From an uncultured Gammaproteobacteria bacterium (GTDB lineage Bacteria > Pseudomonadota > Gammaproteobacteria > Steroidobacterales > CAZJFQ01), in assembly GCA_964545335.1 (NCBI GenBank), contig CAZJFQ010000001.1, forward strand, positions 1,766 through 65,765: a stretch of 64,000 nt of DNA. Direction: 5' to 3'. Made by a program: the position numbers and the translations under genes. A model generated the notes under the pieces. That model did not search any database, was not told where the DNA came from, and worked only from the letters and a program-made list of their open reading frames with translations. This document shows, piece by piece, positions 1 to 64,000 of the stretch (positions within the stretch are counted from its first letter, which is position 1; every line of letters starts with the position of its first letter).

Positions 1-491
1 CCGCACGGCTAATGAGAGTCAACCATACCGGAGAGGTGGCTGCACAGGGGATGTACCAGGGTCAGGCTCTGACCGCCCGGCTCGATGACGTACGCGACGC
101 AATGACGAACGCAGCCGAAGAGGAGAACGATCACCTGGTCTGGTGCGCGGAGCGTATTCGCGACCTGGGAAGCCATACCAGCCTGCTCAATCCACTGTTT
201 TATCTGGGATCGTTTGCTATCGGTGCTGCGGTGGGCATCGCCGGCGATCGCTGGAGCCTGGGGTTCGTGGCAGAAACCGAGCGACAGGTCGTCCGTCATC
301 TGGAAGGGCATCTTGAGCAATTGCCTGCTGAGGATGAGCGAAGCCGGGCCATTCTTACCCTGATGAAAGCAGACGAGGAACGACACGCCACGACCGCGCT
401 GACTGCCGGCGGCACCGAGCTGCCGGAAGGTGTACGATCGATGATGGCGCTGACAGCACGGGTGATGACGATAACCGCGTATTGGATTTAA
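1..491 (+). CDS. coq7: Demethoxyubiquinone hydroxylase Coq7 (5' end cut by window edge)
   Basis: The frame of ORF 12..491 stays open back to position 3. Di-iron carboxylate motifs are present ([26 protein letters not shown]). Colinear by eye with the C-terminal ~160 aa of Pseudomonas Coq7. Confidence 0.9.
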
Positions 492-581
492 ATTCTTGTA
501 GCGGCCGCCTTGCCCTGAAGCGTCGACTGTATTAAAAGTATCGTCAAATTCCATTCGCAGGCCGCCCGGAGGGTGCCGACA

Positions 582-1235
582 ATGGCTGAAGCCGCGAAAA
601 CCGTCAGCGACGTACCGGCAATCAACAAGTTCTTGAGCTTTTGCCGGATCCGTACAGTACCCGCCAAAACCGTCGTGATTCACGCAGGCGATCTACCCGA
701 CATTCTTTATTACATTGTTGAAGGATCCGTCGAAGTCATGATCGAAGACGAGGACGGCAACGAAATGGTGCTGGCGTATCTGAACAAGCGCGAGTTTTTT
801 GGCGAAATGGGCCTGTTCTATGAGCGCCCAACCCGCAGCGCCTGGGTCCGGACGCGAACCGAATGCGAAATCGCTGAAATGACCTATCCCCGGTTTCGTC
901 AGATTTCCAATGAAAATCCCGGCCTGATTTTCGAACTGGCCACGCAGCTGGCAACCCGATTGAACCGAACCAATCGCAAGCTCGGAGACCTGGCCTTCGT
1001 CGACGTCACCGGCCGTGTCGCACATGCGCTCATGGACCTGTGCAACGATCCGGACGCCATGACTCATCCGGACGGAATGCAGATCAAGGTAAGCCGTCAG
1101 GAACTGAGTCGCCTGGTGGGTTGCTCAAGGGAAATGGCGGGACGCGTTCTGAAGGTGCTCGAGGAACAGGGCCTGGTATCGGCAAACGGCAAAACTATCG
1201 TGGTTTATAACGCCCGCCCGGGCCAGAACATCTGA
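582..1235 (+). CDS. crp: cAMP receptor protein CRP/Vfr family global regulator
   Basis: cNMP-binding region (FFGEMGLF, RSAWVRTRT) plus a C-terminal HTH (SRQELSRLVGCSREMAGRVLKVLEEQGL), near-colinear with E. coli CRP. The ATG at 582 has GGAGGG 9 nt upstream. The track start at 573 is GTG. Confidence 0.93.
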   Translation: MAEAAKTVSDVPAINKFLSFCRIRTVPAKTVVIHAGDLPDILYYIVEGSVEVMIEDEDGNEMVLAYLNKREFFGEMGLFYERPTRSAWVRTRTECEIAEMTYPRFRQISNENPGLIFELATQLATRLNRTNRKLGDLAFVDVTGRVAHALMDLCNDPDAMTHPDGMQIKVSRQELSRLVGCSREMAGRVLKVLEEQGLVSANGKTIVVYNARPGQNI

Positions 1236-1280
1236 CACCACAGCGTGGCTGCGAATCCTGGACCCCCGCCACGAGTGAGC

Positions 1281-1379
1281 CTCTAGGCGCCAGGCGCCCG
1301 GTAGGAAAAAGCAGCAGCGTGAAATGAATAATCCGAATCGCGTCAGCGCGACGTCCCGCTTTTCGCTTCCCGCTTTTCT
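1281..1379 (+). repeat. Composite heptamer/hairpin/heptamer intergenic element, long variant (copy 1)
   Basis: Left units CTCTAGG CGCCAGG CGCCCGG (1281-1301) contain the GGCGC-CAG-GCGCC hairpin. A second hairpin TCGCG-TCAG-CGCGA lies at 1338-1351. Right units CGTCCCG CTTTTCG CTTCCCG CTTTTCT (1352-1379) abut the trpG stop codon. Confidence 0.7.
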
Positions 1380-2012
1380 TTATCCGTGACCGGCTGCTGC
1401 GAGTTTTCTTTCAGCCCCGTGTCCGGCCTGCTTGGCCCAATCGATAAAATTCCTCAGCAGCGCGTGGCCGTACTCGGTCAGTATTGATTCCGGGTGGAAC
1501 TGCAGACCAGCAATCGGATATCGACGATGCCGGATGGCCATGACCTCGTCCATGGCCCCGTTGCCGTCTGCCGTCCACGCACAAACCTCGAGGCATTCCG
1601 GCAATGAATCCGACACGACAATCAGGGAATGATAACGGGTTGCCCGGATCGGGCACGGCAGATCACGGAACAGCCCCCTGCGATCGTGGTAAATCATCGA
1701 CGGCTTACCGTGCATGACCTGTCGCGCGTGCACAACCCGACCACCAAAAGCCTGCGCGATACTTTGATGACCAAGACACACCCCCAGCAAAGGCAACCGC
1801 CCGGCAAACTCGTTGACGACTGCTACAGAGATACCCGCGTCATCGGGTGTGCAGGGCCCGGGGGAAATCACAATGAAGGACGGATCCAGATCACGAACGT
1901 CGTCAATCGTGATGTGATCGTTGCGGGCTACCACAACTTCACTCCCCAGCTCCTCGAAATATTGCACCAGGTTGTAGGTGAAGGAATCGTAGTTGTCGAT
2001 CATCAAAACCAT
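1380..2012 (-). CDS. trpG: Anthranilate/aminodeoxychorismate synthase glutamine amidotransferase component II
   Basis: Class-I GATase: [12 protein letters not shown] start, nucleophile elbow GVCLGHQ, catalytic FHPES. trpG and pabA cannot be told apart from sequence alone. Confidence 0.88.
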
Positions 2013-2030
2013 GAGGCTAATGCCCGATGG

Positions 2031-2122
2031 CCTAGGCTGTAGGCTCTAGGCTCTAGGCTCTAGGCGTCGGCGCAATAGCGCCGAGCTTCACTTTTCACTT
2101 GTCACTTTTCACTTCCCGCTTT
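2031..2122 (+). repeat. Composite heptamer/hairpin/heptamer intergenic element (copy 2, archetype)
   Basis: 5 x 7 nt (CCTAGGC TGTAGGC TCTAGGC x3) at 2031-2065. Perfect hairpin CGGCGC-AATA-GCGCCG at 2068-2083. 5 x 7 nt (TCACTTT TCACTTG TCACTTT TCACTTC CCGCTTT) at 2088-2122, abutting the rpe stop codon. Confidence 0.85.
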
Positions 2123-2797
2123 CTACGCCGCATCTGCCACGAGCTGGCTGCGCATATCCGCAATGGTCGCGGCGTAGTCGTCACTGCCGAAGATCGCCGA
2201 ACCAGCTACGAAGGTATCGGCGCCTGCGCGTGCAATCTGCGCGATATTGTCCGTCTTCACACCACCGTCGATTTCCAGCCGGATATCCCGTTTCTGCCGG
2301 TCTATCAGGGTCCGCGCGGCCTCTAACTTCGCCAGCGCCGACGGAATAAATGTCTGCCCACCGAAACCGGGGTTGACCGACATGATGAGAATCATGTCGA
2401 TCTTGTCGATGACGTAATCGAGCCAGGTTAGCGGGGTCGCAGGATTGAATACGAGTCCGGCCTTGCAGCCCTGTTCCCGGATTAGACCCAGAGTTCGGTC
2501 GACATGGTCACTGGCTTCCGGGTGAAAACTGATATAGGTGGCGCCAGCACGCACGAATCCCGGAATAATGCTGTCGACCGGTCTGATCATCAGATGCACG
2601 TCGAGCGGCGCCTTGATGCCGTGTGTGCGTAGCGACTCGCAGATTAATGGTCCGATCGTCAGGTTCGGAACATAGTGATTATCCATGACGTCGACATGGA
2701 TAATGTCCGCACCGGCTTCCAGAACCGACTCGACTTCGGCGCCGAGTCGGGCGAAATCGGCGGACAGTATCGAAGGTGCAATCCAATAATCAGACAT
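2123..2797 (-). CDS. rpe: Ribulose-phosphate 3-epimerase
   Basis: Motifs [34 protein letters not shown]. Full-length at 224 aa. Confidence 0.95.
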
Positions 2798-2864
2798 AAT
2801 GGGATTTCAACCGTTCGCAAGATCGCGAATGATACAAGTATATTGCACAGGCTTCATTTCCAAG

Positions 2865-2885
2865 CCTTAGGCCCCAGGCCCTAGG
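2865..2885 (+). repeat. Degenerate copy (left-type heptamer array only) of the composite element
   Basis: CCTTAGG CCCCAGG CCCTAGG in the rpe-djlA spacer. No convincing hairpin or pyrimidine array follows. Confidence 0.4.
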
Positions 2886-2965
2886 ATGCAGAAAAGCGCA
2901 CAGACTTGGTTGCGTTACTATTTTTTCTTGCGCCTAGCACCTGTTGCCTAGCGTCTTATCCGTCG

Positions 2966-3772
2966 CTAGCGCATCCCCCGCGCCTCTTTGACTGTATCGT
3001 AGGCAGCCCGAATTTCGCGCGTCTTTTCTTTTGCTGCCTGCATCATCGACTCGGGCAAGCCGCGCGATACGAGCTTGTCGGGGTGATGTTGATTCATCAG
3101 GCGGCGGTATGCGGTCTTGACCTCTTTGTCGGTCGCGTCACTGCCGATTCCCAGCACGTCGTAACCCGCTGCGACCGCATCGATCGTCTGACGGGCTGCC
3201 TGACGATCCTGATAGGCGCGCTGTGCCCTTATCAACGCCTCGATTTGTGCCAGCTCAACCCTCGAGATGCCAAGCTGCCGACAAATGTCTATCAGAATGC
3301 GCCGGACGTTCGGATGGACGCTGCCGGTCGCGAGCGCCGCCTGCATCTGCAGCTCCATGAACGCACGATTCAAATCGTGACGGCCACGGCTGGCCAGACG
3401 AAATTTCTCAATCGTATCCCGTAACGGAAAATCAGACCGCTTGCCGTCAGTGAACAACCGTATCGCCTCCTTGACCTGATCGGGAGCAAGGCGCAGTTGC
3501 TGCATGATTGCGCGGGCCATCCGGATTTCGTCTTCGGAAACCCGACCGTCCGCTTTCGCCATATGGCCCATGACGGAGAAAGCACTGGCGAAAAATATGG
3601 CCTGAAGCTCGCGGACACCGTATCGCGGTATCGCCCCCCGGGCCTTTCCAAAGCCGCGGTCGAACTGGTGACCGACAGCCAGTCCGATAATGAAGCCGAG
3701 CGGGCCAAGCCTTACCCCGCTGAACAGAAACCAGCCCAGAATGGCGCCCGCGATCTTTCCCCACCAGGTCAC
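2966..3772 (-). CDS. djlA: Co-chaperone DjlA (membrane-anchored DnaJ-like protein)
   Basis: N-terminal TM helix, TerB-like middle region, and a C-terminal J domain with HPD (YRRLMNQHHPDKL). Confidence 0.9.
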   Translation of the reverse strand: MTWWGKIAGAILGWFLFSGVRLGPLGFIIGLAVGHQFDRGFGKARGAIPRYGVRELQAIFFASAFSVMGHMAKADGRVSEDEIRMARAIMQQLRLAPDQVKEAIRLFTDGKRSDFPLRDTIEKFRLASRGRHDLNRAFMELQMQAALATGSVHPNVRRILIDICRQLGISRVELAQIEALIRAQRAYQDRQAARQTIDAVAAGYDVLGIGSDATDKEVKTAYRRLMNQHHPDKLVSRGLPESMMQAAKEKTREIRAAYDTVKEARGMR

Positions 3773-3941
3773 GGCTTCGTACCGCCGGGGGCCAATATCG
3801 TCATCAAAATCATGTCACTACGTCATGACTCGCGCATCCATCGGGCAGGGTCAACGGTCATGATGTGTTGACCGGCGCCGGGCACGCTGCAAGAATGCGC
3901 GTTTTTTCTCATGCCCTTAAACCGGGTTCGGAGTTGGCGGT

Positions 3942-4427
3942 ATGGTAACCGATGAATATCCTGGCAGCACCGGGAAGGACCGATCCGCGACGATCGATAC
4001 GGTCGTCGGGAAGATTCTGGTATTCGGAGAGACGAGCGCCGGACATGTCGGAGCTGAAACCTTCGATGACCCGGTCATGCATACCTATTTCCTCTTATAT
4101 GTATTTGGTGCGCTGGACACGCTGGCCGAGGCGGATGAGCTGGACATCAGGCTGACGGATGATGAAAAGACCGCAGTCATGACCGACGCGCTTTTGGCGT
4201 TCGGCAGCTCTTCGGACGCTCAGGTTGCCGCGACAATCAGAATGTTGCAGCGCGCGCAGGATCAACCGGCGCTGAAAATGAAAAAACGCGGCGCGGACGC
4301 AGCCCGCGAGTGGCAGTGGGGTACGAACGAGGCAGCGACACGGCGGTTTCTGGAAATGCTGGACGATCGGTCGCTGTTCCCTGAAAACGTCCCCTCCAGT
4401 CCGGGGCCGATTGGATCATTGTCCTGA
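3942..4427 (+). CDS. Hypothetical protein (161 aa, cytosolic, acidic)
   Basis: Long ORF filling the djlA-purC gap with no competing recognisable gene. No motif recognised. Confidence 0.55.
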
Positions 4428-4455
4428 CAGACTCGTTCGTCTTTGTGGAAACGAA

Positions 4456-5367
4456 ATGAATACAGCCGAAGAACGGAATTCGCTACCGCCGACACTGCTT
4501 GAATCCAGGATCGACGGACTGGAAAAAATACAACAGGGCAAGGTTCGCGATATCTATCGCGTCGATACCGAGCATCTGCTTATCGTGACCACTGACCGGA
4601 TGTCCGCATTTGACGTTGTTTTGCCGGACCCCATCCCGGGAAAAGGGTGGGTATTGACGCAGATTGCAAACTTCTGGTTTGAGCGGTCAGAAATGATCAT
4701 TCCCAACCATCTGACCGATGTCGATATCGCAGATGTCCTGGAAGATCCAGCCTGCAGAGCACAGCTTGGCGGTCGATCCGTTGTCGTAAAACGTCTCCAT
4801 GCATTACCCATCGAAGCTGTTGTACGCGGATACCTGGCGGGATCCGGTTGGAAAGACTATCAGGAAACCGGGGCGGTCTCCGGCATCATGCTGCAACCCG
4901 GACTGCAACTGGCCGGGAAGTTGCCGCAGCCAATCTTTACACCGGCCACCAAGGCGGCAGTCGGCGAGCACGACGAAAACATCGATTTCGCTGCGTGCAC
5001 GGCGCTCGTGGGCGATACGATCGCAAACAGCATCCGGGATATTTCTATACAACTGTACGCAAGCGCATGTGAATACGCTCAGGAACGTGGAATTATCATT
5101 GCGGATACGAAATTTGAATTTGGCGTCGATGACAACGGTGTGTTGCACCTCATTGACGAGGTACTGACACCGGATTCATCGCGTTTCTGGCCGGCCGATT
5201 CGCACCAGCACGGAATCAGCCCGCCCAGTTTTGACAAGCAGTACGTTCGCGACTACCTCGAGACACTGGACTGGGACAAGAAAGCGCCCGGCCCGGCGCT
5301 CCCCGACGCAGTAATCAAACGCACGAGTGAGAAATACCTCGAAGCGTGGCGCCAGCTGACACAATAA
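4456..5367 (+). CDS. purC: Phosphoribosylaminoimidazole-succinocarboxamide (SAICAR) synthase, long form
   Basis: Motifs [27 protein letters not shown] chose the internal ATG at 4456 (MNTAEERN) because the track start at 4411 would overlap the upstream ORF. Confidence 0.92.
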
Positions 5368-5375
5368 CCGGCAGC

Positions 5376-5475
5376 TACGCGTCGGCATTGTTTCACTTTC
5401 CGTTTATCTGCAGGCACTAGGGAAATAGCGCCGCAGGCGCGCTCTCTTCACTTTTCACTGGTTCATTGTTTACTT
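5376..5475 (+). repeat. Composite heptamer/hairpin/heptamer element, tandem/nested copy (copy 4)
   Basis: TACGCGTCGGC, then TTTCACTTTCCGTTT, then CTGCAGG CACTAGG (5408-5421). Hairpin GCGCC-GCA-GGCGC at 5428-5440 is preceded by AATAGCGCCG. Degenerate TCACTTT TCACTGG TTCATTG TTTACTT follows (5448-5475). Confidence 0.65.
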
Positions 5476-5605
5476 TTGTCAGACAGATTATGCGTTCGTA
5501 ACCGTTTGCCCTCATGATCGGGTGGCTATATTGTACAATCGCCTCCGCTACAGTCTCCAAAGTTTAGGCCGGACTTAAGAATCACATATAAGCCTACCGA
5601 CAGAC

Positions 5606-6922
5606 ATGCTCACCATTTTTTCCCGACTGGCTGACGCCTTCCTGTTCAATGAACGAACCGATGCCGCCGGTCGCCCGCTCCGTACGCTTATCCGGTTTCT
5701 CCGGTTTCCCTATGCCATTCTGCGCGATGTTATAAGCGGAGATCTTACCCTGCGAGCGATGAGTCTTGTGTATACAACGATGTTGTCGATCGTACCGTTA
5801 CTCGCATTTAGCTTTTCCGTTCTCAAGGGGTTCGGTATTCACAGACAGATCGAACAACCGCTGCTGAAATTCTTCGAACCATTGGGTCAGCGCGGAATCG
5901 AACTGTCAAACAATATCATTAGCTTTGTCGACAATGTGCAGGGGACGATACTAGGTACCTTCGGCCTTATTTTTCTGATCTATACAGTTATTTCGATGAT
6001 TCAGAAAGTCGAAGACAGTTTTAACTACGTCTGGCAGGTCGAGCGGCCGCGGAGTTTTGCACGACGATTCAGCGAATATGTGAGTGTCTTGCTGATCGGT
6101 CCCGTTCTGATGTTTACGGCTATTGGCCTGCTTGCATCTCTGGAAAGTACGACTCTGGTACAAAGATTGTCAGAAATCGAACCTTTCGGAACCACGCTCT
6201 TTTACATTTCCAGGTATGCCCCGTTTGTACTGGTCATATTCGTATTCAGCTTTGTCTATTCATTCGTTCCGAATACGCGCGTCAAATTGAGCGCGGCCCT
6301 AGTTGGCGGGACGACGGCTGGCATCATCTGGGCAACGATTGGAAAATTATTTGCGGCGCTCGTTGCCGCGTCGACCAAATACACCGCTATCTATTCGGGA
6401 TTTGCAATCGTTGTCATGGCGCTGATGTGGTTGTATATCAGCTGGCTGATTCTGCTCCTCGGCGCGCAAATTGCATTCTATTATCAGAACCCGGAATTCC
6501 TTCGCAGCGGACGCAGGCGAGTGGAACTGGCCGGTTTACTGCGGGAAAAGTTGGCTTTGAGCACGATGTATCTCCTGGCCGCGGCGTATTACGAAGGGCG
6601 CAACGAGTGGACGCTGAACAAGCTCGCGTCACACTTCGGTGTTCCGGCCAACGCGTTTGGTTCGGTCACGTCGGCACTCGAAAAGCGGGGGCTTATAGTT
6701 GCGACGGAGAATGAACAACTGATGCCAGGCCGGGCGCTTGACACGATTCTGCTGACAGACGTTCTTGCCGCAGTCCGGGACAGTACTGCCGAAGCACCGC
6801 AGCGCACCGGAGTGGCTGTTGTCGACAAACTAGCTGGCGAAATTGAGTCGGCGATTGCGGACAAGCTGGGCAAGAAAACTCTGCGGGATGTCGTCGACAC
6901 TCATGCGGTGACTACCGCCTGA
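5606..6922 (+). CDS. YihY/BrkB-family inner membrane protein with C-terminal cytosolic extension
   Basis: Multi-TM core typical of YihY ('RNase BN-like'). The C-terminal ~130 aa look like a winged helix (WTLNKLASHFGVPANAFGSVTSALEKRGLIV). Confidence 0.85.
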   Translation: MLTIFSRLADAFLFNERTDAAGRPLRTLIRFLRFPYAILRDVISGDLTLRAMSLVYTTMLSIVPLLAFSFSVLKGFGIHRQIEQPLLKFFEPLGQRGIELSNNIISFVDNVQGTILGTFGLIFLIYTVISMIQKVEDSFNYVWQVERPRSFARRFSEYVSVLLIGPVLMFTAIGLLASLESTTLVQRLSEIEPFGTTLFYISRYAPFVLVIFVFSFVYSFVPNTRVKLSAALVGGTTAGIIWATIGKLFAALVAASTKYTAIYSGFAIVVMALMWLYISWLILLLGAQIAFYYQNPEFLRSGRRRVELAGLLREKLALSTMYLLAAAYYEGRNEWTLNKLASHFGVPANAFGSVTSALEKRGLIVATENEQLMPGRALDTILLTDVLAAVRDSTAEAPQRTGVAVVDKLAGEIESAIADKLGKKTLRDVVDTHAVTTA

Positions 6923-6932
6923 CCCGTGGCGG

Positions 6933-8282
6933 TCAGTCGCCGGCGATCGTCATCGACTCAATCAAAAGTGATCCTGTTCGGATGACACCTCGGACGTCGA
7001 CATCGGTGCCGACCTCCCTGATTCCCGCCAGAATATCCCGCAGGTTGCCGGCGATGGTCACTTCGCTGACCGGATACTGAATCTCTCCTCGTTCCACCCA
7101 AAACCCCGCAGCGCCGCGCGAATAATCACCGGTCACAATGTTGACTCCCTGGCCGATCAGTTCTCGCACAAGGAATCCGGTGTCCATCGTCCTCAGCATC
7201 GAATCGGCATCCAGACTGCCCGAGGTGACCAGCAGATTATGCACGCCGCCGGCATTGCCGCTGCTCTCCAGTCCGAGTTTGCGAGCCGAGTAACTGTCAA
7301 GTACATACCCGCTGACAACACCATCGGAAACCAGATCGTGGTCAGCTGTTGCGACGCCTTCGCCGTCAAATGCGGCACTGCCCATTGCTTTCGGCAGGTG
7401 GGGGCGTTCCACGATCGAAAGCTGGTTCCCAAAGACCTGGCTGCCGGCCGAGTCCAGCAAAAAAGACGCTTTGCGGTATTGTGCCGGTCCGCTTACGGCA
7501 CTCACAAAGTTGGAGATCAGGCCTCGTGCCAGCTCGGCCGGAAAGATGACCGATGCCTTGCGAGTGGAGATTTTTTTTGCGCCAAGACGTTCGATGGTCC
7601 GTTGTGCTGCCTGGCGCCCGACGCTACCGGCTGCTTCGAGATCCGAGGCATCCCGCGCCACGCTGTACCAGTAATCGCGCTCCATGCCACCGGCATCCCG
7701 GCTGATGACGACACAACTCAGATTGTGACCGGTGGCTTCCTGGCTACCCATAAAACCGTGCGAGTTGCCATAGATTCTCATCCCCTGATGACTGCTGACG
7801 GCGGCGCCCTCAGAGTTTTCGATGCGCGGATCCAAGTCGAGCGCCGCCGACTCACATTCCGTGGCGAGCTCGATGGCGTGTTGCGGAGTCAGGTTCCAAG
7901 GGTGGCAAAGATCGAGGTCCGGTACCGACGTGGCCATCCGATCCGCATTGGCCAGCCCGCTGAAGGGATCCTCCGCAGTGTGCCTGGCGATGGTGCAGGC
8001 TTTGGCGACCGTATCAGTCAGTGCCTCCGGGTCCAGATCGGACGTACTGGCCGAGCCTTGTCGGTGACCGAAAAACACCGTCACACCGAGGCCCCGATCA
8101 CGCTGATACTCCAATGTTTCGACTTCACCCAGACGCACCGTGACTGCCAGCCCGGAATTACAGGTAACTGCGGCTTCTGCCTGATCAGCACCACGTGAAC
8201 GCGCGTCGTCCAGCGTCTGCTGGACCAGCTGCTCCAGGTCGCTCCTGGAAAGGTCAATTGTCCGAACTGGCTCGGCTATCAC
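6933..8282 (-). CDS. pmbA: Metalloprotease PmbA (TldE)
   Basis: PmbA/TldD family, colinear with E. coli PmbA from GADQAEAAV onward. GTG at 8282 (residue 24 of the track ORF) follows GGAGGA and gives ~449 aa. The track start at 8351 is probably over-extended. Confidence 0.9.
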   Translation of the reverse strand: MIAEPVRTIDLSRSDLEQLVQQTLDDARSRGADQAEAAVTCNSGLAVTVRLGEVETLEYQRDRGLGVTVFFGHRQGSASTSDLDPEALTDTVAKACTIARHTAEDPFSGLANADRMATSVPDLDLCHPWNLTPQHAIELATECESAALDLDPRIENSEGAAVSSHQGMRIYGNSHGFMGSQEATGHNLSCVVISRDAGGMERDYWYSVARDASDLEAAGSVGRQAAQRTIERLGAKKISTRKASVIFPAELARGLISNFVSAVSGPAQYRKASFLLDSAGSQVFGNQLSIVERPHLPKAMGSAAFDGEGVATADHDLVSDGVVSGYVLDSYSARKLGLESSGNAGGVHNLLVTSGSLDADSMLRTMDTGFLVRELIGQGVNIVTGDYSRGAAGFWVERGEIQYPVSEVTIAGNLRDILAGIREVGTDVDVRGVIRTGSLLIESMTIAGD

Positions 8283-8522
8283 TATCGGCTGACTCCTCCG
8301 CCGGCAAGCGAGCGATTCTACCGCCGGCTTCGGGCAGTGAACAAGGGGCAATACCTTCCCTGTGCACGATCCCGCGCGGGTCTGGTAAGATGTGCGGCCA
8401 TTTTTTCAGGGCGATGCATTGCCCCTGCAACGGCCACTAATGGCAGCTGCATGACCGACCGAACCGGGTCTGCCGGTCGGGCCGTTGCCAGACAGGGCCG
8501 GGGGTTCCGGGAGGTATAAGGT

Positions 8523-9365
8523 TTGAGTCCATCGCAACCGATCGACGGCGCGACGCGCGGCTTCATCGCGGCCATCGGCGGCGGGGAAGAAAAATTTGAT
8601 GACCCCGAGATCCTGCATCGATTTGTCAATCTGTGCGGCGGCGAGCCCGCGCGTATTGCTGTCATCCCGACAGCCTCCGAGCTGAATGACAGCGGCCGAC
8701 ATTACGAGAAGCTGTTTCGAACGATCGGCGCCAATCATGTACGGGTACTGGGTTTTTACTCCCGTTCCGACTGCGAGAACGAGAAGTACCTCAACTACCT
8801 GGCCAAGGCCGACGGAGCATTTATGACCGGTGGCAATCAGTTGCGTCTCTCGACTACGCTCGGTGGCACGCCGGTGGCTCAACTGTTACGGCGCCGAAAT
8901 ATGCAGGGCATGCATATCGCAGGAACCTCCGCCGGCGCGGCATTTATGCCGGAGCACATGATTGCAGGCGGTATCGAGGGCAGCACCCCGCGCCCCGAGC
9001 TGGTGACGATGGCGCCGGGACTCGGTTTGACCAATCGCATTGTTGTCGATCAGCACTTTCGAGAACGGGATCGGTTGGGACGGCTACTCACCGCGCTGGC
9101 TTACAACCCCTTTGCGGTGGGCATTGGTCTGGATGAAAACACTGCCGCTTTTATAGCACCGGATGATACTCTAGACGTGATGGGTACCGGCGGACTGACA
9201 ATCGTCGATCCCTCGGAGATTGAATTCTCCTCGATGGACTCGGCCCAGCGTGGGGAACCGGTTAGTCTGATCGGAGTGCGATTACACATCCTGGTCTCCG
9301 GCGGACACTACGACCTCGTCACACGCGAGGCCAGCCATCGAGCAGAACGAATAGCGACAACATAA
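8523..9365 (+). CDS. cphB: Cyanophycinase (peptidase S51), no signal peptide
   Basis: IGGGEE start region and nucleophile motif IAGTSAGAAFM. TTG start at 8523 with GGGAGG 8 nt upstream. The N-terminus is not signal-like, so it resembles the intracellular CphB type. Confidence 0.88.
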   Translation: MSPSQPIDGATRGFIAAIGGGEEKFDDPEILHRFVNLCGGEPARIAVIPTASELNDSGRHYEKLFRTIGANHVRVLGFYSRSDCENEKYLNYLAKADGAFMTGGNQLRLSTTLGGTPVAQLLRRRNMQGMHIAGTSAGAAFMPEHMIAGGIEGSTPRPELVTMAPGLGLTNRIVVDQHFRERDRLGRLLTALAYNPFAVGIGLDENTAAFIAPDDTLDVMGTGGLTIVDPSEIEFSSMDSAQRGEPVSLIGVRLHILVSGGHYDLVTREASHRAERIATT

Positions 9366-9389
9366 AGACCCCTGTTAAGGGGCATATTG

Positions 9390-12179
9390 ATGAAAATCCT
9401 GTCGACAAATGTATTTGTGGGCCCGAATATCTATGCTCGGTTTCCGGTAATCCGTCACGTGCTGGATCTTGGTGAACTGGAAGCCTGGCCAACGGGCCGA
9501 CTGGGTCCCGACTTTACTGACCCACTGCTCGAGGCTTTGCCGGGCCTTTACAAACATGGCTGTTCATATGGTACAGCCGGCGGCTTTGTGCGGCGTCTCA
9601 AGGAGGAAGAAGGCACCTGGCTGGGCCATGTCATGGAGCACGTTGCCATCGAGCTGCAATGCGCGGCCGGCTCCGATGTTACCTTCGGCAAGACACGGTC
9701 GACCGGCAAGCCCGGCGAATACAACCTGATCTTTCAGTACAAGGATGAAGAGGTCGGTCGTGAAGCCGGCCGCCTCGCTCTGGATTTTCTGCATCATCTG
9801 TTGCCGTCTGAACTCAAGCCGGCCGATGCGCCGGCAGCCGAATGGGATTTCACGGCAGAACGGGATAAGTTTATCCGCTATGCGCAGCGTCGGGCCCTGG
9901 GGCCGAGCACGGCCTCACTCGCCCGCGCCGCGGAAGATCGCTCGATACCGTGGATACGATTGAATCGTTACAGCCTATTGCAGTTCGGGCACGGCAAATA
10001 TCAGCAACGCATTCAGGCGACAACCACCAGCCAGACCAGCAACATTGCCGTCGATCTGGCGTCCGACAAGGAAGAAACCAATCGCATACTGACCGACCTC
10101 GGTCTGCCGGTACCGCGGCAGCGGTTGGTTTACAGCGCAAGGGAAGCGGTGAGAGCAGCCGAAAGGATTGGCTATCCCGTAGTCTTGAAGCCCATCGCGG
10201 CCAATCACGGCCGCGGCGTATCTACCAACCTCCGCGTGCCGGAGGAAATTGAAACCGCGTTTGCGAAAGCACGCGAGCATGCCCGGACTGTACTGGTTGA
10301 GAGTTTTATCGAAGGATTTGATCACCGGATACTGGTGACCAACGGCGAAATGATCGCGGCGGCAAAACGCATTCCCGGTCACGTCGTCGGTGACGGCAAA
10401 CTGACCATTGAACAACTTGTAGATGAGGTCAACCGCGATCCGCGACGTGGTGTCGGACATGAGAAAGTACTGACACGTCTGGAGTTTGATCACCAGGCCG
10501 AGAAACTCCTGCAACTGAATGGCTACAGCCGCGATACCGTTCCGCGCACCGACGATATAGTCTATTTGCGAAGAACTGCGAATTTGTCTACTGGTGGTAC
10601 GGCGATCGACGTCACGGACATTGTCCACCCCGACAACCGCGAAATGGCTATACGCGCCGTTCGCGGACTGGGACTGGACATCGGTGGCGTCGATTTCCTT
10701 ACCACGGATATTGCCGAATCCTACCGGGACACCGGTGGTGCGATCTGCGAGGTGAACGCCGGACCCGGCTTTCGCATGCACGTCGCGCCAAGCGAAGGAC
10801 AGCCCCGCGACGTGGCTGGTCCGGTACTCGACATGCTATTTCCCCCGGGCACGCCCAGCACAATTCCGACGGCATGCATTACCGGTACCAACGGCAAGAC
10901 GACCACTGCACGCATGCTGGCCCACATCATGAAGCTGGCTGGTTATACAGTGGGCTTGTCCAGCACTGACGGGGTCTATATCGATGGTCACCTTTCAGTA
11001 GAAGGCGACATGACCGGACCGATGGCGACCAATATGATACTCCGCGACCCGACCGTCGACGCCGCCGTTCTGGAAACTGCACGCGGCGGCATGCTCCGAC
11101 GCGGCATGGGCATAGCCCATTGCGACGTTGCAGCCTGTATCAATGTTTCGGCCGATCATCTCGGTTTGCATGGAATCCATACGGTCGAACAGCTTGCCGA
11201 AGTCAAACGCATTCCAATAGAGATCGCGCAGGACTCGGTCGTGCTCAATGCGGATGACGTCAACTGTCTGAAAATGGCGGATTACGCCGAGGCTGAACAC
11301 GTTTGTTACATCAGTATGAATCCGGGTCATACATTGGTGAAACAACATATTCAATCGGGAGGCCGGGCTGTAGTACTGGAAGAAGGCTACAACGGTTATA
11401 TGATCACGATTTACGACAGTGGCAACCACATCCCGCTGCTGTGGACCCACCTTATCCCCGCAACGCTGGAAGGACGTGCGCTGCATAACGTGCAAAATGC
11501 AATGTTCGCGGCAGCGCTCGCTTACAGCCTCCACGTCAGTCTGGAAAATATACGGCATGGTCTGAGGACCTTTGACACCACATTCTTCCAGGCGCCGGGA
11601 CGGATGAACGTCTTTTCAGAGCACCCGTTCAAGGTCATTCTCGACTATGCCCACAATCCGGCAGCGGTCCAAACCATGTGCGACGTTGTTGACCGGCTGG
11701 ACGAGCCCGGGCGAAAGATTCTCGTATTGTCGGCGCCCGGAGATCGCCGGGATGAGGACATTCTCAAAATCGGCAGTCTGGCTGCCTGCCATTTTGATCA
11801 CTATGTCTGTCGCGGCGACGATAATCCGCGCGGCCGCCAACCTGAGGAAGTCCCGCGCATGCTGGCCGACGCCCTGATTGCCGGCGGTGTCGAAAAATCG
11901 CACATCGAAGTCATTGCCGACGAACAGGAAGCCGTCGACAGCGCACTGAGAGCAGCAGAATCGGGCGACCTGGTGCTCATCTTTGGTGACAACATAAAAC
12001 GCTGCTGGAAGCAGATCATCTATTTTGATGCACACAAACCAATGGCGGGCGCGCGTGAGGTAAGAAAAGAACGTATCGCACCCGCGGAAGACTATGGTTT
12101 CAAAATGGATGAGGACGTTACCCTGATTCGCGATGAACGGGGCGTACGTATCGCCCGCGGACCCGAGCAGGACGACTGA
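9390..12179 (+). CDS. cphA: Cyanophycin synthetase CphA (N domain + ATP-grasp + Mur-ligase-like domain)
   Basis: MKILSTNVFVGPNIY N-domain start, ATP-grasp core (GYPVVLKPIAANHGRGV), Mur-type P-loop ITGTNGKTTTARM, and DYAHNPAA. About 929 aa. Confidence 0.93.
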   Translation: MKILSTNVFVGPNIYARFPVIRHVLDLGELEAWPTGRLGPDFTDPLLEALPGLYKHGCSYGTAGGFVRRLKEEEGTWLGHVMEHVAIELQCAAGSDVTFGKTRSTGKPGEYNLIFQYKDEEVGREAGRLALDFLHHLLPSELKPADAPAAEWDFTAERDKFIRYAQRRALGPSTASLARAAEDRSIPWIRLNRYSLLQFGHGKYQQRIQATTTSQTSNIAVDLASDKEETNRILTDLGLPVPRQRLVYSAREAVRAAERIGYPVVLKPIAANHGRGVSTNLRVPEEIETAFAKAREHARTVLVESFIEGFDHRILVTNGEMIAAAKRIPGHVVGDGKLTIEQLVDEVNRDPRRGVGHEKVLTRLEFDHQAEKLLQLNGYSRDTVPRTDDIVYLRRTANLSTGGTAIDVTDIVHPDNREMAIRAVRGLGLDIGGVDFLTTDIAESYRDTGGAICEVNAGPGFRMHVAPSEGQPRDVAGPVLDMLFPPGTPSTIPTACITGTNGKTTTARMLAHIMKLAGYTVGLSSTDGVYIDGHLSVEGDMTGPMATNMILRDPTVDAAVLETARGGMLRRGMGIAHCDVAACINVSADHLGLHGIHTVEQLAEVKRIPIEIAQDSVVLNADDVNCLKMADYAEAEHVCYISMNPGHTLVKQHIQSGGRAVVLEEGYNGYMITIYDSGNHIPLLWTHLIPATLEGRALHNVQNAMFAAALAYSLHVSLENIRHGLRTFDTTFFQAPGRMNVFSEHPFKVILDYAHNPAAVQTMCDVVDRLDEPGRKILVLSAPGDRRDEDILKIGSLAACHFDHYVCRGDDNPRGRQPEEVPRMLADALIAGGVEKSHIEVIADEQEAVDSALRAAESGDLVLIFGDNIKRCWKQIIYFDAHKPMAGAREVRKERIAPAEDYGFKMDEDVTLIRDERGVRIARGPEQDD

Positions 12180-12197
12180 CAATCCGGCGAGAGCAGG

Positions 12198-13883
12198 ATG
12201 GAACTGATCGACTCCCGCCGTCTCACCGGCCCGAATATCGTCTGGGATCATCCGGGCGCCGTCATCGACATTCGTTTCGGTGACAACGAGCCTGACGAAG
12301 TTATCGATACCTGGAAGCAACAGCTAGGCCGCATGCTGAAAGCGGTCGGCTGGGATGCACTGGAAGTAGCGGTACATCGGGTCCCTGGTGGAGCCAGTCT
12401 CGTTTTTGCCGCACCCATTGATGCGCTGTATGCCGGGACTGACATCAATGACTGGGCCTGGCAAGCCACCTGCAAAAAAATCCAATCCGGAAACGATGTC
12501 GATCCCGGCCCGGATGCAGCACGCCTGAAAGACACAATTACCGAGGAACGGAATCCGCAGCTACAGGCACTGAGAGCTGCCGCGGAAACACGCGACAAAG
12601 TCTTTCTCAGCGATGATGACGACGTCTCGATCGGGCTCGGCTGCAACAGTCTGACTTTCCCGGTCACAGACATTCCATCTGCCGAAGACATCACCTGGGA
12701 TTCGATTGCTGCCATCCCGGTGGGCCTGGTGACGGGCACCAATGGCAAGACGACTTCAGTACGGCTGGCCGCGTCAATCGCCCGTGCAGCCGGACACCGC
12801 GCTGGACTGAGCTCGACGGACTGGATCGCCGTTGACGGGGACATCATCGATCGTGGTGATTATTCTGGCCCCGGAGGAGCGCGCACTATTCTTCGCGACC
12901 GACGTGTCACGCTTGCGATCCTGGAGACGGCGCGTGGTGGCTTGCTCCGCCGCGGCCTCGCGATCAATTATGCGGATGCCGCTCTGATTACCAATATTGC
13001 CGAAGATCACCTCGGCGATTTCGGTGTTCAGGACCTGGAGCAGCTGGCTGACGTCAAGTGGATCGTGACGCGTGCGCTGGGACCTGCCGGCTATGCGATC
13101 CTGAATGCTGAGGATCCGCGACTCGTCGTACGTGCCACACGAAGTTCGGGCTTTAAACTGCTCTGGTTCAGTACTGATCCGGACAACCCGACACTGCGGG
13201 ATCACGTGAACCGGGATGGCTGGGGATTGACGGTAGAGAATCACCAGCTGCTCTGGTATCGCGACGGAAATGCGGCAAAGCTCATCGATGTCCGTGAAAT
13301 CCCGGTTACTTTGCGGGGAGCAGCACGGCACAATGTTGCCAACGCCCTGGGCGCCGCCGGATTGATGCTGGCATTGGGTGTCGACCCTGATGCCGTGATC
13401 TCGGGTCTGACCGGTTTGCTTCCGGAGGACAACCCCGGGCGCTGCAATCTGTATCACATTGGCGACGTCGATGTACTGGTGGACTTTGCGCACAATCCGC
13501 ATGGGATGGCGGCGTTGTTCGAATTGGCGCGCGAGTACCCGGCGAACCGACGTCTGCTCATCATCGGCCAGGCGGGTGACAGGAGCGACGAGGCGATACG
13601 CGAGCTGACGAGATCGGCGTGGAGTATCGGTATCGACCACGTAATCATCAAGGAGATGGCACAGTACGCCCGCGGTCGCCAGCGCGGCGAGATCCCGGCG
13701 CTGATACGCGGCGAGTTCCTCAAACTCGGTGCCGCTGAAGACAGCATCGGCTATCAGGAACACGAAATGGATGCGGTAAAGAAATCACTGGACATGGCCG
13801 GCAAAGGCGATCTCGTTATCATGCTGATCCACGAGAACATGGATGCCGTGACGGATTATCTCCGGTCCCGGAAAGATGCCTGA
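12198..13883 (+). CDS. CphA-like Mur-ligase-family protein lacking the ATP-grasp domain (CphA'/CphA2-like)
   Basis: The N-terminus echoes the CphA N domain (RRLTGPNIVW vs NVFVGPNIYA) and then runs straight into the Mur-ligase module (VTGTNGKTTSVRL, ETARGG, DFAHNPHG). No ATP-grasp segment. The stop overlaps the darP start by 8 nt. Confidence 0.85.
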   Translation: MELIDSRRLTGPNIVWDHPGAVIDIRFGDNEPDEVIDTWKQQLGRMLKAVGWDALEVAVHRVPGGASLVFAAPIDALYAGTDINDWAWQATCKKIQSGNDVDPGPDAARLKDTITEERNPQLQALRAAAETRDKVFLSDDDDVSIGLGCNSLTFPVTDIPSAEDITWDSIAAIPVGLVTGTNGKTTSVRLAASIARAAGHRAGLSSTDWIAVDGDIIDRGDYSGPGGARTILRDRRVTLAILETARGGLLRRGLAINYADAALITNIAEDHLGDFGVQDLEQLADVKWIVTRALGPAGYAILNAEDPRLVVRATRSSGFKLLWFSTDPDNPTLRDHVNRDGWGLTVENHQLLWYRDGNAAKLIDVREIPVTLRGAARHNVANALGAAGLMLALGVDPDAVISGLTGLLPEDNPGRCNLYHIGDVDVLVDFAHNPHGMAALFELAREYPANRRLLIIGQAGDRSDEAIRELTRSAWSIGIDHVIIKEMAQYARGRQRGEIPALIRGEFLKLGAAEDSIGYQEHEMDAVKKSLDMAGKGDLVIMLIHENMDAVTDYLRSRKDA

Positions 13884-14367
13884 ACCAACCGGCCGCAAAA
13901 GCAAAACGCAGCTCAAGCGGGAGATGAATGACCTGCAGAGTCTGGGCGATACCTTGGTCGCCCTGGCTCCCGGCTATCTGGATCAGTTGCCGGTGCCCGA
14001 GAAACTTCTGGAAGCGATAGTTGCGGCTCGCCGCATGAACAAGCGTGGCGCGCTTCATCGCCAGCGCCAATACATCGGGCGCGTGATGCGGGAAATCAAC
14101 GCCGAACCGATACTTAAGGCACTGGAGAGCCTCCAGGAACGCGATCGGGCACGGAAAGCCCGGTTGCACCAAATTGAGTACTGGCGTGACCTCATAATTA
14201 CTGATGGTGATGAGGGAATCGAGCATTTTCTGACAAGCTGCCCGCGTGCGGACCGACAACAATTGAGAACCCTGCTCCGGCAGCATAGAAAAGAGTTCGC
14301 CGACAAACGGCCGCCGCGTGCGGCCCGTCAATTGTTCAGATATATTCGCGACCTCGTTGCTTTGTAG
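13876..14367 (+). CDS. darP: Ribosome-associated protein YjgA/DarP (DUF615)
   Basis: KSKTQLKREMNDLQSLGDTLV..., a typical YjgA N-terminus and size (163 aa). Confidence 0.85.
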   Translation: MPEPTGRKSKTQLKREMNDLQSLGDTLVALAPGYLDQLPVPEKLLEAIVAARRMNKRGALHRQRQYIGRVMREINAEPILKALESLQERDRARKARLHQIEYWRDLIITDGDEGIEHFLTSCPRADRQQLRTLLRQHRKEFADKRPPRAARQLFRYIRDLVAL

Positions 14368-14407
14368 CCGCTCAAAAACCGTTACCACCAATGGTTAGGA
14401 CAAAAAC

Positions 14408-14896
14408 ATGACAGCACAAGTTGGCATATTGATGGGATCGAAATCGGACTGGGAGACGATGTCAAATACGACAACCACACTCGATGAGTTGGGCATAGAA
14501 TATGAAGTTCGGGTTGCTTCCGCACACCGCACGCCTGCGGCGGTGGTCGAATACACGAACTCAGCCCGGGAGCGCGGTCTCAAGGTCATCATCGCTGCTG
14601 CGGGCGGAGCCGCGCACCTCGCCGGTGTTGTGGCTGCGCATACTACCTTGCCGGTGCTCGGTGTGCCTATCGAATCGCCGGCATTGAAGGGACTCGACTC
14701 ACTTTTGTCGACAGTTCAGATGCCCGCCGGCATCCCCGTCGCAACGCTGGCCATTGGGCGCGCCGGGGCCGTCAATGCGGCAATGTTTGCAGCCGCGATA
14801 ATCGGCGTGACTGATATTTCTGTCAGCGAAGCGATTGCGGCGCATCGTCGGGACAAGGCTGAGGCCATACTTGCGAATCCCGACCCCAGAGACTGA
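14408..14896 (+). CDS. purE: N5-carboxyaminoimidazole ribonucleotide mutase
   Basis: Motifs MGSKSDWETM, ASAHRTP, AAGGAAHLAGV. 162 aa. Confidence 0.95.
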   Translation: MTAQVGILMGSKSDWETMSNTTTTLDELGIEYEVRVASAHRTPAAVVEYTNSARERGLKVIIAAAGGAAHLAGVVAAHTTLPVLGVPIESPALKGLDSLLSTVQMPAGIPVATLAIGRAGAVNAAMFAAAIIGVTDISVSEAIAAHRRDKAEAILANPDPRD

Positions 14897-15057
14897 ATGC
14901 CTGGTTAGCGGGAGGTCCGGCAGCGTCCGCGTATGTTGATGTCGGTCAGGCAAACCCTATGCGCTCCCGGTTCGCCGGTCGGCTTGCTTACGGGCCCGGA
15001 AGGCCGGGCGCCGACAGCCTCCCGAGTTTAAAGCCGCCATGGAACCGGTGATTTTCC

Positions 15058-15083
15058 CGCCGAGTGGGGTCCGGCGTTTTTTT
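15058..15083 (+). terminator. Candidate rho-independent terminator ~160 nt downstream of purE
   Basis: CGCCG-(9 nt)-CGGCG followed by seven T. The stem is only 5 bp, so support is moderate. Confidence 0.4.
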
Positions 15084-15281
15084 GTGGTGGCATTGCTTGT
15101 CATAATCAAGGTGATCTGAGTGGCCGGTCATGGCACACTCCCATGCGCGGCCGAATAACAAAATGATAACTGCTTCTTTCTACTCCGAAGGTTCTTACGC
15201 TTAATATGTAGCGTCGATCGGGAATCGGTAATTGATTTACCGACCGTCGCCTGTCCGCTAACAGGATCTATCAGGTTCAAC

Positions 15282-16469
15282 GTGTATCTCGAGCATTTCA
15301 AGCTTAAGGATCACCCGTTCCGGCTCAGCCCGGACCCGAATTACTTGTTTCTCAGCAAACAGCACTCGCGGGCCAAGGCATACATCGAGTCAACGGTCTG
15401 GTTTGCCGACGGATTTGTCATCATCACCGGAGAGATCGGGTCCGGGAAGACGATCCTGCTCGAGCGATTCCTTACGGAATTGCCTGATGATGTGATTACC
15501 GCTCGTATCGCTCAGACACAGATCACGCCCACCCAGTTGCTCCAGATACTGCTCGCGGAATTCGGGTTCAAGCCGTTTCGCAAGCGCAAAGCGGAACTTC
15601 TGAATATGCTGAGTGAGTACCTGTCCGAGCGGTCCCGCAGCGGTCGAAAGGTCGTCATCATCATTGATGAAGCGCAAAATCTGACGCCCCGGGTACTGGA
15701 AGAGATACGGTTGATATCCGGCATTGAAGGCCATAAGAATAAGGTACTGAGCATCATCCTGGCGGGTCAGCCAGAACTCAACGAAGCTCTCGATGCACAG
15801 AATATGCGCCAGTTGACACAACGAACGCGGCTGCGTTTTCACCTCGGCCCGTTGTCCGAGGATGAAGTTCGTGAGTACGTCCGGCACCGGCTGGATGTTG
15901 CGGGTGCGCGCGGTCGCAAAATCTTCAAAAAGGCAGCATTCGATCCGATCTACAAGTACACCGGCGGAATCCCCAGGCTGATCAACACGTTATGTGACAC
16001 CGCGCTGATCGGTGCCTTTGCTGATGACGTCCAGACGGTAACCGATCAGGACATCCGCAACGCCGTGGATGAACTGCAGTGGGTCGAATACGCCGAGACG
16101 ACCAGCCGCCAGCGCACGATGAAGCAAGCCGAGGTCGGGGCCGACAGTGACGCAGATGGCCGGTTGGCGGTGCTGTCGATCGCCCAGAACGGACAAATGA
16201 CTATGGAATTCACACTCGGCCAGGGCCGGGTCATTATCGGTCGGACATCCGACAACGACTTGCAGATCGACAGCAAATACATCAGTCGCCATCACGCGCA
16301 GATAGTTTCCAAACCCAGGTATTGTGTGCTGGAGGATCTCAACAGCACAAACGGGATCTATGTACGATCACAACGCGTGAAAAAGCACCGTCTGCGTGAT
16401 GGCGACGTGATCATGATCGGGAAACACGAACTGCGGTATTCAAATCAGCGCCTGTCCGGCAACGACTGA
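15282..16469 (+). CDS. ExeA/GspA/MshM-type AAA+ ATPase fused to a C-terminal FHA domain
   Basis: N-terminus HFKLKDHPFRLSPDPNYLF, Walker A GEIGSGKT, Walker B VVIIIDEAQNL, GGIPRLIN. The C-terminal ~95 aa carry FHA signatures (IIGRTSDNDLQI, SRHHAQI, NSTNGIYV). GTG start. Confidence 0.85.
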   Translation: MYLEHFKLKDHPFRLSPDPNYLFLSKQHSRAKAYIESTVWFADGFVIITGEIGSGKTILLERFLTELPDDVITARIAQTQITPTQLLQILLAEFGFKPFRKRKAELLNMLSEYLSERSRSGRKVVIIIDEAQNLTPRVLEEIRLISGIEGHKNKVLSIILAGQPELNEALDAQNMRQLTQRTRLRFHLGPLSEDEVREYVRHRLDVAGARGRKIFKKAAFDPIYKYTGGIPRLINTLCDTALIGAFADDVQTVTDQDIRNAVDELQWVEYAETTSRQRTMKQAEVGADSDADGRLAVLSIAQNGQMTMEFTLGQGRVIIGRTSDNDLQIDSKYISRHHAQIVSKPRYCVLEDLNSTNGIYVRSQRVKKHRLRDGDVIMIGKHELRYSNQRLSGND

Positions 16470-16501
16470 GCCCGGTCTCTGCATACGGGCAACGCAGGAG
16501 A

Positions 16502-16768
16502 TCAACCGAGGTCGCTATCGGCTCTCGACACCTGAGCGGGGCCTGATACTCGTCCCGCCTCCGGCTGCTGGGACGACTGTCGAAAACCCCGCCGTTTCAG
16601 CCACACCACTAAACCTGCTACCAGGCAGCCAAACCCCGCCACAACAGCGACATACGTCCAGGGCCAGAAATCCGGAAACAATGCAGCACCAAGGCAAATG
16701 AGCCCGGCGACAATGTAGTAGTACGGCAGGGACTCGTACACTGGTTTTGGCAGCCAGAATGGCCTCAT
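16502..16768 (-). CDS. Hypothetical small membrane protein (2 TM)
   Basis: Two hydrophobic helices (YYYIVAGLICLGAALF, YVAVVAGFGCLVAGLVVWL) followed by a basic/polar tail. Confidence 0.55.
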   Translation of the reverse strand: MRPFWLPKPVYESLPYYYIVAGLICLGAALFPDFWPWTYVAVVAGFGCLVAGLVVWLKRRGFRQSSQQPEAGRVSGPAQVSRADSDLG

Positions 16769-16997
16769 ACGTTGATCCTCAGCAGCAAATCAGGATTGGG
16801 CCGGCAATCGTAACCGTTCACTGCTCTATTGTGCCGTGCATCCAGTCACAGATGAACCGGCAAACGCGGTCCGGTGGATGACTTTGTGATGTGGTTCACA
16901 GTTTTTGCTCTTGCCGGGCCAAAGGCGGTCACCAAATGGCAATTCCTTGATTCAGTCCATAAAAAAAATTCGACATCTGCATACACTAGGAACCACT

Positions 16998-17921
16998 ATG
17001 AGCGGGTTTCTAGGGCGATTGTTGCGCGCAGCGGGCCGGCTTGCCGGCTCTGCCATGCCGTTGTTTCTTGCCTGCGACCGGGTGCTGGCAAGGAACCTAT
17101 CGGATCCCGTGTTTTCCTGGGACGCCTTCGGTGTCGCATACGCGTATTTCATCGCTTGCGTCGTGCTAGCCGGCCTGCTCTATATGTTCTTTCGCTGGCA
17201 GATCGTCCTCAACCCCGGCGCGATTACGCGTCGATATGCTGTCGCCGTTCAGCTGATCGGCCTGCTCTACGTGATTGCGTCGATCCTGGAGAATGCGATC
17301 TCCGGCAACGGCACGTCCAGCCTGCCGTATGAATCACTGCCGTTAATTGGATTTGTCATCATCGTCCATTATCTTGCGGACCGCGAAGAGCAACCGGCGG
17401 TCCTTATTTTTGCCTTTTCTCTGGTCATCGCGATCATGGCGGTCGGTTTCGTGGCCTTGAGCATGGGCTGGGTTGAAATCCGCCCCGGGCAATGGGTCAT
17501 CGGGGCAGTCGGCGCCGGAATGGTCGGCTACACACTGGCCCAAACCACCCGGACAAAGAAGTCGTACATCAGCAGGGCCGCGGTCGAGCGCAAAGTCTCG
17601 ATGAAACGCGCTATCCCCGGTGTGCGTGCGTGGTTATCGGTGGAACAGTGGGTGGCACTTGCGGTGGCCAGCCTGGTGGTCGCCGCGGTCACGCAGACGC
17701 TGGCCGGCAGATCCCTGCTGTCGGTGCCCGCGAGCAGAATTTTCTATCACATGGTCGTACTGCTCGGGGGGACGCTGATTATCGGACTGCTCTACTCCGG
17801 CCTGCATTGGCTGCTGAGCCGACGATCAGCTGGCGAGCTGGCCTGGGTTCTGTGGATGGTCTGGATACTGATCGCTTTCGCGTCCACATACGGCATGTTT
17901 CTGGTCGGCCGTTCGGTCTGA
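16998..17921 (+). CDS. Hypothetical polytopic inner membrane protein
   Basis: About 8 hydrophobic segments. The ATG at 16998 is preceded by AGGA. The track start at 16905 is TTG and hydrophilic. Confidence 0.6.
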   Translation: MSGFLGRLLRAAGRLAGSAMPLFLACDRVLARNLSDPVFSWDAFGVAYAYFIACVVLAGLLYMFFRWQIVLNPGAITRRYAVAVQLIGLLYVIASILENAISGNGTSSLPYESLPLIGFVIIVHYLADREEQPAVLIFAFSLVIAIMAVGFVALSMGWVEIRPGQWVIGAVGAGMVGYTLAQTTRTKKSYISRAAVERKVSMKRAIPGVRAWLSVEQWVALAVASLVVAAVTQTLAGRSLLSVPASRIFYHMVVLLGGTLIIGLLYSGLHWLLSRRSAGELAWVLWMVWILIAFASTYGMFLVGRSV

Positions 17922-17927
17922 ATCGAA

Positions 17928-18215
17928 TCAGTCGCCGCGCCGTCGGCGATTCCTGTCGTAGTACTCCCGGATAGCGCTGTCGAGCGACGTGCAAGCCTCG
18001 TCGACACCGCGTGTCTGCGCCAGGACGAACAGAGCGTCCTGCAGGTCATCCGGAAAGTCAGCTATAGACATTGCGAACTCCTGCACACCGTCACCGGACA
18101 GATGGGCAGCGGAGTCGTTGGGCCGCAGCAGCAGCAGCGGATCCTTGAGGACCAGGGCTTTCCAGACCTCGTAAGGGTCCCAGCGCACGCGGGTGTCAGC
18201 AGGTTTCTCGCTCAT
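17928..18215 (-). CDS. Hypothetical small acidic protein
   Basis: ORF with an internal ATG (MSEKPADT...). No motif recognised. The C-terminus is Arg-rich. Confidence 0.45.
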   Translation of the reverse strand: MSEKPADTRVRWDPYEVWKALVLKDPLLLLRPNDSAAHLSGDGVQEFAMSIADFPDDLQDALFVLAQTRGVDEACTSLDSAIREYYDRNRRRRGD

Positions 18216-18363
18216 CGTATAACGTGATTTGACCGTGTCAGACTCTATTCTTAGTCGATTTTCGCCACAGTGCCGTGAAGAGTCTCGCACTTTCGACAGC
18301 CGGTGAACCAGAAGCCCCGGGGACCGTGCGGCCCCCGGGCGCGATCGGATCCTGCATCCGGGG

Positions 18364-18870
18364 TCAGGGCATGATCACCGGAGTATCACCGCAATCGTCG
18401 CCGGAACCGCCCGACGCGCCATTGCCCGGATCATCATCGCCGGGATCATCTGCACCGGGTCGCGTAAAGTGGACGCCGGCCTGAAACGTCCCGCTGCGCT
18501 CGGTACCCCAGGCCGTTATGGCCTCGTACTCCACGTCGCCGTCGAGACCAAGCGCATTCCCAAGATCCGGTTCACGGGAGAAGGCCGCAAGTACCCAGTC
18601 ATTCTCACCACCGGAAGACCCGAGAACCTGATAGTTAACCCAGCCCGGGATAACTCCGTATATCAGCGTGGCACCTGGATGATGCTCGTTGAAATGATCC
18701 AGCGCTTCGCGGACAAAAGCCATCGGACGGTTTTCCGGATCCGCGCAGGTGCCACACTCGATGGTGTAATCGATAGGGCTGAGCGGATCGGACAACGCGA
18801 GTGGGGCTGCTCCCTCGAGAAAGAGCATCAATAGGGCATAAAGCCAGACTTTCCTTTGTTTGGATTCCAT
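18364..18870 (-). CDS. Hypothetical secreted protein with Asp/Gly/Pro-rich C-terminal tail
   Basis: Signal-peptide-like N-terminus (KVWLYALLMLFLEGAAPLALS) and a low-complexity tail (PGADDPGDDDPGNGASGGSGDDCGD). Confidence 0.6.
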   Translation of the reverse strand: MESKQRKVWLYALLMLFLEGAAPLALSDPLSPIDYTIECGTCADPENRPMAFVREALDHFNEHHPGATLIYGVIPGWVNYQVLGSSGGENDWVLAAFSREPDLGNALGLDGDVEYEAITAWGTERSGTFQAGVHFTRPGADDPGDDDPGNGASGGSGDDCGDTPVIMP

Positions 18871-19017
18871 GGCAGAACCTCCTTGTTCTGTCGGGTTGTT
18901 GTATCAGCAGTGGCTGGCCCTGGCGGAATCCACCTGGACATCCACTAATGGTCTAATACTACCATATATGGCATACTTGGCAAGATTCCAAATGAGCCCA
19001 CTGTCTGAGGATTCCCG

Positions 19018-19818
19018 ATGTTCCGATCCGTACTCATCGCTCTGATTCTTGGTCTGGCAGCCGTAGCAACAACGCTGAGCACTGTCGGATTTTTTGGATG
19101 GCAACCGGATGCAGCAGCAAACTCTCAACGCAGTCCGAATGAAGAAAGCAGTGACACCCTGTCGCAACAGCTGCAGCAGTTCAGCGCACTGCTCCGGTCG
19201 GTTGCAAAGGATGGGGCAACAAGCGACCAGTCAACTCCGGTGTCACAAGGCAGAGTCCCGACTGACGACCATGTAAAGAGGGATAACCATTGGGGAAATA
19301 CGACCGAGACCACCCTGCCCGATGGCCGTAAAGCACGAGTTGACCGTATTACCGGCGAGATTGTCAGTTGGGATGCCAGAACGCCGGAAGAAGCAAAGCG
19401 CTTTGGCTTCGACTTCGATTTTCGGCGCAGCGACTATGCCACGTATGGTCTTGTTACTCTCGAGCAACTCGCTGACGGCGGCGATTACATCGCGATGATG
19501 TATGTTGCAGAAGTTCGCGCTCGGGAACGAGATTATGACGCGGCCAAGCGTCTGTGGCTAACGTCGGCAACGATTTCGGGCCAGACCCGGGGGCTCGCCA
19601 ACGCTGCGGCTCATTTCTTCTCCCGACGCAACTACTACGACAGCCTGGTGTTTTCTGAACTGGCCGTCCGCCTGGGCGATAACCTGACCTATAACTTTGG
19701 CGCGTCGGCCAAAAGACTGATGTCGCAGGAAGACGTCGAGGCAGCAGAGCAAGACGCTGATCGGATTTTTAAATCGATGCTGACGGGACGCCGTTTGCGT
19801 ATCGGTGAGGGGTTCTGA
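19018..19818 (+). CDS. Hypothetical membrane-anchored/periplasmic protein
   Basis: N-terminal hydrophobic anchor (VLIALILGLAAVATTL). The C-terminal half is helical with a weak Sel1/TPR-like flavour. Confidence 0.6.
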   Translation: MFRSVLIALILGLAAVATTLSTVGFFGWQPDAAANSQRSPNEESSDTLSQQLQQFSALLRSVAKDGATSDQSTPVSQGRVPTDDHVKRDNHWGNTTETTLPDGRKARVDRITGEIVSWDARTPEEAKRFGFDFDFRRSDYATYGLVTLEQLADGGDYIAMMYVAEVRARERDYDAAKRLWLTSATISGQTRGLANAAAHFFSRRNYYDSLVFSELAVRLGDNLTYNFGASAKRLMSQEDVEAAEQDADRIFKSMLTGRRLRIGEGF

Positions 19819-19856
19819 ACTTTTTTTAGTTACATCATGAGACGATCACAGGAAGC

Positions 19857-20108
19857 ATGACCATGTTGCCTTTTAATATTCGGTTTCTGGTAACAGCCGG
19901 TGTAACCGGCATCTACAGTTGGGCCGCAGCTTTGGCACTAAAACTGTCCCTGAATTCGGGCCTACCGGACTGGAGCCAGAAAATCACCTTGCTGGTTTTG
20001 CTGCCTGGTTTTCTCATCGCACCATTTCTTGCCTGGCGATGGATCTCCCGGCAACGCTATGGCCCACACGATGGTCCAACCGATGCGAAAGATCCCCTGA
20101 GAGGCTAG
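19857..20108 (+). CDS. Hypothetical small membrane protein (2-3 TM)
   Basis: Hydrophobic ORF 38 nt downstream of the previous gene on the same strand. Confidence 0.5.
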   Translation: MTMLPFNIRFLVTAGVTGIYSWAAALALKLSLNSGLPDWSQKITLLVLLPGFLIAPFLAWRWISRQRYGPHDGPTDAKDPLRG

Positions 20109-20116
20109 ATTGCGGC

Positions 20117-20671
20117 TCAGCGAATAACGTTGTTGACGCCGGAAGAGGACGGTCGCGGCGCAGGGAGCGACGTTGACACAGACCGTATCGGTAACCTGCC
20201 GGATCCGGACCGGGACATACCGGTCAGCGGTGAACTGGTGCGCGACCGGCTGCTGTAGCTGGTCGCGGAACGACGACTGGGGTCTGCCGGGGCTATGTCA
20301 CCGTCTTCGCCCAGCCGCGGAGTGCGGGGGTTATCGTCGGGTTCCGAAGTTTCCGGTGGCTCATGCGGAACCACCTCCGCGGGGGGCGGAGGATAGTACA
20401 CCGGCGGGTGATAAGCACCGTGCATACCCCCAGCAGCTCCATAGAAAGGCATGGAAGGGCTGTAGTTGGCGCCGTCATCAAATAAACCGGCGCCCTGCGC
20501 GGGCAGGGCAGTGCCGGCCGTTTGGGTACTGTAGCCGTAAGGCAGGAGACCCAGATCGTCTACCGGGCCTGCAAACGGATTCTGGGCACAGCCGACCGCA
20601 AACGCCGCTGCCAGAAGCGCCAGCGCTGCAATCATGCGCTGCAATCCGGGTTGTCGCTCAGTTGACTTCAT
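20117..20671 (-). CDS. Hypothetical lipoprotein, Pro-rich centre and Ser/Arg-rich tail
   Basis: Lipobox-like LLAAAFAVGC, then YHPPVYYPPPPAEVVPHEPPE, then an S/R-rich C-terminus. Confidence 0.6.
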   Translation of the reverse strand: MKSTERQPGLQRMIAALALLAAAFAVGCAQNPFAGPVDDLGLLPYGYSTQTAGTALPAQGAGLFDDGANYSPSMPFYGAAGGMHGAYHPPVYYPPPPAEVVPHEPPETSEPDDNPRTPRLGEDGDIAPADPSRRSATSYSSRSRTSSPLTGMSRSGSGRLPIRSVSTSLPAPRPSSSGVNNVIR

Positions 20672-20785
20672 GACAGCAGGTCCGGAGCCTCTCTGGTCCC
20701 TGCAGACAATGGTACGATGAAACTGATCGGCACCTGTAGTATTACAGAACGAATATGTAAAATGCCCCGCTGGCCGTCGCTGTCG

Positions 20786-22228
20786 CTACGACGTCCCGCC
20801 CACGGTCAGGCTGTCAATGCGCAGCGTCGGCTGACCCACACCGACGGGTATCGTTTGTCCTTCCTTGCCGCAAACACCGACACCTGTATCGAGTTTGAGA
20901 TCGTTACCGACCATCGAAACCCGCGTCAGCACGTCCGGGCCGTTTCCAATTAGAGTTGCACCTTTTACGGGACGGGTAATGCGACCTTTTTCGATCAAAT
21001 AGGCCTCACTGGTTGTAAAAACAAACTTGCCCGAAGTGATATCGACCTGGCCGCCGCCAAAATGACTCGCGTACAGGCCGCGGTCCACGGAACGGATGAT
21101 CTCCTCCGGGTCGTGCGGACCGGGGAGCATATAAGTATTGGTCATTCTTGGCATGGGCAGATGGGCGAAGGACTCACGGCGGCCGTTGCCCGTGGGCGCC
21201 ATGCCCATAAGTCGGGCATTGAGCTTGTCCTGCATATAGCCTTTGAGAATTCCGTGCTCGATCAGTGTCGTGCAACTTGTTGGTGTGCCTTCGTCATCAA
21301 TATTCAGCGATCCCCGTCTTGCATCGATGGTGCCATCGTCAACCACAGTACAAAGCTCTGACGCCACCTTTTCTCCGAGCCGGCCACTGAAAGCAGAAGT
21401 CTGTTTACGATTGAAGTCACCTTCCAGACCGTGACCGACAGCCTCGTGCAACAAGACCCCGGGCCACCCCGGGCCGAGTACGACTATCATGTTGCCGGCC
21501 GGCGACGGGTCGGCATCGAGATTGACCAGGGCTTGTCGTACGGCTTCCCGTGCATACTCGAGCGCCTTGGCGTCTTCAACAAAGTACTCGTAGCCTACGC
21601 GTCCACCACCGCCGGCAAATCCTTGTTCGCGCCGGCCATCCTGCTCGGCAATAACGGACACGTTGAGTCGAACAAGCGGTCGAATATCGGCGCTGAATGT
21701 GCCGTCTGCGGCTGCGATCAGGATGACTTCGTGAACTCCGGACAGATTCACGACTACTTCCTGCACACGGCTGTCGATACGGCGCGCTTCGGCATCAACC
21801 GTTTCCAGCAGGGCGACTTTCTTGTCATCGTCCAGTGATTCCACCGGATCAATCGGTTGATAAAGCTCGTGACCATCCGACCTGCGCCAGGCCTGCAGTT
21901 GCCCGTGGCTTCCGCGGCGCGCGATAGCACGCGCCGCTCGAGACGCGTGCTCAAGCGCGGGCAGCGCGATCTCGTCGGAGTATGCGAATCCGGTTTTTTC
22001 GCCGCTGATCGCCCGCACACCCACGCCTTGTTCAATGCTGTGGGTACCTTCCTTTACAATCCGGTCTTCAAGTGACCAGGATTCATGCCGGCTGAATTGA
22101 AAGTACAGCTCCGCGTCATCGATTGCGTGACCCATGATGCGGCCCAGCACGCCGGACAGGTGGTGCTCATCGAGACCGGCACGATCAAGTATCCGATTGC
22201 GCGCTATTTCGATATTTTTGTCAGTCAT
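20786..22228 (-). CDS. tldD: Metalloprotease TldD
   Basis: TldD/PmbA family with the zinc motif [14 protein letters not shown]. 480 aa. Confidence 0.95.
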
Positions 22229-22270
22229 GGATTCTGATGCTTCCGAGGCCCGTTTGCCTGTACCGCTTTA

Positions 22271-23083
22271 TCAGTTCAACCGCCGGTGTTCGAGCACCGG
22301 AAAATCCTGCCGCAGCTGCTCTTGCCTGGTTCGGTCTATGTCGGCCGCGATGTAACCCAGGCCGGTCTGCAGCCTTTTGACGATGTTGCCCCACGGGTCG
22401 ACAATCATACTGTCTCCCCATGTAGTGCGCCCGCCTGGATGCTGCCCGACCTGGCAAGCAGCGATAATATAACTCAGATTCTCAATTGCCCGGGCGCGAA
22501 CGAGGACCTCCCAGTGCGCTTCACCGGTGGTCACGGTAAACGCGGATGGTAAAGCAAATGCAGTGACGCCTCTGTCAGCCATCGCACCGAACAGATTCGG
22601 AAATCTCACGTCATAGCATACCGTCAATCCCAGCGGGCCTGCCGGCGAGTCGGCGATGACAATGTCGTTACCGGGCTCGATATATTGTGACTCGCAATAG
22701 CGTTCCGATCCGCCGGATACGGACACGTCAAAAAGGTGCATCTTATCGTACCGGCCAGTCAGTGCGCCGGTCCCCGCATATACCAGACACGCCGCACGTA
22801 CGCGATCTCCGGTTCCGGTTTTCAGCGGTAATGTACCTCCAACCAGACAGCAATCGAGATCGCGTGCCATCGCGGACAGGAATTCCTGAACCGGGCCCCG
22901 GCCAGGCTCTTCAGCAACACGCAGCCGGTCAGCATCCCGTTCCGGCATCAGGGCAAAGTTTTCCGGCAATACGATCAGTGTGGCACCGGCGGCTGCTGCT
23001 GCACCGACCAGCTCAGCGGCTTGTTGCAAGTTGGCATCGACGTCAGCGCCTGATGTCATCTGAATTGCAGCGACTTGACTCAT
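22271..23083 (-). CDS. Carbon-nitrogen hydrolase family protein (Nit-like)
   Basis: Catalytic-triad context: LPENF (Glu) and TVCYDVRFP (Cys). It sits in the conserved position between yhdP and tldD. Confidence 0.88.
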   Translation of the reverse strand: MSQVAAIQMTSGADVDANLQQAAELVGAAAAAGATLIVLPENFALMPERDADRLRVAEEPGRGPVQEFLSAMARDLDCCLVGGTLPLKTGTGDRVRAACLVYAGTGALTGRYDKMHLFDVSVSGGSERYCESQYIEPGNDIVIADSPAGPLGLTVCYDVRFPNLFGAMADRGVTAFALPSAFTVTTGEAHWEVLVRARAIENLSYIIAACQVGQHPGGRTTWGDSMIVDPWGNIVKRLQTGLGYIAADIDRTRQEQLRQDFPVLEHRRLN

Positions 23084-23119
23084 CGGCGGCCAGACCGAAA
23101 AAGCTGGGCCTGCCGACGC

Positions 23120-26100
23120 TCAGCGAAATGATGCCGGATCCGCAACATTTTCCGCGGCAGCCTGTGATGCGATAACGCGTTCGACGACCGGATCCTCCCA
23201 GCTCCCTGTCACGTGATAGTGCAATTGCATGAGCTCGCCGAGGGGCTCCTTCAGTATTTCGGTGATCAGGAACATAGCGGCACCTACGACCGGGCTGACC
23301 ACAAGCGCAACACCCACCGGTAATGCATTGCCGACCTTGGCATAGACGACGGCGACCTGATCGTAGTCTTCCGCCGCCAGACCGATCCGGCCGACAATTC
23401 CGACGTTGGCGGCAGGGCCGATCAGAACCAGGTTCTCGGTATAGGCGTTGCCATCATTGATCTGGAAATCTCCTGAAATCGTATCGTAGCCAAACCCCTT
23501 GTCAAATACATCGCGAAAATCAAGGGACAGGCGACGCGGTAGGGCGGTGACACTGAGCAGGCCAAATATGCGTCCGGCGCCAGGCTCAACGTCCGTCATC
23601 TGCCCATTCTCCAGGCTTATTGATGCCGTACCGCTGGCATTTTTCAGAAAATCACTGCCGGGTGGGCCCGGCCACGATATGTCAAACATCGCCGTGCCTT
23701 TATCGCCGGTTACCGATCCGGCATAACCCAGGTATCGCGACGTCGCCTGCACGTCGGTGCTGTCCAGGCCAAGCGTCAGTGCAGATTGATGTTGTCCGGC
23801 TGTCAGCGTCCACTCGCCATCGCCCCGGGTAGTAAAAGACGGGGACTCGGTTTCAAAATGCTGAAGTTTGATGCCTTGCGGCACACGGACCAGCGAAGCC
23901 TGCAGAACACCGAAACCACGGTCACCGAGAGCAAAATCAGCAGCCGTGACTTCCATCGCGGGCAGTTCTGCCGGATCCAGCGGCTCGCCCCGTGCTTCGT
24001 CTTCCTCGGGCAACTTTAGTAACAGGCGTTCAAAATTCGCGACGATGGGAGCGTTGCCGGTCAAATCAAATGGTACGAATAAGGACCCGGCAATCGGCTC
24101 GCTGTCTATCTGTACCAGCCATTCACGATCATTGTGATTCAGTTGAAAACGGGCATCAGCCAGACGCTGCCGGTAAAAGTCAAAGGCATCGACCGATAGG
24201 TCAATCGATGTCAGAAACTCTGACAGATGCCGGCCGGAGGGCGAGTCTGATCCGAGTTCCAGCCAGCGGTCGAGATCGAGTTCGGCGACCCGGCCAACGA
24301 GCGCCAGACCGTCTGTAATCGGCAGATCAGGCGCTGGGGCGTTGACTGCTACTGTGCCACGTCGAAATCTCCAGCCCTCGTCGTTCAGATCCAGCGCCAT
24401 CCGACCGGTGACCTCGTCTCCGTACGTCAAACCAAAATCGATGCCCTCGTATTCGATGAACACAAGATTCATTGCCAGTGGCCGCGCCTCCGTAATGTCC
24501 TTGGCCAGTGGTGCCGGCAGATCCACGGTAACGCCCCTCAGGTCAGACGTGACATCGATGCGAAACCGCTCACCGGATGCCGAGTCGCGGCGCGGAAACC
24601 GGACCCGCGCGTTCCAGTCCATTGCACCGTCGACACGTGCGCCAATCGGCAGATTGAGCGCATCCAGCGCACTATGAATTTCAGTCTTCCCGGCAACCGT
24701 CATGATGGTCGCTGTTCTTTGATTGTTGTCGTCCAGCACCGGAAACAGATCAATCGTTACCGGCCTTCCGAGCAATGTCGCCGCGATTTCCTGCCCGTCC
24801 AGACCAAGCGGCGACGCATTAAGGCGGCCGGCGACATTGACAAATTTGTGTCGTACACCGGTGAATCCAATAACACCTTCGACTATCTGAACGCCGACGC
24901 TGAAATCATTTTCGTGGTGCTTTCGCAACCGGATGCTCATTTCGGTTTCCACAAACCCGCGCCCCTGAGCCTCGAGATCGCCAAATCCACGACCAAGCTG
25001 GTCCATTAACGGGCTGACCTTGACGAATTCAACGATGCGATCCAGCGTACCGGACGCAGTCGCAGAAACAGTCATCGGACTTTCATACATATCTGAAATC
25101 TTGGCGACGGCGTACTCGACTTTCGTTCCCATCAGGTTTGCTGAATGAACCTGGGCTGTGAATTTGGAATTCTCGATTGTTACGTCGGCATCAACTTCTT
25201 TCAGGACCGGCCAGCCTGGAAAGTAGTCGACCGTAGCATCGCTGATGGCGAACCGCGCCAGCATCCTCGCTTCACCGGAATCGAACGGTCTGCGTTTCAG
25301 CGGTCCGTTAAACACAAACCGACCTGAACGGATTCTGCCATCCACGATACCGCTATCCAGCCAGGCAAGAACCTTGGGTGGTATGCGGCTCACAAGGTAG
25401 AGACTCAGGTGACTGAGATCGACGTCCGCAATGGTGGCCGCGACTTTGAGTGTCGGCGGACCGCCCTGACGAGAATAGGTGAATTCCGCCGCAGCAGAGA
25501 TGTCGAGATCCGGGCTCTTGATCGAGATACCGGGAGTGGTCACGCTGACCTTTTCATCGGAAATGGCCCATTCGATTGCGCCGGCAACTCGCCGCAGTTG
25601 TACTTCATTTCGAAATGCCTTCGGTAACGAGAAACTCAGATCGGTGGTATCAAGTTGCAAACGACCGCCGCTGTCGTCGAATTTCAGATGGGCAGTAACG
25701 CCCTGTGCCTGCGGCAACTCGGCCGGTGTCGAGAATCCCAGTCCTGCCACATCCACCTCGCCGTCATACTGAAGCGGCTGGTGTTCCCCGGGAGTGCTGA
25801 AGCTAGCTGACAAACCGCGGAGTTCTCCGGCCAGCGTTATAGAAGCGGGATCGGGAAATCCGTCCGGAACCGGAATCAGCGCCAGAAACTGGTTCAGTTC
25901 GTCGAATCGCAGATAGCTCGCATTGCCGCTGATCGTCGTAACGGAACTTTCCGCGGACTTCAAGTATTCGACCTCGAACTGCGACGCAGGCCAGACATCC
26001 CCGTCACCGGCCATCTGCAAATCCCGTCCCGACAGCCGCCAGCCCGACTCGATACGATCCAGCTGCAAGGTGGCGGCGAAATAGGACAACGCAACATCGA

Positions 26101-26983
26101 CATCGGGCCTGTCATCGCTCACGGATATCCTGCCGCTCAGATTCCTCAACTCTGTGGTGACGGATGCCTGCGTCAGGCGGCCACCCTCCATCGCCAGCCA
26201 GATCGAGGTATCACCTGTGACGGTAACGGCCGGGAGATTAACCGGCAGCAACTGACGCCAGCCCGCAAAATCGAGTTCTTCGCCCTCGACCAGCAATTGC
26301 CAGTCGATGGACTCAGGATCGGTGAGATCGCCCTGGGCGCGGGCGGAGAGTTCGATGTCGGCGCCCAGCGCCGGCGGCAGCCCGATCTGACCTTCGAGCT
26401 CGAGAGAATCACCATGGTATCGAACCAGCAGCGTGACTTCGTCAAAGGTCCAGGGTCCGAGACCCCGGGTCTGATCTTCGTAGCGGATGCGGGCATCGCG
26501 CAGTTCAAAGGTACCTTTCGGAATGACATCCAGCGCTGAACCACCGGCCGTGGTTATCTCCGACTCCCTGGACTCGAAACCCTGTATACGGTACCTACCG
26601 TCTTTCGATCGATACAAATCGATTTGTGCACCCGTCAGCTCCACCCAGCCAGCCTGCAGCTGGCGCTCACGGATCAGGCCAAACAGGTTGATACCGACAC
26701 TACCGGTCTCGGCACGAATCAGGACCCGTGATTCATCTGGTGCGAGTACCCTGGCGTCTGAAAAGAACAGCTCGGGCCCTTTTAGCCGCCAGCGGGCATC
26801 GATCTTGCCGATCCGGACCGGCAGGCCAATCGCGTCGCTGGCCCAGGCCTGCAACTGCCCGTGATACTCCGGCACCAGTGGGAGCGTAAGACGGAACACG
26901 CCAAGTGCCACCGCCAACAAAATGACCACGGACGCAAACATCGTTGCGATCCAGCGCCAGATTCTCTTACCCAGTGATGCCAT
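23120..26983 (-). CDS. yhdP: YhdP-family (AsmA-like) envelope protein
   Basis: 1287 aa with an N-terminal TM anchor and a long beta-rich body. It sits in the canonical position downstream of rng. Confidence 0.88.
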   Translation of the reverse strand: MASLGKRIWRWIATMFASVVILLAVALGVFRLTLPLVPEYHGQLQAWASDAIGLPVRIGKIDARWRLKGPELFFSDARVLAPDESRVLIRAETGSVGINLFGLIRERQLQAGWVELTGAQIDLYRSKDGRYRIQGFESRESEITTAGGSALDVIPKGTFELRDARIRYEDQTRGLGPWTFDEVTLLVRYHGDSLELEGQIGLPPALGADIELSARAQGDLTDPESIDWQLLVEGEELDFAGWRQLLPVNLPAVTVTGDTSIWLAMEGGRLTQASVTTELRNLSGRISVSDDRPDVDVALSYFAATLQLDRIESGWRLSGRDLQMAGDGDVWPASQFEVEYLKSAESSVTTISGNASYLRFDELNQFLALIPVPDGFPDPASITLAGELRGLSASFSTPGEHQPLQYDGEVDVAGLGFSTPAELPQAQGVTAHLKFDDSGGRLQLDTTDLSFSLPKAFRNEVQLRRVAGAIEWAISDEKVSVTTPGISIKSPDLDISAAAEFTYSRQGGPPTLKVAATIADVDLSHLSLYLVSRIPPKVLAWLDSGIVDGRIRSGRFVFNGPLKRRPFDSGEARMLARFAISDATVDYFPGWPVLKEVDADVTIENSKFTAQVHSANLMGTKVEYAVAKISDMYESPMTVSATASGTLDRIVEFVKVSPLMDQLGRGFGDLEAQGRGFVETEMSIRLRKHHENDFSVGVQIVEGVIGFTGVRHKFVNVAGRLNASPLGLDGQEIAATLLGRPVTIDLFPVLDDNNQRTATIMTVAGKTEIHSALDALNLPIGARVDGAMDWNARVRFPRRDSASGERFRIDVTSDLRGVTVDLPAPLAKDITEARPLAMNLVFIEYEGIDFGLTYGDEVTGRMALDLNDEGWRFRRGTVAVNAPAPDLPITDGLALVGRVAELDLDRWLELGSDSPSGRHLSEFLTSIDLSVDAFDFYRQRLADARFQLNHNDREWLVQIDSEPIAGSLFVPFDLTGNAPIVANFERLLLKLPEEDEARGEPLDPAELPAMEVTAADFALGDRGFGVLQASLVRVPQGIKLQHFETESPSFTTRGDGEWTLTAGQHQSALTLGLDSTDVQATSRYLGYAGSVTGDKGTAMFDISWPGPPGSDFLKNASGTASISLENGQMTDVEPGAGRIFGLLSVTALPRRLSLDFRDVFDKGFGYDTISGDFQINDGNAYTENLVLIGPAANVGIVGRIGLAAEDYDQVAVVYAKVGNALPVGVALVVSPVVGAAMFLITEILKEPLGELMQLHYHVTGSWEDPVVERVIASQAAAENVADPASFR

Positions 26984-27042
26984 TGGCGGTGCTCGTGAGC
27001 CTCAATAATCGCCCCGAATCAGATGTGCGCACAACGAAACGT

Positions 27043-28512
27043 TCACATTAATACCACGTCGTACTGACCGTCCGAATACAGACCCTCGGACTGCAGGCGT
27101 ATCGTCTTGCCGGTAGTCTCCCCGAGTTCCGCGAGGCTAGAGGACTCCTCGTCAAGCAGGAGTTCCACCACTTCCGGGTGCGCGAGTACCATGAGTTCCG
27201 AGAAATCGAATTGCCGTGACTGCCGCAGAATCTCCCTGAATATCTCGTAGCAGACCGTTTCCGGTGTTTTTACAGTGCCACTGCCGCTGCACGTCGGGCA
27301 TGGTGTGCACATGATGTTCTCGAGACTCTCGCGGGTCCGTTTGCGGGTCATTTCAACCAAGCCAAGCGGTGACAGATGAGTTATATGGGATTTGGCGTGG
27401 TCGCGCGCCAGGTGCTTCTCCAGCGACTGCAAAACCTGATCGCGATGGGATTCGTCGTCCATGTCGATGAAATCGATGATAATGATGCCGCCGAGATTGC
27501 GTAGCCTGAGCTGGCGGGCAATTGTCAGTGCTGCTTCCAAATTCGTTTTGTAAATCGTTTCCTCCAGATTTCTGTGTCCGACATATGCACCGGTGTTGAC
27601 ATCGATCGTTGTCATCGCTTCCGTCTGATCGATAATGACATGGCCCCCGGATTTGAGAGGCACTTTGCGTTCCATAGCCTTCTGAATATCATCCTCAATG
27701 TTGCACAGGTCAAAAATCGGTCGGTCGCCCGCATAAAGTTCGATTTTCGGCTTCAGTTCCGGGACGAAAATCGCTGCGAAATTCTGCATGCGCTCAAATG
27801 CCGGTTTGCTGTCGACACGAACGCGCTCCATTTCGCTGCCGAACAGGTCCCGCAGAATTCGCACCGGCAGCGGCAGGTCCTCGTGGACCATGTTGCCTGG
27901 TGATGTGCTGCGCTGGTCCTTTTCGACCACCTCCCAGAGCTTTTTCAGAAACATCATGTCGGCCCGAACCGCCTCCATCTCCGCCCCTTCTGCTGCGGTA
28001 CGAACGATATAGCCGCCTTTTTTGTCGGCACCGGAGAAATCACTGACCAGTGCTCTTAGGCGATCGCGTTCAGTTTCGTTTTCGATTCGGACAGAAACCC
28101 CGATTCCGGTTCCGCCCGGCATATATACGAGGTACCGTGACGGGATAGTTATGCAGGTGGTAAGTCGCGCACCTTTGCTGCCGAGGGGATCCTTGAGCAC
28201 CTGCACGAGAATTTCCCCGCCTTCCGTGACGAGGTTGCGGATGCTCACACTGTTTTTTCGTGCCGGCCCGTTGTCTTCGATAACAGGTCGTTCGATGTCG
28301 GATTCATGCAGGAAAGCCGTACGTTGCAGACCAATATCTATAAAGGCTGCCTGCATGCCGGGTAAGACGCGTGATACCTTGCCCCTGTAAATGTTGCCGA
28401 TAAGACCCCTTTTGGTCGCGCGTTCCAGATAAACCTCTTGCACGATACCGTCATCGACGAGCGCGGCGCGCGTCTCACGGGATGTCACGTTGACCAGTAT
28501 TTCCTGTTTCAT
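27043..28512 (-). CDS. rng: Ribonuclease G
   Basis: N-terminal S1 domain (GNIYRGKVSRVLPGMQAAFIDIG) and RNase E/G catalytic core (GGIIIIDFIDM). 489 aa. Confidence 0.95.
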   Translation of the reverse strand: MKQEILVNVTSRETRAALVDDGIVQEVYLERATKRGLIGNIYRGKVSRVLPGMQAAFIDIGLQRTAFLHESDIERPVIEDNGPARKNSVSIRNLVTEGGEILVQVLKDPLGSKGARLTTCITIPSRYLVYMPGGTGIGVSVRIENETERDRLRALVSDFSGADKKGGYIVRTAAEGAEMEAVRADMMFLKKLWEVVEKDQRSTSPGNMVHEDLPLPVRILRDLFGSEMERVRVDSKPAFERMQNFAAIFVPELKPKIELYAGDRPIFDLCNIEDDIQKAMERKVPLKSGGHVIIDQTEAMTTIDVNTGAYVGHRNLEETIYKTNLEAALTIARQLRLRNLGGIIIIDFIDMDDESHRDQVLQSLEKHLARDHAKSHITHLSPLGLVEMTRKRTRESLENIMCTPCPTCSGSGTVKTPETVCYEIFREILRQSRQFDFSELMVLAHPEVVELLLDEESSSLAELGETTGKTIRLQSEGLYSDGQYDVVLM

Positions 28513-29105
28513 TCGTCGTCAAAATCGACCTGTAAGACGTCGACACCCAGATCTCGTAGTAATTCTGCTGTCTCAAACAACGGCAAGCCCATTACCCCGG
28601 AATAGCTACCTTCCAGCCGGGTGATAAACGCGGCTGCCCGACCCTGGATGGCGTACGCCCCGGCTTTACCAGCCGGCTCACCGGACTGCCAATAACACTT
28701 CTGTTCCCGCTCCGTCAGCGGCCGCAACGTCACCCGGCTGGTGCTTAGTGCGGTACGTTCCCGCGTCCCGGCGACGCAGGCTACGCCGGTATGTACAAAA
28801 TGTGTCCGGCCCGACAGTTGATTGAGCTTGTCCAGCGCGTCGGCTCTATTGCGCGGCTTACCCAGGACGGTGTCATCGAGCGTAACAACCGTATCGGCAG
28901 CCAGTACGACTGCACCTGCATGGTGACTGGCGGCCACGCGGGCTTTAGCAATTCCCAGCCGAATCGCCATCGCATCCGGCGGTTCACCGCGCTCGCGCGA
29001 CTCGTCGATCTGCACGGGGTGAACTGAATAGGATACCCCGATTTGCTCCAAAAGCTGCTGCCGGCGCGGCGACCCCGACGCCAGCACGATAACTCGTTGA
29101 TTCAT
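28509..29105 (-). CDS. maf: Maf-like nucleoside triphosphate pyrophosphatase
   Basis: VLASGSPRRQQLL motif. I chose the internal ATG at 29105 (MNQRVIVL). Its stop overlaps the rng start by 4 nt. Confidence 0.9.
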   Translation of the reverse strand: MNQRVIVLASGSPRRQQLLEQIGVSYSVHPVQIDESRERGEPPDAMAIRLGIAKARVAASHHAGAVVLAADTVVTLDDTVLGKPRNRADALDKLNQLSGRTHFVHTGVACVAGTRERTALSTSRVTLRPLTEREQKCYWQSGEPAGKAGAYAIQGRAAAFITRLEGSYSGVMGLPLFETAELLRDLGVDVLQVDFDDE

Positions 29106-29283
29106 ATAGAGAGTGTCGCTCGCGGCCGCCCCATGTTCAAGGCGTGATCCGTGCCCGGTCAATTATCCGCCAGCATTCCTTAATATGGCCTGAAGCCGCG
29201 GCGACATGGAAAATACGTTCGGCCGTTACTGGTGGGGCATGGCCTACCGAGTAACCAGTTACGAATGCGAACCCCCTGGTTCG

Positions 29284-29775
29284 TCACTTGTCACTGCGAC
29301 CGCGCAACGCACGATGATACGGGTGCCCCGTCAGCACGGTCCAGGCGCGGTACAACTGTTCGGTTACCACGATTCGGACTAAGGCATGCGGTAGCGTCAG
29401 CGGAGAAAGTGACCAGACAAAATCCGCCCCGGCGATACATTGTTCCGCCAGTCCGTCCGGGCCGCCCACGAGCAACGCGACATCGCGCCCGTCTCTGTGC
29501 CAGGACTCGAGGACGTTGGCCAGTTCGGCGGTGCTCAGCAATGTGCCATTCTCATCCAGCGCGACAATTCGCTCACCGTCACGAACAGCTTCCAGCATGC
29601 GACGACCTTCCTGTTCGACGGCCCGCTTGGGATTCGACTTCTTGCTCCGGATACCGAGAGAAATTTCTACAAGTTCGAGGGAGAGGTTCCTGGGAAAACG
29701 TCGCGAGTAGTCTGCAAATCCGTCGGCTACCCATGCCGGAACGCGCCTGCCGGCGGCTATCAGGCGAATACGCAT
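29284..29775 (-). CDS. rlmH: 23S rRNA (pseudouridine1915-N3)-methyltransferase RlmH
   Basis: SPOUT-family size and C-terminal GHPYHR. It follows rsfS as in E. coli. Confidence 0.9.
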   Translation of the reverse strand: MRIRLIAAGRRVPAWVADGFADYSRRFPRNLSLELVEISLGIRSKKSNPKRAVEQEGRRMLEAVRDGERIVALDENGTLLSTAELANVLESWHRDGRDVALLVGGPDGLAEQCIAGADFVWSLSPLTLPHALVRIVVTEQLYRAWTVLTGHPYHRALRGRSDK

Positions 29776-29779
29776 CGGC

Positions 29780-30133
29780 TCAGTCGATTACCTGCGCACC
29801 TTTCGGTTCACTCATTCTCCACAGTTTTTCCAATTGATAGAAATCGCGGACTCTCGGCAACATGACATGGACCACGACATCGTGCAGATCGACGAGAACC
29901 CATTCGCATTCGCGATCACCTTCGATTCCAAGTGGCTGTTCACCGAGATTTTTTGCAGTTTCAACTATTTTTTCCGCCAGTGATTTAACATGTCGATCGG
30001 ATGTACCGCTGCCCAGGATCATATAGTCGGTTATTGTGGTCAGGGATCTGACATCCATGACGATTATGTTTTGCGCCTTCGATTCGTCCAATACATTGAC
30101 GACGATGTCTTTTAACTGATCTGATTTCAGCAA
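29780..30133 (-). CDS. rsfS: Ribosomal silencing factor RsfS
   Basis: DYMILGSGTSDRHVKS and WVLVDLHDVVVHVM motifs. The TTG at 30133 is 9 nt downstream of AAGGAGG. The track GTG at 30160 would overlap nadD. Confidence 0.85.
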   Translation of the reverse strand: MLKSDQLKDIVVNVLDESKAQNIIVMDVRSLTTITDYMILGSGTSDRHVKSLAEKIVETAKNLGEQPLGIEGDRECEWVLVDLHDVVVHVMLPRVRDFYQLEKLWRMSEPKGAQVID

Positions 30134-30138
30134 AATAT

Positions 30139-30780
30139 TTACGCCTCCTTTGAATAACACTCGGAATCCAGAATAACTTTTCGTACGCCATCCGGCATCA
30201 GAAACCGGGGATCGCCACCGGATCGCACAGCGTGCCTGATTTCGGTCGATGAGATTTCCAGCTGTGTTACTGCCCGGACAAAAATCCGGCCGGCTCTCGA
30301 TTCGTGCAGATCGTCGACGGTATCGGTCCCCCGGTCGGCGAGCAATTCACCCAGCGGACCCATATGCGGCGCACGCCATCCGGGTCGATGTGCAACCACA
30401 ACGTGTGCCAATTGCAGTAACTCACGCCACTGGTACCACTTTGGCAATCCGAGGAATGCGTCCATGCCGACAATCAGGCACAAGGACCGGTGCGGATATT
30501 CGGATCGCAAATCGATCAACGTATCCACCGAGTATGAAGGACCTTCACGTTGCATTTCGCGATCGTCGACCAGAAATCCTGGCTGGCCCTCGGTCGCTGC
30601 CTTGACCATCGCCAGCCTGAGTTCCCCGTTCGCAATCGACTGTTCACGGTGCGGAGGCTGTCCGCAGGGCATGAAGCGAACCTCGCCGAGGCGGAGTGTT
30701 TCATGTAATTCAAATGCCGTGCGCAGATGCCCGTAGTGAATGGGATCAAACGTACCACCGAAAATACCGATCGGGTTCAT
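30139..30780 (-). CDS. nadD: Nicotinate-nucleotide adenylyltransferase
   Basis: GGTFDPIHYGH motif. 213 aa. Confidence 0.93.
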   Translation of the reverse strand: MNPIGIFGGTFDPIHYGHLRTAFELHETLRLGEVRFMPCGQPPHREQSIANGELRLAMVKAATEGQPGFLVDDREMQREGPSYSVDTLIDLRSEYPHRSLCLIVGMDAFLGLPKWYQWRELLQLAHVVVAHRPGWRAPHMGPLGELLADRGTDTVDDLHESRAGRIFVRAVTQLEISSTEIRHAVRSGGDPRFLMPDGVRKVILDSECYSKEA

Positions 30781-30819
30781 TCGGCTAGGACACCCACCGT
30801 GTACAGTACGTTCCCGGTC

Positions 30820-31857
30820 TCATGCCATCGCCCGCGCCGACCTGTCGGAAGACCGGTCCCCGCCCAGTTTTCGCAGCAGCTCGATTAGACAGCCCCATTG
30901 ACTGCCGCGCCGCCTGCCCTTGATAACGAGGTCTGTCGTTGCGCAATCCAGCAACAGTGCCTGCAGATCGCGCGTCCGGTGGCGTTTCAACCCACGCTGG
31001 AGCAGCTCCCGGCGACTGAACCACACCCTGAGCTGTTTCGTCGCCGTATCCAGCGAAGCTCCCTGTTCCATCGCCCAGGCCAGACGCGCCAAGGTACGCA
31101 CCTCTCGCGTAATCGCCCACAACACCAGCGGAGGCGGCACGCCTTCCGACGTTAGTCCGTCAACAATCCGCATCGCGCGAGCGACGTCACCAACCAGCGC
31201 TGCATCAACCATCTGAAAAATATCGAATCGCGCGCTATCCGCCACCGCTTCGCGGACGGCATGACCGTCGATCGGACCGCGGCCGGCGATAAGCTCGAGC
31301 TTTAAGATTTCCTGGTTTGCGGCCAGAAGGTTGCCTTCAACCCGGTCGGCCAGCAGGGCAGCCGCATCACCGCGTGGTTCGAGACCGCGCTGGTGCATCC
31401 TGTCCGTGATCCAGGCGGGCAGTTTCTCCGGCGGCACCGGCCGCGCGTGCACATGGACCCCGGTTTTCTCGATGGTTTTCACCCATTTCGACCTGAGCTG
31501 GGCGCTCTCCAGTTTGCCGGTTATAACCAGCAGAATTACGCCATCAGGCGGGTCAGCAGCATACTCAACGAGAGCACGGGAACCTTCGACTCCCGGTTTA
31601 CCTGACGTCAGGCGCACCTCCAGCAGTTTTTTTTCCGCGAAAAGTGACAGATTGTCACGGCCGGCTGCCAACCGGGCCCAGTCAAACCCGGGCTCGACGA
31701 ACAGCGTCTCCCGTTCCTCAAAACCGGCCGCACGTGTGGCCGCGCGAATTGCGTCGGCCGCCTCCGCAACCAGCAAGGGCTCAGCGCCGGAGATCAGGTA
31801 CAGGGGGTCTGGTGAACGGGACAGGCGTGGTCCGAGTCTTTCCGCGTCGAGCTTCAC
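30820..31857 (-). CDS. holA: DNA polymerase III subunit delta
   Basis: Size, and its position between lptE and nadD. The PLYLISGAEPLL start is typical of HolA. Confidence 0.88.
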   Translation of the reverse strand: MKLDAERLGPRLSRSPDPLYLISGAEPLLVAEAADAIRAATRAAGFEERETLFVEPGFDWARLAAGRDNLSLFAEKKLLEVRLTSGKPGVEGSRALVEYAADPPDGVILLVITGKLESAQLRSKWVKTIEKTGVHVHARPVPPEKLPAWITDRMHQRGLEPRGDAAALLADRVEGNLLAANQEILKLELIAGRGPIDGHAVREAVADSARFDIFQMVDAALVGDVARAMRIVDGLTSEGVPPPLVLWAITREVRTLARLAWAMEQGASLDTATKQLRVWFSRRELLQRGLKRHRTRDLQALLLDCATTDLVIKGRRRGSQWGCLIELLRKLGGDRSSDRSARAMA

Positions 31858-31964
31858 GTATTGTGCTTGGAGTGACTCAAGGCGCCCATCATAACTGTCC
31901 GAGCGACCAGCGACTAGACGATGATCGGTCCAGCGAGCCCGAGGTCGGGTCCGGGGCTGAAAAA

Positions 31965-32480
31965 TCAGCCTGAGCTCAGGCGACTTTCATCGAAAGTGGC
32001 AAGCCGGCGGGTAATCGTGCGCACGAGATCGTCCGCTATGGCTTCGTGCAGGTCTTGTTCCTGTTGTCGCATGCCGAGGACCTCGTTCTTATTAAAAGTA
32101 TAGGTGTGGCGGCGCGTCAGAGTCTCGGAGGGCAGGACGCTCTTGCCGTTGACGCGGAGTTCGTACGTCACGGTGTAGAAAACTTCATATTCCAGCGGTT
32201 CGTTTTCCGACGATACAGTGAGTATCCGTTGCCCGGAATGATCCCGGTGAATTACGAGCACTGCCGTTGCGTCGTCCGGATTTTGCGTCACCTGGACACC
32301 GCTGCTCTTCAATGACCTGTTCAGCCCACGCACCACGTCCGTATAGGCATCCGGCGCCTGAACATAAGTGACGGCCATCACATTGGGAAGATCCGCCGAT
32401 CCCTGCAACTGAAAGCCGCAACCATCCAGCAGACATGCCCAAAGCACGGCAACTGCAATAATGTGTCTTCCCTGTCTCAC
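31965..32480 (-). CDS. lptE: LPS-assembly lipoprotein LptE
   Basis: Lipobox LLDGCGFQLQG. It lies immediately downstream of leuS. Confidence 0.88.
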   Translation of the reverse strand: MRQGRHIIAVAVLWACLLDGCGFQLQGSADLPNVMAVTYVQAPDAYTDVVRGLNRSLKSSGVQVTQNPDDATAVLVIHRDHSGQRILTVSSENEPLEYEVFYTVTYELRVNGKSVLPSETLTRRHTYTFNKNEVLGMRQQEQDLHEAIADDLVRTITRRLATFDESRLSSG

Positions 32481-32493
32481 ATCGGCTACCGAA

Positions 32494-34944
32494 TCAAACG
32501 ACGAGGTTCACAAGTTTCCCCGGGATAACGATAACTTTTCGAATGGGTTTATCGCTGACAAATCGTTGCACGTTGTTGTCGGCGAGAGCAGCCTCGCGCA
32601 CCGTGTTCTTGTCCGCTCCCGCGGCCACCGATACGCGTCCTCGCAACTTGCCGTTGACCTGGACGACGATTTCAACAACATCCTGCTGTATCGCCTCCTC
32701 ACTGGCCGTCGGCCAGTGCTCATCAACGACTGCGGTTTCCCCGCCAAGGGCCTGCCACATGACATGAGAACAGTGCGGAATAATCGGCGACAGGAGCAGA
32801 ACGATCGTTTCCAGCGCTTCTTGCCGCACAACACGAGCGGCAGCCGACGCATCGTCGAATTTTGTCAGCGCATTGCACATTTCCATGACTGCGGCGATCG
32901 CGGTATTGAAAGTATATCGCCGGCCAAAGTCATCACTTACTTTCACAATGGTTCTGTGAACGAGACGGCGCATCTTCTGTTGTTCCTCGTTGAATTCCAA
33001 CTTGCCCGATTCCGGCACCGCGCCTTCCGCAACATGCGCATAGACCGATCTCCACAATCGTCTTAAGAATCGCGAGGCACCTTCAACACCCTGTTCAGAC
33101 CATTCCAGCGACTTCTCCGGTGGCGAATTGGACACTACAAATAGCCGCACCGTATCAGCGCCGTACTTGTCAATCATTTCCTGCGGGTCGACCGTATTGC
33201 CGTGAGACTTGGACATTTTCATGCCGTCTTTGAGCACCATTCCCTGGGTGAGTAGGTTGGTAAATGGTTCACCGTCCCGGACGAGACCGAAATCACGCAT
33301 GACCTTCTGCCAGAAGCGTGCATAAAGCAGATGGAGAATCGCATGCTCAATGCCACCAATATATTGGTTGACCGGCATCCAGTAATCCGCACGCGCGTCC
33401 GTCATCGACTCGTCGTTGTCCGGACAGGCGTACCGGATGAAATACCAGGATGACTCGACAAAAGTGTCAAAGGTGTCTGTCTCACGCCGTGCCGGTTTGC
33501 CGCACTTCGGGCAATCGACATTGATAAAGTCCGGCATGTCCCGCAGCGGTGATCCCGTCCCCGTGATCTCAACGTCCTCGGGCAGTACGACGGGCAACTG
33601 ATCCTCTGGGACGGGCACAGCGTCACAGTCGTCACAGTAAATTATCGGGATCGGCGCACCCCAGTATCGCTGGCGTGAAACTCCCCAGTCGCGAAGCCGG
33701 TAGTTGATACGCCGGCTACCCCGCCCCTGAGATTCGAATCGTTCAGCTAGTTTGTCGAAGGCCTCGCTTGACGTCAGCCCATCGAATTCGCCGGAATTGA
33801 TCAGGCGACCGTAGATAACCTCGGCCCCTTCTGAAACATCCACTGGGCCGCCTTGTTCGGGTTCTATGACAGGTACGATATCGAGACCGTACCTTGTCGC
33901 AAAATCCCAGTCCCGCTGATCATGACCGGGCACCCCCATTACGGCGCCGGTGCCATAGCTCAGCAAAACAAAGTTCGCAACAAAAATCGGAATCCGGTCA
34001 CCGGTAATCGGGTGGATTGCCGAAATTCCGAGTGGTTTGCCCGTTTTCTCCATGGTCTCGATCGCGGCTTCCGCTGTCACGGAAACCTGGCACCCTCGCA
34101 CGAACTCCGCGATCTCGGGCTTGGTTTCGGCAACTTCAAGCGTCAGTGGATGCTCGGCCGCGACCGCCATATAGGTTGCGCCCATGAGTGTGTCCGGCCG
34201 TGTGGTGAATACGATCAGCGGATCGCGGTTACCCTCGACGTCGAACTGTATGTCAATGCCCTCCGAGCGTCCGATCCAGTTGCGTTGCATCGTGCGTACC
34301 GAATCCGGCCAGCCACCCATGCGATCGAGCTCATCCAGCAGGTCATCCGAATAAGCCGTGATCTTCATGAACCACTGGGGAATCTCGCGCCGCTCTACGG
34401 GTGCACCGGACCGCCAGCCCCTGCCGTCGATGACCTGCTCGTTGGCCAGCACTGTCTGGTCAACCGGGTCCCAGTTCACGATTGCGTTCTTGCGATAGAC
34501 CAGGCCTTTTTCAAACATGCGGGTAAACAACCACTGTTCCCAGCGGTAGTATTCCGGGTCGCACGTCACTACCTCACGCGACCAGTCGTAACCGTAACCG
34601 AGACGCCGAAATTGCTCCCGTATCAGTTCCATGTTTTCGCGGGTCCACTTGGCGGGCGGCACCTTGTTCTTTATCGCGGCGTTTTCGGCCGGCATTCCGA
34701 ACGCATCAAAACCGATCGGCTGCAGCACGTTCCGGCCCAGCATCCTGTGGTAACGGCAGATGACGTCACCGATGGTGTAATTGCGGACATGGCCCATGTG
34801 CAGACGACCGCTGGGATACGGAAACATGCACAGGCAGTAGTATTTGTCCCGGTCGGGATCCTCTGATACCTGAAAGGTTGCCTGTTGCTGCCAGTATTCC
34901 TGGACGGCCGGCTCAATCAGCTCCGGTTTGTAATGCTCATCCAT
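32494..34944 (-). CDS. leuS: Leucine--tRNA ligase
   Basis: HIGH-type motif PYPSGRLHMGHV and KMSKS (GMKMSKSHGN). 816 aa. Confidence 0.97.
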   Translation of the reverse strand: MDEHYKPELIEPAVQEYWQQQATFQVSEDPDRDKYYCLCMFPYPSGRLHMGHVRNYTIGDVICRYHRMLGRNVLQPIGFDAFGMPAENAAIKNKVPPAKWTRENMELIREQFRRLGYGYDWSREVVTCDPEYYRWEQWLFTRMFEKGLVYRKNAIVNWDPVDQTVLANEQVIDGRGWRSGAPVERREIPQWFMKITAYSDDLLDELDRMGGWPDSVRTMQRNWIGRSEGIDIQFDVEGNRDPLIVFTTRPDTLMGATYMAVAAEHPLTLEVAETKPEIAEFVRGCQVSVTAEAAIETMEKTGKPLGISAIHPITGDRIPIFVANFVLLSYGTGAVMGVPGHDQRDWDFATRYGLDIVPVIEPEQGGPVDVSEGAEVIYGRLINSGEFDGLTSSEAFDKLAERFESQGRGSRRINYRLRDWGVSRQRYWGAPIPIIYCDDCDAVPVPEDQLPVVLPEDVEITGTGSPLRDMPDFINVDCPKCGKPARRETDTFDTFVESSWYFIRYACPDNDESMTDARADYWMPVNQYIGGIEHAILHLLYARFWQKVMRDFGLVRDGEPFTNLLTQGMVLKDGMKMSKSHGNTVDPQEMIDKYGADTVRLFVVSNSPPEKSLEWSEQGVEGASRFLRRLWRSVYAHVAEGAVPESGKLEFNEEQQKMRRLVHRTIVKVSDDFGRRYTFNTAIAAVMEMCNALTKFDDASAAARVVRQEALETIVLLLSPIIPHCSHVMWQALGGETAVVDEHWPTASEEAIQQDVVEIVVQVNGKLRGRVSVAAGADKNTVREAALADNNVQRFVSDKPIRKVIVIPGKLVNLVV

Positions 34945-35011
34945 TGACGCCGCGATACCCTTCAGTCCTTGCGACCAGAAGGATACAGCAGAGGTCTGTC
35001 GGGGAACACTG

Positions 35012-36502
35012 TCAGTTCCGGCGTGTCAGCACACCCGCGAGGAGCATGATGCCGGCCGCGATCACGATCAGCCAGTTGCCGTAGCGAACATACGGTGTGG
35101 TCCCGGTGTGCGGCTCGACTTCGCCGGACAGAATATGAGTCTGAAACTGCGGGGACGTCTGCTCCAGCGTACCCCGCGGGCCAATAATTGCGGTGATCCC
35201 ATTGTTCGTCGCCCTGAGCAGGTAGCGCCCGGTTTCCAGCGCACGCATGCGTGCGATTTCGAGGTGTTGATGCGGAGCGATCGATTCCCCGAACCAGGCG
35301 TCGTTGCTGACATTGACCAGCAGCGTTGCACCGGGTAGAAATCCGATCTGCTCGGCACCGAAAATATCCTCGTAGCAGATGCTGGGTGCAATCTTCTGGC
35401 CGGCGGCAAACAACAAAGACTGGTCTTTACCGCCTGCCGTAAAATCAGTGTACGGCAGGTTCATGAGTTTCATGCGTTCGCGTACAAAGTCCGGCACGGG
35501 AAAATATTCACCGAAAGGAACGAGATGGCGTTTGGCATAAATCCCCGGTTCGGGCCCCAACACCACCAGGGTGTTTTTCAGTTGCCCGTTAGCCGGGTCT
35601 CTCATGATCAGCCCCGTCATTACCTCGCTGTCATTACGCGCCGCATCGGCGCCGACCTGATTCAGATAATCACTGGCCTGATGCATTAACACCGGAATGG
35701 CGGCCTCCGGCCACACCACGAGATCACTGTCGTAACTCAGACGAGTAAGGTCCCGGTAGAGATCCAGCGTCGGTTGCCGTTGCTCGGGCAGCCATTTCAG
35801 ATCCTGCGACACGCCGCCCTGTATCAGGCTTACCCGCACACGTTCCCCGGTCGGGTCGGTCCAGGTGATCAGGCCGAGCAACCCGGAACCCAGCCACAGA
35901 AACATCACCACTGCTGCCGCAATGACCCTGCTGACGCGCCGGCCGGCGATCAGTGCGCACAGGGCGCCCGCGGTCAGCGCCACACCCCAGCTCAGTCCGA
36001 ATACACCGGTAATCGGCGCCAGACCGGCAAGCGGCCCGTCGATCTGGCTATAGCCCAGGCTCAGCCAGGGGAACCCGCTGAAGGCCCAGCCCCTTACCCA
36101 CTCCAACAGGACCCAGGTACCGGGCAATACGATCAACCAGCGGCACCAGTCGGGGCCGGCAGCCCAGCGCCGGGCGACATATCCGGTAAGCGCAACATAT
36201 CCCGCCAGGATCGCTACCAGCGTCAGCATCAGAAAACCGGCCAGTATGGCCGGTGCCTTGCCAAAGGAATGCACACTGACATATGTCCAGTACGTGCCGG
36301 CGAGGAACATGCCGGCTCCGAAGAGAAACCCGCGCCGGGCCGCGCTTGCCGGTTTGCTGTCCTCCCAGAGCAGAAACAGAACTGCCAGCCCGACCGGAGC
36401 GACGAGGAAGTAACCAAAGGGTGCAAACGCGAGTGGCATGCTGGCGCCGGCGGGCAGCGCAATCTTGGCGCCGTGCTTCTCAAGAAGGCTTTGCCAGCGC
36501 AT
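35012..36502 (-). CDS. lnt: Apolipoprotein N-acyltransferase
   Basis: Multi-TM N-terminal half plus a C-N hydrolase domain with PSICYEDIF. Confidence 0.92.
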   Translation of the reverse strand: MRWQSLLEKHGAKIALPAGASMPLAFAPFGYFLVAPVGLAVLFLLWEDSKPASAARRGFLFGAGMFLAGTYWTYVSVHSFGKAPAILAGFLMLTLVAILAGYVALTGYVARRWAAGPDWCRWLIVLPGTWVLLEWVRGWAFSGFPWLSLGYSQIDGPLAGLAPITGVFGLSWGVALTAGALCALIAGRRVSRVIAAAVVMFLWLGSGLLGLITWTDPTGERVRVSLIQGGVSQDLKWLPEQRQPTLDLYRDLTRLSYDSDLVVWPEAAIPVLMHQASDYLNQVGADAARNDSEVMTGLIMRDPANGQLKNTLVVLGPEPGIYAKRHLVPFGEYFPVPDFVRERMKLMNLPYTDFTAGGKDQSLLFAAGQKIAPSICYEDIFGAEQIGFLPGATLLVNVSNDAWFGESIAPHQHLEIARMRALETGRYLLRATNNGITAIIGPRGTLEQTSPQFQTHILSGEVEPHTGTTPYVRYGNWLIVIAAGIMLLAGVLTRRN

Positions 36503-36537
36503 TGAACAGATGTCGCGCGGGAAGCGTTGTATCCGGC

Positions 36538-37422
36538 TCAGGCCTGGTCCTCCTGCCTGACCGAATAGTCGGCTCCGTCCGGCAGGCTGACTTCGAGCGA
36601 ATCGATGCGACGACGATCGGCCTTGATGACTTTGAGAACGTAATCGTTGACGACTACCGACTCCCCGCGTCGTGGCAACCGTCCGAGTTCGTACATGACA
36701 AGTCCGCCGACGGTGTCGTATTCCTCGTCACTGAAATCGGTGCCAAAGTATTTATTGAAATCTTCAATTTTGGTCAATGCCAGTACCGTGTACGTGCCTC
36801 CGGTTTCCTGCTGGATGAATACCTCATCTTCGACATCGTGTTCGTCGTCGATCTCGCCGACGATCTGCTCAATGACATCCTCAATCGTCAACAGTCCGGC
36901 TACTCCGCCGTACTCATCCACGACAATAGCCATGTGATTGTGGCTGGCCCGAAATTCTTTCAGCAATATGTTGAGGCGTTTACTCTCCGGTATGAAGGCC
37001 GCTTCACGCATGCATTCACGTATGTCGAATGCATCGCTGCCGTTTTCTGCGAAGAATCTCAGCAGGTCTTTCGCAAACAGGATGCCGATGACTTCGTCAC
37101 GATCATCGCCGATAACCGGAAACCGGGAATGCCCCGACTCAACGATAACCGGCAGCATGGCGTCCACGGGAATGTCACGGTTGATAACGACCATCTGCGA
37201 GCGGGGAATCATGATATCGCGTACTTGCTCGTTGGAAACGCTGAGCACACCTTCCAACATCGAGGTCTCATCGGGATCGAACAGCTTGCGCCGCTTGGCG
37301 GTCTTGAGTATTTCCAGAACGTCGCCCCGGTCTCTTGGTTCTATCGCGACGGCCTGCGCCAGTCGCTTGAACCAGTTTCTTTTGCCGGGACCGTTTCTAC
37401 TGGGAGGTTGGTCGTCTGACAT
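36538..37422 (-). CDS. corC: CorC/HlyC-family Mg/Co efflux-associated protein (CBS pair + CorC_HlyC)
   Basis: MSDDQPP start as in E. coli CorC, and VRDIMIPRSQM. The track start at 37464 is over-extended. Confidence 0.9.
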   Translation of the reverse strand: MSDDQPPSRNGPGKRNWFKRLAQAVAIEPRDRGDVLEILKTAKRRKLFDPDETSMLEGVLSVSNEQVRDIMIPRSQMVVINRDIPVDAMLPVIVESGHSRFPVIGDDRDEVIGILFAKDLLRFFAENGSDAFDIRECMREAAFIPESKRLNILLKEFRASHNHMAIVVDEYGGVAGLLTIEDVIEQIVGEIDDEHDVEDEVFIQQETGGTYTVLALTKIEDFNKYFGTDFSDEEYDTVGGLVMYELGRLPRRGESVVVNDYVLKVIKADRRRIDSLEVSLPDGADYSVRQEDQA

Positions 37423-37453
37423 GGTGTGACTCTCGGTCAGTCTGCTCCTTTGT

Positions 37454-37906
37454 CTACAAGGCATAAGGATCGGAAAACCCGAGCCCTGCCAGTATAGCGG
37501 TTTCTTCAGTCTCCATTTCCCGGGCCTGGTTCTCAGTTTCGTGATCGAAACCCAAGAGATGTAAAGCGCCGTGCACCACCAAGTGAGCCCAGTGCGCCTT
37601 TGCTGGCCGGTTGCGGACCATCGCTTCTGATTTCACCACCGGTGCGCAGATGACAATGTCGCCCAGCAGCGCGCTCCCGACCGGGGCCGGAATCTCGGCG
37701 GGAAATGACAAAACGTTGGTCGCGTTGGTGTTGTTCCGAAAGCGTTTGTTCAGTGCAGCGCTTTCCGCCTCGTCGACGACACGGACCGTCAACTCTGTAT
37801 CGGCCCGACGGCTGCCGATGGCGGCAGCAATCCAGTGCCGGATGTCACTGCCGGCCGGTATCTCGCCGCTGTCGGATTCGACCTGCACTTCAACTTCGAG
37901 CGGCAT
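37454..37906 (-). CDS. ybeY: Endoribonuclease YbeY
   Basis: Zinc motif HLVVHGALHLLGFDHE. The internal ATG at 37906 avoids overlap with phoH. Confidence 0.92.
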   Translation of the reverse strand: MPLEVEVQVESDSGEIPAGSDIRHWIAAAIGSRRADTELTVRVVDEAESAALNKRFRNNTNATNVLSFPAEIPAPVGSALLGDIVICAPVVKSEAMVRNRPAKAHWAHLVVHGALHLLGFDHETENQAREMETEETAILAGLGFSDPYAL

Positions 37907-37913
37907 CAAAAAC

Positions 37914-38894
37914 TCAACCCTCGCCCGAACCCTCGGTACTGAGACGTTCATAGGCCCGCACGATGCTCTGGACGAGCGGATGACGCACGACATCATGGGC
38001 AGTAAAAAAAGTGAAGCTCACTCCCTGCACGTCCTTTAGGACGTCAACGACGTGCCGCAAGCCGGATAGCTCGTCGCGCGGCAGATCCGTCTGCGTGATG
38101 TCGCCGTTGACGACGGTATTCGAGCCGAAACCGACCCGGGTCAGAAACATTTTCATCTGTTTTGCGGTAGTGTTTTGCGCTTCGTCCAGAATCACAAATG
38201 ATTCATTGAGGCTGCGCCCGCGCATGAACGCGAGAGGCGCAACTTCTATGACATTGCGTTCCACCAGACGTGCCGTCCGCTCAAAACCAAGCATGTCGTA
38301 GAGCGCGTCATACATGGGTCGCAGGTATGGATCGACTTTCTGCGACATGTCTCCGGGCAAAAAGCCGAGACGTTCTCCCGCCTCGACTGCTGGTCGCACG
38401 AGCACTATCCTCCGTACCTCTTCCCGTTCCAGCGCCTCGACGGCGCAGGCAACTGCCAGATAAGTCTTGCCAGTACCAGCCGGGCCGATCCCGAAACTCA
38501 GGTCGCTGTCATGTATGTTTCTGAGATACAGATGCTGGTTCCGACCCCGGGCCCGGATAATCCCTCGTGGCGTCTTCACAACGGCTTCCGCATCTGTCAG
38601 TTCCGGAATATCCGCTGATGGCATACCCGCTTCCTGCAGACAGATGTGTATACGCTCCGGATTGAGCGTTTCGGATTGCGTAATTTGAAACAACTCCTGT
38701 ATCACGGAAACACCGGCACGGGCCGCCTCAGGATGACCCAGGATTCGAAAGCGGTTGCCGCGGTTATTGATTTCAATACCGAGCCGGCGTTCGATCTGGC
38801 GCAAATGTTCGTCAAACTGACCGCACAGATTTGCCAGTCGACGATTGTCGGCGGGCTCGAGCAGCAGATCTTCGGCTTTCGGGGCAACACTCAA
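37914..38894 (-). CDS. ybeZ: PhoH-like ATPase YbeZ
   Basis: Walker [13 protein letters not shown] and ILDEAQN. Confidence 0.93.
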
Positions 38895-38908
38895 GATGAC
38901 AGAAACTC

Positions 38909-40261
38909 TTATGCAGACACCGCGAGCGCCCGGTCACCGGTCGCGATCCGACCGCGCAGCGAGTTCGGAAGCGCCTCGGTAATAATGACATCGACAAACT
39001 GACCGATCAGCCGCGAGGTGCCGTCAAAATTAACCCAGCGATTATTCTCAGTCCGGCCTGCAAACTGCCGAGGATCCTTTTTGGATGGTCGTTCGACGAG
39101 TATTCGCTGTGTGGTGCCGATCATCGTCCCGCTGATCTCGCCCGCCATTTCGTCAACTCTGTTTTGCAGGCGGAGTAACCGCTGGCGTTTGACTTCGTTA
39201 GCCACGTCATCCATGTACGAAGCTGCCGGTGTACCCGGCCGGCGGCTGTAGATGAAACTGAACGATTGGTCGAAGCCGACGTCGTTTATCAGATCCATGG
39301 TCGCTTCGAAGTCGGACTCGGTCTCACCAGGAAATCCGACGATAAAATCCGACGACAGGCTGATATCCGGCCGGGCCTCTCGAAGTTTTCTGATTTTCTG
39401 TTTGTATTCCAGCGCAGTATAACCTCGTTTCATCATTGACAGTACACGATCCGAGCCGCTTTGAACCGGCAAATGAAGATAGTTCGCCAACTCCGGCACC
39501 ATCGCATACGCACCGATCAGAGCATCGGTGAATTCCACGGGATGAGACGTCGTGAACCGGATCCGGTCGATGTCATCGATAACGGCTACATACTGTATTA
39601 GCGTCGCCAGATCACAAATAGTTCCTTCGTGCATTAGTCCCCGATAGGCATTGACATTCTGGCCCAGGAGGTTGATCTCTTTGACGCCTTGCCCGGCCAG
39701 CCCCACGATTTCCGCAATGACATCGTCAAACGGTCGGCTGAATTCCTCACCCCGGGTGTATGGCACAACACAGAAGCTGCAGTATTTGCTACAGCCCTCC
39801 ATGATTGAAACAAATGCAGTGGGTCCAGACGCCCTTGGCTCCGGCAGGCAATCAAACTTTTCGATTTCGGGAAAGCTGATGTCTACTACGGGATCGCCGG
39901 TTCGCTGCCGTTCGTCGATCATTGCCGGCAGTCTGTGCAGTGTTTGCGGTCCGAATACGAGATCTACAAATGGCGCTCGACGAATGATCGCCGCGCCCTC
40001 CTGGCTCGCAACGCAACCGCCCACACCAATGATCGTGTCAGGATTTCCGGCCTTGATCGCCCGGTACAAACCAAGTTGAGAAAACACTTTCTCCTGCGCC
40101 TTCTCGCGAATCGAGCAGGTGTTTAGCAGAATGACGTCCGCTTCCTCAGGGGTCCCGGTCAACTCGTAACCGTCTGCTTCAGCCAGTACGTCCGCCATTC
40201 TTGCCGAGTCGTACTGATTCATCTGACAGCCAAAGGTGCGGATATACAACTTGCGCGACAT
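38909..40261 (-). CDS. miaB: tRNA-2-methylthio-N6-dimethylallyladenosine synthase
   Basis: [11 protein letters not shown]-terminal cluster, radical-SAM [12 protein letters not shown], and a TRAM C-terminus. Confidence 0.96.
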
Positions 40262-40306
40262 GAGTTTAAGGTACTATTTTTTAATGATTTTTTCTATGTG
40301 CCAACG

Positions 40307-42019
40307 TCAGCGTATGTAGCCGAGACTTTCCAGTTTGACAATAATTCGGTGCGCTGCATCGTCCGGCGTGATGTCCTGGGTATCGATCACCATTTCCGGA
40401 TCCTCAGGTGCTTCGTACGGATCGGAGATGCCGGTGAACTCCTTGATCACCCCGGCGCGGGCCTTAGCGTATAGCCCCTTGCGATCGCGTTGCTCGCAGA
40501 TCTCGAGTGGCGTCGCCACGTAGATTTCTACGAATCCGCCATAGGCATTGACCGTTTCGCGGACTGCCCGACGCGTGCCCGCATACGGGGCAATGGGCGC
40601 ACAGATCGCGATGCCGCCGTTTTTCGTTATCTCGCTCGCAACAAACCCGATGCGCAAGATGTTGAGATCGCGATGCTCGCGTGAGAAACCCAATTCGCTG
40701 GACAGATTCTTGCGAACGATATCGCCGTCGAGCAGCGTCACTTTTCTGCCGCCCATTTCCAACAGTTTGACCATCAGCGCATTGGCGATGGTTGACTTTC
40801 CGGCACCGGAAAGCCCGGTAAAAAACACGGCAAACCCCTGCTCATGTCGCGGTGGATGCGTGCGTCGCAACTCGTCGATCACGTCCGGGTAGGAATACCA
40901 CTCCGGAATCTCAATCCCTTCCTGCAGACGTCGGCGAAACTCAGTTCCCGAAACATTGAGTACGTGTTCGTCTTTGTTAACTTCATCCTCGGGAACGTAT
41001 TGCGCACGGCTCTCCACGTAAACGACATTGCGAAACGGCACCATTTCAATGCCCAGTTCCTCTGCATTCTTCTGCATCAGCTCCTGTGCATCATAGGGTC
41101 CGTAGAACGGCTTGCCGCGGCTGTCGTTACCGGGCCCGGCATGGTCACGGCCGATAATGAAATGCGTGCAGCCATAGTTTTTCCTGATAATGGCGTGCCA
41201 CAGCGCTTCGCGTGGACCAGCCATGCGCATGGCAAGCGGCAATAGGCTCAGGGCCGTGGTTTGTTCCGGGTACTGCTGTACCAGGTGTTCGTAACAACGG
41301 ACTCGCGTGAAATGATCCACGTCGCCCGGCTTTGTCATGCCGACGACGGGATGGATCAGCAGATTGGCTTCGACCTGACGCGCGGCCCGGAAGGTCAGTT
41401 CCTGATGCGCCCGGTGCATCGGATTCCGAGTTTGAAAAGCCACGACCTTCTGCCAGCCCAGTTTTTCAAACCGCGCCCGGAGTTCCGCCGGCGTGTCTCG
41501 CAGATGCTTGAAGTCGTAATGCATCGGCGACTCGACACCCTGGAGTCGACCCCCGACATAGACGGGATCAGCAATGTCCTTCAGGTAATAGACACCCGGG
41601 TGTTTAACATCGTCGGTTCCGAATACGCCACGGGCCTCGGCTATCTTGTCCGGTGTGTAGATATCGGTAACATCCAGCGTGGCATTGAGCACACCTTCCG
41701 CATCACGCAATGCAATACGATCACCGACAGCGATCTGCCCCGCAAACGCCTCACTGACGTCCAGCGTAATCGGGATCGGCCAGAGCGTGCCATCCTCGAG
41801 CCGCATGTTGCGAACAACGGACTTGTAATCTGCTTCGGTCAGGAATCCAGCCAGCGGTGAAAACGCGCCGCTCAACAGCAATTCCAGATCGCACACCTGG
41901 CGCGCCGTGAGATCCCATGACCTAAGGTCTCGCGCCGCGGCTCTTTCGTCTGCCGCCGCCTCCGTCGACAGATAGAGTACCTTTAACTCACCACCGTGAG
42001 GCTTGATGTAACCGTCCAT
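40307..42019 (-). CDS. Bifunctional sulfate adenylyltransferase / adenylylsulfate kinase
   Basis: ATP-sulfurylase motifs FQTRNPMHRAH and IIGRDHAGPG. C-terminal APS-kinase P-loop FFTGLSGAGKST. Internal ATG at 42019 (MDGYIKPHGG). Confidence 0.9.
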   Translation of the reverse strand: MDGYIKPHGGELKVLYLSTEAAADERAAARDLRSWDLTARQVCDLELLLSGAFSPLAGFLTEADYKSVVRNMRLEDGTLWPIPITLDVSEAFAGQIAVGDRIALRDAEGVLNATLDVTDIYTPDKIAEARGVFGTDDVKHPGVYYLKDIADPVYVGGRLQGVESPMHYDFKHLRDTPAELRARFEKLGWQKVVAFQTRNPMHRAHQELTFRAARQVEANLLIHPVVGMTKPGDVDHFTRVRCYEHLVQQYPEQTTALSLLPLAMRMAGPREALWHAIIRKNYGCTHFIIGRDHAGPGNDSRGKPFYGPYDAQELMQKNAEELGIEMVPFRNVVYVESRAQYVPEDEVNKDEHVLNVSGTEFRRRLQEGIEIPEWYSYPDVIDELRRTHPPRHEQGFAVFFTGLSGAGKSTIANALMVKLLEMGGRKVTLLDGDIVRKNLSSELGFSREHRDLNILRIGFVASEITKNGGIAICAPIAPYAGTRRAVRETVNAYGGFVEIYVATPLEICEQRDRKGLYAKARAGVIKEFTGISDPYEAPEDPEMVIDTQDITPDDAAHRIIVKLESLGYIR

Positions 42020-42100
42020 GCCTGGTCCGTCTGTCTCCTGACCCGGATACAAGACAACCCGGCGAGCCGATGCGCGCCGGGCCATCCGGGTTATCAGTTC

Positions 42101-42547
42101 CTAGAATGGGATATCGTCGTCGAAATCGTCGCGCGGAGCAGCGTCACTCTCACCGGTGGCTGCCACTGCCGCTGCAGGTACCGCCCCGGCTGACGGAGCA
42201 GCCGCTGCCCCCCGGCCACCGAGCATCTGCATTTCATTGGCAACAACCTCGGTCGAATACCGGTCATTGCCCTGTTTGTCCTGCCATTTTCGCGTTCGCA
42301 GGCGTCCTTCGATATACACCTGAGACCCTTTGCGGAGATACTCAGCCGCAACTTCAGCAAGCCGCCCGAACATTGCCACGTTGTGCCATTCGGTATGTTC
42401 CTGCTGATCTCCGGACTGCTTGTCCTTCCACGAACTGGTCGTGGCGATGCGAATATTGGTCACTGCACTGCCGCTGGGCATATACCGGGAATCCGGATCG
42501 GCCCCCAGATTGCCGACGAGTATTACTTTGTTGATGCCGCGTGCCAT
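42101..42547 (-). CDS. ssb: Single-stranded DNA-binding protein
   Basis: [15 protein letters not shown] start and acidic tip DDDIPF. The track start at 42586 is over-extended. Confidence 0.96.
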
Positions 42548-42640
42548 TGTGTTGCCTTCTTCTGTCAAAAGCGCCCGAACTCTCAACCCGGGCGGAACTG
42601 ATTATTGTATGACGCCATGCGGAAAAACTCATCTCCGCTG

Positions 42641-43849
42641 TTACCGCGAAATTGGGGCACTTTTGGTACTTTTCAAGCTCAATAGCAGCCATACCACTAC
42701 CAGAATGGTGCTGGCCAGGAAGACGCCGGCACCGTTAGCCCGGCCCAGAATCCAGCCACCGATCAGACCACCGGCGAACGCGCCGAGAAACTGGGACGTC
42801 GCATAGACGCCCAGCGCACCGCCGCGGCCTGTTGCCGGTGTGTACAAACTGACCAGAGCCGGCAGCCGCGCCTCCAGAAAATTGAACCCGGCAAAATAAC
42901 AGGCCATCGCAGCCAGGGCGGGCCAACGCCCGGCCGGGTACGAGCTGAGCACCAGACAGGCTATTCCCAGCAGGACGATCGCGGCCCGGTGAACCCGATG
43001 CGGATGCGCGGTCCTTTCGGACCACAGGATCAGCGGTACGGTGCCCGTCAGCGAGACCAGAAGCACGCCAAGGTAGATACGCCAATGCCCGTCTTCCGCA
43101 ATACCTAGCTGGTCCCGCAGCAGATAGGGCGCGGCAACAAACAAAGCGGTCAAGGTCAGGTGCAGGACAAATATCCCGAAAAAGATTGGTGCCAGTTGCC
43201 AGTTCAGTACATTCCCCAACGGCAAACTCTTCGCGCGCTCGTGCCGCACGGGTTCCGGAATTCCTGTCAGGACGACAACGAGTGCCACCAGTGCCAGACC
43301 GGCACCGGTCCAGAACAGGCCGGGCACACCGATCCACCGATCCAGCGCTGGTCCGAGCATCAATGCCAGCAAGAAAGAAAAACCGATGCTGAAACCGACG
43401 ACGGCCATCGATCGCGTTCTGTAAACGGGGCGCGTCAGATCCGCAAGCCACGCGAATAGTGCTGCTGAAATCGCACCTGCACCCTGCAGCGCACGCCCTG
43501 CGATGACACCGGTAATTGAATCGCTCACGGCAGCCAGCACACTGCCGGCGGCGAAAATCAATAACCCCCCTGCGAGAACGGGTTTGCGACCGATGCGATC
43601 GGACAAACGGCCCAGAGGGATCTGCAGGCCAGCCTGAGTCAGGCCGTATATGCCGAGCGCAAGACCGATCAGCATGGGCCGGGGACCTGCCAGACGCTCG
43701 CCGTACAACGTCAGCACCGGCAGCAACATGAACAGGCCGAGCATGCGTGCCGAAACAACAAATGCCAGCAGTGCAACAACCCGGCGCTCGAGCGCGCTTG
43801 CGCCGGCTACAGTTGCCTCCCGCATTTGTGCCTGTGCTGCCTTTGCCAC
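42641..43849 (-). CDS. MFS transporter
   Basis: 12-TM pattern and the MFS loop motif GRLSDRIGRKP. GTG start. Confidence 0.85.
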   Translation of the reverse strand: MAKAAQAQMREATVAGASALERRVVALLAFVVSARMLGLFMLLPVLTLYGERLAGPRPMLIGLALGIYGLTQAGLQIPLGRLSDRIGRKPVLAGGLLIFAAGSVLAAVSDSITGVIAGRALQGAGAISAALFAWLADLTRPVYRTRSMAVVGFSIGFSFLLALMLGPALDRWIGVPGLFWTGAGLALVALVVVLTGIPEPVRHERAKSLPLGNVLNWQLAPIFFGIFVLHLTLTALFVAAPYLLRDQLGIAEDGHWRIYLGVLLVSLTGTVPLILWSERTAHPHRVHRAAIVLLGIACLVLSSYPAGRWPALAAMACYFAGFNFLEARLPALVSLYTPATGRGGALGVYATSQFLGAFAGGLIGGWILGRANGAGVFLASTILVVVWLLLSLKSTKSAPISR

Positions 43850-43878
43850 GAGGATGAAAGGCGGCGTATATTAGCAGG

Positions 43879-46767
<2,889 letters not shown>

Positions 46768-46855
46768 ATTGGAACCGAAGCAGCTACAGCTCAGGCCGGC
46801 TGGGAGTCGTGCGCCGGTAGACGGCCGGTTCACATCTGATCGAGTCGGCGTAAAA

Positions 46856-47467
46856 CTATTTACAGTGCGCGCGCAGATAGTCTTCGCGAATCTCGATTGT
46901 GCGACGCAGTTCCGACACCTTATCGACGATGGCCATTTCCGACACGGAAAAGGTGTCGACCGGCAGGATGGCATTATTGCCGGCAATGCGTGTTCCAGTC
47001 GGCGGCTCGAGCGCCTTTTCGTCCAGCGCCAGGAGTTTTCGAACCACAGCACAGTCGCCCCAGTCGGCGTTCAGCCTTGTATACAAGCGACTTGCCCTGC
47101 TCCGTTCTGCCGCGGTCAGCTGGGGCCGGATTTCCTGATCGAGCGCCTTGAGTTCCGGAATGTCGCGCTCCGCCGCGAGCTGAATCCAGGCTGCGCCGCG
47201 CGCTGCATCCTGTTCAACACCGATCCCCTGTAAATACATCAGGCCGATCTGGTACTGCGCATACTTGTCCCCAATCGGGGCGAGCTGATCTCTGTATGTC
47301 CTGAGGGCCGACTTGTAGTCGCCGCCTGCAAATTCTGAATCCGCAAGTTTCTGAGCATCGACGTAGGCTTCCGTCATCGGCGGGCCGGGAAATTCGTCCG
47401 CTAGTGTACCGGCAAACACCCAGGTCACCGTCAAAATGCCAAGGCTAAGGCCAATCATTTTCGACAT
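46856..47467 (-). CDS. Secreted Sel1-like repeat protein
   Basis: ATG at 47467 is preceded by GGGAGG. Signal-like MSKMIGLSLGILTVTWVFAG. Sel1-type repeat YQIGLMYLQGIGVEQDAARGAAWIQLAAERD. Confidence 0.7.
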   Translation of the reverse strand: MSKMIGLSLGILTVTWVFAGTLADEFPGPPMTEAYVDAQKLADSEFAGGDYKSALRTYRDQLAPIGDKYAQYQIGLMYLQGIGVEQDAARGAAWIQLAAERDIPELKALDQEIRPQLTAAERSRASRLYTRLNADWGDCAVVRKLLALDEKALEPPTGTRIAGNNAILPVDTFSVSEMAIVDKVSELRRTIEIREDYLRAHCK

Positions 47468-47629
47468 GAATCGCCTCCCATAGTCGTCATAGTAATTACA
47501 ATTTGGCCGCACCGACCCAAAAAAGTTCTGACCCAATACGCCATTTCGGCCGATCACTGTACCCGCGCGACCGAGCCGCTCCGTGTTGTGGACCGCACTG
47601 ACCAATCAGGCGTACCGGTGCGCCGGAAA

Positions 47630-48190
47630 CTACCCGGCGTCTGTCGGCGCGTTGCCGATAAATCTGCCTAGTACGAGGCCGGCGATGATCCAGATCGTAA
47701 TGTCGTAGATCCCCACGAATGTTTGATAGGTTATCGGCGCGGACATCCAGATGGCGTCCGACAGATTCGTGAAAAAGGACGCCACAAATCCCGCAGCGGC
47801 TGTAAATTTTACCTTGTCCCCATAACCGGCCAGCGAAGGCAGAACCATTGTCATGAGCCAGCCGATCAGGAGACAAGTCACGAAATAGTGAATGAATCCC
47901 TTTAATAAAATCATCGGTTGCATCACCGGCGCGCCATCTTTGTGATAGAAAACCATCGCCAATGGTCCCGCTTCGTGTCTCCGGGTAAACGCTTCTTCAT
48001 CATCCATGTTGCCCGGAACAAAATAGGCGCCGGATTCGCCGAACGCCTCTGACAATGCTTGTTGCGCAATTTCATCATCGGCCGGCCGATCCAAGATTGC
48101 ACCCGACGCAAAACCTGAAGCCCAGTAAATCCACCCCCATAGAAACATCGCGACAGCTGCAACGAGACTGCCAACTATCAATTTCTGCAT
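47630..48190 (-). CDS. Hypothetical membrane protein
   Basis: N-terminal and three C-terminal hydrophobic helices. GAGGGG RBS upstream of the ATG. Confidence 0.6.
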   Translation of the reverse strand: MQKLIVGSLVAAVAMFLWGWIYWASGFASGAILDRPADDEIAQQALSEAFGESGAYFVPGNMDDEEAFTRRHEAGPLAMVFYHKDGAPVMQPMILLKGFIHYFVTCLLIGWLMTMVLPSLAGYGDKVKFTAAAGFVASFFTNLSDAIWMSAPITYQTFVGIYDITIWIIAGLVLGRFIGNAPTDAG

Positions 48191-48370
48191 GACAAGGAAT
48201 CCCCTCGCTTTTTGTTGTAATTTGCTCAGTAGCCTACAAAGCTACCCGGCTATTTATGACACAAATCGTGTGTACCTGATAGATATTTAACTTGTTGAAA
48301 TATATACTATTTATGCGATTTTTATGTAGGCCTGCAAGTACCCCCAGGAAATATCATGCGTCGCTGATTG

Positions 48371-49180
48371 TCACTTGCGCGTCGCAACGATCCCGAGCAT
48401 CGGTGGTGAGAAAAAGAAACTGACCCCGTCCGTTTCGCGTTCCTGCCATTCGTTCCTGAATTCCTCCAGTTCACGTTGCGAGATGTACCCCTTGTCAACA
48501 AGACCGGGCAGATACGTCTGCAAAAATCGCGTTACCCATGCCCAGACATCTGATCCAGGACGCGCTGCCCGGCAGACAGGGACAATCTCCTCTACGACAA
48601 AATCGTTGTTCTTTAGCAGCAGCGGCAACTTGCCACCTACATACAGATCTCCACCGGCGTCGACAAAGCTCTGTTGGATACGCTTGAAAACGTATCGGAA
48701 ACGATCACCAGAAGGTTCCAGATCGACGGCAAGATAATTGAAATAGTCGAAAGCTACGAGTGTTCCACCCGGCTTAAGAGCAGTGGCCGACTTTTTGACA
48801 ATACTTTCATGGTCCGTGAGAAAACAGAACAACCAGCGTATGAACACGCCGTCGAAACAGGCGGATCCATAATCGCATTCGTAAACATCCCCGGTTCGGA
48901 CTTCTATATTCGCGATTCCAGTATCGGCAACGTGTCGCCTCAGGAGGTCCGTGTATTTTGGGGAGGCATCCAGGGCAACGACGCGGCCCGACGCACCCAC
49001 GATTCCGGCCAGATCGACGGTCGCCAACCCGGGACCGGCGGCGAGGTCAAGCAGCGTCTGACCTTCACGAAAATTCGCCAGTGACCACAGACGTTCTGTT
49101 TCAGTGCGCCAGACTTCATGCTGAAACCGGAGTCGTTCGAGTTCTTCGTCGTTTGTGCCCAGCAGGTATTCTTCCGTCAT
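48371..49180 (-). CDS. Class I SAM-dependent methyltransferase
   Basis: Motif I LLDLAAGPGLATV and an acidic residue in VVALDAS. The ATG at 49180 is preferred. The track start at 49198 is TTG and overlaps the upstream stop. Confidence 0.8.
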   Translation of the reverse strand: MTEEYLLGTNDEELERLRFQHEVWRTETERLWSLANFREGQTLLDLAAGPGLATVDLAGIVGASGRVVALDASPKYTDLLRRHVADTGIANIEVRTGDVYECDYGSACFDGVFIRWLFCFLTDHESIVKKSATALKPGGTLVAFDYFNYLAVDLEPSGDRFRYVFKRIQQSFVDAGGDLYVGGKLPLLLKNNDFVVEEIVPVCRAARPGSDVWAWVTRFLQTYLPGLVDKGYISQRELEEFRNEWQERETDGVSFFFSPPMLGIVATRK

Positions 49181-49194
49181 ATCCGGTCGTTCCT

Positions 49195-50379
49195 TCAAAC
49201 CGGTCCGCCAAAGGCGGGGTACGTCGGCAGATTACTGTCGGAATCTGACCACCGGGAGCGCAACCGATGCGCCAGATCCGAAAAAAACGCCCCGGTGGCG
49301 GTGAGGTGACAACAGCTCTCGGTCGTTGCTGCGAAGCTCTCGAATCGGGACACGAACCTCTGTCTCTCTGTAGCCGTACCCCAGGTCTGATCCTGATCCG
49401 GCAGTTTACGGCTGGTGATCATATCCAGCACGAGATAAGCACAGGCCTCAGCGATGGACGCCTGGTACAACTCATCATCGCCGGCCTGGGGTATCTTTGT
49501 TACGAGTTCGCTCCGATAGGTGTCCTCCATGCGGTCGAGCAGTTCCAGCGGAATTCCTCGAACACACCAGCATGACGGGAAGTGCATCCGGGCATAGACG
49601 CCGTCTACAAGGAACGGTCCGAAATTGCTGAAGGCAAAGTCCCAGACTTTCATGCCGTCCGTTCCAACAGCAAAATTATCCGGGCAGGCATCGTTGTGGA
49701 CAAAAGCAACATACGGACCTTGATCGGCAAAAAAGCCATCCATCCCCGCAATCTCCGTTGTTACGTCGCGCGGCATGGACAGACTGACAGCCCTGGCGCA
49801 TTCGCCAGCGGCCGCAATCAGCCGGGCGCACTTGTCCGCGGGACTCAATTCCGTTCGCGCTGTGCCGAACTGCATCTGTATCTGGTTGTAGGTTTCGCGT
49901 CGCAGGTAAGTCGATGAATGCAAGCGCCCCAACGTAACCGCGACATCAATCAAAGCACTTTCGGCAGCTTCCTGATTACTACCGAGCAGAATCTGGTCCA
50001 CCAGTGTGACTTCCCCAAGATCTTCGAGGAGAATCATTCCGATCGATGAATCGGCGGCAATCGGGTGCGGCGCCAGTCGGGAGGTGGAAGCGTCTGTTGA
50101 CAGGAATTCGAGTCCGCAGGATTCGTTGCGGAACCGTTGCCTAGTATCAAAAGAATCTTCGGGCTGCTCTCCCATGTCCGACGGTGACAAAACACGTTTG
50201 GCAACGACGGATGCCGGCGCCGCCTGCGGCGCGGCGGCGAAGTCAAGGCGATACACCCGGGTGTACCTTCCGCTCTTCAGGATCTCGCCCTGAGCTACCT
50301 TGACCGGTTCACCCCACACACGTGACAGCAACTCGCCGGCGAGGATGGCGGTCTCATTGTCGAAATCGTCAGAGGGCAT
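49195..50379 (-). CDS. Aminoglycoside/choline-kinase-like phosphotransferase family protein
   Basis: Catalytic loop FVHNDACPDNF and downstream VWDFAFS (the D-x-x pair of APH-type kinases). Confidence 0.75.
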   Translation of the reverse strand: MPSDDFDNETAILAGELLSRVWGEPVKVAQGEILKSGRYTRVYRLDFAAAPQAAPASVVAKRVLSPSDMGEQPEDSFDTRQRFRNESCGLEFLSTDASTSRLAPHPIAADSSIGMILLEDLGEVTLVDQILLGSNQEAAESALIDVAVTLGRLHSSTYLRRETYNQIQMQFGTARTELSPADKCARLIAAAGECARAVSLSMPRDVTTEIAGMDGFFADQGPYVAFVHNDACPDNFAVGTDGMKVWDFAFSNFGPFLVDGVYARMHFPSCWCVRGIPLELLDRMEDTYRSELVTKIPQAGDDELYQASIAEACAYLVLDMITSRKLPDQDQTWGTATERQRFVSRFESFAATTESCCHLTATGAFFSDLAHRLRSRWSDSDSNLPTYPAFGGPV

Positions 50380-50388
50380 ATGACTGTG

Positions 50389-50517
50389 TCTTGAGTCCTG
50401 AGCCAGCGGCGCAACTGCGCCGGATATTTTTCCATTTTTTTGATGTTCTTCGTGGTCAATTACGCGTCAGCGTTACTTCCCGCTTCCCGCTTCCCGCTTC
50501 CCGCTTCCCGCTTCCCG
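50389..50517 (+). repeat. Composite heptamer/hairpin/heptamer element, long variant with 6 perfect CTTCCCG units (copy 5)
   Basis: TCTTGAG TCCTGAG (50389-50402). Hairpin CGGCGC-AACT-GCGCCG (50407-50422). Spacer with ACGC-GTCA-GCGT (50462-50473). (CTTCCCG)x6 at 50476-50517, 5 nt from the ggt stop codon. The unit count was checked against ORF 50322..50555. Confidence 0.85.
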
Positions 50518-50522
50518 CTTTT

Positions 50523-52220
50523 TCAGTATCCCGCCGCCTGTCCATCCTTACGTGATTCCGATGCACCCAGATAGATACCGCGATCATGATCGCGCAGGAT
50601 CGCCTGATAGCCCCCAAAACCGCTGTTTGCACGCGCGACCGAATGCCCCTTTGCTTCCAGATCCGTCACCGTAGTATCGCTGAAGGCGCTTTCGATCAGC
50701 ACACGTCCACCGTCTGACATGCTCTCGCCGGTGGGCTGACTTGAACCCTCGTGGCGGATTCGCGGTGCATCGCCCGCTTCCTGCAGGTTCATGCCGAAAT
50801 CGATCATATTGACCAGGATCTGCGCGTGCGCCTGCGGTTGCATGCCGCCGCCCATTACTCCGAAGCTCATTACCGGCATGCCGTCTCTTGTTACAAACGC
50901 CGGGATGATCGTATGAAACGGACGCTTGCCGGGCGCGTAGACGTTGTTATGCCCGGCTTCGAGGCTGAACAGTTCACCGCGATCCTGAAGACTGAAACCC
51001 AGATCCACCGGTGTCATGCCGGAACCCATGCCGCGATAGTTGCTCTGGATCAGCGAAATCATGTTGCCCTCAGAATCCGCGACGGTGAGGTATATCGTAT
51101 CGCCTGCGTCGGGCAGGCCGGGCGGATAACTTCCTGCCGCGTTCGTACCGATAAGGTCCCGACGTTGATCCGCATAGCTTTTCGAAATCAACTGCTGTAC
51201 CGGCATCTCGACGAAAGCGGGGTCTGCGTAGTACTTCGCCCGATCCTCGAAGGCCAGCTTCTTTGCCTCGACGAAGGTATGAACGTAGTCAGCACTGTCG
51301 AAACCCATCGCGGAAAGGTCAAAACCCTCAAGGATGTTCAGGATCTGCAAGGCAGCAATTCCCTGACCGTTGGGCGGCAGTTCCCAGACGTCGAACCCTC
51401 GGTAGTTCGTTGACAGCGGCTCCACCCATAGCGATTCATGACTGGCCAGATCGTCGTAACTCAAAAAGCCGCCGTTTTCCCGCATAAAGACGTCGATCGT
51501 TCGGGCTATATCCCCCTTGTAAAACGCGTTCCGCCCTTCATCGGCCAGTTTCTGGTAAGTATCAGCCAGTGCGGGATTCCGGAAGATATCTCCCTTGTCA
51601 GGTGGCTGACCGTCTGGCAGAAACACCTCGGCAAAGCCCGGCCACGGTTTTCGAGCGGGGGTGTTGAGTTTCCAGTAGAACGATATGACTTCCGAGACTG
51701 GAAATCCTGCGCGTGCATAGCGAATCGCCGGCGCCAGCACGTCGCTCATCGGAAGACGTCCAAAGCGGTCGTGCAATTCGAACCAGCCATCTACAGCGCC
51801 AGGTACACTGACCGGCACTGGCCCGAAAGACGGAATTTTCTCCAGACCTCTTTCCAGAAAATAGTCGAGAGTGAGCGATCGGGGTGATCGGCCACTCGCA
51901 TTAAGACCGTGGAGTTTCCGCTTATCGGCATCCCAGACAATTGCAAAAAGATCGCCGCCAATACCGCAACCTGTTGGCTCCATCACCCCTAAGGCCGCGT
52001 TAGCTGCTATCGCTGCGTCTACAGCCGATCCGCCCTGTTTGAGGATGTCGAGAGCTATCTGGGTGGCGAGTGGCTGACTTGTCGCTGCCATGCCGTGCTT
52101 CGCAATTACCTCAGAGCGGGAGGCAAAAGTGTCTCCCTCGACACGATCAAAACCATGAGCCATAGGCATAACCAGTGAAAGCAGCAAACCCGGTGATATA
52201 AGCCGCGCTCGCGAAAACAT
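50523..52220 (-). CDS. ggt: Gamma-glutamyltransferase
   Basis: Signal-like N-terminus and Ntn-hydrolase family. Processing-site context GDTIYLTVAD. C-terminal GGYQAI. Confidence 0.9.
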   Translation of the reverse strand: MFSRARLISPGLLLSLVMPMAHGFDRVEGDTFASRSEVIAKHGMAATSQPLATQIALDILKQGGSAVDAAIAANAALGVMEPTGCGIGGDLFAIVWDADKRKLHGLNASGRSPRSLTLDYFLERGLEKIPSFGPVPVSVPGAVDGWFELHDRFGRLPMSDVLAPAIRYARAGFPVSEVISFYWKLNTPARKPWPGFAEVFLPDGQPPDKGDIFRNPALADTYQKLADEGRNAFYKGDIARTIDVFMRENGGFLSYDDLASHESLWVEPLSTNYRGFDVWELPPNGQGIAALQILNILEGFDLSAMGFDSADYVHTFVEAKKLAFEDRAKYYADPAFVEMPVQQLISKSYADQRRDLIGTNAAGSYPPGLPDAGDTIYLTVADSEGNMISLIQSNYRGMGSGMTPVDLGFSLQDRGELFSLEAGHNNVYAPGKRPFHTIIPAFVTRDGMPVMSFGVMGGGMQPQAHAQILVNMIDFGMNLQEAGDAPRIRHEGSSQPTGESMSDGGRVLIESAFSDTTVTDLEAKGHSVARANSGFGGYQAILRDHDRGIYLGASESRKDGQAAGY

Positions 52221-52405
52221 ATCGAACTCCCTTGGATAATCAGCACATCCGGTGTCGCGGGGATTTTGTATTTCCGGGCAATTCTACCGGAAACAACGAT
52301 GGCAAAGCGCGCTACAGATAGCGCACACTTTGCGTGCGAAAGGAATTTTCCAGCCGGCGGCTCCGAACGCCGCCATCTGCCGACTGTGGACTGAGGACTC
52401 ACGAC

Positions 52406-52792
52406 ATGGACGACAACAAATCTTTGACGATTCTGCAAGCCCTTGCCGACGGTGCCAATCCGTTTACCGGTGAGGGATTCCCCGGTGACAGTGTCTACCA
52501 GGACCCGCGTCTGATTCGGGCTCTGTTCGCGGCGGTACAAAGCCTCGAGCAGGCGGCAGGGCGGCGATCAACCAGAAAGGACCTGCCGCCCAACACCGGC
52601 AAAAAATGGGCACAGGAAGAAGAACAGAAACTCGCGGTCGGCTTCGACTCCGGCCGCAGCATCGAGGAACTGGCCGTTGTTCATCAGCGAACCTATGGTT
52701 CCATCGAAGCCCGGCTGGCGAAGATCGGCAAAATAGAGTTGCCGCCGGAGAAACTGAGATTCCACCAGGCCAGGAAATCCCAAAATCCATAG
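52406..52792 (+). CDS. Hypothetical small protein (128 aa)
   Basis: ATG at 52406 (MDDNKSLT). Divergent from ggt. Possible helix-turn-helix flavour (KKWAQEEEQKLAVGFDSGRSIEELA) but not confidently recognised. Confidence 0.5.
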   Translation: MDDNKSLTILQALADGANPFTGEGFPGDSVYQDPRLIRALFAAVQSLEQAAGRRSTRKDLPPNTGKKWAQEEEQKLAVGFDSGRSIEELAVVHQRTYGSIEARLAKIGKIELPPEKLRFHQARKSQNP

Positions 52793-52805
52793 GCCGGGTC
52801 CCTGC

Positions 52806-52837
52806 AAAAAACAATCCGCTCAATGGCGGATCCTTTT
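52806..52837. terminator. Bidirectional rho-independent terminator between the hypothetical gene and rplQ
   Basis: ATCCGC-TCAATG-GCGGAT hairpin (52814-52831), flanked by A6 on the left and TTTT on the right, so a U-run follows on either strand. Confidence 0.6.
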
Positions 52838-52858
52838 CAACGTACAGAACAAACCGAG

Positions 52859-53287
52859 CTAGTCGGATTTCTTCTTGCGTCTCTTTTTCGCCTTTGGCTT
52901 CTCTTCTGCTACCGGCGTCTCTGCCGTTGCAGCCAGTTCAACCAGTTGCACGATTGCCATGGGAGCAGCATCGCCGCCGCGGAATCCGGCGTGAAGAATA
53001 CGTACGTAACCACCGGGCCGCTCCTTGAATCGCGGTCCGATGTCGGTAAACAGTTTTCCAACTGTTTCCTTGTCTCGCAATTTGTCGAACGCGCGGCGGC
53101 GGCGCGATACGCCGTCCTCCTTCGCAAGCGTTATCAACGGCTCAACCACGCGCCGAAGTTCTTTGGCTTTCGAAACGGTGGTTCGGATCGTCTCATGTTT
53201 GAGCAACGATGCCGCCATATTGCGCAGCATCGCCTTGCGATGTGAGCTGTTGCGGCTGAGTTGCCGACCGCTTTTCAGGTGTCGCAT
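52859..53287 (-). CDS. rplQ: 50S ribosomal protein L17
   Basis: [20 protein letters not shown] start. Last gene of the alpha operon. Lys-rich C-terminal extension. Confidence 0.97.
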
Positions 53288-53308
53288 GGCCTTGCGTTCC
53301 TTCTTTTA

Positions 53309-54313
53309 TCAGGCGGTTTCCCGCTCCTGTTCCGGCTGGAGGGAAGGCGGCGGCCAGTTCTGCAACCGCATACCCAGGGCAAGTCCATGGATATCCAGCA
53401 CTTCCTTGATTTCGGTCAGTGACTTTTTACCGAGGTTAGGCGTCCTGAGGAGTTCGACCTCCGTGCGCTGTACGAGATCACCGATATAGTTGATGCTTTC
53501 GGCCTTCAGGCAGTTCGCTGATCGGACTGTGAGTTCGAGCTCGTCAACCGGCCGCAGCAAGATCGGGTCAATCTGGCTCTCGGCATAACCGGCGGCCGCT
53601 TCGTCCTGACCCTGCAGATCGACGAATACAGACAGCTGATCCTGAAGGATAGAGCCGGCACGACGGATCGCTTCCTCCGGATCGATAGTGCCGTTCGTTT
53701 CCAGATCGATAATGAGCTTATCCAGATCCGTGCGTTGCTCTACACGGGCACTCTCGACTGTGTACGCAACACGGGAAACCGGGGTGAAGGAAGCATCCAG
53801 TTGCAGCCGCCCGATCGGACCCGATGGCTCATCGAACGTGGCGCGCTGTGTAGCCGGACGGTAGCCACGTCCCCGCAGCACTTTCAGCCGCATCCTGAGC
53901 TCACCACTACTGGTCAGATTCGCGATGACCAGGTCCGGGTTAACGATCTCGATATCGTGATCCGAGGCTATATCGCCAGCTGTGACAGGACCCGGCCCGG
54001 ATTTCACCAGTGATAGCTCGGCTTCATCCCGCGCGTGCATACGGATCGCAACCTGCTTCAGGTTGAGCAGGATATCTACGATGTCCTCCTGCACACCTTC
54101 GATCGTCGTATATTCGTGCAACACGCCGTCGATTTCGATCTCCACAATCGCGCAGCCCGGCATTGAGGACAACAGAACCCGTCTCAATGCGTTACCAAGC
54201 GTGTGACCAAAACCGCGTTCAAACGGTTCGATCACGATGCGGGCGTGCTCGTCGCTATGCGCCTGTACTTTGACGACGCGGGGTTTTAAAAATTCACTGA
54301 CTGAACCTTGCAT
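53309..54313 (-). CDS. rpoA: DNA-directed RNA polymerase subunit alpha
   Basis: EFLKPR..., [10 protein letters not shown], and a C-terminal domain [12 protein letters not shown]. Confidence 0.98.
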
Positions 54314-54330
54314 TTAAGGCAACCTCGTAA

Positions 54331-54951
54331 TTACTTCGAATAAAGTTCCACCACCAGATTCTCGTTGATATCCGGGAGAATCTCGTCTCGTTCGGGTACG
54401 GCCTTGAAAAGGCCCTCCATTTTCTTGTCGTCGACTTCAACCCACTCAGGAAAGCCGACCTGCCCTGCGATCTGCAAGGCCGAGGCCACGCGATCCTGCT
54501 TGCGCGCTTTTTCACGTACACTGATCTTGTCGCCAGGCTGAACCTGATACGACGGAATATTTACGACATCATCGTTGACTTCCACCCCTTTGTGTCCGAC
54601 AAGTTGCCTGGCCTCGGCACGGGTTGAAGCAAATCCCATACGGTAGACGACGTTATCCAGACGGGCCTCGAGCAACTTCAAAAGCAATTCGCCGGTCGCT
54701 CCCTTGCGCCTCGCAGCCGTCTTGTAGTAATTCCTGAACTGGCGTTCCAGAATGCCGTACATGCGTCTCAGTTTCTGCTTTTCCCTGAGCTGCAATCCAT
54801 AATCAGATACTCTTGGACGTCTCTGCCCTGGTCCACCTGGCGGAACCTCAGACTTACATTTCGAGTCCAGGGATCGCACGCCACTCTTCAGGAAGAGATC
54901 AGTACCTTCGCGTCGCGAAAGTTTACATTTTGGTCCCAGATATCGCGCCAT
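54331..54951 (-). CDS. rpsD: 30S ribosomal protein S4
   Basis: [24 protein letters not shown] start. Confidence 0.98.
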
Positions 54952-54966
54952 CTCTCGTGCTCTCTG

Positions 54967-55353
54967 TCAGACTCGACGACGTTTCGGTGGCCGACAACCA
55001 TTGTGCGGAATCGGCGTAACGTCTTCGATTTTGGTGATCTTGTAACCAACGGCATTGAGTGAACGCACCGCCGATTCCCGGCCTGGTCCCGGACCCTTGA
55101 CCCGGACCTCCAGATTCTTCAGACCGTAGTCCTGCGCCGCCTTGCCGGCTCTTTCGGCCGCAACCTGGGCTGCAAACGGCGTGCTCTTGCGCGACCCGCG
55201 AAAACCACAACCACCCGCAGTCGCCCAACTGAGCGTATTGCCCTGACGATCAGTAATCGTGATGATGGTGTTGTTAAACGACGCGTGTATATGCGCGATT
55301 CCATCCATCACAGATTTCTTGACCTTTTTCCGTGCTTTTGTTGGCTTAGCCAT
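54967..55353 (-). CDS. rpsK: 30S ribosomal protein S11
   Basis: [18 protein letters not shown] motif. Confidence 0.98.
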
Positions 55354-55463
55354 CTGTTAGTCCTGAGTCCTGAATCCTGAGCTGCCGACGCATCCGCATC
55401 GGTTCACTTTCCGCTTGCCGCTGTCCGCTTTCCACTTTTCACCTTTCACTTCCCGGTTCCCGC
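55354..55463 (+). repeat. Composite heptamer/hairpin/heptamer element inside the alpha operon (copy 6)
   Basis: CTGTTAG TCCTGAG TCCTGAA TCCTGAG (55354-55381). Imperfect hairpin CCGACGC-ATCC-GCATCGG (55385-55402). Eight units TTCACTT TCCGCTT GCCGCTG TCCGCTT TCCACTT TTCACCT TTCACTT CCCGGTT (55403-55458). The parts sum to the 117-nt rpsM-rpsK spacer. Confidence 0.85.
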
Positions 55464-55470
55464 AAAGTGC

Positions 55471-55827
55471 TTACTTCTTGATCGGTCTCCGCGGGCCCTT
55501 TCTGCAGCGTGCATTCGTCCTGGTTCGCTGACCCCGAACAGGCAGCCCGCGCCGGTGACGGATTCCGCGGTAGCAACCGAGGTCCATCAAGCGTTTGATG
55601 TTCATCGACACTTCCCGGCGCAGGTCGCCCTCAACCGGGAATTTCGCGATTTCCGTCCTGAGTTTAGCCAACTCCGGCTCACCCAGGTCCTTGACCTTGA
55701 CTCCCGGGTCAATACCGGCGCCAGCACAAGCCTGTCTGGCCCGGGTTTGTCCGATGCCATAGATATCGGTCAGTGCGATACCGATGTGCTTGTGTACCGG
55801 TATGTTGATGCCTGCAATACGTGCCAT
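55471..55827 (-). CDS. rpsM: 30S ribosomal protein S13
   Basis: [14 protein letters not shown] start. Confidence 0.98.
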
Positions 55828-55828
55828 G

Positions 55829-55948
55829 CTGTAGTCCTGAGTCTGTATCCTAGGTCTGTAGTCTGTAGTCTGTAGTCTGTAGCAATGTCATGGCGCTATA
55901 GCGCCGCTTCTTTTCACTCTTCACTCTTCGCTTCCCGCTTCCCGCCGC
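55829..55948 (+). repeat. Composite heptamer/hairpin/heptamer element in the rpmJ-rpsM spacer (copy 7)
   Basis: Eight units CTGTAGT CCTGAGT CTGTATC CTAGGTC TGTAGTC x3 TGTAGCA (55829-55884). Hairpin GGCGC-TATA-GCGCC (55892-55905). Then CGCTTCT TTTCACT-type units TCACTCT x2, TCGCTTC, CCGCTTC, CCGCCGC (to 55948). Confidence 0.85.
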
Positions 55949-55965
55949 GTGAACCTTGTGCACGC

Positions 55966-56079
55966 TTATCCCTGCCTCTGCTTGTGCCGCGCGTCTTTGC
56001 AGATAACGCGCACGACACCCTTACGTCGCACGATCTTGCAATCGCGGCAAATCTTTTTGACTGAAGCCCTGACTTTCAT
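55966..56079 (-). CDS. rpmJ: 50S ribosomal protein L36 (Zn-binding type)
   Basis: Not in the ORF track because it is under 60 aa. My translation is [37 protein letters not shown] (37 aa) with a CxxC...C...H pattern. It lies between secY and rpsM as expected. Confidence 0.93.
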
Positions 56080-56098
56080 GGCAACTCTCCAAAACCCC

Positions 56099-57445
56099 TC
56101 AGCGGATTTGCCCTGAGCGGCCATAGCCCCTGAGATTGGCCTTCTTCAGCAGACCTTCGTACTGGTGCGACATCATGTGAGCCTGCAATTGCGACATGAA
56201 GTCCATTACCACAACCACAATAATCAGCAGCGATGTCCCGCCGAAATAAAATGGCACATTCCAGAACAGCCGCATGAATTCGGGCACCAGGCAAACAGCC
56301 GACACATACATGGCGCCCCAGAAAGTCAGCCGGGTCAGCACGGTATCGAGGTACTCCGCGGTCTGCTGGCCAGGTCGAATACCGGGGATAAATGCGCCCG
56401 ACTTCTTAAGATTTTCCGCCGTATCGCGTGAATTCACGACCAGCGCTGTATAAAAGAAACAGAAAAAGATTATCAGTGCAGCATAGAGCATCATGTAAAT
56501 CGGCTGCCCCGGCGACAGAGCTGCGGATACCTGCTGCAACCAGGTCAGTCCTTCCGTGGTTCCGAACCAGTTGGCAATTGTTCCCGGAAAGATAATCAGG
56601 CTCGACGCAAAAATCGGCGGAATGACACCCGCCATATTAATCTTGAAGGGCAGATGCTGTGTTTGACCGGCATACATGCGCCGCCCCTGCTGCCGCCGGG
56701 CGTAGTTGACGGCAATGCGGCGTTGACCGCGCTCGACGAACACGACAAATGCCGTAACGGCCAGGATGACGATGAGCAACATCAAGGCAACGGCCGGCAG
56801 CATTTGACCGGTCTGCACCTGGTTAAATGTCCCGCCGATAGCGGATGGCAACCCGGAGATGATCCCGGCAAGAATAATCATCGATATGCCATTGCCAATG
56901 CCTCTTTCCGTAACCTGCTCACCTAGCCACATCAGAAACATTGTGCCCGTAACCAGAGTAACCGCGGCTGTGAATACGAACTGCGGTCCCGGGGCAATGA
57001 CAACGTTCTGGTTCTGCAACGCGATCGCAGCAGCTACAGATTGAAAAGACGCCAGCCCCACAGTCCCGTAACGCGTGTATTGGGTAATCTTGCGGCGTCC
57101 CTGTTCACCTTCCTTGCGTAGCTGCTGCAAGCTCGGCACCACATGCGACATCATCTGCATAATGATCGCCGAGGAAATATACGGCATGATGCCAAGCGCA
57201 AAGATGCTCAGACGCTCCAGTGCGCCACCAGAAAACATGTTGAACAGATTGACGATGGAACCACTGCCAAGCTGGTCGAACAGCCGCTGCAGGGCTTCCG
57301 GATCTACCCCCGGAACCGGGATGAACGTACCGATCCGATAGACGATGAGCGCACCAACGAGGAAGAAGATGCGCTGACGCAACTCCTTGAACTTGGTGGC
57401 CTCGCCGAAAGCAGCGGCCGGTCCGGTTAGGGATCCTGTTGCCAC
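56099..57445 (-). CDS. secY: Preprotein translocase subunit SecY
   Basis: 10-TM pattern, [13 protein letters not shown] motif, and position in the spc operon. Confidence 0.98.
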
Positions 57446-57446
57446 A

Positions 57447-57884
57447 TCAATCCTCTATCTTGCCGCCGGCGGCTTCAATAGCCTTACGGGCTCCCGGCGT
57501 GACTTTGAGCCCCTTACACGTTACAGCCGTGGTGATTTCTCCCGAGGCAATGACTTTTACCTGCCGGGTTACCCTCGATACAACTCGGGCAGCCTTGAGT
57601 GCGTCCAGGTCCACGGTTTTCGATCCGGCTTTTGCCAGTTCGTGCAATCTGACTTCAGCCGCATAGCGTGACTTCCGGGATGCGAAGCCTACCTTTGGCA
57701 GGCGCCGTTGCAACGGCATCTGACCGCCTTCGAAACCGACTTTGTGATAGCCGCCGGATCGCGAGTGCTGACCCTTCTGGCCCCGGCCACAGGTCTTGCC
57801 CTGGCCGGCTGCGACACCTCGCCCGCGGCGTTTAGCAGATGTCTTGCTGCCCCTACCGGGTTTTATCGTGTTCAATCGCATCAC
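57447..57884 (-). CDS. rplO: 50S ribosomal protein L15
   Basis: [12 protein letters not shown]... [12 protein letters not shown]. The start is the first or second ATG of ATGATG. Confidence 0.97.
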
Positions 57885-58093
57885 GCTTCCTCGACCTTCA
57901 GCAGATAAGACACCCTATTGATCATGCCCCGGATTTCCCGTGTGTCCTGCAATGTCACGGTCTGGTTGATTCTTTTCAGACCGAGACCCGCAATAGTCGC
58001 CCGATGCTTTGGCAAACGCCCGAAACGGCTCCTGATCAGTGTTACCCGAACCTGACCCGTTGTTAAATTCTTCGAACTACTGGCGGCCATCAT
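57881..58093 (-). CDS. rpmD: 50S ribosomal protein L30
   Basis: [27 protein letters not shown]. The real start is the ATG overlapping the rpsE stop (TGATGATG). The track ORF to 58246 is over-extended into rpsE. Confidence 0.93.
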
Positions 58094-58599
58094 CAACCCC
58101 GAATATCGGCCACTTTCTTGCCACGTTTGGCCGCAATCTGCTCCGGTGAGCGCATATTTATCAGCGCTTGGACGGTCGCACGTACAACGTTGATCGGATT
58201 TCGCGAACCGTAGCTCTTGGCCAGTACATTGCGGACGCCGGCGCATTCGAAAACGGCACGCATTGCACCGCCCGCGATTATTCCGGTGCCCTCTGAAGCT
58301 GGCTGCATAAAGACCCGGGTCGCGCCATGCCGTCCCTGCATGGTGTATTGCAGCGTTTCCTTGTTCAGGTGCACGTCGATCATGTTCTTGCGGGCGATCT
58401 GCATCGATTTTTGAATCGCCAGGGGTACTTCGCGGGCTTTTCCGTATCCGTAGCCAACCCGGCCATTGCCGTCACCGACCACGCTAAGTGCCGTAAAACC
58501 GAACTGCCGGCCGCCTTTCACGACTTTGGCAACACGATTTATCGCGACCAGTTTCTCCTGCAGATCATCGCCTGCAGCGGTTTTGTCCATCCTCGCCAT
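58093..58599 (-). CDS. rpsE: 30S ribosomal protein S5
   Basis: [22 protein letters not shown] motif. Confidence 0.98.
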
Positions 58600-58621
58600 C
58601 GTTCAGGTCCTGCTAACCCTC

Positions 58622-58978
58622 TTAGAATTTCAGCCCGCTCTCGCGGGCAGCCTCAGCCAGCGCTTTCACGCGACCGTGATATTTGAATCCCGACCGGTCG
58701 AAAGCGACCGTATCCACTCCGGCCTTGAGGGCCGCTGCCGCGATTGCCTTGCCAACGGCGCGGGCAGCATCCGCATTGCACGTACCCTTCAGACCGGATC
58801 GAACCGATTTCTGTACTGTCGACGCTGCCGCTACCACATCGCCGCCATCCGGCGTAATAACCTGCGCGTAGATATGGCGCGGCGTTCGATGCACGCTCAG
58901 CCGATGTACACCAAGCTCTTGTATCTTTGCCCGGCCCCGGCGCGCTCGACGAAGTCGTCGTGTTGTCTTGTCCTTCAC
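58622..58978 (-). CDS. rplR: 50S ribosomal protein L18
   Basis: [15 protein letters not shown] and [16 protein letters not shown]. Confidence 0.98.
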
Positions 58979-58989
58979 CCGCTGAGCCC

Positions 58990-59523
58990 CTACTTCTTCT
59001 TCGCCTCTTTAATAACTACACGCTCATCGGCGTAACGTACGCCCTTGCCCTTGTATGGCTCCGGGGGCCGATATGCCCGGATTTCGGCAGCCACCTGGCC
59101 CACTTTCTGCTTGTCAATTCCCCGTACCACGATTTCTGTCTGACTGGGTGTTTCGACGGCAATCCCTTCCGGCACCGCATAATTCACCGGGTGGGAAAAG
59201 CCCAGTAAAAGGTTTAGCGAGTTGCCCTGCACTTTGGCGCGATAACCCACACCGACCAACTCCAGTTTCTTTTCATATCCCTGTTTCACTCCGGTGACCA
59301 TGTTGTTGAGCAGTGCTCTGGTCGTGCCGGCAATAGCGACAGCGGAGCGCGAATTCGATCGTGTAACGACACTCAACTGTGCACCTTCCTGCTGAACGGC
59401 CACGTCACCATGAAGATCGAGCGAAAGCGTACCCTTGGCGCCCTTGATGGTGATCGTATTGCCACTTTCAGAGTACTCAACGCCCTGTGGCAGCTCGACC
59501 GGTATTTTTGCAACTCTCGACAT
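58990..59523 (-). CDS. rplF: 50S ribosomal protein L6
   Basis: [12 protein letters not shown] start and [11 protein letters not shown]. Confidence 0.98.
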
Positions 59524-59541
59524 CTAGTCTTCCTGGTCAGA

Positions 59542-59934
59542 TCACGACACCAAACACAGAATCTCACCGCCGGCTCCAATTTCCCGAGCCTTGCGGTCAC
59601 TCATCACCCCGCGCGAAGTCGACACAATCGCTACGCCGAGCCCGCCCAGCACGGTTGGCAAGTCGTTCTTGCCACGATATACGCGCAGACCCGGCCGGCT
59701 CACACGCTGGATGCTTTCGATAACGCCCTGACCATCAAAATACTTGAGCGCGACGATGAGCGCCGGCTTGGCACCCTCGTCCTTCCGAAAGTCCGTGATG
59801 TAGCCTTCGTCTTTCAATACGCGACAGATCGCCTCCTTTACCCTGGACCACGGAATACTTACCTCAGCCATGCCCGTTGCCTGGCCGTTTCGCACTCGTG
59901 TAAGGAGATCAGCAATCGGATCGGTCATGCTCAT
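59542..59934 (-). CDS. rpsH: 30S ribosomal protein S8
   Basis: [17 protein letters not shown] start. Confidence 0.98.
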
Positions 59935-59949
59935 AGATGGGCCTCTTCT

Positions 59950-60255
59950 CTACCAGCTTGCCTTGGACAGGCCGGGAATCTCTCCGCGCATAGTTGCTTC
60001 CCGCAGCTTGTTGCGTCCAAGTCCAAATTTCCTGTAATAACCGCGTGGGCGTCCCGTGATACGGCAGCGGTTGCGTAACCGAACCGGGCTTGCGTTGCGC
60101 GGCAGCGCCTGCAGTTTGCGTTGAGCATCGCGCCGGATGCTTTCATCGGTTTTTGGATTCCGAATGAGCTCCTTGAGCTCTTTTCGTTTTGCCGCGTACC
60201 GCCGTACCACTTTGGCGCGTTTCAGTTGACGCTCGACCATCGATTTCTTCGCCAT
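59950..60255 (-). CDS. rpsN: 30S ribosomal protein S14 (long form)
   Basis: [13 protein letters not shown] start and a C-terminal SW. 101 aa. Confidence 0.98.
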
Positions 60256-60257
60256 AT

Positions 60258-60806
60258 CTAGCGACCATCCTTTCGAAACGGAAAATTAAAGGCCTCAAGC
60301 AACGCGCGACCTTCCTCATCCGTTTTTGCTGTAGTCGTAATCGTAATATTCAAACCCCGCAGCATATCGATCTTGTCGTAATCAATTTCGGGGAAAATAA
60401 TTTGTTCCCGCACGCCGACACTGTAGTTCCCGCGACCGTCGAAAGCCCGGACGCTGAGACCCCGAAAGTCTCTGACCCGGGGAATACACACATTAATCAG
60501 TCGATCAAGAAACTCGTACATGCGTGCGCGGCGCAAAGTGACCTTGCAGCCAATCGGCGTTCCTTCACGGATCTTGAACGTTGCGACTGACTTGCGCGCT
60601 ATCGTCGTCACAGGCTTCTGGCCAGCGATAAGCGTAAGGTCATTCACCGCATGATCGAGAACCTTCTTGTCGTTCTTCGCTTCACCGACGCCCATGTTCA
60701 GCGTAATTTTCGAGATCTTCGGCACTTCCATGACAGTACCAACCTTCAGGCGCTTCGTCAGTTGAGGCACCACCGTTTCGCGATAAAACTCCTGTAACCT
60801 GGCCAT
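60258..60806 (-). CDS. rplE: 50S ribosomal protein L5
   Basis: [16 protein letters not shown] start. Confidence 0.98.
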
Positions 60807-60815
60807 ATTTCTGTC

Positions 60816-61133
60816 CTAAACGTCCACGACTTCTTTCGTGGACCTGAAGATTCGTTTCTTGTCGCCGTCTTCAAGCACTTTCACCCCGACCCGATCCCCT
60901 TTTTTGGACACCGGGTTATAAAGCATCACGTTGGATGCGTGGAGCGGCATTTCCTTTTCAATGATCCCGCCCGCAATACCCTGGTTCGGATTCGGTTTCT
61001 GATGTTTCTTGACCATGTTTATGTTTTCGACGAGCACACGACCGTTCGGGAATACCTTGATCACGGTCCCGCGCCGACCCTTGTCTCTGCCGGCCGTCGC
61101 GACAACCTCGTCACCTTTACGAATTCTTTGCAT
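60816..61133 (-). CDS. rplX: 50S ribosomal protein L24
   Basis: MQRIRKGDEVV start at 61133. The track start at 61163 overlaps rplN. Confidence 0.96.
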   Translation of the reverse strand: MQRIRKGDEVVATAGRDKGRRGTVIKVFPNGRVLVENINMVKKHQKPNPNQGIAGGIIEKEMPLHASNVMLYNPVSKKGDRVGVKVLEDGDKKRIFRSTKEVVDV

Positions 61134-61143
61134 CTGAACGTCC

Positions 61144-61512
61144 TTACAACACTTCCGGCGCAAGCGAAATGATCTTCATAAACTTCTCGCTCCTGAGTTC
61201 ACGAGTGACAGGACCAAAAATTCGTGTTCCAATCGGTTCCATTCTCGGACTCAAAAGCACAGCCGCGTTACCGTCGAAACGGATCAGCGAGCCATCAGCG
61301 CGCCGGACCCCTTTACGGGTTCGAACGACGACTGCGTGATAGATTTCACCTTTCTTGACCTTACCGCGCGGAATCGCATCTTTGACACTGACCTTGATTA
61401 TGTCGCCGATGCCGGCATATCGACGCTTGGAGCCGCCGAGCACCTTTATGCACATCAGGCGGCGCGCGCCGCTGTTGTCAGCCGCGTTAAGCATTGTCTG
61501 CATCTGGATCAT
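61144..61512 (-). CDS. rplN: 50S ribosomal protein L14
   Basis: [17 protein letters not shown] start. Confidence 0.98.
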
Positions 61513-61536
61513 CGCTATCTCCGCCCCGCCTTTTCG

Positions 61537-61812
61537 TTACTGCTGCCGCTCTATTACGTTAACGACCCGCCAGGACTTGCGCTTCGACATCGGTCGACAC
61601 GGTGAAATCGCCACCAGATCGCCCTGCTGGCACTCATTGTTCTCGTCATGCGCCATCAGTTTTGTTCGACGACGAATGTATTTGCCGTAGACCGGGTGCT
61701 TAACCAGACGCTCCACGGTCACAGTAATCGTCTTATCCATACCGCTGCTGCTCACGCGGCCGGTCAGCGTCCGTTCTACTTTGCTGTCTGTCTTTGTCTT
61801 TTCCTGACTCAT
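61537..61812 (-). CDS. rpsQ: 30S ribosomal protein S17
   Basis: [18 protein letters not shown] and [11 protein letters not shown]. Confidence 0.97.
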
Positions 61813-62018
61813 TCGGATTCACTCCCGACTTCGCGGCCTTTTTCGTTAAGCACCGTCTTGACCCGGGCAATATCACGTCTCACTCGGCGGTACTGGTCGG
61901 GACGTGCCAATTGACCGGTAGCTTTCTGCATACGCAGGTTGAACTGCTCGCGCCGAAGCTTTATCAGCTCGCCGCTGAGTTCCTGGTCGGACATCTTTCT
62001 TAGTTCGCCGGCCCTCAT
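61809..62018 (-). CDS. rpmC: 50S ribosomal protein L29
   Basis: [27 protein letters not shown]. Confidence 0.97.
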
Positions 62019-62431
62019 CCCATTACCTGTCTTGTCACAAACATGGTCGAAATCGGTAGTTTGGCCGCTGCCAATCGAAACGCCTCGCGGGCCTCGTCTT
62101 CGCTTACACCTTCCATTTCGTACAGCACACGTCCCGGTTGCACCTTTGCTACCCAGTATTCGACATTTCCTTTGCCCTTACCCTGGCGGACTTCCAGCGG
62201 CTTTTTGGTCACCGGCACATCGGGGAAGATCCGTATCCAGATCTTGCCGTGCCGCTTGATGTAGCGGGTCATTGCACGACGCGCGGCCTCGATCTGCCGC
62301 GAAGTCAAACGGCCCCGGTCAGTCGCCTTCAGCCCGTACATACCGAAAGCAACGGTAGTGCCACGTTTAGCATTGCCGCGGTTGCGACCTTTCTGCTGCT
62401 TACGAAACTTCGTTCTCTTTGGCTGCAACAT
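62015..62431 (-). CDS. rplP: 50S ribosomal protein L16
   Basis: [19 protein letters not shown] start. Confidence 0.98.
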
Positions 62432-62441
62432 GACTGCTGTC

Positions 62442-63125
62442 CTATCGGGCCGCCTTCTCGGCTCGGGCTTCGCTGCCTGTTTCCACCCGGTCCAATACCT
62501 CGCCTTTAAAGATCCAGACCTTTACGCCGATTACGCCATAAGTCGTCTTTGCTTCCGAGAAGCCATAGTCGATATCGGCCCTGAATGTGTGCAACGGTAC
62601 GCGGCCTTCCCGATACCACTCCGAGCGAGCGATTTCAGCGCCATTCAGCCGGCCGGCAACCTTTACCTTGATTCCCTTGGCGCCGATCCGCATAGCATTG
62701 GTAACGGCTCGCTTCATCGCGCGCCTGAACATGACCCGCCGCTCGAGCTGCTGGGCAATACCCTCGGCGACCAGCTGGGCATCCAGCTCTGGCTTCCTGA
62801 TCTCGGCGATGTTGATCCGAACATCATTGATATGCATGCCCATAATCCTGGCAACTTCAACCCGCAGCTTTTCAATATCCTCACCCTTCTTACCAATCAC
62901 GATGCCGGGTCGTGCCGTATGGATGGTAATGTGAGCTTTTTTCGCCGGACGCTCTATGTGAATTTGACTCACCGATGCCTGCGACAGCCGTTGCTTCAGA
63001 AATTCGCGGACGGCGAAATCAGTATAGACCTGGTCAGCAAAACCTCGTGTATCTGAATACCACTTGGATGCCCAGTCTTTCGTGATACCGAGCCGGATAC
63101 CGATTGGATGAACTTTCTGCCCCAT
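62442..63125 (-). CDS. rpsC: 30S ribosomal protein S3
   Basis: [14 protein letters not shown] start. Confidence 0.98.
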
Positions 63126-63140
63126 CTGGCGATCCTTTCC

Positions 63141-63479
63141 TTAAACCTGTTCGTCACCGACTCTGACGGTAATGTGACTGTTGCGTTTGATGATGCGGTT
63201 GACCCGCCCTCTCGCACGCGGACGCCAACGTCGGAAAAGAGGTGCCTCATCGATGAAAATCTCCGTAACTTTGAGCTCATCGATGTCCGCACCATGATTG
63301 TTCTCGGCATTTGCTATGGCTGATTCGAGTACCTTCTTTACAATTCCGGCTGCTTTTTGCGGCATATGTCCCAGCGCCCGCAACGCCTGCGCTACATCCG
63401 CACCGCGAACCGCATCCGCCACCAGCCGACATTTCTGTGGCGAGATGCGTGCGTATTTGAGTCGTGCTGCAATCTGCAT
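63141..63479 (-). CDS. rplV: 50S ribosomal protein L22
   Basis: Internal ATG at 63479 ([20 protein letters not shown]). The track start at 63551 overlaps rpsS. Confidence 0.96.
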
Positions 63480-63492
63480 CGTTAATATCCGA

Positions 63493-63765
63493 TTACTTTG
63501 TCTTCCTGTCGCCCGAATGACCCCTGAACGTACGGGTCGTTGCGAATTCACCCAACTTGTGTCCGACCATGTTTTCGGTCACCAGTACTGGGACATGCTG
63601 GCGCCCGTTATGAATAGCGATCGTCAGACCCACCATGTCGGGTACGATCATTGAACGACGGGACCAGGTCCTGATCGGACGCTTGTTGTTGGTTTGGACG
63701 GCCCGCAGCACCTTGTTCATAAGATGCGTGTCAACAAAAGGCCCTTTCTTAACTGAACGTGGCAC
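63493..63765 (-). CDS. rpsS: 30S ribosomal protein S19
   Basis: [11 protein letters not shown] start with a GTG initiation codon. Confidence 0.98.
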
Positions 63766-63770
63766 TTCGC

Positions 63771-64000
63771 TTAACCTCTCGAACCTTTCTTACTGCGCTG
63801 CCGAACGATCATGTTTTGCGTTCGCTTGTTGTGACGCGTCTTGTAACCTTTCGTCGGCACGCCCCACGGCGTTACCGGATGTCGTCCGCCTGCCGTTCGA
63901 CCTTCACCGCCGCCGTGTGGATGGTCGACAGGATTCATCGCCACACCACGAACCGTCGGCCGGATACCCCGCCATCGGTTCGCGCCGGCCTTACCGAGTT
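63771..64000 (-). CDS. rplB: 50S ribosomal protein L2 (C-terminal part; gene continues beyond window)
   Basis: My reverse-strand translation gives ...[57 protein letters not shown], with the stop at 63771-63773. It is not in the ORF track because no start codon lies inside the window. Confidence 0.95.

Follow-up and report, generated by a model that had tools for sequence, protein, structure and literature searches.

A recurrent cassette occupies intergenic spacers in a 64,000-nucleotide stretch of DNA from an uncultured gammaproteobacterium (the window), with a small GC hairpin flanked by two types of heptanucleotide repeat array. In gene sense its parts run from a stop codon through a purine-rich array, the GC hairpin and a second array to an ATG. 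The cassettes are probably (at roughly 0.65) transcription-polar heptanucleotide repeat arrays around a small GC hairpin, altered by slippage and carried on polycistronic mRNA, where they would function at the RNA level. On the best reading they belong with the known heptamer repeats (STRR, TAACTGA, GGGAATC) and not with mobile, REP-like elements; what is new is the strong directionality and the three-part arrangement.

What bacterial heptamer repeats do and how they arise is still unexplained. The cassettes provide an unusually clean case, given two array types with fixed polarity to stop and start codons and a conserved hairpin between them. They lie inside essential, highly expressed operons, and natural copy-number variants are available. 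The polarity yields concrete constructs with which to ask whether heptamer repeats tune translation, mRNA stability or antisense transcription. Even neutral arrays would remain a striking example of how far operon spacers can be remodeled by slippage.

The cassette plan and its copies

Period 7 is the sole over-represented tandem period in the window, with seven arrays as compared to zero to two for each other period from 4 to 12, as detected by TRF and by our own scan. Each array consists of three to eight head-to-tail 7-nt copies, which places the arrays among long simple-sequence repeats. Runs of three GYGRRRN units occur nine times in the window (0.03 expected) and RGACTNNRGACT occurs five times (0.13 expected). 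The motif GGCGC-N3-6-GCGCC is found at five sites (1.55 expected), four of them within heptamer spacers. The strong arrays all lie in spacers, and are in that sense intergenic, and in relatives some run over the last codons of the upstream gene.

A first-pass annotation, made from the sequence alone, had proposed a recurrent intergenic plan of three parts with a 7-nt period and a constant order, and this plan holds. The arrays that it described were recovered by TRF and our scan at 1354-1375, 50476-50520, 55359-55381, 55407-55449, 55829-55882 and 55913-55945. The first part is a purine-rich, C-poor GYGRRRN array (GTGAAAA, GCGGGAA, GCGGAAA) that begins 0 to about 22 nt after the stop codon. The second is an all-GC stem of 5-7 bp with a 4-nt loop, usually C-GGCGC-NNNN-GCGCC-G. 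The third is an RGACTNN array (equivalent to CTACAGA or CTCAGGA, with GCCTAGA in the archetype) that ends 0-18 nt from the next start codon and often supplies a Shine-Dalgarno-like AGGA about 7 nt before the ATG. The AGGA-bearing variant is the penultimate unit before rpsM, rpsK and several orthologues, 7 nt from the ATG. The features in the window are as follows, with no strand assigned to the hairpins.

1286-1351, two hairpins in the trpG 3' spacer: TCGCG-TCAG-CGCGA (1338-1351) and GGCGC-CAG-GCGCC (1286-1298)
1354-1379, - strand, post-stop purine array of trpG: AGAAAAGCGG GAAGCGA AAAGCGG GA, beginning at the trpG stop codon (1380-1382)
2031-2065, - strand, archetype pre-start array: GCCTAGA three times, GCCTACA, GCCTAGG, ending 18 nt before the trpG ATG (2012)
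2067-2084, archetype GC hairpin TCGGCGC-AATA-GCGCCGA: perfect 7-bp stem, 4-nt loop, the stable element of the centroid fold
2087-2122, - strand, archetype post-stop purine array: AAAGCGG GAAGTGA AAAGTGA CAAGTGA AAAGTGA, directly after the rpe stop codon (2123-2125; sequence and Pfam)
2865-2885, - strand, degenerate pre-start-type array in the rpe leader: CCTAGGG CCTGGGG CCTAAGG, about 68 nt before the ATG at 2797
5385-5480, - strand, degenerate copy between purC (+) and a BrkB-family gene (+), with purine units on the - strand
50389-50402, - strand, short pre-start array CTCAGGA CTCAAGA, upstream of the ATG (50379) of an APH-family gene
50407-50422, ggt-APH GC hairpin CGGCGC-AACT-GCGCCG, with a terminator-like score on the + strand
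50476-50522, - strand, ggt post-stop purine array: six perfect GCGGGAA units, immediately past the stop codon (50523) of gamma-glutamyltranspeptidase (gene by Pfam)
52356-52405, + strand, copy missed by the first-pass annotation: hairpin GGCGGC-TCCGAAC-GCCGCC (52356-52374), then GACTGTG GACTGAG GACTCAC GAC, reaching the ATG (52406) of a + strand ORF of 128 aa
55354-55381, - strand, rpsK pre-start array: CTCAGGA TTCAGGA CTCAGGA CTAACAG, touching the rpsK ATG (55353), with the last AGGA 7 nt before the ATG
55385-55402, rpsM-rpsK imperfect hairpin: CCGATGC-GGAT-GCGTCGG (- strand reading)
55404-55463, - strand, rpsM-rpsK post-stop array: GGGAACC GGGAAGT GAAAGGT GAAAAGT GGAAAGC GGACAGC GGCAAGC GGAAAGT
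55828-55882, - strand, rpsM pre-start array: CTACAGA four times, CCTAGGA, TACAGA, CTCAGGA, CTACAGC, touching the rpsM ATG (55827), with AGGA in the penultimate unit
55891-55906, rpmJ-rpsM GC hairpin: (C)GGCGC-TATA-GCGCC
55910-55948, - strand, rpmJ post-stop purine array: GGGAAGC twice, GAAGAGT twice, GAAAAGA

The archetype had been read on the + strand as CCTAGGC, TGTAGGC and three TCTAGGC (2031-2065), CGGCGC-AATA-GCGCCG (2068-2083), and TCACTTT, TCACTTG, TCACTTT, TCACTTC and CCGCTTT (2088-2122). That reading is exact; Pfam places the element between rpe and trpG, and its right array ends at the rpe stop codon. Complete cassettes, all in gene sense, are found at rpe-trpG, ggt-APH, rpsM-rpsK and rpmJ-rpsM. 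A further small hairpin (55947-55965), adjoining the rpmJ stop codon (55966-55968), precedes the rpmJ post-stop array in the sense direction. The imperfect rpsM-rpsK hairpin has a canonical counterpart, CGGCGC-TACT-GCGCCG, in the orthologous spacer of the related locus L130. The modules are also separable, given that a hairpin and pre-start array occur without a post-stop array at 52356-52405 and that in relatives a post-stop array is found adjoining an ordinary terminator. A string said to be shared between copies, ATAGCGCCG, is present at 2075, 5425 and 55898 as claimed, but three of 100 shuffles also yield three matches.

Polarity, inheritance and variation

The copies had been described as having their pyrimidine arrays always on the + strand, whatever the direction of the flanking genes, and as constant in orientation. 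Neither description survives, as orientation follows the transcription direction of the neighboring genes: four copies lie between - strand genes, and the missed copy at 52356-52405 is on the + strand before a + strand gene. In L130 and in a second related locus, L132, where rplQ and x converge, the purine array of each gene follows that gene's own direction. The leader of x also contains a full cassette, located on the other strand from the ribosomal operon. The + strand copy and these converging genes rule out an orientation set by replication. The degenerate copy at 5385-5480 is the only one in the window that is antisense to both neighbors, which counts against the best explanation. Across about 95 kb from three related genomes, the polarity of the arrays relative to stop and start codons points to a constraint or role at the RNA level.

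The closest relatives found are MAGs labeled "Gammaproteobacteria bacterium", in which the S13 protein is 89% identical, followed by Woeseiaceae and Thiotrichales MAGs at about 81%. Further copies of the cassette are present in relatives, so the plan extends beyond the window. The orthologous spacers of the window, L130 and L132 all carry cassettes, with conserved non-repeat anchors such as TGACATTG. There are 13 period-7 arrays in L130 and 12 in L132, and zero or one of other periods in both; the leader at 52356-52405 has an orthologue with a full cassette in each. No period-7 arrays were found in the syntenic loci of two outgroups (S13 81% identical), and cassettes are absent from the same spacers there. 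The cassette has been passed down at orthologous spacers throughout an uncultured clade of Gammaproteobacteria.

Within this clade, the number of units in the rpsM-rpsK post-stop array varies between strains by 7-nt steps, and the rpe-trpG pre-start array has six units in strain L001 but five in the window. In the sister group, rpsM-rpsK and rpoA-rplQ also vary by 7 nt or multiples of it. Overall, whole-unit differences in copy number are seen at four spacers, such as replication slippage would produce. The rpsK pre-start array (55354-55381) is identical across five strains. Some arrays or entire spacers are swapped between strains, and in the near-identical strain L133 an array is replaced by one of another unit family. 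At rpoA-rplQ the spacer measures 21 nt in the window as compared to 124-148 nt in relatives. The window's APH and methyltransferase genes overlap, whereas the L132 annotation separates them by 417 nt.

It is conceivable, at an appreciable minority chance, that the arrays have no function and arise as by-products of slippage because replication or repair in the lineage favors 7-nt slips, with selection only filtering the units and orientations that are tolerated (no strong structure, no spurious starts, Shine-Dalgarno kept). This is suggested by the 7-nt changes between near-identical strains, by presence or absence at the same spacer in relatives (rpoA-rplQ, APH-methyltransferase), by the abundance of heptamer arrays in scattered phyla among the matches listed, and by Mrazek's idea of polymerase slippage, as relayed in PMC4679880 and PMC4692102. 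By-products would not be expected to be kept at the same spacers, including those of essential ribosomal operons, across 89% S13 identity, nor to keep a strict order of array types, a conserved hairpin sequence and an AGGA-bearing unit at a fixed distance from the ATG.

The hairpin, RNA structure and possible roles

At the clade loci, 10 of 11 GGCGC-N3-6-GCGCC sites sit between the two arrays, whereas the outgroup sites are inside coding sequence. The small hairpin is the only structure in centroid folds, with the arrays unpaired. Compared with shuffles, there is no gain in stability for the degenerate copy on either strand or for five of the six spacers on the sense strand (z -0.3 to +0.5). 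Stability is somewhat greater in the archetype spacer (z -1.5, equaled by 14 of 200 shuffles), where the GCCTAGA units pair weakly with one another. Because the spacers fold no better than shuffles, the archetype being marginal, and the arrays are unpaired, a long repeat hairpin of the kind known from the Haemophilus hmw genes is rejected. The stem is conserved in sequence without covariation, and therefore structural selection alone is not demonstrated. The central hairpins are the only inverted repeats in the cassettes; no terminal inverted repeats were found there, and the two arrays are not mutually complementary.

Two other general explanations were set aside. The array of six GCGGGAA units (50476-50522) has the G3-N4 sequence form of a G-quadruplex motif, but only GCGGGAA arrays fit. 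Stop codons in three frames are supplied by GTGAAAN and GCCTAGA units but not by GCGGGAA and CTACAGA.

An intrinsic terminator has a GC hairpin with a U run immediately downstream. This is ruled out in gene sense, given that the hairpin leads into the RGACTNN array and there is no U run. On the opposite strand, the cassette could be a one-way transcription insulator, in which the antisense GC hairpin and the T-rich complement of the purine array form an intrinsic terminator, and sense transcription reads through because the tract after the hairpin is not U-rich. In a simple terminator scan the hairpins at 50407-50422 and 55891-55906 score on the + strand, antisense to the genes there. The copy at 5385-5480, which reads on the + strand as a GCGCC-GCA-GGCGC hairpin and then a pyrimidine-rich tail, also puts these in sense after purC, where a terminator is expected. 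However, the scan gives 12 sites in the region where 8.1 are expected, and its specificity is therefore low. The tails are interrupted (CTTCTTTTCAC, AGCTTCACTTTTC) and have no clean U runs, and the pre-start array is left without a role, all of which makes an insulator quite improbable as the whole explanation.

In the preferred reading, the cassette would be transcribed within a polycistronic mRNA. The hairpin, as the only stable RNA structure in it, could block 3'-5' exonucleases, or could instead be a processing point that uncouples neighboring cistrons, and on the opposite strand, together with its T-rich tail, it could counter antisense transcription. The ribosome-binding region would be held single-stranded by the downstream array, with repeated Shine-Dalgarno-like or standby sites, and spacing and expression would be tuned as units are gained or lost. 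Precedent is provided by heptamer repeats directly before start codons, including in ribosomal operons (PMC4679880), and by an expression-setting (ATCTTTC)n in a 5'-UTR (PMC12721329). Against the same reading, many loci share a few unit families and a near-identical stem. Such sharing is not expected from slippage acting separately at each locus; it calls for either copying from locus to locus or a constraint or factor that is sequence-specific. Furthermore, since GCGGGAA lacks a stop codon and CTACAGA lacks a Shine-Dalgarno motif, no single RNA-level role fits all units.

The arrays might instead be platforms for a trans-acting RNA- (or DNA-) binding protein, for example CsrA at CAGGA units, the S1 ribosomal protein, or a cold-shock or lineage-specific protein, and would then form a post-transcriptional regulon. 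CAGGA is the motif of CsrB repeats, and it is contained in the CUCAGGA arrays. The unit cores RGACT and GYGRR are conserved across loci, conservation of the stem by sequence rather than covariation is compatible with recognition, and the same proposal has been made for TAACTGA repeats (PMC4679880). The idea is nonetheless doubtful, as units vary widely across loci and strains (GCCTAGA, CTACAGA, CTCAGGA and CTCACCA; GTGAAAA as compared to GCGGGAA), one unit family can stand in for another in L133, and the analysis yielded no candidate factor.

Related repeats and wider searches

REP and BIME elements are imperfect palindromes of about 20-40 nt with a conserved GTAG/CTAC head, present in both orientations or as inverted pairs and served by a cognate RAYT (Y1 transposase); REP stabilizes upstream mRNA. 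The first-pass annotation had likened the cassettes to them. A GC-rich palindrome and an intergenic, putatively co-transcribed location are indeed shared, and stabilization of upstream mRNA is proposed for the hairpin here. The analogy fails on anatomy: the hairpin is single, perfect and 16-18 nt, the flanks are polar and made of non-complementary arrays, and there are no inverted pairs or terminal inverted repeats. GTAG/CTAC occurs only inside some adjacent units at no fixed position, and REP has no tandem heptamers. The annotation was correct that the window lacks a transposase, RAYT or integrase, insofar as none was found among 48 ORFs scanned with Pfam, a set that leaves out the ribosomal-protein genes beyond 53 kb and in which several ORFs have no Pfam match. 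A MITE was likewise rejected, as there are no terminal inverted repeats and no target-site duplication was seen at the rpoA-rplQ presence/absence site.

It is accordingly very unlikely that the cassette is a non-autonomous mobile element, REP/BIME- or MITE-like, spread by a RAYT or transposase elsewhere in the genome. Mobility would fit the near-identical CGGCGC...GCGCCG stems and shared unit families at many loci, the presence/absence and whole-spacer replacement between relatives, and the GTAG/CTAC in CTACAGA units adjoining the palindrome. The boundaries match stop and start codons, though, the modules occur independently, and orthologous positions are conserved through the clade. These points stand against mobility, as do the single short hairpin without REP pairs, the lack of terminal inverted repeats or complementary arrays, the absence of a target-site duplication at the presence/absence spacer and the lack of a mobile-element gene among the scanned ORFs.

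The annotation had also found no named family for the cassette, and this agrees with Rfam, which gives no match at the gathering score over the whole window or in E-value searches of four sub-regions. Its further suggestion that the architecture may be undescribed is half right. Heptanucleotide repeats are known (PMC4679880, PMC4692102, PMC2700814), but the polar three-part arrangement was not found described in the literature searched.

Heptanucleotide long simple-sequence repeats, including the cyanobacterial STRR, were surveyed by Mrazek et al. in 2007, as summarized in PMC4679880 and PMC4692102. STRR-type heptamers were noted decades ago, and in the 2007 survey heptamers were the most over-represented simple-sequence class in many genomes. 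The cassettes resemble the repeats described there in their head-to-tail 7-nt units, intergenic sites, period-7 excess, scattered phylogeny and length variation among close relatives. They differ in having two unit classes ordered around a conserved GC hairpin and tied to the stop and start codons of co-directional genes, a polarity absent from the general description.

TAACTGA direct repeats of marine Beggiatoaceae (MacGregor 2015, PMC4679880) lie directly upstream of start codons, also inside ribosomal-protein operons, and canonical ribosome-binding sites are reported to be rare in these regions (PMC4679880). Forward arrays abutting starts (rpsK, rpsM and the ATG at 52406, and also in L130 and L132), ribosomal operons and a gammaproteobacterial host are shared. 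The unit here is RGACTNN/GCCTAGA (CTACAGA, CTCAGGA) and not TAACTGA, many units contain AGGA, and a post-stop purine array and conserved hairpin are added. Rehm et al. (2015, PMC4692102) described GGGAATC repeats in Xanthomonas and GGGGAYT repeats in Nostoc, G-rich intergenic heptamers that often lie near stops and starts and vary extensively in both length and sequence among close relatives. Their G3-N4 G-quadruplex form is shared by the sixfold GCGGGAA array, but most purine units here (GTGAAAA, GCGGAAA) cannot form G-quadruplexes, and the cassette has a hairpin and a second array type.

In Geobacter metallireducens, the relevant part of PMC2700814 labels multicopy sites of five MTYCTGA or four GGACCGG units, some within genes, as putative sites of global regulators or RNA elements. 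When reverse-complemented, MTYCTGA reads TCAGRAK, which is very similar to the CTCAGGA unit, whereas the description in that part of PMC2700814 contains no stop-hairpin-start architecture. In Haemophilus influenzae, hmw1A and hmw2A have a transcribed (ATCTTTC)n in the 5'-UTR, of which the unit number sets the expression level with the involvement of an RNA hairpin (PMC12721329). The cassettes share a heptamer repeat upstream of the start codon, transcribed in the case of hmw. However, the hmw repeats are one arm of a long hairpin cleaved by RNase III, whereas the cassette arrays are predicted to stay unpaired, with the hairpin formed by a distinct GC stem of 5-7 bp; the loci here are housekeeping operons, whereas hmw are contingency genes.

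A scan of a genome collection for four AAGYGNN units shows such purine arrays to be widespread, with many phyla among the matches listed. Among the 121 matches listed, the arrays are more often just after a co-oriented stop codon (56 as compared to 24, with crude ORF calls). A metagenome scan for the hairpin and 2.3 RGACTNN units returned 28 distinct loci in unrelated contigs. A strong upstream purine array is present in none of the 28, and the full three-part plan was therefore not found outside the clade.

A more speculative proposal, and a rather improbable one, is that the cassettes punctuate operons throughout the clade. In this scheme the purine array, CGGCGC hairpin and RGACT array would be signals for a dedicated factor or a mechanism linked to the ribosome, through which termination-reinitiation and mRNA processing between cistrons would be controlled, with slippage in either array as a heritable knob for protein stoichiometry, even in essential ribosomal operons. 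The hairpin-RGACT arrays of metagenomes and inverted heptamer pairs would then be other forms of the same undescribed class.

Inverted heptamer pairs are present in other phyla. In the window itself, a sub-threshold match to Alpha_RBS (31.4 bits as compared to 38) covers the Shine-Dalgarno region and first codons of rpsM, including the last pre-start units.

Heptamer arrays around a GC hairpin

The intergenic element in the rpe-trpG spacer, which serves as the archetype, was found exactly as the first-pass annotation had described it, with three parts read on the + strand.

2031-2065, + strand: first array, CCTAGGC TGTAGGC and then TCTAGGC three times
2068-2083: perfect hairpin, CGGCGC-AATA-GCGCCG
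2088-2122, + strand: second array, TCACTTT TCACTTG TCACTTT TCACTTC CCGCTTT

The final unit of the second array adjoins the stop codon of a - strand gene assigned by Pfam to ribulose-phosphate 3-epimerase (rpe), and the gene downstream of the element is, also by Pfam, a class-I glutamine amidotransferase (trpG). The other arrays listed in that annotation were recovered both by Tandem Repeats Finder and by a separate self-match scan. The heptamer signal exceeds chance and is specific to its period: a scan of the window gave seven arrays of period 7 and zero to two at each other period in the range 4-12. The string RGACTNNRGACT occurs five times in the window vs 0.13 expected, three GYGRRRN units in succession occur nine times vs 0.03 expected, and GGCGC-N3-6-GCGCC occurs five times vs 1.55 expected, with four of the five sites within heptamer spacers.

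Read in the sense of the mRNA, every strong copy (cassette) follows a common plan. The stop codon of the upstream gene is followed by a purine-rich, C-poor array of the general form GYGRRRN (GTGAAAA, GAAGTGA, GCGGGAA or GGAAAGC), a small GC hairpin, a different array (CTCAGGA or CTACAGA, equivalent to RGACTNN, and GCCTAGA in the archetype), and the ATG of the next gene. The order of the parts is fixed and polar to stop and start codons.

2013-2122, - strand: full plan, rpe-trpG
50380-50522, - strand: full plan, spacer from the gamma-glutamyltranspeptidase gene (ggt) to an APH-family gene
55354-55470, - strand: full plan, rpsM-rpsK
55828-55965, - strand: full plan, rpmJ-rpsM
1281-1379: partial copy in the trpG 3' spacer, with post-stop array and hairpins and no downstream gene
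52356-52374, + strand: hairpin GGCGGC-TCCGAAC-GCCGCC of a copy missed in the first pass, followed by GACTGTG GACTGAG GACTCAC GAC, which reaches the start codon (ATG, 52406) of a + strand ORF
5385-5480: degenerate copy, antisense to purC and a BrkB-family gene, the sole exception to gene-sense polarity

The pyrimidine arrays had been proposed to lie on the + strand whatever the direction of the genes, a rule contradicted by the copy at 52356 that belongs to a + strand ORF. Because this copy (52356-52405) is opposite-stranded, the apparent rule is an effect of gene orientation in the window. The majority of window genes, ribosomal operons among them, are carried on the - strand; GC skew is negative across most of the window and about zero at about 4-20 kb. 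The + strand ORF itself (ORF x, 52406-52792) encodes a conserved protein of 128 aa with no Pfam match, lies between rplQ and ggt, and begins too early in a mechanical ORF list (GTG at 52334). Its position is syntenic in the contigs L005, L130 and L132, and a cassette is found in its leader in all three lineages.

Inheritance and change within a clade

The DNA comes from a metagenomic organism, and contigs near-identical to the window are present in several metagenomes. Clustering of S13 proteins gave one cluster at 100% identity, a single one at 89% (labelled "MAG: Gammaproteobacteria bacterium"), and the next at about 81% (Woeseiaceae and Thiotrichales MAGs). Cassettes are inherited at orthologous spacers within this clade. 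Contigs L130 and L132 (the latter from GCA_036447915.1), both of the 89% group, share synteny with the window and, like it, have the cassette at rpmJ-rpsM and rpsM-rpsK, with canonical rpsM-rpsK hairpins (CGGCGC-TACT-GCGCCG in L130, CGGCGC-TGCA-GCGCCG in L132). Cassettes or cassette-type arrays are also found in both at ggt-APH and in the ORF x leader. In the relatives they occur as well in the rpoA-rplQ spacer (124-148 nt vs 21 nt in the window) and at the rplQ 3' end, both of them short or plain in the window. One lies at L23-L2 in L132 and not in L130, a comparison limited to these two, and one at APH-methyltransferase in L132 only, between genes that overlap each other in the window. A conserved hairpin lies between the arrays: across the window, L130 and L132, 10 of 11 GGCGC-N3-6-GCGCC sites have a purine array on one side and an RGACT-type array on the other. 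In two outgroups (81% S13 identity) the syntenic loci have ordinary spacers and no period-7 arrays at all.

In the relatives the converging genes rplQ and x each have an own-sense purine array directly after the stop codon, and polarity therefore follows transcription. These arrays flank an ordinary terminator, also present in the window; the post-stop array is therefore a module that is viable without the CGGCGC hairpin.

The arrays change by 7-nt steps and now and then by replacement. Across five near-identical contigs the purine array at rpsM-rpsK varies by 7 or 14 nt, and the GCCTAGA array at rpe-trpG has five units in the window vs six in one such contig. In the sister group there are two or three AGCGGGA units at rpsM-rpsK and two or three GCGGAAA units at rpoA-rplQ. 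Between strains with identical S13 protein, the rpoA-rplQ purine array is swapped for another unit family (L133, 12496-12634, vs L132, 12496-12626), and the whole rpmJ-rpsM spacer is replaced (L135, 2651-2701, 51 nt, vs L132, 9890-10000, 111 nt), such that L135 has a CTGAAGA array only and a different rpmJ stop codon. In the ggt-APH spacer of L130 the purine array is repeated in inverted orientation as a perfect 26-nt copy (GTGAAACGTGACAGGTGAAACGTGAA; 6523-6571 and 6702-6738), irregular unit included, which indicates inverted duplication or template switching and not slippage. In these three cases, therefore, recombination or template switching acts beside slippage. The arrays might alternatively be neutral slippage junk filtered by selection; the 7-nt steps are consistent with slippage. 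The recurrence of unit families and of an almost identical stem at many loci, unexplained by slippage in place, is a weak point of our own reading.

Distribution and known heptamer repeats

With one genome taken for each species, a scan for four AAGYGNN units found, among the matches listed, arrays in many phyla. Period 7 dominates these loci (256 arrays vs 2-29 at other periods), and, with crude ORF calls, the purine strand is more often the sense of the gene with the abutting stop codon (56 vs 24 of 121 matches listed). The arrays of other phyla are, among the matches listed, usually inverted pairs, an architecture unlike the cassette. In L044, L109 and L094 (Thermomicrobiales and other MAGs), (X)n is followed by a short spacer and a reverse-complement array, and 8 kb can hold as many as 12 arrays.

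A metagenome scan for the hairpin plus 2.3 RGACTNN units gave 28 distinct loci, about 20 with roughly at least three units after the hairpin and nine with at least four. Several belong to other lineages, and none of the 28 has a strong upstream purine array. In four JGI metagenome loci (L147, L152, L154 and L163) from an unrelated, GC-rich lineage, GGCGC-N4-GCGCC and then GGGACTA or GGGACTG heptamers lie directly 3' of a gene's stop codon; the gene product, ending in ...KKKFEDVGAKVEVK, is by our own reading probably ribosomal protein L7/L12. On this sampling, heptamer arrays, and even hairpin plus RGACT arrays, are widespread, and the full polar three-part cassette is clade-specific.

The cassettes belong with the bacterial heptanucleotide repeats, such as the cyanobacterial STRR, the long simple-sequence repeats of a 2007 survey, Xanthomonas GGGAATC (PMC4692102), and Geobacter metallireducens MTYCTGA and GGACCGG (PMC2700814). 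The likeness is greatest to Beggiatoaceae TAACTGA, which lies just 5' of start codons, ribosomal operons included (PMC4679880). The suggestion that the element may be undescribed holds for the three-part plan (two array classes, fixed order, stop/start polarity and a conserved hairpin between), of which no description was found in the literature searched, and not for heptamer repeats as a kind.

A proposed role in the mRNA, and other features

Among 48 window ORFs scanned, Pfam found no transposase, RAYT or integrase, as previously noted, and no terminal inverted repeats were found in the cassettes. REP/BIME and MITE identities were rejected; of the rival explanations, a mobile element of REP-like or MITE-like kind has the least support. 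An Rfam family was likewise rejected, with no match at gathering score. Below threshold, one match is notable, Alpha_RBS (55795-55848, - strand; 31.4 bits vs a threshold of 38), with alignment restricted to the Shine-Dalgarno region and first rpsM codons; the 61 nt that form the model's structured part of the S4-binding leader are lacking, and the CTACAGA array occupies its place.

We infer that the cassette is part of the polycistronic mRNA and acts in cis. In the reading we favour, slippage would generate and resize the arrays, and the GC hairpin around which they are organised would be a barrier or processing point in the RNA. The array downstream of it may hold the ribosome-binding region open and provide an AGGA motif; 5' of rpsM and rpsK, and likewise of several orthologues, the next-to-last unit is a variant with AGGA that lies 7 nt from the ATG. 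Unit copy number could serve as a tuning knob, by analogy with the Haemophilus hmw 5'-UTR repeat (ATCTTTC)n, where copy-number tuning was demonstrated by experiment (PMC12721329). Centroid structures from sense-strand RNA folding show the small GC hairpin and little more; z vs shuffled sequence is -0.3 to +0.5 in five of six spacers and -1.5 in the archetype spacer, and no complementarity between the two arrays was found. A single RNA-level role does not fit every unit, a further weak point. The arrays might instead be a platform for a trans-acting factor. The cassette might also be an insulator against antisense transcription: on the antisense strand, the hairpins at 50407 and 55891, each followed by a T-rich tract complementary to the purine array, have terminator-like scores.

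On the mRNA-sense strand, the six perfect GCGGGAA units at 50476-50522 (- strand) give six GGG runs with 4-nt gaps, the sequence pattern of a G-quadruplex motif; four such units lie between rpmJ and rpsM in L130 (727-769). Elsewhere in the window, 8523-13883 is a cyanophycin gene cluster, with genes for a peptidase S51 (cyanophycinase-like), a cyanophycin synthetase-like protein (930 aa) and a second Mur-ligase-domain protein (561 aa). Amid housekeeping genes, 15282-20671 is an unannotated block: the protein encoded at 15282-16469 has AAA_22 and FHA domains, and the next six ORFs (16502-20671) match nothing in Pfam at E<=1e-5. A - strand Sel1-repeat ORF (46856-47605) contains a 23-nt tandem duplication at 47167-47210 (GCTCCGCCGCGAGCTGAATCCAG, 1.9 copies); since its length is not divisible by 3, the duplication may signal a frameshift or a wrongly called ORF.

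Follow-up and report, generated by a model that had tools for sequence, protein, structure and literature searches.

A soluble AAA+ ATPase with an FHA domain, conserved across the Steroidobacterales, may substitute for the ATPase that the order's XrtA-type exopolysaccharide loci lack

Introduction

ATPases of the ExeA type are poorly understood helpers of envelope machines. GspA/ExeA, together with GspB/ExeB, is an accessory ATPase of the type II secretion system (T2SS) that binds peptidoglycan and aids secretin assembly in Aeromonas and Vibrio, and the locus for the MSHA type IV pilus of Vibrio encodes MshM, a cytoplasmic ATPase that resembles ExeA. The DNA analysed here, a stretch of 64,000 nucleotides from an uncultured gammaproteobacterium of the order Steroidobacterales (hereafter the window), encodes an ATPase of this type that ends in an FHA domain (AAA-FHA). 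What does such a protein do, and which machine does it serve? An earlier note on the window had read it as an orphan fusion in which an FHA domain replaces the transmembrane (TM) and peptidoglycan-binding half of ExeA. In the literature searched, nothing was found on the combination of an ExeA/GspA-type (AAA_22) ATPase with FHA, nor any experimental work on a member of the family.

Results

Domain architecture of AAA-FHA

AAA-FHA is a soluble two-domain protein in which an AAA+ P-loop ATPase and a canonical FHA domain are joined by a disordered linker of ~30 residues (Table 1). The open reading frame starts with GTG, and this start is backed by a database protein of 395 aa with 99% identity. 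Pfam AAA_22 matched aa 43-170 (nt 15408-15791) with an E value of 5e-27, and Pfam FHA (PF00498) matched aa 317-380 with an E value of 2e-20 and 73.6 bits against a cut-off of 20.7. Both matches bear out the two-domain call of the earlier note, as do the conserved motifs; those that it had quoted (GEIGSGKT, VVIIIDE, SRHH and NSTNG) were all present and invariant in homologues. The GGIPRLIN motif lies at aa 228-235, and the FHA motif residues are G320-R321, S335-R-H-H338 and N354-S-T-N-G358. The ATPase and FHA motifs were all invariant among the 34 to 121 homologues compared. No membrane span was found in the protein, whose largest Kyte-Doolittle mean over 19 residues was 1.07, in agreement with the earlier remark that it has no hydrophobic segment. 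By the same measure, the GspA paralogue of this genome peaks at 2.14 near residue 278.

The FHA domain was modelled with a pLDDT of ~77 to 90, and its comparison with solved phosphothreonine-binding FHA domains (FhaA, GarA and OdhI) gave target-normalised TM scores of 0.83 to 0.92 and RMSDs of 1.4 to 2.3 Å (Foldseek, rows 4 to 13 of the match list). The FHA domains of FhaA (Rv0020c), GarA/OdhI, FhaB/FipA (Rv0019c), EmbR, Rv1747 and DgcB are 26 to 33% identical to that of AAA-FHA and share its GR, SxxH and NG residues. The canonical phosphothreonine-contact residues (G320-R321, S335/H338 and N357-G358) were invariant in 121 homologues, and a phospho-dependent mode of action is plausible for AAA-FHA because its FHA domain keeps every one of them. 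The effector is different, however: in the known FHA regulators it is an inhibitor peptide, a transcription factor, an ABC transporter or a GGDEF domain, whereas in AAA-FHA it is an AAA+ ATPase.

Table 1. Features of the AAA-FHA locus, in positions of the window
Feature	Position	Strand	Evidence and remarks
purE, conserved upstream neighbour	14408..14896	+	Pfam AIRC; 385-nt gap between purE and AAA-FHA here
AAA-FHA gene, 395-aa soluble AAA_22 (ExeA/TIGR03015-like) ATPase with C-terminal FHA	15282..16469	+	ORF/translation, Pfam and NCBIfam
ATPase domain, aa 2-266	15285..16079	+	TIGR03015 alignment aa 2-266, 290.9 bits; AAA_22; tree grouping with EPS-locus ATPases
Walker A GEIGSGKT, aa 50-57	15429..15452	+	G50, G53, G55, K56 and T57 invariant, n=34 homologues
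Walker B VVIIIDE, aa 124-130	15651..15671	+	D129 and E130 invariant
Variable low-confidence linker, aa 269-294	16086..16163	+	pLDDT <50 at aa 271-291; ETTS at aa 272-275 (nt 16095-16106)
FHA domain, aa 295-388	16164..16445	+	Pfam core aa 317-380 (nt 16230-16421); invariant phosphothreonine-contact residues; Foldseek
Convergent small 2-TM protein, 88 aa	16502..16768	-	Motifs PxYExLPYxY ... LRRRDYR; adjoins AAA-FHA in 74/80 loci; alignments
Six-gene insertion, membrane/secreted proteins without annotation	16905..20671		Confined to nearest relatives; outside the conserved unit
tldD, conserved downstream anchor	20786..22228	-	Pfam PmbA_TldD; synteny block tldD, CN-hydrolase, yhdP, rng

Distribution and genomic context

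The database search scored 7,965 homologues, and the best 120 listed were all full length and FHA-bearing. Relatives are encoded in at least 565 species genomes, the AAA+FHA architecture was present in 73 of the best 150 clusters at 50% identity, and ~19 of 300 genomes in a sample of the class had a full-length match. The family is large. In the order Steroidobacterales (Steroidobacteraceae, Woeseiaceae and Povalibacter) it is a conserved core gene, and among other Gammaproteobacteria it is scattered sporadically. With these numbers and a syntenic place throughout the order, the fusion can no longer be called an orphan. Steroidobacteraceae and Woeseiaceae are major groups in soil and sediment. 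Cultured carriers of the gene include Povalibacter uvarum DSM 26723 and Steroidobacter species.

A survey of 80 Steroidobacterales genomes showed a fixed order of purE-purK, AAA-FHA, a convergent small gene for a protein with two TM segments (2-TM) and tldD. Of the 80 loci, 75 had purE and 76 had purK upstream; downstream, the 2-TM gene followed in 74, and tldD lay beyond it in 60. AAA-FHA is probably co-transcribed with purEK in the order, because the gap between purK and AAA-FHA has a median of only ~31 bp. In the present genome purK is missing between purE and AAA-FHA, and it had no match anywhere in this 87.6%-complete metagenome-assembled genome (MAG). Scanning positions 14850-16950 for promoters and terminators gave no signal exceeding shuffle expectation.

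The gene had also been said to head an islet of envelope proteins, which the relatives' loci do not bear out. In the typical Steroidobacterales order the 2-TM gene is directly followed by tldD, without islet genes, and the islet is an insertion of the nearest relatives; six of its seven genes occur only in the closest relative (L004, 75% identical), two of them also in L001. Pfam and NCBIfam searches of the six insertion genes gave no match. In none of the neighbourhoods examined did the orthologue lie among annotated genes for secretion or pili, the situation that the earlier note had named as a refutation of its reading.

Relationship of the ATPase domain to XrtA-type ATPases, GspA/ExeA and MshM

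The ATPase domains were placed in a quick IQ-TREE phylogeny with SH-aLRT support. One split with a support of 100 separated the GspA/TM clade from a group of 55 of the 59 FHA proteins together with the ATPases of exopolysaccharide (EPS) loci, and AAA-FHA lay on the side of the latter, outside the GspA clade. The occurrence of FHA on this tree requires at least six gains or losses. AAA-FHA was 49 to 51% identical to ATPases encoded within EPS loci (L053 and L054), as opposed to 41 to 42% to the genome's own GspA. By these sequence comparisons, the nearest relatives of its ATPase domain are the short cytoplasmic ATPases found in XrtA/PEP-CTERM EPS loci and not GspA/ExeA.

The XrtA/PEP-CTERM ATPase (TIGR03015) aligns end to end with the ATPase domain, falls on the same side of the split and is likewise soluble. 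AAA-FHA differs from it in having the extra linker and FHA domain and in being encoded beside purE(K), outside the EPS locus. The TIGR03015 score of AAA-FHA (Table 1) is under the curated cut-off of 324.5 bits, which is also true of the gammaproteobacterial in-locus ATPases examined, and the scores of in-locus ATPases from three XrtA-type loci (269 to 294 bits), of AAA-FHA proteins (291 to 303 bits) and of GspA (286 bits) overlap. The cut-off was dropped as a membership test, the three kinds of protein being inseparable by score.

AAA-FHA shares the AAA_22 fold with GspA/ExeA, as well as the motifs FRLSPDP, GEIGSGKT, DEAQNL, GQPEL and GG(I/V)PRLIN. However, it has no TM segment, no C39-like (PF21327) or PG_binding_1 (PF01471) match and no adjacent gspB/exeB, its neighbours being purE and the 2-TM gene. 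The paralogue encoded on contig C21 has both domains; it is a complete GspA (AAA_22, C39-like and PG_binding_1), and its gene is followed by a T2SSB (GspB) gene. MshM resembles AAA-FHA in being a soluble ExeA-type ATPase without a periplasmic half, but AAA-FHA adds the FHA domain and has no pilus genes nearby.

These comparisons bear on the account in which AAA-FHA is a GspA/ExeA that exchanged its TM and peptidoglycan-binding half for an FHA domain and that works with the envelope proteins of the islet. The ExeA-type motifs and the envelope-protein genes downstream in the window would fit it, but the protein groups with short EPS-locus ATPases that never had such a half to replace, an intact GspA-GspB pair is kept elsewhere in the genome, and the islet is a lineage-specific insertion missing from the typical arrangement in the 80 orthologous loci. 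We regard this account as extremely improbable; it is already contradicted by the synteny, the relatives' loci and the ATPase-domain tree, and the reading as an orphan fusion at the head of an envelope islet is largely explained away.

The ATPase part of the structural model was only moderate (pLDDT 71.6 and pTM 0.39). The only solved structures that it matched were the MuB filament (8xvb), TnsC (7rzy) and Cdc6/Orc1 (2qby), of which 8xvb was found with an E value of 2e-6 by sequence and recovered again with Foldseek. These nearest solved structures are all ATP-dependent oligomerising switches. The matches were weak, at the superfamily level only (~18 to 19% identity, TM scores of 0.24 to 0.37), and neither PDB search returned a solved ExeA-type ATPase domain, hence no closer match was possible. 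The restriction of the matches to these proteins speaks for an ATPase acting on DNA or the nucleoid like MuB, TnsC/TniB or Cdc6/Orc1, with FHA tying its activity to kinase signalling. We consider such a role very unlikely, as the closest sequence relatives are the EPS-locus and T2SS accessory ATPases and no transposase or replication genes were found near AAA-FHA.

The ATPase slot of Steroidobacterales XrtA-type loci

The genome has its own XrtA-type locus on contig C24, and the AAA-FHA gene lies on contig C1. The genes on C24 are ordered TIGR03013 GT, PrsK, PrsR, export (TIGR03027), chain-length determinant (TIGR03007), Tyr autokinase (TIGR03018), OMP (TIGR03016), a 95-bp gap, deacetylase (TIGR03006) and FemAB, with more genes beyond. 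In the two canonical loci aligned, L053 and L059, the ATPase gene is located between the OMP and deacetylase genes, just upstream of the latter, and its immediate upstream neighbour in L053 is a beta-barrel gene. The corresponding slot on C24, between the OMP and deacetylase genes, holds no ATPase gene. An exosortase (PF09721) was not found in this incomplete MAG.

Among 33 Steroidobacterales genomes, the only ExeA-like genes were AAA-FHA and GspA, except that a minority had one or two additional copies. The chain-length determinant scored over the cut-off in 21 of them, and in none of these 21 was an ExeA-like gene present on the same contig, a complementarity that is not statistically independent because the 21 loci go back to a single evolutionary event. 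Of five loci of the order that were inspected, four had no ATPase gene and too little space to hold one between the Tyr-kinase/OMP genes and the deacetylase gene, and the fifth (G238) was rearranged and likewise without an ATPase match. The chain-length determinant was also present in 8 of 16 distant AAA-FHA genomes, and the in-locus ATPase was missing from the XrtA-type locus in five of these eight; G116 and G104 have both the in-locus ATPase and the AAA-FHA gene. AAA-FHA may thus stand in for the ATPase missing from the XrtA/PEP-CTERM gene cluster of the Steroidobacterales.

The link to XrtA is not obligate, because 5 of the 33 Steroidobacterales genomes are without any chain-length-determinant match yet keep the AAA-FHA gene, in which it differs from the in-locus TIGR03015 ATPase. 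An exosortase was found in about half of the AAA-FHA genomes of the class sample compared with a background of 31%, an enrichment that is weak at best. In G104 and G287, AAA-FHA and VWA-FHA genes are clustered with genes for TPR proteins, and an XrtA locus lies ~12 kb away with pyruvate dehydrogenase genes between. The TPR proteins are not PrsT, and this cluster was dropped as a link to XrtA.

AAA-FHA might instead be a phosphothreonine-controlled assembly ATPase for another cytoplasmic-membrane process that is unrelated to XrtA, and the 2-TM protein may then be its membrane dock, as the TM segment/GspB is for GspA. Retention of the gene in Steroidobacterales without the chain-length determinant and in class members without an exosortase would agree with this, as would its widely differing contexts outside the order, where it is found with an ABC-2 transporter, with metH/gshA or with the VWA-FHA and TPR proteins. 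The 2-TM gene is adjacent in nearly all of the surveyed genomes (Table 1), and its cytoplasmic motifs are conserved. However, profile searches found members of the 2-TM family that have no AAA-FHA gene beside them, one of them a second copy in the present genome, and did not show the pairing outside the Steroidobacterales. We therefore rejected the 2-TM protein as an obligate partner. Its adjacency may be inherited synteny, because the gene also occurs away from any AAA-FHA gene. Furthermore, the two genes are convergent, which excludes co-transcription, no Thr is conserved in the 2-TM protein, and a client other than XrtA leaves the absence of the ATPase from the XrtA loci of this order unexplained. 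On balance we judge this account unlikely.

Kinase signalling and the linker

The earlier note had reported no Hanks kinase or PP2C phosphatase in the window. This held, and contig C1, to which the window belongs, contained no Hanks kinase, secretin or second FHA domain; outside the window, the genome encodes seven Hanks kinases and one kinase-PP2C-FHA operon. At least one Hanks kinase was present in all ~19 AAA-FHA genomes of the class sample, versus 235 of 300 genomes (78%) overall, and this co-occurrence is weak support for a link to kinase signalling.

The linker may itself carry a phosphorylation site. An [RT]T motif follows the ATPase domain in ~60% of the homologues and reads ETTS in the present protein, which we take to match the acceptor motif of GarA/OdhI. 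Lying outside the FHA domain, this Thr-rich motif is similar to the tails through which GarA/OdhI and DgcB bind to themselves. At position 274, 53 of 121 homologues have Thr and 40 have Pro, the latter forming a large subclade with an RPHHH linker.

From these sequence features, AAA-FHA could be a self-contained phospho-switch, in which a Hanks kinase would phosphorylate the linker Thr (ETTS) and the FHA domain would bind it either in cis, with autoinhibition of the GarA/OdhI or DgcB kind, or in trans, giving head-to-tail oligomers, and would so gate the ATP-dependent oligomerisation. The position of the Thr-rich motif, right after the ATPase domain and within the disordered linker, is consistent with this mechanism, as is the presence of the self-binding GarA, OdhI and DgcB among the closest solved FHA domains. 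Such a switch could not be universal in the family, however, because Thr274 is replaced by Pro in a third or so of the homologues compared. It is compatible with an XrtA as well as with another client, and we consider it possible, if doubtful.

Discussion

We propose that AAA-FHA is a phosphothreonine-controlled assembly ATPase, possibly serving an XrtA-type EPS system in trans, a reading for which we see the case as evenly balanced. AAA-FHA would be an ATP-dependent oligomerising switch or assembly factor, and Hanks-type Ser/Thr kinase signalling would set its recruitment or activity. The FHA domain would dock on a phosphothreonine of a partner, or on its own Thr-rich linker as in GarA/OdhI. 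The most probable client would be the XrtA-type EPS export machinery, served in trans, and this is the weakest step of the proposal.

More tentatively, we suggest an evolutionary account that we find conceivable rather than probable. On separate occasions, in the Steroidobacterales and in a few further lineages of the Gammaproteobacteria, the XrtA ATPase may have left its locus, become fused to FHA and settled as the last gene of the purEK operon, so that the export of EPS and PEP-CTERM proteins, and with it floc and biofilm formation, would be gated by Hanks-type Ser/Thr kinases via an assembly ATPase recruited by phosphothreonine. No experimental account of the function of TIGR03015 ATPases was found in the literature searched, and the founding paper on PEP-CTERM/EpsH mentions no ATPase. 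If true, this account would give the first functional handle on the TIGR03015 ATPase and on eukaryote-like kinases in exosortase systems.

The FHA-bearing variant of the ExeA-type ATPases is abundant in soil and sediment Gammaproteobacteria, and its single chromosomal position across a whole order speaks for a genuine role, probably an important one. Should AAA-FHA be coupled to Hanks kinases by its FHA domain, the protein would be a compact case of an assembly ATPase under phosphothreonine control. Should it serve the XrtA system, Ser/Thr signalling would be tied to the formation of exopolysaccharide and flocs, with relevance for biofilms and activated sludge.

Domain architecture of the AAA-FHA protein

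The AAA-FHA gene has a GTG start codon and a product of 395 aa. Pfam searches matched AAA_22 at residues 43-170 (E 5e-27) and FHA at residues 317-380 (E 2e-20; 73.6 bits versus a cut-off of 20.7), and every motif quoted in the earlier note was present, which bears out its call of an ExeA-type ATPase with an FHA domain. The best NCBIfam match was TIGR03015, the family of XrtA/PEP-CTERM system-associated ATPases (residues 2-266; 290.9 bits, below the cut-off of 324.5), and the C-terminus was also matched by FhaB/FipA-, OdhI- and TagH-type FHA models. The ATPase motifs (Walker A G50-T57, Walker B D129-E130, GQPEL 162-166 and GG-PRL-N 228-235) and the FHA residues G320-R321, S335-R-H-H338 and N354-S-T-N-G358 were invariant in the 34 to 121 homologues compared. 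The protein showed no membrane span, as had been claimed: its maximum 19-residue hydropathy was 1.07, versus 2.14 in the canonical GspA of the genome.

The AlphaFold2 model had a mean pLDDT of 71.6 and a pTM of 0.39, with pLDDT below 50 in the linker (residues 271-291) and about 77-90 in the FHA part. The modelled FHA part could be matched to the solved phosphothreonine-binding FhaA, GarA and OdhI (target TM 0.83-0.92, rmsd 1.4-2.3 Å). The ATPase part matched only MuB, TnsC and Cdc6/Orc1, at the superfamily level; a DNA-associated role is a less likely reading of the protein. Judged from its sequence, the AAA-FHA protein is a soluble AAA+ ATPase of the ExeA/TIGR03015 type with a functional-looking FHA domain.

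Relationship to GspA and to ATPases of exopolysaccharide loci

In the canonical GspA (contig C21, 554 aa), AAA_22 is joined to a TM span, a C39-like domain and PG_binding_1, and its gene is followed by one for GspB. The AAA-FHA protein is soluble and ends in FHA; the genome has two secretins. A tree built from 128 ATPase domains (quick IQ-TREE with SH-aLRT support) contained a split with a support of 100 between the TM-bearing GspA clade, including the genome's own GspA, and the group with most FHA proteins. Short FHA-less ATPases grouped with 55 of the 59 FHA-bearing proteins, and the clade with the window's protein (support 97) comprised 23 sequences, 20 with FHA. Three FHA-less relatives taken from genomes (46-51% identical) were all located in XrtA/PEP-CTERM-type exopolysaccharide (EPS) loci, in the order export protein, chain-length determinant, Tyr autokinase and then ATPase. 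In two loci from other genomes, L053 and L059, a gene intervenes between Tyr autokinase and ATPase (for a beta-barrel protein in L053), and a deacetylase gene follows the ATPase. These XrtA-locus ATPases are short and lack FHA, whereas the AAA-FHA proteins of the same tree group carry it.

The location of the FHA-less tree neighbours in XrtA-type loci argues that the FHA domain was added onto a soluble EPS-type ATPase and that no TM/peptidoglycan-binding half was replaced; the earlier idea of such a swap is thus abandoned. To explain where FHA is present, the tree needs six or more changes, and therefore several gains or losses. TIGR03015 scores overlapped and did not discriminate (in-locus ATPases 269-294 bits, AAA-FHA 291-303, GspA 286).

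Size and distribution of the family

The fusion had been described as an orphan. It is instead a member of a large, conserved and uncharacterised family: among 5.8 billion proteins searched, 7,965 scored as homologues, and the best 120 were all full length with an FHA domain, with identities of 55-62% save four closer relatives at 75-99%. Among 1.84 billion 50%-identity representatives, 9,064 matched at E <= 1e-30; ATPase and FHA occurred together in 73 of the top 150 clusters (59 complete), with identity down to about 33%. Some variants had very long linkers; four representatives (P0131, P0135, P0138 and P0153; 931-1,197 aa) have the same N-terminal ATPase and C-terminal FHA, with 600-800 residues of unknown content between. 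With each species represented by a single genome, at least 565 genomes encoded a relative; the best 80 came from Steroidobacteraceae, Woeseiaceae, Steroidobacter and the cultured Povalibacter uvarum DSM 26723. Within the class, 300 evenly sampled genomes gave a full-length match in about 19, from at least 14 families. Database annotations were generic ('AAA family ATPase' or 'general secretion pathway protein A'), and literature searches found no paper on the ExeA-type ATPase and FHA architecture.

Genomic context

The typical order in 80 Steroidobacterales loci was brkB, pmbA(-), darP, purE, purK, AAA-FHA, the convergent 2-TM gene, tldD(-), CN-hydrolase(-), yhdP(-) and rng(-), with purK upstream in 76, purE upstream in 75, the 2-TM gene after AAA-FHA in 74 and tldD in 60. 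Since the median gap between purK and AAA-FHA was about 31 bp, the gene is likely co-transcribed with purEK in most genomes. The window departs from this order at three places. First, cyanophycin genes are inserted between pmbA and darP; they are common to the relatives L001 and L004 and not to most Steroidobacterales. Secondly, purK is absent after purE (14408-15281), with a 385-nt non-coding gap instead, and from the whole MAG by tblastn. The third place is a six-gene insertion encoding a multi-TM protein of 338 aa, an acidic protein of 120 aa, a secreted protein of 168 aa, a signal-anchored protein of 266 aa, a 2-TM protein of 83 aa and a Pro-rich lipoprotein of 184 aa, none with a Pfam or NCBIfam match. 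These six genes were confined to the 75%-identical relative L004, and two of them were also found in L001. As they occur only in the closest relatives, AAA-FHA does not head an islet of envelope proteins, contrary to the earlier note; the comparison suggests a recent insertion beside a conserved AAA-FHA/2-TM pair in a conserved syntenic block.

Coordinates of the AAA-FHA gene and of related features
Feature	Location	Strand	Remarks
Cyanophycinase gene, cphA, second Mur-ligase-type cphA-like gene	window 8523-13883		between pmbA and darP
AAA-FHA gene	window 15282-16469	+	
2-TM protein gene	window 16502-16768	-	88 aa; PxYExLPYxY, two helices, LRRRDYR
Six-gene insertion	window 16905-20671		between 2-TM gene and tldD; unannotatable membrane or secreted proteins
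Second 2-TM copy	own genome C100:711-986	-	
XrtA/PEP-CTERM EPS locus	own genome C24:9785-31979 (L163, L164)		outside window
Kinase-PP2C-FHA operon	own genome C29:16194-18838 (L165:6194-8838)		between radA and alr-dnaB
Second EPS locus, Povalibacter uvarum (G307)	C1:124663-127994		non-XrtA-type
Second EPS locus, G306	C4:2127043-2130443		non-XrtA-type
Second EPS locus, G312	C13:300372-303750		non-XrtA-type
Distant AAA-FHA cluster	L050:7998-16021		also L051 (genomes G104, G287)

The 2-TM proteins form a real family of 65-95 aa, with the N- and C-terminal motifs listed in the table, in several gammaproteobacterial families; no Pfam or NCBIfam model covers it. A rival explanation is that the AAA-FHA protein serves a different membrane process and docks on the 2-TM neighbour. 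Because family members, including the second copy in this genome, also occur away from any AAA-FHA gene, the adjacency may be inherited synteny.

Contexts outside Steroidobacterales varied: a convergent ABC-2 transporter together with dus and pepA, metH/gshA plus additional small FHA proteins, or a VWA-FHA protein beside TPR proteins. In G104 and G287, a distant AAA-FHA gene (about 40% identity) has a GGDEF gene upstream and is directly followed by genes for a VWA+FHA protein, a 187-aa unknown protein and two large TPR proteins. In G287, an XrtA-type locus lies about 12 kb from this cluster and has no ATPase within it.

The XrtA-type locus and its missing ATPase gene

The EPS locus on C24 encodes, in order, a TIGR03013 glycosyltransferase, PrsK, PrsR, a TIGR03027 export protein, a TIGR03007 chain-length determinant, a TIGR03018 Tyr autokinase and a TIGR03016 outer-membrane protein (OMP), followed after a 95-bp gap by a TIGR03006 deacetylase, TIGR03019 FemAB, stp1, stp2, a TIGR03108 amidotransferase, a flippase, glycosyltransferases and a TIGR03097 O-ligase-like protein. 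No ATPase occupies the OMP-deacetylase slot, where the canonical loci examined (L053, L059) carry one, and the genome has no ExeA-like genes besides AAA-FHA and gspA.

All 33 Steroidobacterales genomes had an AAA-FHA gene, and nearly all a GspA-type gene. None of the 21 with a chain-length determinant over the cut-off had an ExeA-like gene on the determinant's contig. In four of the five loci inspected, the stretch from the Tyr-kinase/OMP genes to the deacetylase gene contained no ATPase and left no space for one; the remaining locus (G238) was rearranged, likewise without an ATPase match. Among other Gammaproteobacteria, an ExeA-like gene lay no more than about 15 kb from the exosortase in at least 21 genomes. 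For the eight AAA-FHA genomes from outside Steroidobacterales that have an XrtA-type locus, the in-locus ATPase was absent in five, present in two (G116, G104) and uncalled in one. G307, G306 and G312, which also carry AAA-FHA and GspA, have a second EPS locus with a chain-length-determinant-like gene (roughly 600 aa) and then a short ExeA-like ATPase (about 297 aa).

The pattern of empty slots fits the AAA-FHA protein being a displaced, FHA-equipped ATPase of the XrtA system. However, the Steroidobacterales loci represent one evolutionary event, and 5 of the 33 genomes lack a chain-length-determinant match and still keep AAA-FHA. Furthermore, in the class sample about half of the genomes with AAA-FHA lack an exosortase, and none (PF09721) was detected in the C24 locus or anywhere in this 87.6%-complete MAG. 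The XrtA-type EPS machinery is the best candidate client, although a tentative and rather doubtful one.

Phosphorylation and the proposed mechanism

The earlier note had seen no Hanks kinase or PP2C phosphatase in the window. This stands for kinases on the window's contig; genome-wide, there are seven Hanks-type kinases and seven FHA domains. The operon on C29 encodes a soluble Hanks kinase of 311 aa, a PP2C phosphatase of 274 aa and an FHA protein of 289 aa; the FHA domain of the last is the closest paralogue of that of the AAA-FHA protein (40% identity). In the class sample, every one of the roughly 19 genomes with AAA-FHA had at least one Hanks kinase, which is weak support because 235 of all 300 genomes have one.

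The linker starts W-V-E-Y-A-E-T-T-S. ETTS corresponds to the phospho-acceptor motif in GarA/OdhI, where the protein then docks onto its own FHA domain. Among 121 homologues, residue 274 is Thr in 53 and Pro in 40, which makes a cis or trans pThr-FHA switch plausible for the clade of the window's protein, not family-wide. A self-contained linker-pThr switch is a further rival explanation, one compatible with either client model.

Most likely, the AAA-FHA protein would act as an ATP-dependent oligomerising assembly factor, and Hanks-kinase phosphorylation, read by the FHA domain, would set its recruitment or activity. This abundant, unstudied family now offers a concrete hypothesis that is testable in cultured strains.

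What the first reader, a model, noticed from the sequence alone, without database searches (positions are those of the whole stretch)
50476..50517. Six perfect CTTCCCG repeats abutting the ggt stop codon: G-quadruplex motif and possible slippage tract
(CTTCCCG)x6 ends 5 nt from the ggt stop codon (50523-50525). I verified the count through the translation of the overlapping track ORF 50322..50555 (TSRFPLPASRFPLPA). On the minus strand, which is the sense strand for ggt and the downstream kinase-like gene, this reads (CGGGAAG)x6. That is six GGG runs separated by 4-nt AAGC loops, which satisfies the canonical G3-N1-7 x4 quadruplex rule in both DNA and the intercistronic RNA. It is the only copy of the element with at least four GGG runs and the only perfectly homogeneous array. 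That homogeneity suggests recent expansion by slipped-strand mispairing. The unit length is not a multiple of 3, but the tract lies just outside the ORF.
Basis: seen in the sequence. Interest (0 to 1): 0.6.

Follow-up and report, generated by a model that had tools for sequence, protein, structure and literature searches.

The report
Hypervariable 7-base repeat behind ggt
The six CTTCCCG repeats just after the ggt gene are a real, fast-changing microsatellite (2, 5, 6 or 8 units in near-identical strains) of a repeat class already described in other bacteria, and its G-quadruplex motif is an allele-specific by-product, not the conserved feature.

Summary
A perfect (CTTCCCG)x6.4 tract lies at 50476-50520, 2-5 nt after the ggt stop codon, with the G-rich strand on the sense strand.

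It is not a one-off. It is the longest of 52 GGGAAGC arrays in this 2.5-Mb uncultured gammaproteobacterial genome. It forms the first module of a mosaic intergenic cassette.

The slippage idea is now shown directly:
- Four independent assemblies of the same species carry CGGNAAG-type units in this gap: 2 units, 5 units (4 perfect) and 8 units (7 perfect), against 6 in the window. One contig breaks inside the array.
- The flanks differ by only 0.3-2%.

The G-quadruplex (G4) motif is formally met and predicted to fold, but it is not conserved:
- One strain has no GGG run at this site.
- A sister genus has (CGTGAAC)x3-4 at the same position.
- 37 of the 52 arrays have fewer than four G-tracts.
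- There is no preference for four units.

This fits the published class of G-rich heptamer repeats placed after stop codons on the sense strand (Rehm 2015). It is a new member of a known kind whose function is still unknown.

Side result: the same unit forms inverted arms around the genome's only PF05635 (IVS/Avd-like) gene.

The parts
50476..50520 (-). (CGGGAAG)x6.4 perfect heptamer microsatellite. The G-rich strand is the sense strand of ggt and of the kinase-like gene. It is the longest of 52 GGGAAGC arrays in the genome.
   Evidence: allelic series of 2, 5, 6 and 8 units
50523..52220 (-). ggt (gamma-glutamyltransferase, 565 aa). The TGA stop is at 50523-50525 and the C-terminus ...DGQAAGY is the native one, so the array has not replaced the gene end.
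50424..50475 (-). Second dispersed module. Sense strand reads TAACGCTGACGCG-TAATTG-ACCACGAAG-AACATCAAAAAAATGG.... The combination CGCTGACGCG + N5-9 + ACCACGAAG recurs about 30 times in the genome, often right after a GGGAAGC array.
50407..50422 (-). Small GC hairpin CGGCGC-AGTT-GCGCCG (cassette module 2). It is not followed by a U-run on the sense strand, so it is not a terminator for ggt. On the + (antisense) strand it is followed by a T-rich run.
   Evidence: copies on C19, C51, C2, C10, C54, C6, C5
50383..50406 (-). Degenerate second-class heptamers (sense GCTCAGGACTCAAGACACAGT) running up to the kinase start codon. CTCAGGACTCAAGAC recurs on several contigs.
49195..50379 (-). APH-fold kinase-like gene (394 aa) downstream of the gap. 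It is followed by a class I methyltransferase. The same order ggt - gap - kinase is found in close strains and in a sister genus.

Best explanation
**What it is.** The tract is a hypermutable heptanucleotide microsatellite. It is the currently longest copy of a lineage-specific GGGAAGC repeat family. It sits as the first module of a mosaic intergenic cassette between ggt and the kinase-like gene: purine-rich heptamers after the stop codon, then a CGCTGACGCG...ACCACGAAG module, then a GC hairpin, then a second heptamer class up to the next start codon.

**Shown.**
- It gains and loses whole 7-nt units between strains of one species, far faster than the flanks accumulate substitutions.
- Its G-rich, C-poor strand is the mRNA-sense strand, as for the family as a whole.
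- The same gap position holds a heptamer array in a sister genus, but with a different unit that has no G-tract.

**Inferred.**
- The length changes arise by strand slippage at replication or repair.
- The tract is transcribed as the untranslated start of the ggt-kinase spacer. No sense-strand terminator lies in the gap, and the tract begins 2 nt after the stop.
- Alleles with at least 4 units can fold into a moderately stable three-tetrad G4 with 4-nt loops. This is an allele-specific by-product. It may modulate ggt termination, 3' stability or kinase translation, but it is not the conserved or selected property.
- What is conserved is a stop-proximal array of purine-rich, C-poor 7-nt units (core G-N-R-A-A). 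The strand rule is best explained by selection at the transcript level, for example against C-rich Rho-loading RNA in an untranslated spacer. That last step is untested.
For: **Allelic series at this site.**
- Units after the ggt TGA: window 6x CGGGAAG; L132 4x CGGGAAG + CGGAAAG; L135 7x + CGGAAAG; L134 CGGTAAG + CGGAAAG only.
- The gaps are 142, 135, 156 and 113 nt's count, taken from after the stop to the base before the ATG. The first three differ by exact multiples of 7. L134 differs from the window by 28 nt of array plus one extra 1-nt indel in the spacer.

**Flank identity.**
- The last 1510 nt of ggt show 4 mismatches against L134, 4 against L135 and 27 against L132. Overall identity is 97.3-99.6%.

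**Controls in the same strains.**
- The rpmJ-rpsM cassette is identical in 4 strains.
- The rpsM-rpsK cassette differs by a 14-nt (2-unit) indel plus a few substitutions. The indel and most of the substitutions lie in the purine array, and two lie in the hairpin module.

**Family in this genome.**
- TRF finds 268 period-7 arrays, against about 60 each for periods 6 and 8. Fifty-six have the GGGAAGC consensus.
- There are 52 perfect GGGAAGC arrays.

**Strand polarity.**
- In 28 arrays an ORF of at least 100 codons ends at the array on the G-rich strand, against 3 on the C-rich strand.

**Lineage specificity.**
- 0 of 150 genomes from 24 families of the same order carry (CGGGAAG)3.

**Sister genus (ggt 78% aa identity, kinase 50%).**
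- It has (CGTGAAC/GGTGAAC)x4, and x3 in one sample, 6 nt after the ggt stop. A hairpin and GCCTAGR heptamers follow, up to the kinase ATG.

**Other.**
- There is no terminator on the sense strand in the gap.
- G4 prediction.
- Published precedent for placement, length variation and G4 folding of GGGAATC arrays: PMC4692102.
Against: - The alleles therefore come from assemblies. Assemblers can miscount tandem repeats, and one k=31 contig (L133) breaks inside the array.
- Against miscounting as the explanation: the arrays (at most about 60 nt) are shorter than normal reads. The alleles also differ by unit substitutions and by linked flank SNPs.
- No transcript data exist, so transcription of the tract and any effect on expression are inferred.
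- Positional conservation across genera and the strong strand rule hint at some function, which a purely neutral-slippage reading leaves unexplained.
- G4 motifs are otherwise depleted in the genome: 49 observed against about 130 in shuffles, and 15 of the 49 are these arrays. This could mean the arrays are tolerated for a reason.
Confidence: 0.78

Rival explanations
1. Dedicated G-quadruplex element. The tract is kept because its RNA, or the non-template DNA strand, folds into a G4. The G4 would regulate ggt termination or mRNA 3' stability, or act as a bulky barrier that raises translation of the downstream kinase.
For: - Six G3 tracts with 4-nt loops are present, and the G4 is in the predicted minimum-energy fold.
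- (GGGAATC)3GGG, which has the same loop length, folds into a K+-dependent G4 with T1/2 50.4 C (PMC4692102).
- RNA G4s in bacterial 5'UTRs can raise translation (PMC11087576).
- The genome is otherwise depleted of G4 motifs, yet 15 of its 49 are these arrays.
- The G-rich strand is on the sense strand.
Against: - Strain L134 has no G3 tract at this site, with ggt 99.6% identical.
- The sister genus has CGTGAAC units there.
- 37 of the 52 arrays have fewer than 4 tracts. Copy numbers decline 25, 15, 9, 2, 1 with no peak at four, unlike Xanthomonas.
- The same monotonic decline is seen in 136 arrays from other phyla.
Confidence: 0.12
2. Protein- or ribosome-binding platform. The 7-nt periodic purine units (core G-N-R-A-A, whatever the exact unit) are binding sites for an RNA-binding factor such as S1, a Csp or CsrA-like protein, or the terminating or scanning ribosome. 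Alternatively they form a C-poor anti-Rho insulator for the untranslated spacer. Copy number would tune the strength.
For: - An array is kept at the same position across genera although the unit differs.
- The strand rule is strong, 28 against 3.
- The array's sense strand is 86% purine and 12% C.
- Rho is encoded in the genome.
- A similar proposal was made for TAACTGA heptamers in Beggiatoaceae (PMC4679880).
Against: - No binding factor has been identified.
- The unit sequence is not conserved.
- The array ranges from 2 to 8 units among near-identical strains, which argues against tight constraint.
- Nothing could be tested with the tools at hand.
Confidence: 0.2
3. Phase-variation (contingency) switch. 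Unit gain or loss would switch ggt or the kinase on and off.
For: - The site is hypervariable in whole-unit steps.
- The unit length is not a multiple of 3.
Against: - The tract lies outside both ORFs.
- No promoter hexamers flank it.
- It lies 96 nt from the kinase start.
- The family follows genes of all kinds, including ribosomal-protein genes.
- Rehm 2015 reached the same negative conclusion for the Xanthomonas repeats.
Confidence: 0.04
4. Remnant arm or seed of a mobile fold-back cassette. GGGAAGC arrays would be arms of IVS-type cassettes (such as the one holding the PF05635 gene), and the ggt array would be a solo arm left by an insertion or excision.
For: - The genome's only PF05635 gene (C79:6648-6959) is bracketed by inverted GGGAAGC arrays of 5.3 and 4 units.
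- Three more inverted pairs enclose 190-230 nt.
- The other modules of the gap are also dispersed repeats.
Against: - The ggt array has no inverted partner anywhere in the window.
- A cassette with the same layout occupies this gap in the sister genus, which points to long residence rather than recent insertion.
- No reverse transcriptase was found.
- The single Y1 transposase is not flanked by these repeats.
Confidence: 0.08
5. Assembly artefact. The unit number is mis-assembled and the apparent polymorphism is not real.
For: - One k=31 Logan contig breaks inside the array.
- Period-7 arrays are about 3-fold enriched within 60 nt of contig ends: 6 of 268, against 0.7% expected.
Against: - Four independent assemblies give complete arrays of at most about 60 nt, shorter than normal reads.
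- The alleles also differ in unit sequence (CGGAAAG, CGGTAAG) and in linked SNPs.
- The sister genus shows its own x3/x4 polymorphism.
Confidence: 0.03

Closest known systems
G-rich heptameric SSRs of Xanthomonas (GGGAATC) and Nostoc PCC 7120 (GGGGA(C/T)T), Rehm et al. 2015, PMC4692102
   Same: - 7-nt unit with a G3 tract and a 4-nt loop.
- Dispersed through the genome and mostly non-coding.
[quoted passage not shown]
- Extensive length and sequence variation between close relatives.
- Associated with genes of all functions.
- Function unknown.
   Different: - The unit is GGGAAGC. No bacterial paper in the searched library contains this tandem repeat.
- There is no preference for four units here.
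- The arrays are embedded in a multi-module cassette with a hairpin and a second heptamer class.
- The family is absent from 150 other genomes of the same order.
TAACTGA intergenic direct repeats of marine Beggiatoaceae, cyanobacteria and Bacteroidetes (MacGregor 2015, PMC4679880)
   Same: - Heptamer direct repeats of 2-6 copies.
- Hundreds of intergenic sets in a gammaproteobacterium, including ribosomal-protein operons.
- Patchy cross-phylum distribution.
- Suspected post-transcriptional role.
   Different: - Those repeats sit a few nt upstream of start codons and are not G-rich.
- This tract sits after a stop codon.
- The second-class heptamers of this cassette (CAGGACT type) are the closer analogue of TAACTGA.
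Cyanobacterial STRR heptamer repeats, and long heptanucleotide SSRs noted in surveys of prokaryotic genomes (own knowledge: Mazel et al. 1990; Mrazek et al. 2007, which I take to be the survey cited in PMC4692102 for the heptamer excess, not checked against its reference list)
   Same: - Tandem 7-nt units, intergenic, dispersed and variable in length.
- The heptamer excess is attributed to polymerase slippage.
   Different: - Different units and different lineages.
- No stop-codon anchoring rule was described originally.
Phase-variable SSR contingency loci (e.g. Haemophilus influenzae, PMC2651432)
   Same: - Slippage-driven gain and loss of whole units.
- High mutation rate relative to the flanks.
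   Different: - Contingency SSRs lie inside ORFs or between promoter elements and switch surface genes.
- This tract lies outside ORFs and promoters, next to housekeeping-type genes.
REP/BIME elements of enterobacteria (own knowledge, including Liang, Rudd and Deutscher 2015 on REPs within 15 nt of stop codons)
   Same: - Dispersed, transcribed, intergenic elements placed after stop codons in operons and at convergent gene ends.
- Potential to impede the terminating ribosome or 3' exonucleases.
   Different: - REPs are imperfect palindromes mobilised by RAYT.
- This tract is a direct tandem repeat with no palindrome.
- The only Y1 transposase in the genome is unrelated to it.

Membership tests
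G-rich heptameric SSR class (Rehm et al. 2015) | Tandem 7-nt unit containing a G3+ tract | tested here: met
   CGGGAAG x6.4, 100% matches
G-rich heptameric SSR class (Rehm et al. 2015) | Many dispersed copies in the genome, over-represented relative to other periods | tested here: met
   52 perfect arrays; 51 perfect period-7 arrays of at least 3 units against 0-3 for periods 5, 6, 8-12; 268 TRF period-7 arrays
G-rich heptameric SSR class (Rehm et al. 2015) | G-rich strand on the sense strand within 50 bp downstream of a stop codon (or overlapping the ORF end) | tested here: met
   This tract starts 2 nt after the ggt TGA. Genome-wide the split is 28 G-sense against 3 C-sense gene ends, and 7 arrays are read into by the ORF.
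G-rich heptameric SSR class (Rehm et al. 2015) | Length and sequence variation between closely related genomes | tested here: met
   2, 5, 6 and 8 units at the orthologous site; flanks 97.3-99.6% identical
G-rich heptameric SSR class (Rehm et al. 2015) | Preference for four units (the G4 minimum) | tested here: not met
   Copy numbers 2:25, 3:15, 4:9, 5:2, 6:1. In other phyla 3:60, 4:38, 5:17 and so on.
G-rich heptameric SSR class (Rehm et al. 2015) | K+-dependent G4 folding of the oligonucleotide in vitro | not testable with these tools
   Prediction only: ViennaRNA gquad places a G4 in the minimum-energy fold, and G4Hunter gives 1.17 over the array and 1.44 for the best 25-nt window.
Conserved functional G-quadruplex element | At least four G-tracts retained at the orthologous site in relatives | tested here: not met
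   L134 has 0 G3 tracts. The sister genus has CGTGAAC units.
Phase-variable contingency locus | SSR inside an ORF, or between the -35 and -10 or other control elements, so that unit number switches expression | tested here: not met
   The tract lies between the stop codon and a spacer. The scan found no promoter-like site in the gap. It is 96 nt from the kinase ATG.
Intrinsic terminator | GC hairpin followed by a U-run on the sense strand | tested here: not met
   No minus-strand terminator-like site lies in the gap. The only hit is on the + strand. The Watson-Crick fold of the gap is no better than shuffles (z = -0.78).
REP/BIME or MITE-type mobile element | Palindromic unit or terminal inverted repeats, with a cognate transposase flanked by the repeats | tested here: not met
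   The tract is a direct repeat. The one Y1 transposase (C78) is flanked by unrelated sequence.
Arm of an IVS-type fold-back cassette (inverted heptamer arrays around a PF05635 gene) | Inverted partner array within about 1 kb | tested here: not met
   No CGGGAAG array lies on the + strand of the window. Such pairs do exist elsewhere in the genome on C79, C18, C23 and C71.

The most novel reading that the evidence does not exclude
Stop-codon-anchored heptamer arrays may be a conserved device that does not depend on the unit sequence.
- The ggt-kinase gap keeps an array at the same position across genera while the unit turns over (CGTGAAC against CGGGAAG).
- The array always presents a purine-rich, C-poor strand to the mRNA.
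- It could serve as an anti-Rho insulator or as a platform for an RNA-binding factor.
- Slippage would make its strength, and in GGGAAGC alleles a G4 barrier 2 nt behind the stop codon, heritably tunable between strains.
- The same unit forms the stems around the genome's single PF05635 (IVS/Avd-like) gene, so solo arrays and fold-back cassettes may share one generating process.
Probability: 0.12. Interest if true: 0.7.

Novelty: new member of a known kind. Interest (0 to 1): 0.35.

Why it matters
This is a clean natural experiment on whether bacterial G-rich heptamer repeats are kept for G-quadruplex folding.
- At one orthologous site, strains that differ by about 0.3% in the adjacent gene carry 0, 4, 6 or 7 G-tracts.
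- A sister genus carries a unit with no G-tract at the same site.
- G4 folding is therefore dispensable at this site, while the stop-proximal, strand-polar heptamer array persists.

That sharpens the open question left by Rehm et al. 2015: what are these repeats for? It also gives a ready-made allelic series for reporter and biophysical tests.

In practice the tract is a good strain-typing marker for this uncultured lineage. It is also a warning for MAG assembly, since contigs break at such arrays.

Tried and rejected
- **Exact look-ups.** Look-ups of the window's own kinase and ggt found nothing. The same held for the PF05635 protein.
- **Metagenome scan.** The metagenome-contig scan with the kinase found no relative.
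- **Same-order genomes.** Forty same-order genomes have no kinase homologue. None of 150 has the repeat. Orthologous comparison therefore had to come from the search for homologous proteins followed by the look-up of encoding contigs.
- **Extra alleles.** A look-up of the methyltransferase gave no new alleles.
- **Rfam.** There is no family hit in the window.
- **Literature.** String searches for the tandem repeat found only unrelated eukaryotic papers.
- **Writing mechanism.** An RT-based writing mechanism is not supported, because there is no PF00078 hit.
- **Mobilisation.** RAYT/REP-type mobilisation is rejected.
- **Gene calls.** My first crude greedy ORF calls put 19 arrays 'inside ORFs'. 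That was an artefact of longest-ORF calling, and I replaced it with the stop-codon-anchored test.
- **Promoter in the gap.** A promoter formed by the TTGACC in the spacer is not supported by the scan.

Full report
**1. The observation**

The + strand reads CTTCCCG x6.4 without a mismatch at 50476-50520.

ggt (50523-52220, minus strand; PF01019 E 1.5e-160; TIGR00066) ends ...DGQAAGY-TGA. That is the normal end of the family and is identical in position to the sister-genus protein. The array therefore lies just outside an intact gene, 2-5 nt after the stop.

The next gene on the same strand is a 394-aa APH-fold kinase-like ORF (49195-50379). The gap is 143 nt.

On the sense strand the tract is (CGGGAAG)6. 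It is the only canonical G4 motif in the 64-kb window.

**2. It is one member of a genome-wide family**

The window belongs to a 2.475-Mb, 147-contig, 56% GC genome. It is 87.6% complete and is the only member of its family among the genomes held.

- Perfect tandem arrays of at least 3 units number 51 for period 7, against 0-3 for periods 5, 6 and 8-12. Twenty-seven of the 51 are GGGAAGC.
- TRF finds 268 period-7 arrays, 56 with this consensus.
- There are 52 perfect GGGAAGC arrays of at least 2 units, with copy numbers 2:25, 3:15, 4:9, 5:2, 6:1. The ggt tract is the longest.
- Fifteen arrays meet the G4 rule. They make up 15 of only 49 such motifs in the genome, against about 130 in composition-matched shuffles.

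*Polarity.* In 28 arrays an ORF of at least 100 codons ends at the array on the G-rich strand. In 21 of these the stop lies 1-27 nt upstream, and in 7 the ORF reads into the array. Only 3 arrays show this on the C-rich strand.

*Distribution.*
- The unit is lineage-specific within the order: 0 of 150 genomes from 24 families carry (CGGGAAG)3.
- The same 21-mer recurs in more than 118 loci of unrelated phyla, among them Gemmatimonadaceae, Acidobacteriota, Thiohalobacter, Xanthomonas floridensis and Zobellella. Arrays there reach 12 units.
- In those loci the polarity is weaker but goes the same way, 41 against 12.

**3. Anatomy of the gap**

The sense strand reads, in order:
- TGA-AA;
- (AAGCGGG)6.4;
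- TAACGCTGACGCG-TAATTG-ACCACGAAG-AACATCAAAAAAATGGAAAAATAT;
- the hairpin CGGCGC-AGTT-GCGCCG;
- CTGGCTCAGGACTCAAGACACAGTCAT-ATG.

Each part is itself a dispersed repeat:
- The hairpin plus CTCAGGACTCAAGAC module recurs on at least 10 contigs.
- The CGCTGACGCG...ACCACGAAG module recurs about 30 times, often directly behind a GGGAAGC array.

Earlier agents described this as a three-part cassette. The ggt copy is a long variant.

No terminator-like site lies on the sense strand in the gap, and the scan finds no promoter-like site there. The Watson-Crick fold of the gap is no better than shuffles (z = -0.78).

**4. The slippage test**

A homology search with the kinase found a 97%-identical cluster. 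Its encoding contigs come from independent assemblies of related samples. After the ggt TGA they read as follows:

| Source | Units after TGA | Gap (one search's count) |
|---|---|---|
| window | 6x CGGGAAG | 142 nt |
| L132 | 4x CGGGAAG + CGGAAAG | 135 nt |
| L135 | 7x CGGGAAG + CGGAAAG | 156 nt |
| L134 | CGGTAAG + CGGAAAG | 113 nt |
| L133 | contig starts inside the array | not available |

(One search counted from after the stop to the base before the ATG, which gives 142 nt for the 143-nt window gap.)

The rest of the gap is nearly identical in all of them.

*Flanks.* Overall identity is 97.3-99.6%. The last 1510 nt of ggt differ from the window by 4 mismatches in L134, 4 in L135 and 27 in L132. 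At about 0.3% flank divergence the array therefore differs by 2-4 whole units.

*Controls in the same strains.*
- The rpmJ-rpsM cassette, which holds 2.4 GGGAAGC units and 4 CTACAGA units, is identical in four strains.
- The rpsM-rpsK cassette differs by a 14-nt, two-unit indel plus a few substitutions. The indel and most of the substitutions lie in its purine array, and two lie in the hairpin module.

Variation thus comes in 7-nt steps, is concentrated in the purine arrays, and is greatest in the longest, most perfect array. That is the signature of strand slippage.

*Caveat.* These are assemblies, not reads.

**5. The G-quadruplex reading**

*In favour of capacity.*
- ViennaRNA with its G4 model places a three-layer G4 in the minimum-energy fold of the spacer RNA. 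The gain is about 5-6 kcal/mol in the window allele, 1.7 in the 4-tract allele, 6.4 in the 7-tract allele and none in L134.
- G4Hunter gives 1.17 over the array and 1.44 in the best 25-nt window.
- (GGGAATC)3GGG from Xanthomonas has the same loop length and differs by one loop base. It forms a K+-dependent G4 with T1/2 50.4 C (PMC4692102).
- In vitro G4 capacity of the window allele is therefore likely.

*Against the G4 being the conserved property.*
- L134 has no G3 tract at this site.
- A sister genus (ggt 78% aa identity, kinase 50%, same synteny rplQ-orf-ggt-kinase) has (CGTGAAC/GGTGAAC)x4, and x3 in one sample, 6 nt after its ggt stop. A hairpin and GCCTAGR heptamers follow, up to the kinase ATG.
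- 37 of the 52 family members have fewer than 4 tracts.
- Copy numbers show no peak at four, unlike Xanthomonas.

*What persists.* A stop-proximal array of purine-rich, C-poor heptamers persists. The units in this genome align to G-[G/T]-[G/A]-A-A-N-N.

**6. Mechanism**

*Shown:* whole-unit length change between strains; sense-strand polarity; positional persistence with unit turnover.

*Inferred:*
- Slippage at replication or repair causes the length changes.
- The tract is transcribed with ggt, because it begins 2 nt after the stop and no terminator intervenes.
- G4 folding occurs only in alleles with at least 4 units.

*Possible consequence (own knowledge of REP elements near stop codons, Liang et al. 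2015; and PMC11087576):* a structure this close to the stop lies partly within the terminating ribosome's footprint and upstream of the next cistron. Unit number could therefore modulate ggt termination, 3' stability or kinase translation.

*Strand rule.* I favour selection at the RNA level.
- The array's sense strand is 86% purine and 12% C. Its complement would be a C-rich, G-poor, Rho-loading sequence.
- Rho is encoded in the genome.
- This idea is untested, and I give it about 0.2 (it is part of the protein-binding / anti-Rho rival explanation).

**7. Comparison with what is known**

The tract meets the defining features of the G-rich heptamer SSR class of Rehm et al. [quoted passage not shown] The exception is the preference for four units.

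It also resembles the TAACTGA heptamers of Beggiatoaceae in being a gammaproteobacterial intergenic heptamer system of unknown post-transcriptional role.

It is not any of the following:
- a contingency locus (wrong position);
- an intrinsic terminator;
- a REP/RAYT element.

The unit GGGAAGC is not discussed in any bacterial paper in the searched library.

Earlier agents of this scan reached similar conclusions for other units in other phyla. Those notes are leads, not evidence. Two of them I tested here and found to hold: 'relatives have another unit at the same site', and 'PF05635 genes sit between inverted arrays'.

**8. Side result**

The genome's single PF05635 (23S rRNA IVS / Avd-like) gene is at C79:6648-6959.
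- It is enclosed by inverted GGGAAGC arrays of 5.3 and 4 units, inserted between two co-directional genes.
- Three further inverted pairs enclose 190-230 nt of non-coding sequence.
- No reverse transcriptase is present.
- The ggt array has no inverted partner, so it is a solo array.

**9. Verdict**

This is a real and statistically unambiguous feature. The slippage hypothesis is confirmed as far as assemblies allow. The G4 motif is genuine as a motif but is not conserved. The tract belongs to a published, still unexplained class, so it is a new member of a known kind and of moderate interest.

Noticed in passing
own genome C79:6560-7113 (outside the window): The only PF05635 (23S rRNA IVS / Avd-like four-helix-bundle) gene of the genome is bracketed by inverted GGGAAGC arrays. 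On the sense strand, 5.3 units lie upstream and 4 units downstream as TCCCGCT. The whole unit sits between two co-directional genes, like an IVS-type fold-back cassette. No reverse transcriptase was found in the genome.
   Followed up: partly
own genome C18:11162-11404, C23:8863-9114, C71:6395-6666: Three more inverted pairs of GGGAAGC arrays enclose 190-230 nt with no convincing ORF. Each folds as one long stem (-120 to -132 kcal/mol). They may be decayed cassettes or structured RNAs.
   Followed up: partly
window 50424-50475 and about 30 other sites in the genome (e.g. C46, C28, C36, C50, C63, C13): A second dispersed module, CGCTGACGCG-N5-9-ACCACGAAG, comes in two versions. One continues into a conserved element of about 60 nt (GCGCCCTNCGGGCAC...CTTCACTCGGGGCGCAC). 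The other continues into 9-nt repeats (AACACGAAG / AACACCAAG) and an A-rich run. It has no Rfam match in the window.
   Followed up: partly
L140-L145 (sister genus), about 2834-3000: The ggt-kinase gap of a sister genus holds the same cassette layout with other units. (CGTGAAC)x4 follows the stop, and x3 in the JGI sample L143. Then come a TTTCGGGCAACCCGAA hairpin and (GCCTAGR)n before the ATG. This array shows its own one-unit polymorphism.
   Followed up: yes
window 55354-55470 vs L138:1858-1960: The rpsM-rpsK cassette shows a 14-nt (two-unit) indel between strains, located in the purine heptamer array. The CAGGAYT units next to the rpsK start are invariant. The hairpin module carries two substitutions in L138. 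The rpmJ-rpsM cassette is identical in four strains.
   Followed up: yes
window 50407-50432 (+ strand): On the antisense (+) strand the cassette hairpin CGGCGCAACTGCGCCG is followed by GATATTTTTCC. This is a terminator-like site for transcription running against ggt and the kinase. Other cassette copies likewise have T-rich heptamers after the hairpin on that strand.
   Followed up: no
own genome, 7 arrays (e.g. C21:2204-2232, C6:44238-44261, C2:14244-14267, C43:15718-15743): In seven cases the upstream ORF reads into the GGGAAGC array and stops at a TAA or TAG just after it. There, gain or loss of a unit would change the frame and length of the protein's C-terminal tail.
   Followed up: no
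L134 / L135 vs window, ggt against kinase: ggt is 99.6% (L134) and 98.9% (L135) identical to the window, but the adjacent kinase is only 97.3-97.6% identical. Identity therefore drops across the repeat-bearing gap, which may be a recombination boundary.
   Followed up: no
genome-wide: Canonical G4 motifs are about 2.7-fold rarer than in composition-matched shuffles (49 against about 130). Nearly a third of those present are GGGAAGC arrays. Period-7 arrays are about 3-fold enriched within 60 nt of contig ends.
   Followed up: partly

Follow-up and report, generated by a model that had tools for sequence, protein, structure and literature searches.

A three-part heptamer repeat element between rpsM and rpsK of a gammaproteobacterium, with a start-proximal array that probably forms part of the rpsK initiation region

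The REP/BIME and ERIC palindromes of enterobacteria are GC-rich, transcribed intergenic sites that are tolerated in operons and are expected to act as mRNA stabilisers or processing signals. The cyanobacterial STRR heptanucleotide repeats, which Mazel and colleagues are said to have described in 1990, are reportedly dispersed, tandem, intergenic, co-transcribed and variable between strains. Repeats of GGGAATC in Xanthomonas are transcribed and sit between aligned ORFs, 3' of stop codons and on the coding strand; they vary in length at conserved loci, form G-quadruplexes (G4) in vitro, and are unexplained in function (PMC4692102). Nostoc carries a G-rich heptameric SSR, GGGGAYT (Rehm et al. 2015, PMC4692102), and heptanucleotide repeat families are listed for the genome of Geobacter metallireducens (PMC2700814). 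The TAACTGA repeats of Beggiatoaceae (MacGregor 2015, PMC4679880) consist of two to six forward units that end a few nucleotides from start codons, often standing in for a canonical ribosome-binding site (RBS); they also lie inside ribosomal-protein (r-protein) operons, upstream of L3, S4, S1 and S21, and a translational role, including the idea of an RNA-binding protein, has been proposed for them (PMC4679880). Several bacterial groups are rich in intergenic heptamer repeats, whose role is unexplained. The rpsM–rpsK locus described here is an unusually clean natural experiment, in that two species have the same element between essential genes whose translation is normally coupled. In E. coli, S4-mediated control of rpsK and rpsD works through translational coupling; the locus bears on r-protein stoichiometry when this coupling, and with it S4-mediated control of the two genes, is physically interrupted.

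In the window (the whole 64-kb stretch of DNA that was analysed, from an uncultured gammaproteobacterium) the spc/alpha ribosomal-protein genes lie on the minus strand, ordered rplF, rplR, rpsE, rpmD, rplO, secY, rpmJ, rpsM, rpsK, rpsD, rpoA, rplQ. The rpsM–rpsK spacer occupies positions 55354-55470 of this strand and is 117 nt long; the E. coli spacer has 16 nt. Strains apart, the closest relative is one sister species (L146, L147), syntenic with the window and 89% identical in S13. The spacer and its borders consist of the following parts.

55471..55827, minus strand: rpsM (S13), an open reading frame of 118 aa.
55471..55473, minus strand: rpsM stop codon TAA, the end of that frame.
55462..55470, minus strand: linker GCACTTTGC, 9 nt of unique sequence from the stop codon to the first array; it has no counterpart in the sister species, where the array begins at the stop codon.
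55403..55461, minus strand: module 1, a purine-rich array of eight heptamers of the GGGAAGY/GRAARGY type plus GAA, found by TRF with period 7 and hypervariable in unit number.
55385..55402, minus strand: module 2, the hairpin CCGAUGC-GGAU-GCGUCGG with a 7-bp stem and a 4-nt loop, predicted in both the MFE and the centroid structure.
55361..55381, minus strand: module 3, the start-proximal heptamer array CTCAGGA TTCAGGA CTCAGGA, seen in the sequence and by TRF.
55361..55364, minus strand: AGGA of the last unit, the candidate Shine-Dalgarno (SD) of rpsK, 7 nt 5' of the ATG, with an anti-SD duplex of about -4.1 kcal/mol and predicted to be mostly unpaired.
55354..55360, minus strand: CTAACAG, a degenerate final unit that separates the SD from the start codon; the sister species has CTGAATACGGAA in its place.
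55351..55353, minus strand: rpsK start codon ATG.
54967..55353, minus strand: rpsK (S11), an open reading frame whose protein is identical on five metagenomic contigs.

On the mRNA strand the spacer follows TAA with GCACTTTGC and then GGGAACC GGGAAGT GAAAGGT GAAAAGT GGAAAGC GGACAGC GGCAAGC GGAAAGT GAA; its 3' part is CCGATGC-GGAT-GCGTCGG, CAG, CTCAGGA TTCAGGA CTCAGGA CTAACAG, up to the ATG. The initial annotation was correct in its coordinates and sequence, in describing the 117 nt as almost entirely repeat element against a very short E. coli spacer, and in placing three AGGA motifs at 7-nt spacing, the last ending 7 nt before the ATG. Its hairpin also stood. The polypurine tract of about 56 nt that it saw directly after the rpsM stop did not: the tract starts 9 nt after the stop and consists of heptamers, 79% purine over 61 nt. 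Since a pyrimidine recurs every 7 nt, module 1 is an array of degenerate heptamers rather than a homopurine run, and no stretch of at least 85% purine exceeds 34 nt. The lag-7 autocorrelation of the spacer was 0.53, against 0.28 +/- 0.04 for shuffled sequence (0 of 2000 shuffles as high), the pattern CTCAGGAYTCAGGA with up to two mismatches gave five matches where 0.53 were expected, and TRF found two period-7 arrays within the spacer. The 7-nt periodicity is beyond chance. G exceeds C along the entire spacer, and the spacer as a whole folds no better than shuffled sequence (z = -0.23).

The rpsM–rpsK spacer is one copy of a modular element, and at least five other spacers of the window hold copies, which are listed here with related sequences.

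55828..55965, minus strand: full paralogous element in the rpmJ–rpsM spacer, with (GGGAAGC)/(GAGTGAA) units, GGCGC-TATA-GCGCC and (CTACAGA)4 CCTAGGA TACAGA CTCAGGA CTACAGC, then ATG; an ortholog is present in the sister species.
50380..50522, minus strand: full paralogous element between ggt and a gene of the phosphotransferase family, with (AGCGGGA)6, an insert, GGCGC-AGTT-GCGCC and CTCAGGA CTCAAGA.
2013..2122, minus strand: full paralogous element in the rpe–trpG/pabA spacer, with AGCGGGA (AGTGAAA)n, GGCGC-TATT-GCGCC and (CCTAGAG)3 CCTACAG.
1255..1379, minus strand: degenerate copy in a convergent spacer, 3' of the stop of trpG/pabA, with AGCGGGA AGCGAAA AGCGGGA and then hairpins.
5390..5465, minus strand: degenerate copy, antisense to its plus-strand neighbours purC and a BrkB-family gene.
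2862..2886, minus strand: lone array of the module 3 type upstream of rpe, recognised by its sequence CCTAGGG CCTGGGG CCTAAGG.

In the direction of transcription the modules follow one another as G/A-rich heptamers (GGGAAGC/AGTGAAA type), a short GC hairpin and CTNNNGA-type heptamers. Module 1 arrays begin at or just after stop codons (rpsM, rpe, ggt, rpmJ and trpG, and also in L146), and the units of the start-proximal module (CTCAGGA, CTACAGA, CCTAGAG) reach the next start codon, with seven to eight units leading up to the ATG of rpsM and three to four up to that of rpsK. The typical hairpin of the family, GGCGC-N4-GCGCC, is found in four spacers of the window and three of L146, and the rpsM–rpsK hairpin is a diverged 7-bp version of it. 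A two-module pattern matched the window twice (0.00 expected), nine of the ten period-7 TRF arrays of the window fall in five spacers, and such arrays are found at 15.6 per 100 kb in the window versus 4.7 in relatives. The array-flanked hairpin is confined to the lineage within the approximately 1.9 Mb compared, metagenome contigs picked by the same pattern being set aside. A MITE-like arrangement, in which the second array would be the inverted complement of the first, is not seen in the window lineage. Six of the seven window copies are co-oriented with the flanking genes, the exception being the one antisense to purC and the BrkB-family gene, and the purine strand is the leading strand in all seven; gene sense and leading-strand orientation are confounded within the window. 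The purine arrays of L146 lie on the sense strand of each gene, including both sides of convergent spacers, and there they therefore follow transcription.

Relatives showed what the spacer looks like without the element. Among about 80 species representatives it was mostly 12-60 nt long and unrelated in sequence; the best of these, with approximately 76-77% SecY identity, are MAGs labelled Chromatiales, Steroidobacteraceae or Gammaproteobacteria, and Woeseiaceae are also near. Three closer metagenomic relatives (S13 81-82% identical) have spacers of 19-63 nt that lack the element. The short, unrelated spacers of both sets rule out a long leader typical of the lineage, and the element was absent at rpsM–rpsK from every relative with S13 identity of 82% or less. 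Together with the paralogous copies in the window, this absence bears out the earlier proposal that a repeat was inserted into a normally short spacer. Its further remark, that such an element is unusual inside one of the most highly expressed operons, was an overstatement, given the repeats in r-protein operons of Beggiatoaceae (PMC4679880) and in three unrelated MAGs; heptamer elements were found in r-protein operon spacers of the SecY relatives L009 (rpoA–rplQ), L041 (rpsN–rpsH) and L044 (rpsJ–rplC and rplN–rplX). A metagenome scan for purine units plus hairpin returned 60 contigs with a GC content from 38% to 70%, many of which have an inverted array copy or a terminator-like T-run after the hairpin; L109 was the only one with a window-like second array ending at a gene start. 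As a separate observation, L041, L044 and many metagenomic contigs do have a second array that is complementary to the first in inverted orientation.

The sister species carries orthologous elements at both rpsM–rpsK and rpmJ–rpsM. Its rpsM–rpsK spacer reads TAA (AGCGGGA)2(AGCGGAA)3 AGAAGC GGCGC-TACT-GCGCC GCCGG CTCAGGA CTCATGA CTCAGGA CTGAATACGGAA ATG, in two alleles of 93 and 86 nt that are one unit apart. Spacers of other loci differ between the two species; rpoA–rplQ, for example, has 148 nt in one and 21 nt in the other. As judged by this comparison of orthologous spacers, we show that the element entered the rpsM–rpsK spacer in the common ancestor of the window and sister species and has been kept since. 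Contigs with an identical S11 are strains approximately 1% diverged from the window, and their alleles of the spacer measure 103, 110, 117 and 124 nt; the differences of 7, 14 and 21 nt are all whole heptamers within the purine array. Over 10-18 kb of strain alignment, multi-base indels were found only in this array and in the ggt-side (AGCGGGA)n, where strain L148 has one unit fewer. Whole units are gained and lost as the purine array evolves, as replication slippage predicts. The three CTCAGGA-type units were invariant in six strain contigs, and some strains have a G-to-A change that breaks one pair of the rpsM–rpsK hairpin.

To put the conservation between the two species on a scale, we used four-fold degenerate sites of rpmJ, rpsM, rpsK, rpsD and rpoA, 39.7% of which are identical (n=385) with a random expectation of 27%. 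Mean column identity of the spacer alignments was 74% for rpsM–rpsK and 86% for rpmJ–rpsM. The stretch from the hairpin to the last CTCAGGA is identical to the sister species at 22 of 24 positions (92%), which has a probability of about 2e-7 at the silent-site rate, and the rpsM-proximal stretch shows three differences in 44 columns. Conservation of the start-proximal array far exceeds that of silent sites; the unique linkers of the rpsM–rpsK spacer are not conserved. The hairpin of the sister species, GCGGCGC-UACU-GCGCCGC, keeps all seven pairs though 5 of 14 stem positions differ, through two compensatory double changes (C-G/G-C and A-U/G-C) and one U.G/C-G wobble change, the U.G pair being tolerated on the mRNA strand only. 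Across eight orthologous and paralogous hairpins, 93% of cells were paired, compared to 20-58% in slid registers, and the covariation score was 0.30 versus 0.16 +/- 0.04 (one of 500 shuffles as high). What is conserved in the hairpin is its structure. For the repeat modules, the high conservation could be due to concerted evolution with other genomic copies and not to selection.

The last AGGA is the sole SD-like motif within range of the rpsK ATG, which agrees with the initial annotation's view that the final unit supplies the rpsK SD. The motif, however, is weak (its approximately -4.1 kcal/mol with the canonical anti-SD is about that of rplF and weaker than rpoA, secY, rplO and ggt), and its distance to the ATG is 7 nt in the window species versus 12 nt in the sister species. 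Both species have an AGGA 7 nt ahead of the rpsM ATG, and in the Alpha_RBS consensus this motif lines up with the SD of E. coli. The start-proximal region of rpsK is unpaired in the MFE structure, and its accessibility is ordinary, with P(unpaired) of 0.56 for the SD region and a TIR rank of 16 among 44 genes; this rank led us to dismiss the idea that the element keeps the RBS unusually open. Some copies have no SD at all, for instance those that end in CTACAGA units at the phosphotransferase gene of L146 and in CCTAGAG units at trpG, and L146 has (CTCAGGA)x6 in a convergent spacer far from any start codon, so that SD supply is a site-specific consequence and not the purpose of the element. 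At this locus the last unit plausibly serves as the rpsK ribosome-binding site, a local use and not the defining role of the family. That the start-proximal units are part of the initiation region would fit their invariance in six strains and the 22/24 identity at near-saturated silent sites.

Several other functions were considered for the spacer. An internal promoter or terminator would have separated the element from the initiation region of rpsK; by sequence, no promoter consensus or terminator was found on the minus (mRNA) strand between 54900 and 56200. Rfam gave no match at gathering thresholds in the whole window, and a permissive search gave only a sub-threshold Alpha_RBS at rpsM, none of it in the rpsM–rpsK spacer. 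This candidate, the alpha-operon S4-binding leader (RF00140), was rejected: it scored 31.4 bits (gathering score 38) and covered the SD and first codons only, with 61 model positions deleted. A phase-variable contingency SSR, in which unit number would alter a reading frame or promoter spacing, was likewise rejected: the array that varies is bounded by the rpsM stop and the hairpin, stays 40 nt or more away from the SD, and has no promoter. A G-quadruplex at rpsM–rpsK was rejected for want of a G3-type motif, and hence of four G3 tracts; the only canonical G4 motif is in the copy between ggt and the phosphotransferase gene, (AGCGGGA)6.

We favour, with moderate confidence, the reading that the element is a co-transcribed dispersed repeat whose 3' module was co-opted as the initiation region of rpsK. 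The element would be transcribed within the spc/alpha operon mRNA, and its 117-nt gap would end the termination-reinitiation coupling that a spacer of 12-20 nt allows, so that ribosomes would initiate rpsK de novo, on the unstructured CTCAGGA units and using the final AGGA as a weak SD. By analogy with REP, the hairpin may be an mRNA element that acts as a barrier to 3' exonucleases or as a processing site. G-rich, C-poor composition is unfavourable for Rho loading (rut sites), and this composition may keep the untranslated gap from loading Rho, which would allow the insertion to be tolerated in an essential operon. SD supply would be a local co-option and not a general function of the family.

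An unlikely alternative is that the element is a neutral or selfish repeat, slippage-grown microsatellites around a REP-like hairpin with no role for rpsK, in which case the AGGA would be there by chance or as a remnant of the ancestral SD, and homogenisation would account for the conservation. The whole-unit polymorphism among strains, the varying presence at other spacers such as rpoA–rplQ, the lack of conservation of unique linkers and SD spacing, and the published heptamer repeats without demonstrated function (PMC4692102, PMC4679880) all agree with it. However, the changes in the hairpin are compensatory substitutions rather than copies of the family consensus, and the orthologous start-proximal arrays share an imperfect unit pattern and unit number despite near-saturated silent sites. 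Moreover, rpsK must be translated across a 117-nt gap in which there is no other SD.

A bolder reading, which we consider rather improbable, is that the three-part element is a selected intercistronic RNA module through which genes in r-protein and dozens of other operons of this lineage are initiated independently and tunably, in place of translational coupling. The G-rich tract would then keep Rho from loading and ribosomes from reading through, the hairpin would mark a limit for processing or stability, and the start-proximal run would recruit the 30S subunit directly or via a protein that reads the 7-nt period. If this were true, the heptamer repeats of Xanthomonas, Beggiatoaceae and cyanobacteria might be explained along the same lines. 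With one module that slips, a hairpin that compensates and one module that is nearly frozen, whether the element is junk or a functional mRNA module can be tested by simple reporter constructs.

Doubtful as well, and somewhat more so, is that a regulatory RNA-binding protein (CsrA/RsmA, or an S1-/Csp-type protein) uses the start-proximal heptamers as a multivalent platform and controls rpsK translation within a lineage-wide post-transcriptional network. A protein of the S1-/Csp-type has already been raised for the TAACTGA repeats (PMC4679880). The arrays abut the starts of rpsK, rpsM and the phosphotransferase gene, and also one in L109, and the rpsK array is strongly conserved between both species. 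CsrA leaders have several GGA motifs, one of them overlapping the SD, and the rpsK spacer fits this with three GGA at fixed 7-nt spacing, the last AGGA being the SD candidate. They also have GGA motifs that are presented in loops and conserved among orthologues; those of the rpsK array, however, are predicted to be single-stranded and outside hairpin loops, and the middle one is gone in the sister species (unit CTCATGA). Unit sequences differ among the copies, most paralogous arrays lack GGA, (CTCAGGA)x6 stands in a convergent spacer without a nearby start codon, and no csrA gene was found in the 64-kb window. One CsrA dimer cannot bridge sites 7 nt apart, which would leave only sites 1 and 3, at 14 nt. 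The CsrA/RsmA platform proposed by the initial annotation thus fared poorly.

Very improbable, finally, is an element acting at the DNA level (through G-quadruplex or triplex formation, nucleoid-protein binding or REP/RAYT-like single-strand transposition) with its orientation set by replication, since, although the purine strand leads in all seven window copies, the antisense one included, and (AGCGGGA)6 is a canonical G4 motif and Xanthomonas GGGAATC repeats form G4 in vitro (PMC4692102), the rpsM–rpsK spacer has no G3-type motif, L146 has its purine arrays on the sense strand of both convergent genes, and the U.G pair of the hairpin works on the mRNA strand only.

The co-opted dispersed repeat that we favour belongs to a known, functionally unexplained class of bacterial heptamer repeats. 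Like the Xanthomonas SSR it is tandem, intergenic, mostly between co-directional ORFs and identically placed, and the locus is conserved across species with variation in length and sequence. The family unit GGGAAGC is identical to GGGAATC at six of seven positions, and only two rpsM–rpsK units keep GGG. Unlike the Xanthomonas SSR, the array here is degenerate (AGTGAAA, GGAAAGC) and without four G3 tracts at rpsM–rpsK, a GC hairpin and a second, unrelated heptamer array always follow it, the lineage is different, and the preference for four units is not seen. A literature search for the exact (GTGAAAA)3 returned no paper. Like the TAACTGA repeats, forward heptamers here end at start codons within an r-protein operon; the TAACTGA unit itself had no match with up to two mismatches in the window and none in 150 loci, and TAACTGA x2 was absent from both. 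The unit here, unlike TAACTGA, contains AGGA, and its array is coupled to an upstream hairpin and purine array. With REP/BIME the element shares a short GC-rich palindrome recurring at extragenic, intercistronic sites; its stem, however, is much shorter (5-7 bp) and is flanked by heptamer microsatellites, and GTAG is found here only as part of CTACAGA units. The cyanobacterial STRR differ in both units and phylum, and we know of no description of a fixed three-part order around a hairpin for them. Four features are new here: three modules in constant order with a hairpin at the centre, the persistence of the element between r-protein genes at two sites in species whose silent sites are nearly saturated, hairpin evolution by compensatory changes, and the contrast of a slipping purine array with an almost frozen start-proximal one.

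Immediately 3′ of the ggt stop codon, the window carries a heptamer array that makes up a perfect G-quadruplex motif (G3N4) on the mRNA strand and is shorter by one unit in the closely related strain L148. Between ggt and rplQ lies an ORF that runs opposite to the operon strand; it has no Pfam match, and a gene is conserved at its position in the rplQ-ggt interval of related strains and of the sister species (L001, L146 and L148).

Window 50476-50520, mRNA strand: (AGCGGGA)6, after ggt
Window 52334-52792, plus strand: 152-aa ORF between rplQ and ggt

Heptamer colonisation is far heavier in the sister species, as seen in the following regions of L146.

L146 3911-4185
L146 6511-6838
L146 8042-8218
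L146 9077-9458

About 23 MGTGARA units stand 3′ of the stop codon of its phosphotransferase gene, and a convergent spacer reads GGCGC-TGAT-GCGCC followed by (CTCAGGA)x6. Between rplQ and a hypothetical gene, a canonical bidirectional terminator is flanked on both sides by arrays, in which the purine strand is the sense strand for each gene.

Ribosomal protein operons of unrelated gammaproteobacterial MAGs among the SecY relatives also contain heptamer-array elements in their spacers.

L009 13990-14120: rpoA-rplQ spacer
L041 7390-7525: rpsN-rpsH spacer
L044 485-605: rpsJ-rplC spacer
L044 5683-5805: rplN-rplX spacer

The elements of L041 and L044 open with an array of the AGTGAAA type, positioned at the stop codon or overlapping it, and close with the inverted complement of that array, which terminates shortly 5′ of the next start codon; the two together would form a long intercistronic stem in the mRNA.

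Two further tandem repeats were seen, one in another gammaproteobacterial MAG (L046), with a unit akin to AGCGGGA, and one in the near-identical strain L148, slightly past the high-coordinate end of the window, with a unit of 8 nt rather than a heptamer.

L046 14430-14554: TCCCGTC array, 18 units (GACGGGA on the other strand)
L148 1057-1137: GAGCTAAA x2-3, rplW-rplB spacer

A composite palindrome recurs in soil metagenome contigs (L092, L105, L116, L127, L136 and L142), in the order (GTGAAGG)n, GGCGC..GCGCC hairpin, second hairpin CCCTCTCCCCCGTCACCGGGGGAGAGGG and inverted (CCCTTCAC)n. It seems to be a dispersed element in its own right, belonging to high-GC soil bacteria, and we found no published description of it.

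In the window, a second full element occupies the spacer between rpmJ and rpsM.

Window 55828-55965, minus strand: second full element, rpmJ-rpsM spacer

Outside its repeats, this spacer has unique stretches that are ~87-100% conserved in the sister species, whereas four-fold sites are only 40% identical. One such conserved stretch is a hairpin, GCGTGCACAAGGTTCACGC, 3′ of the rpmJ stop codon; the other, TGACATTG, precedes the array. The S4-binding leader known from E. coli is absent from this spacer: the match to its Rfam model (Alpha_RBS, RF00140) scored 31.4 bits, below the gathering score of 38, and was limited to the Shine-Dalgarno sequence and the first codons. The conserved unique stretches may serve the alpha operon as a lineage-specific operator or promoter.
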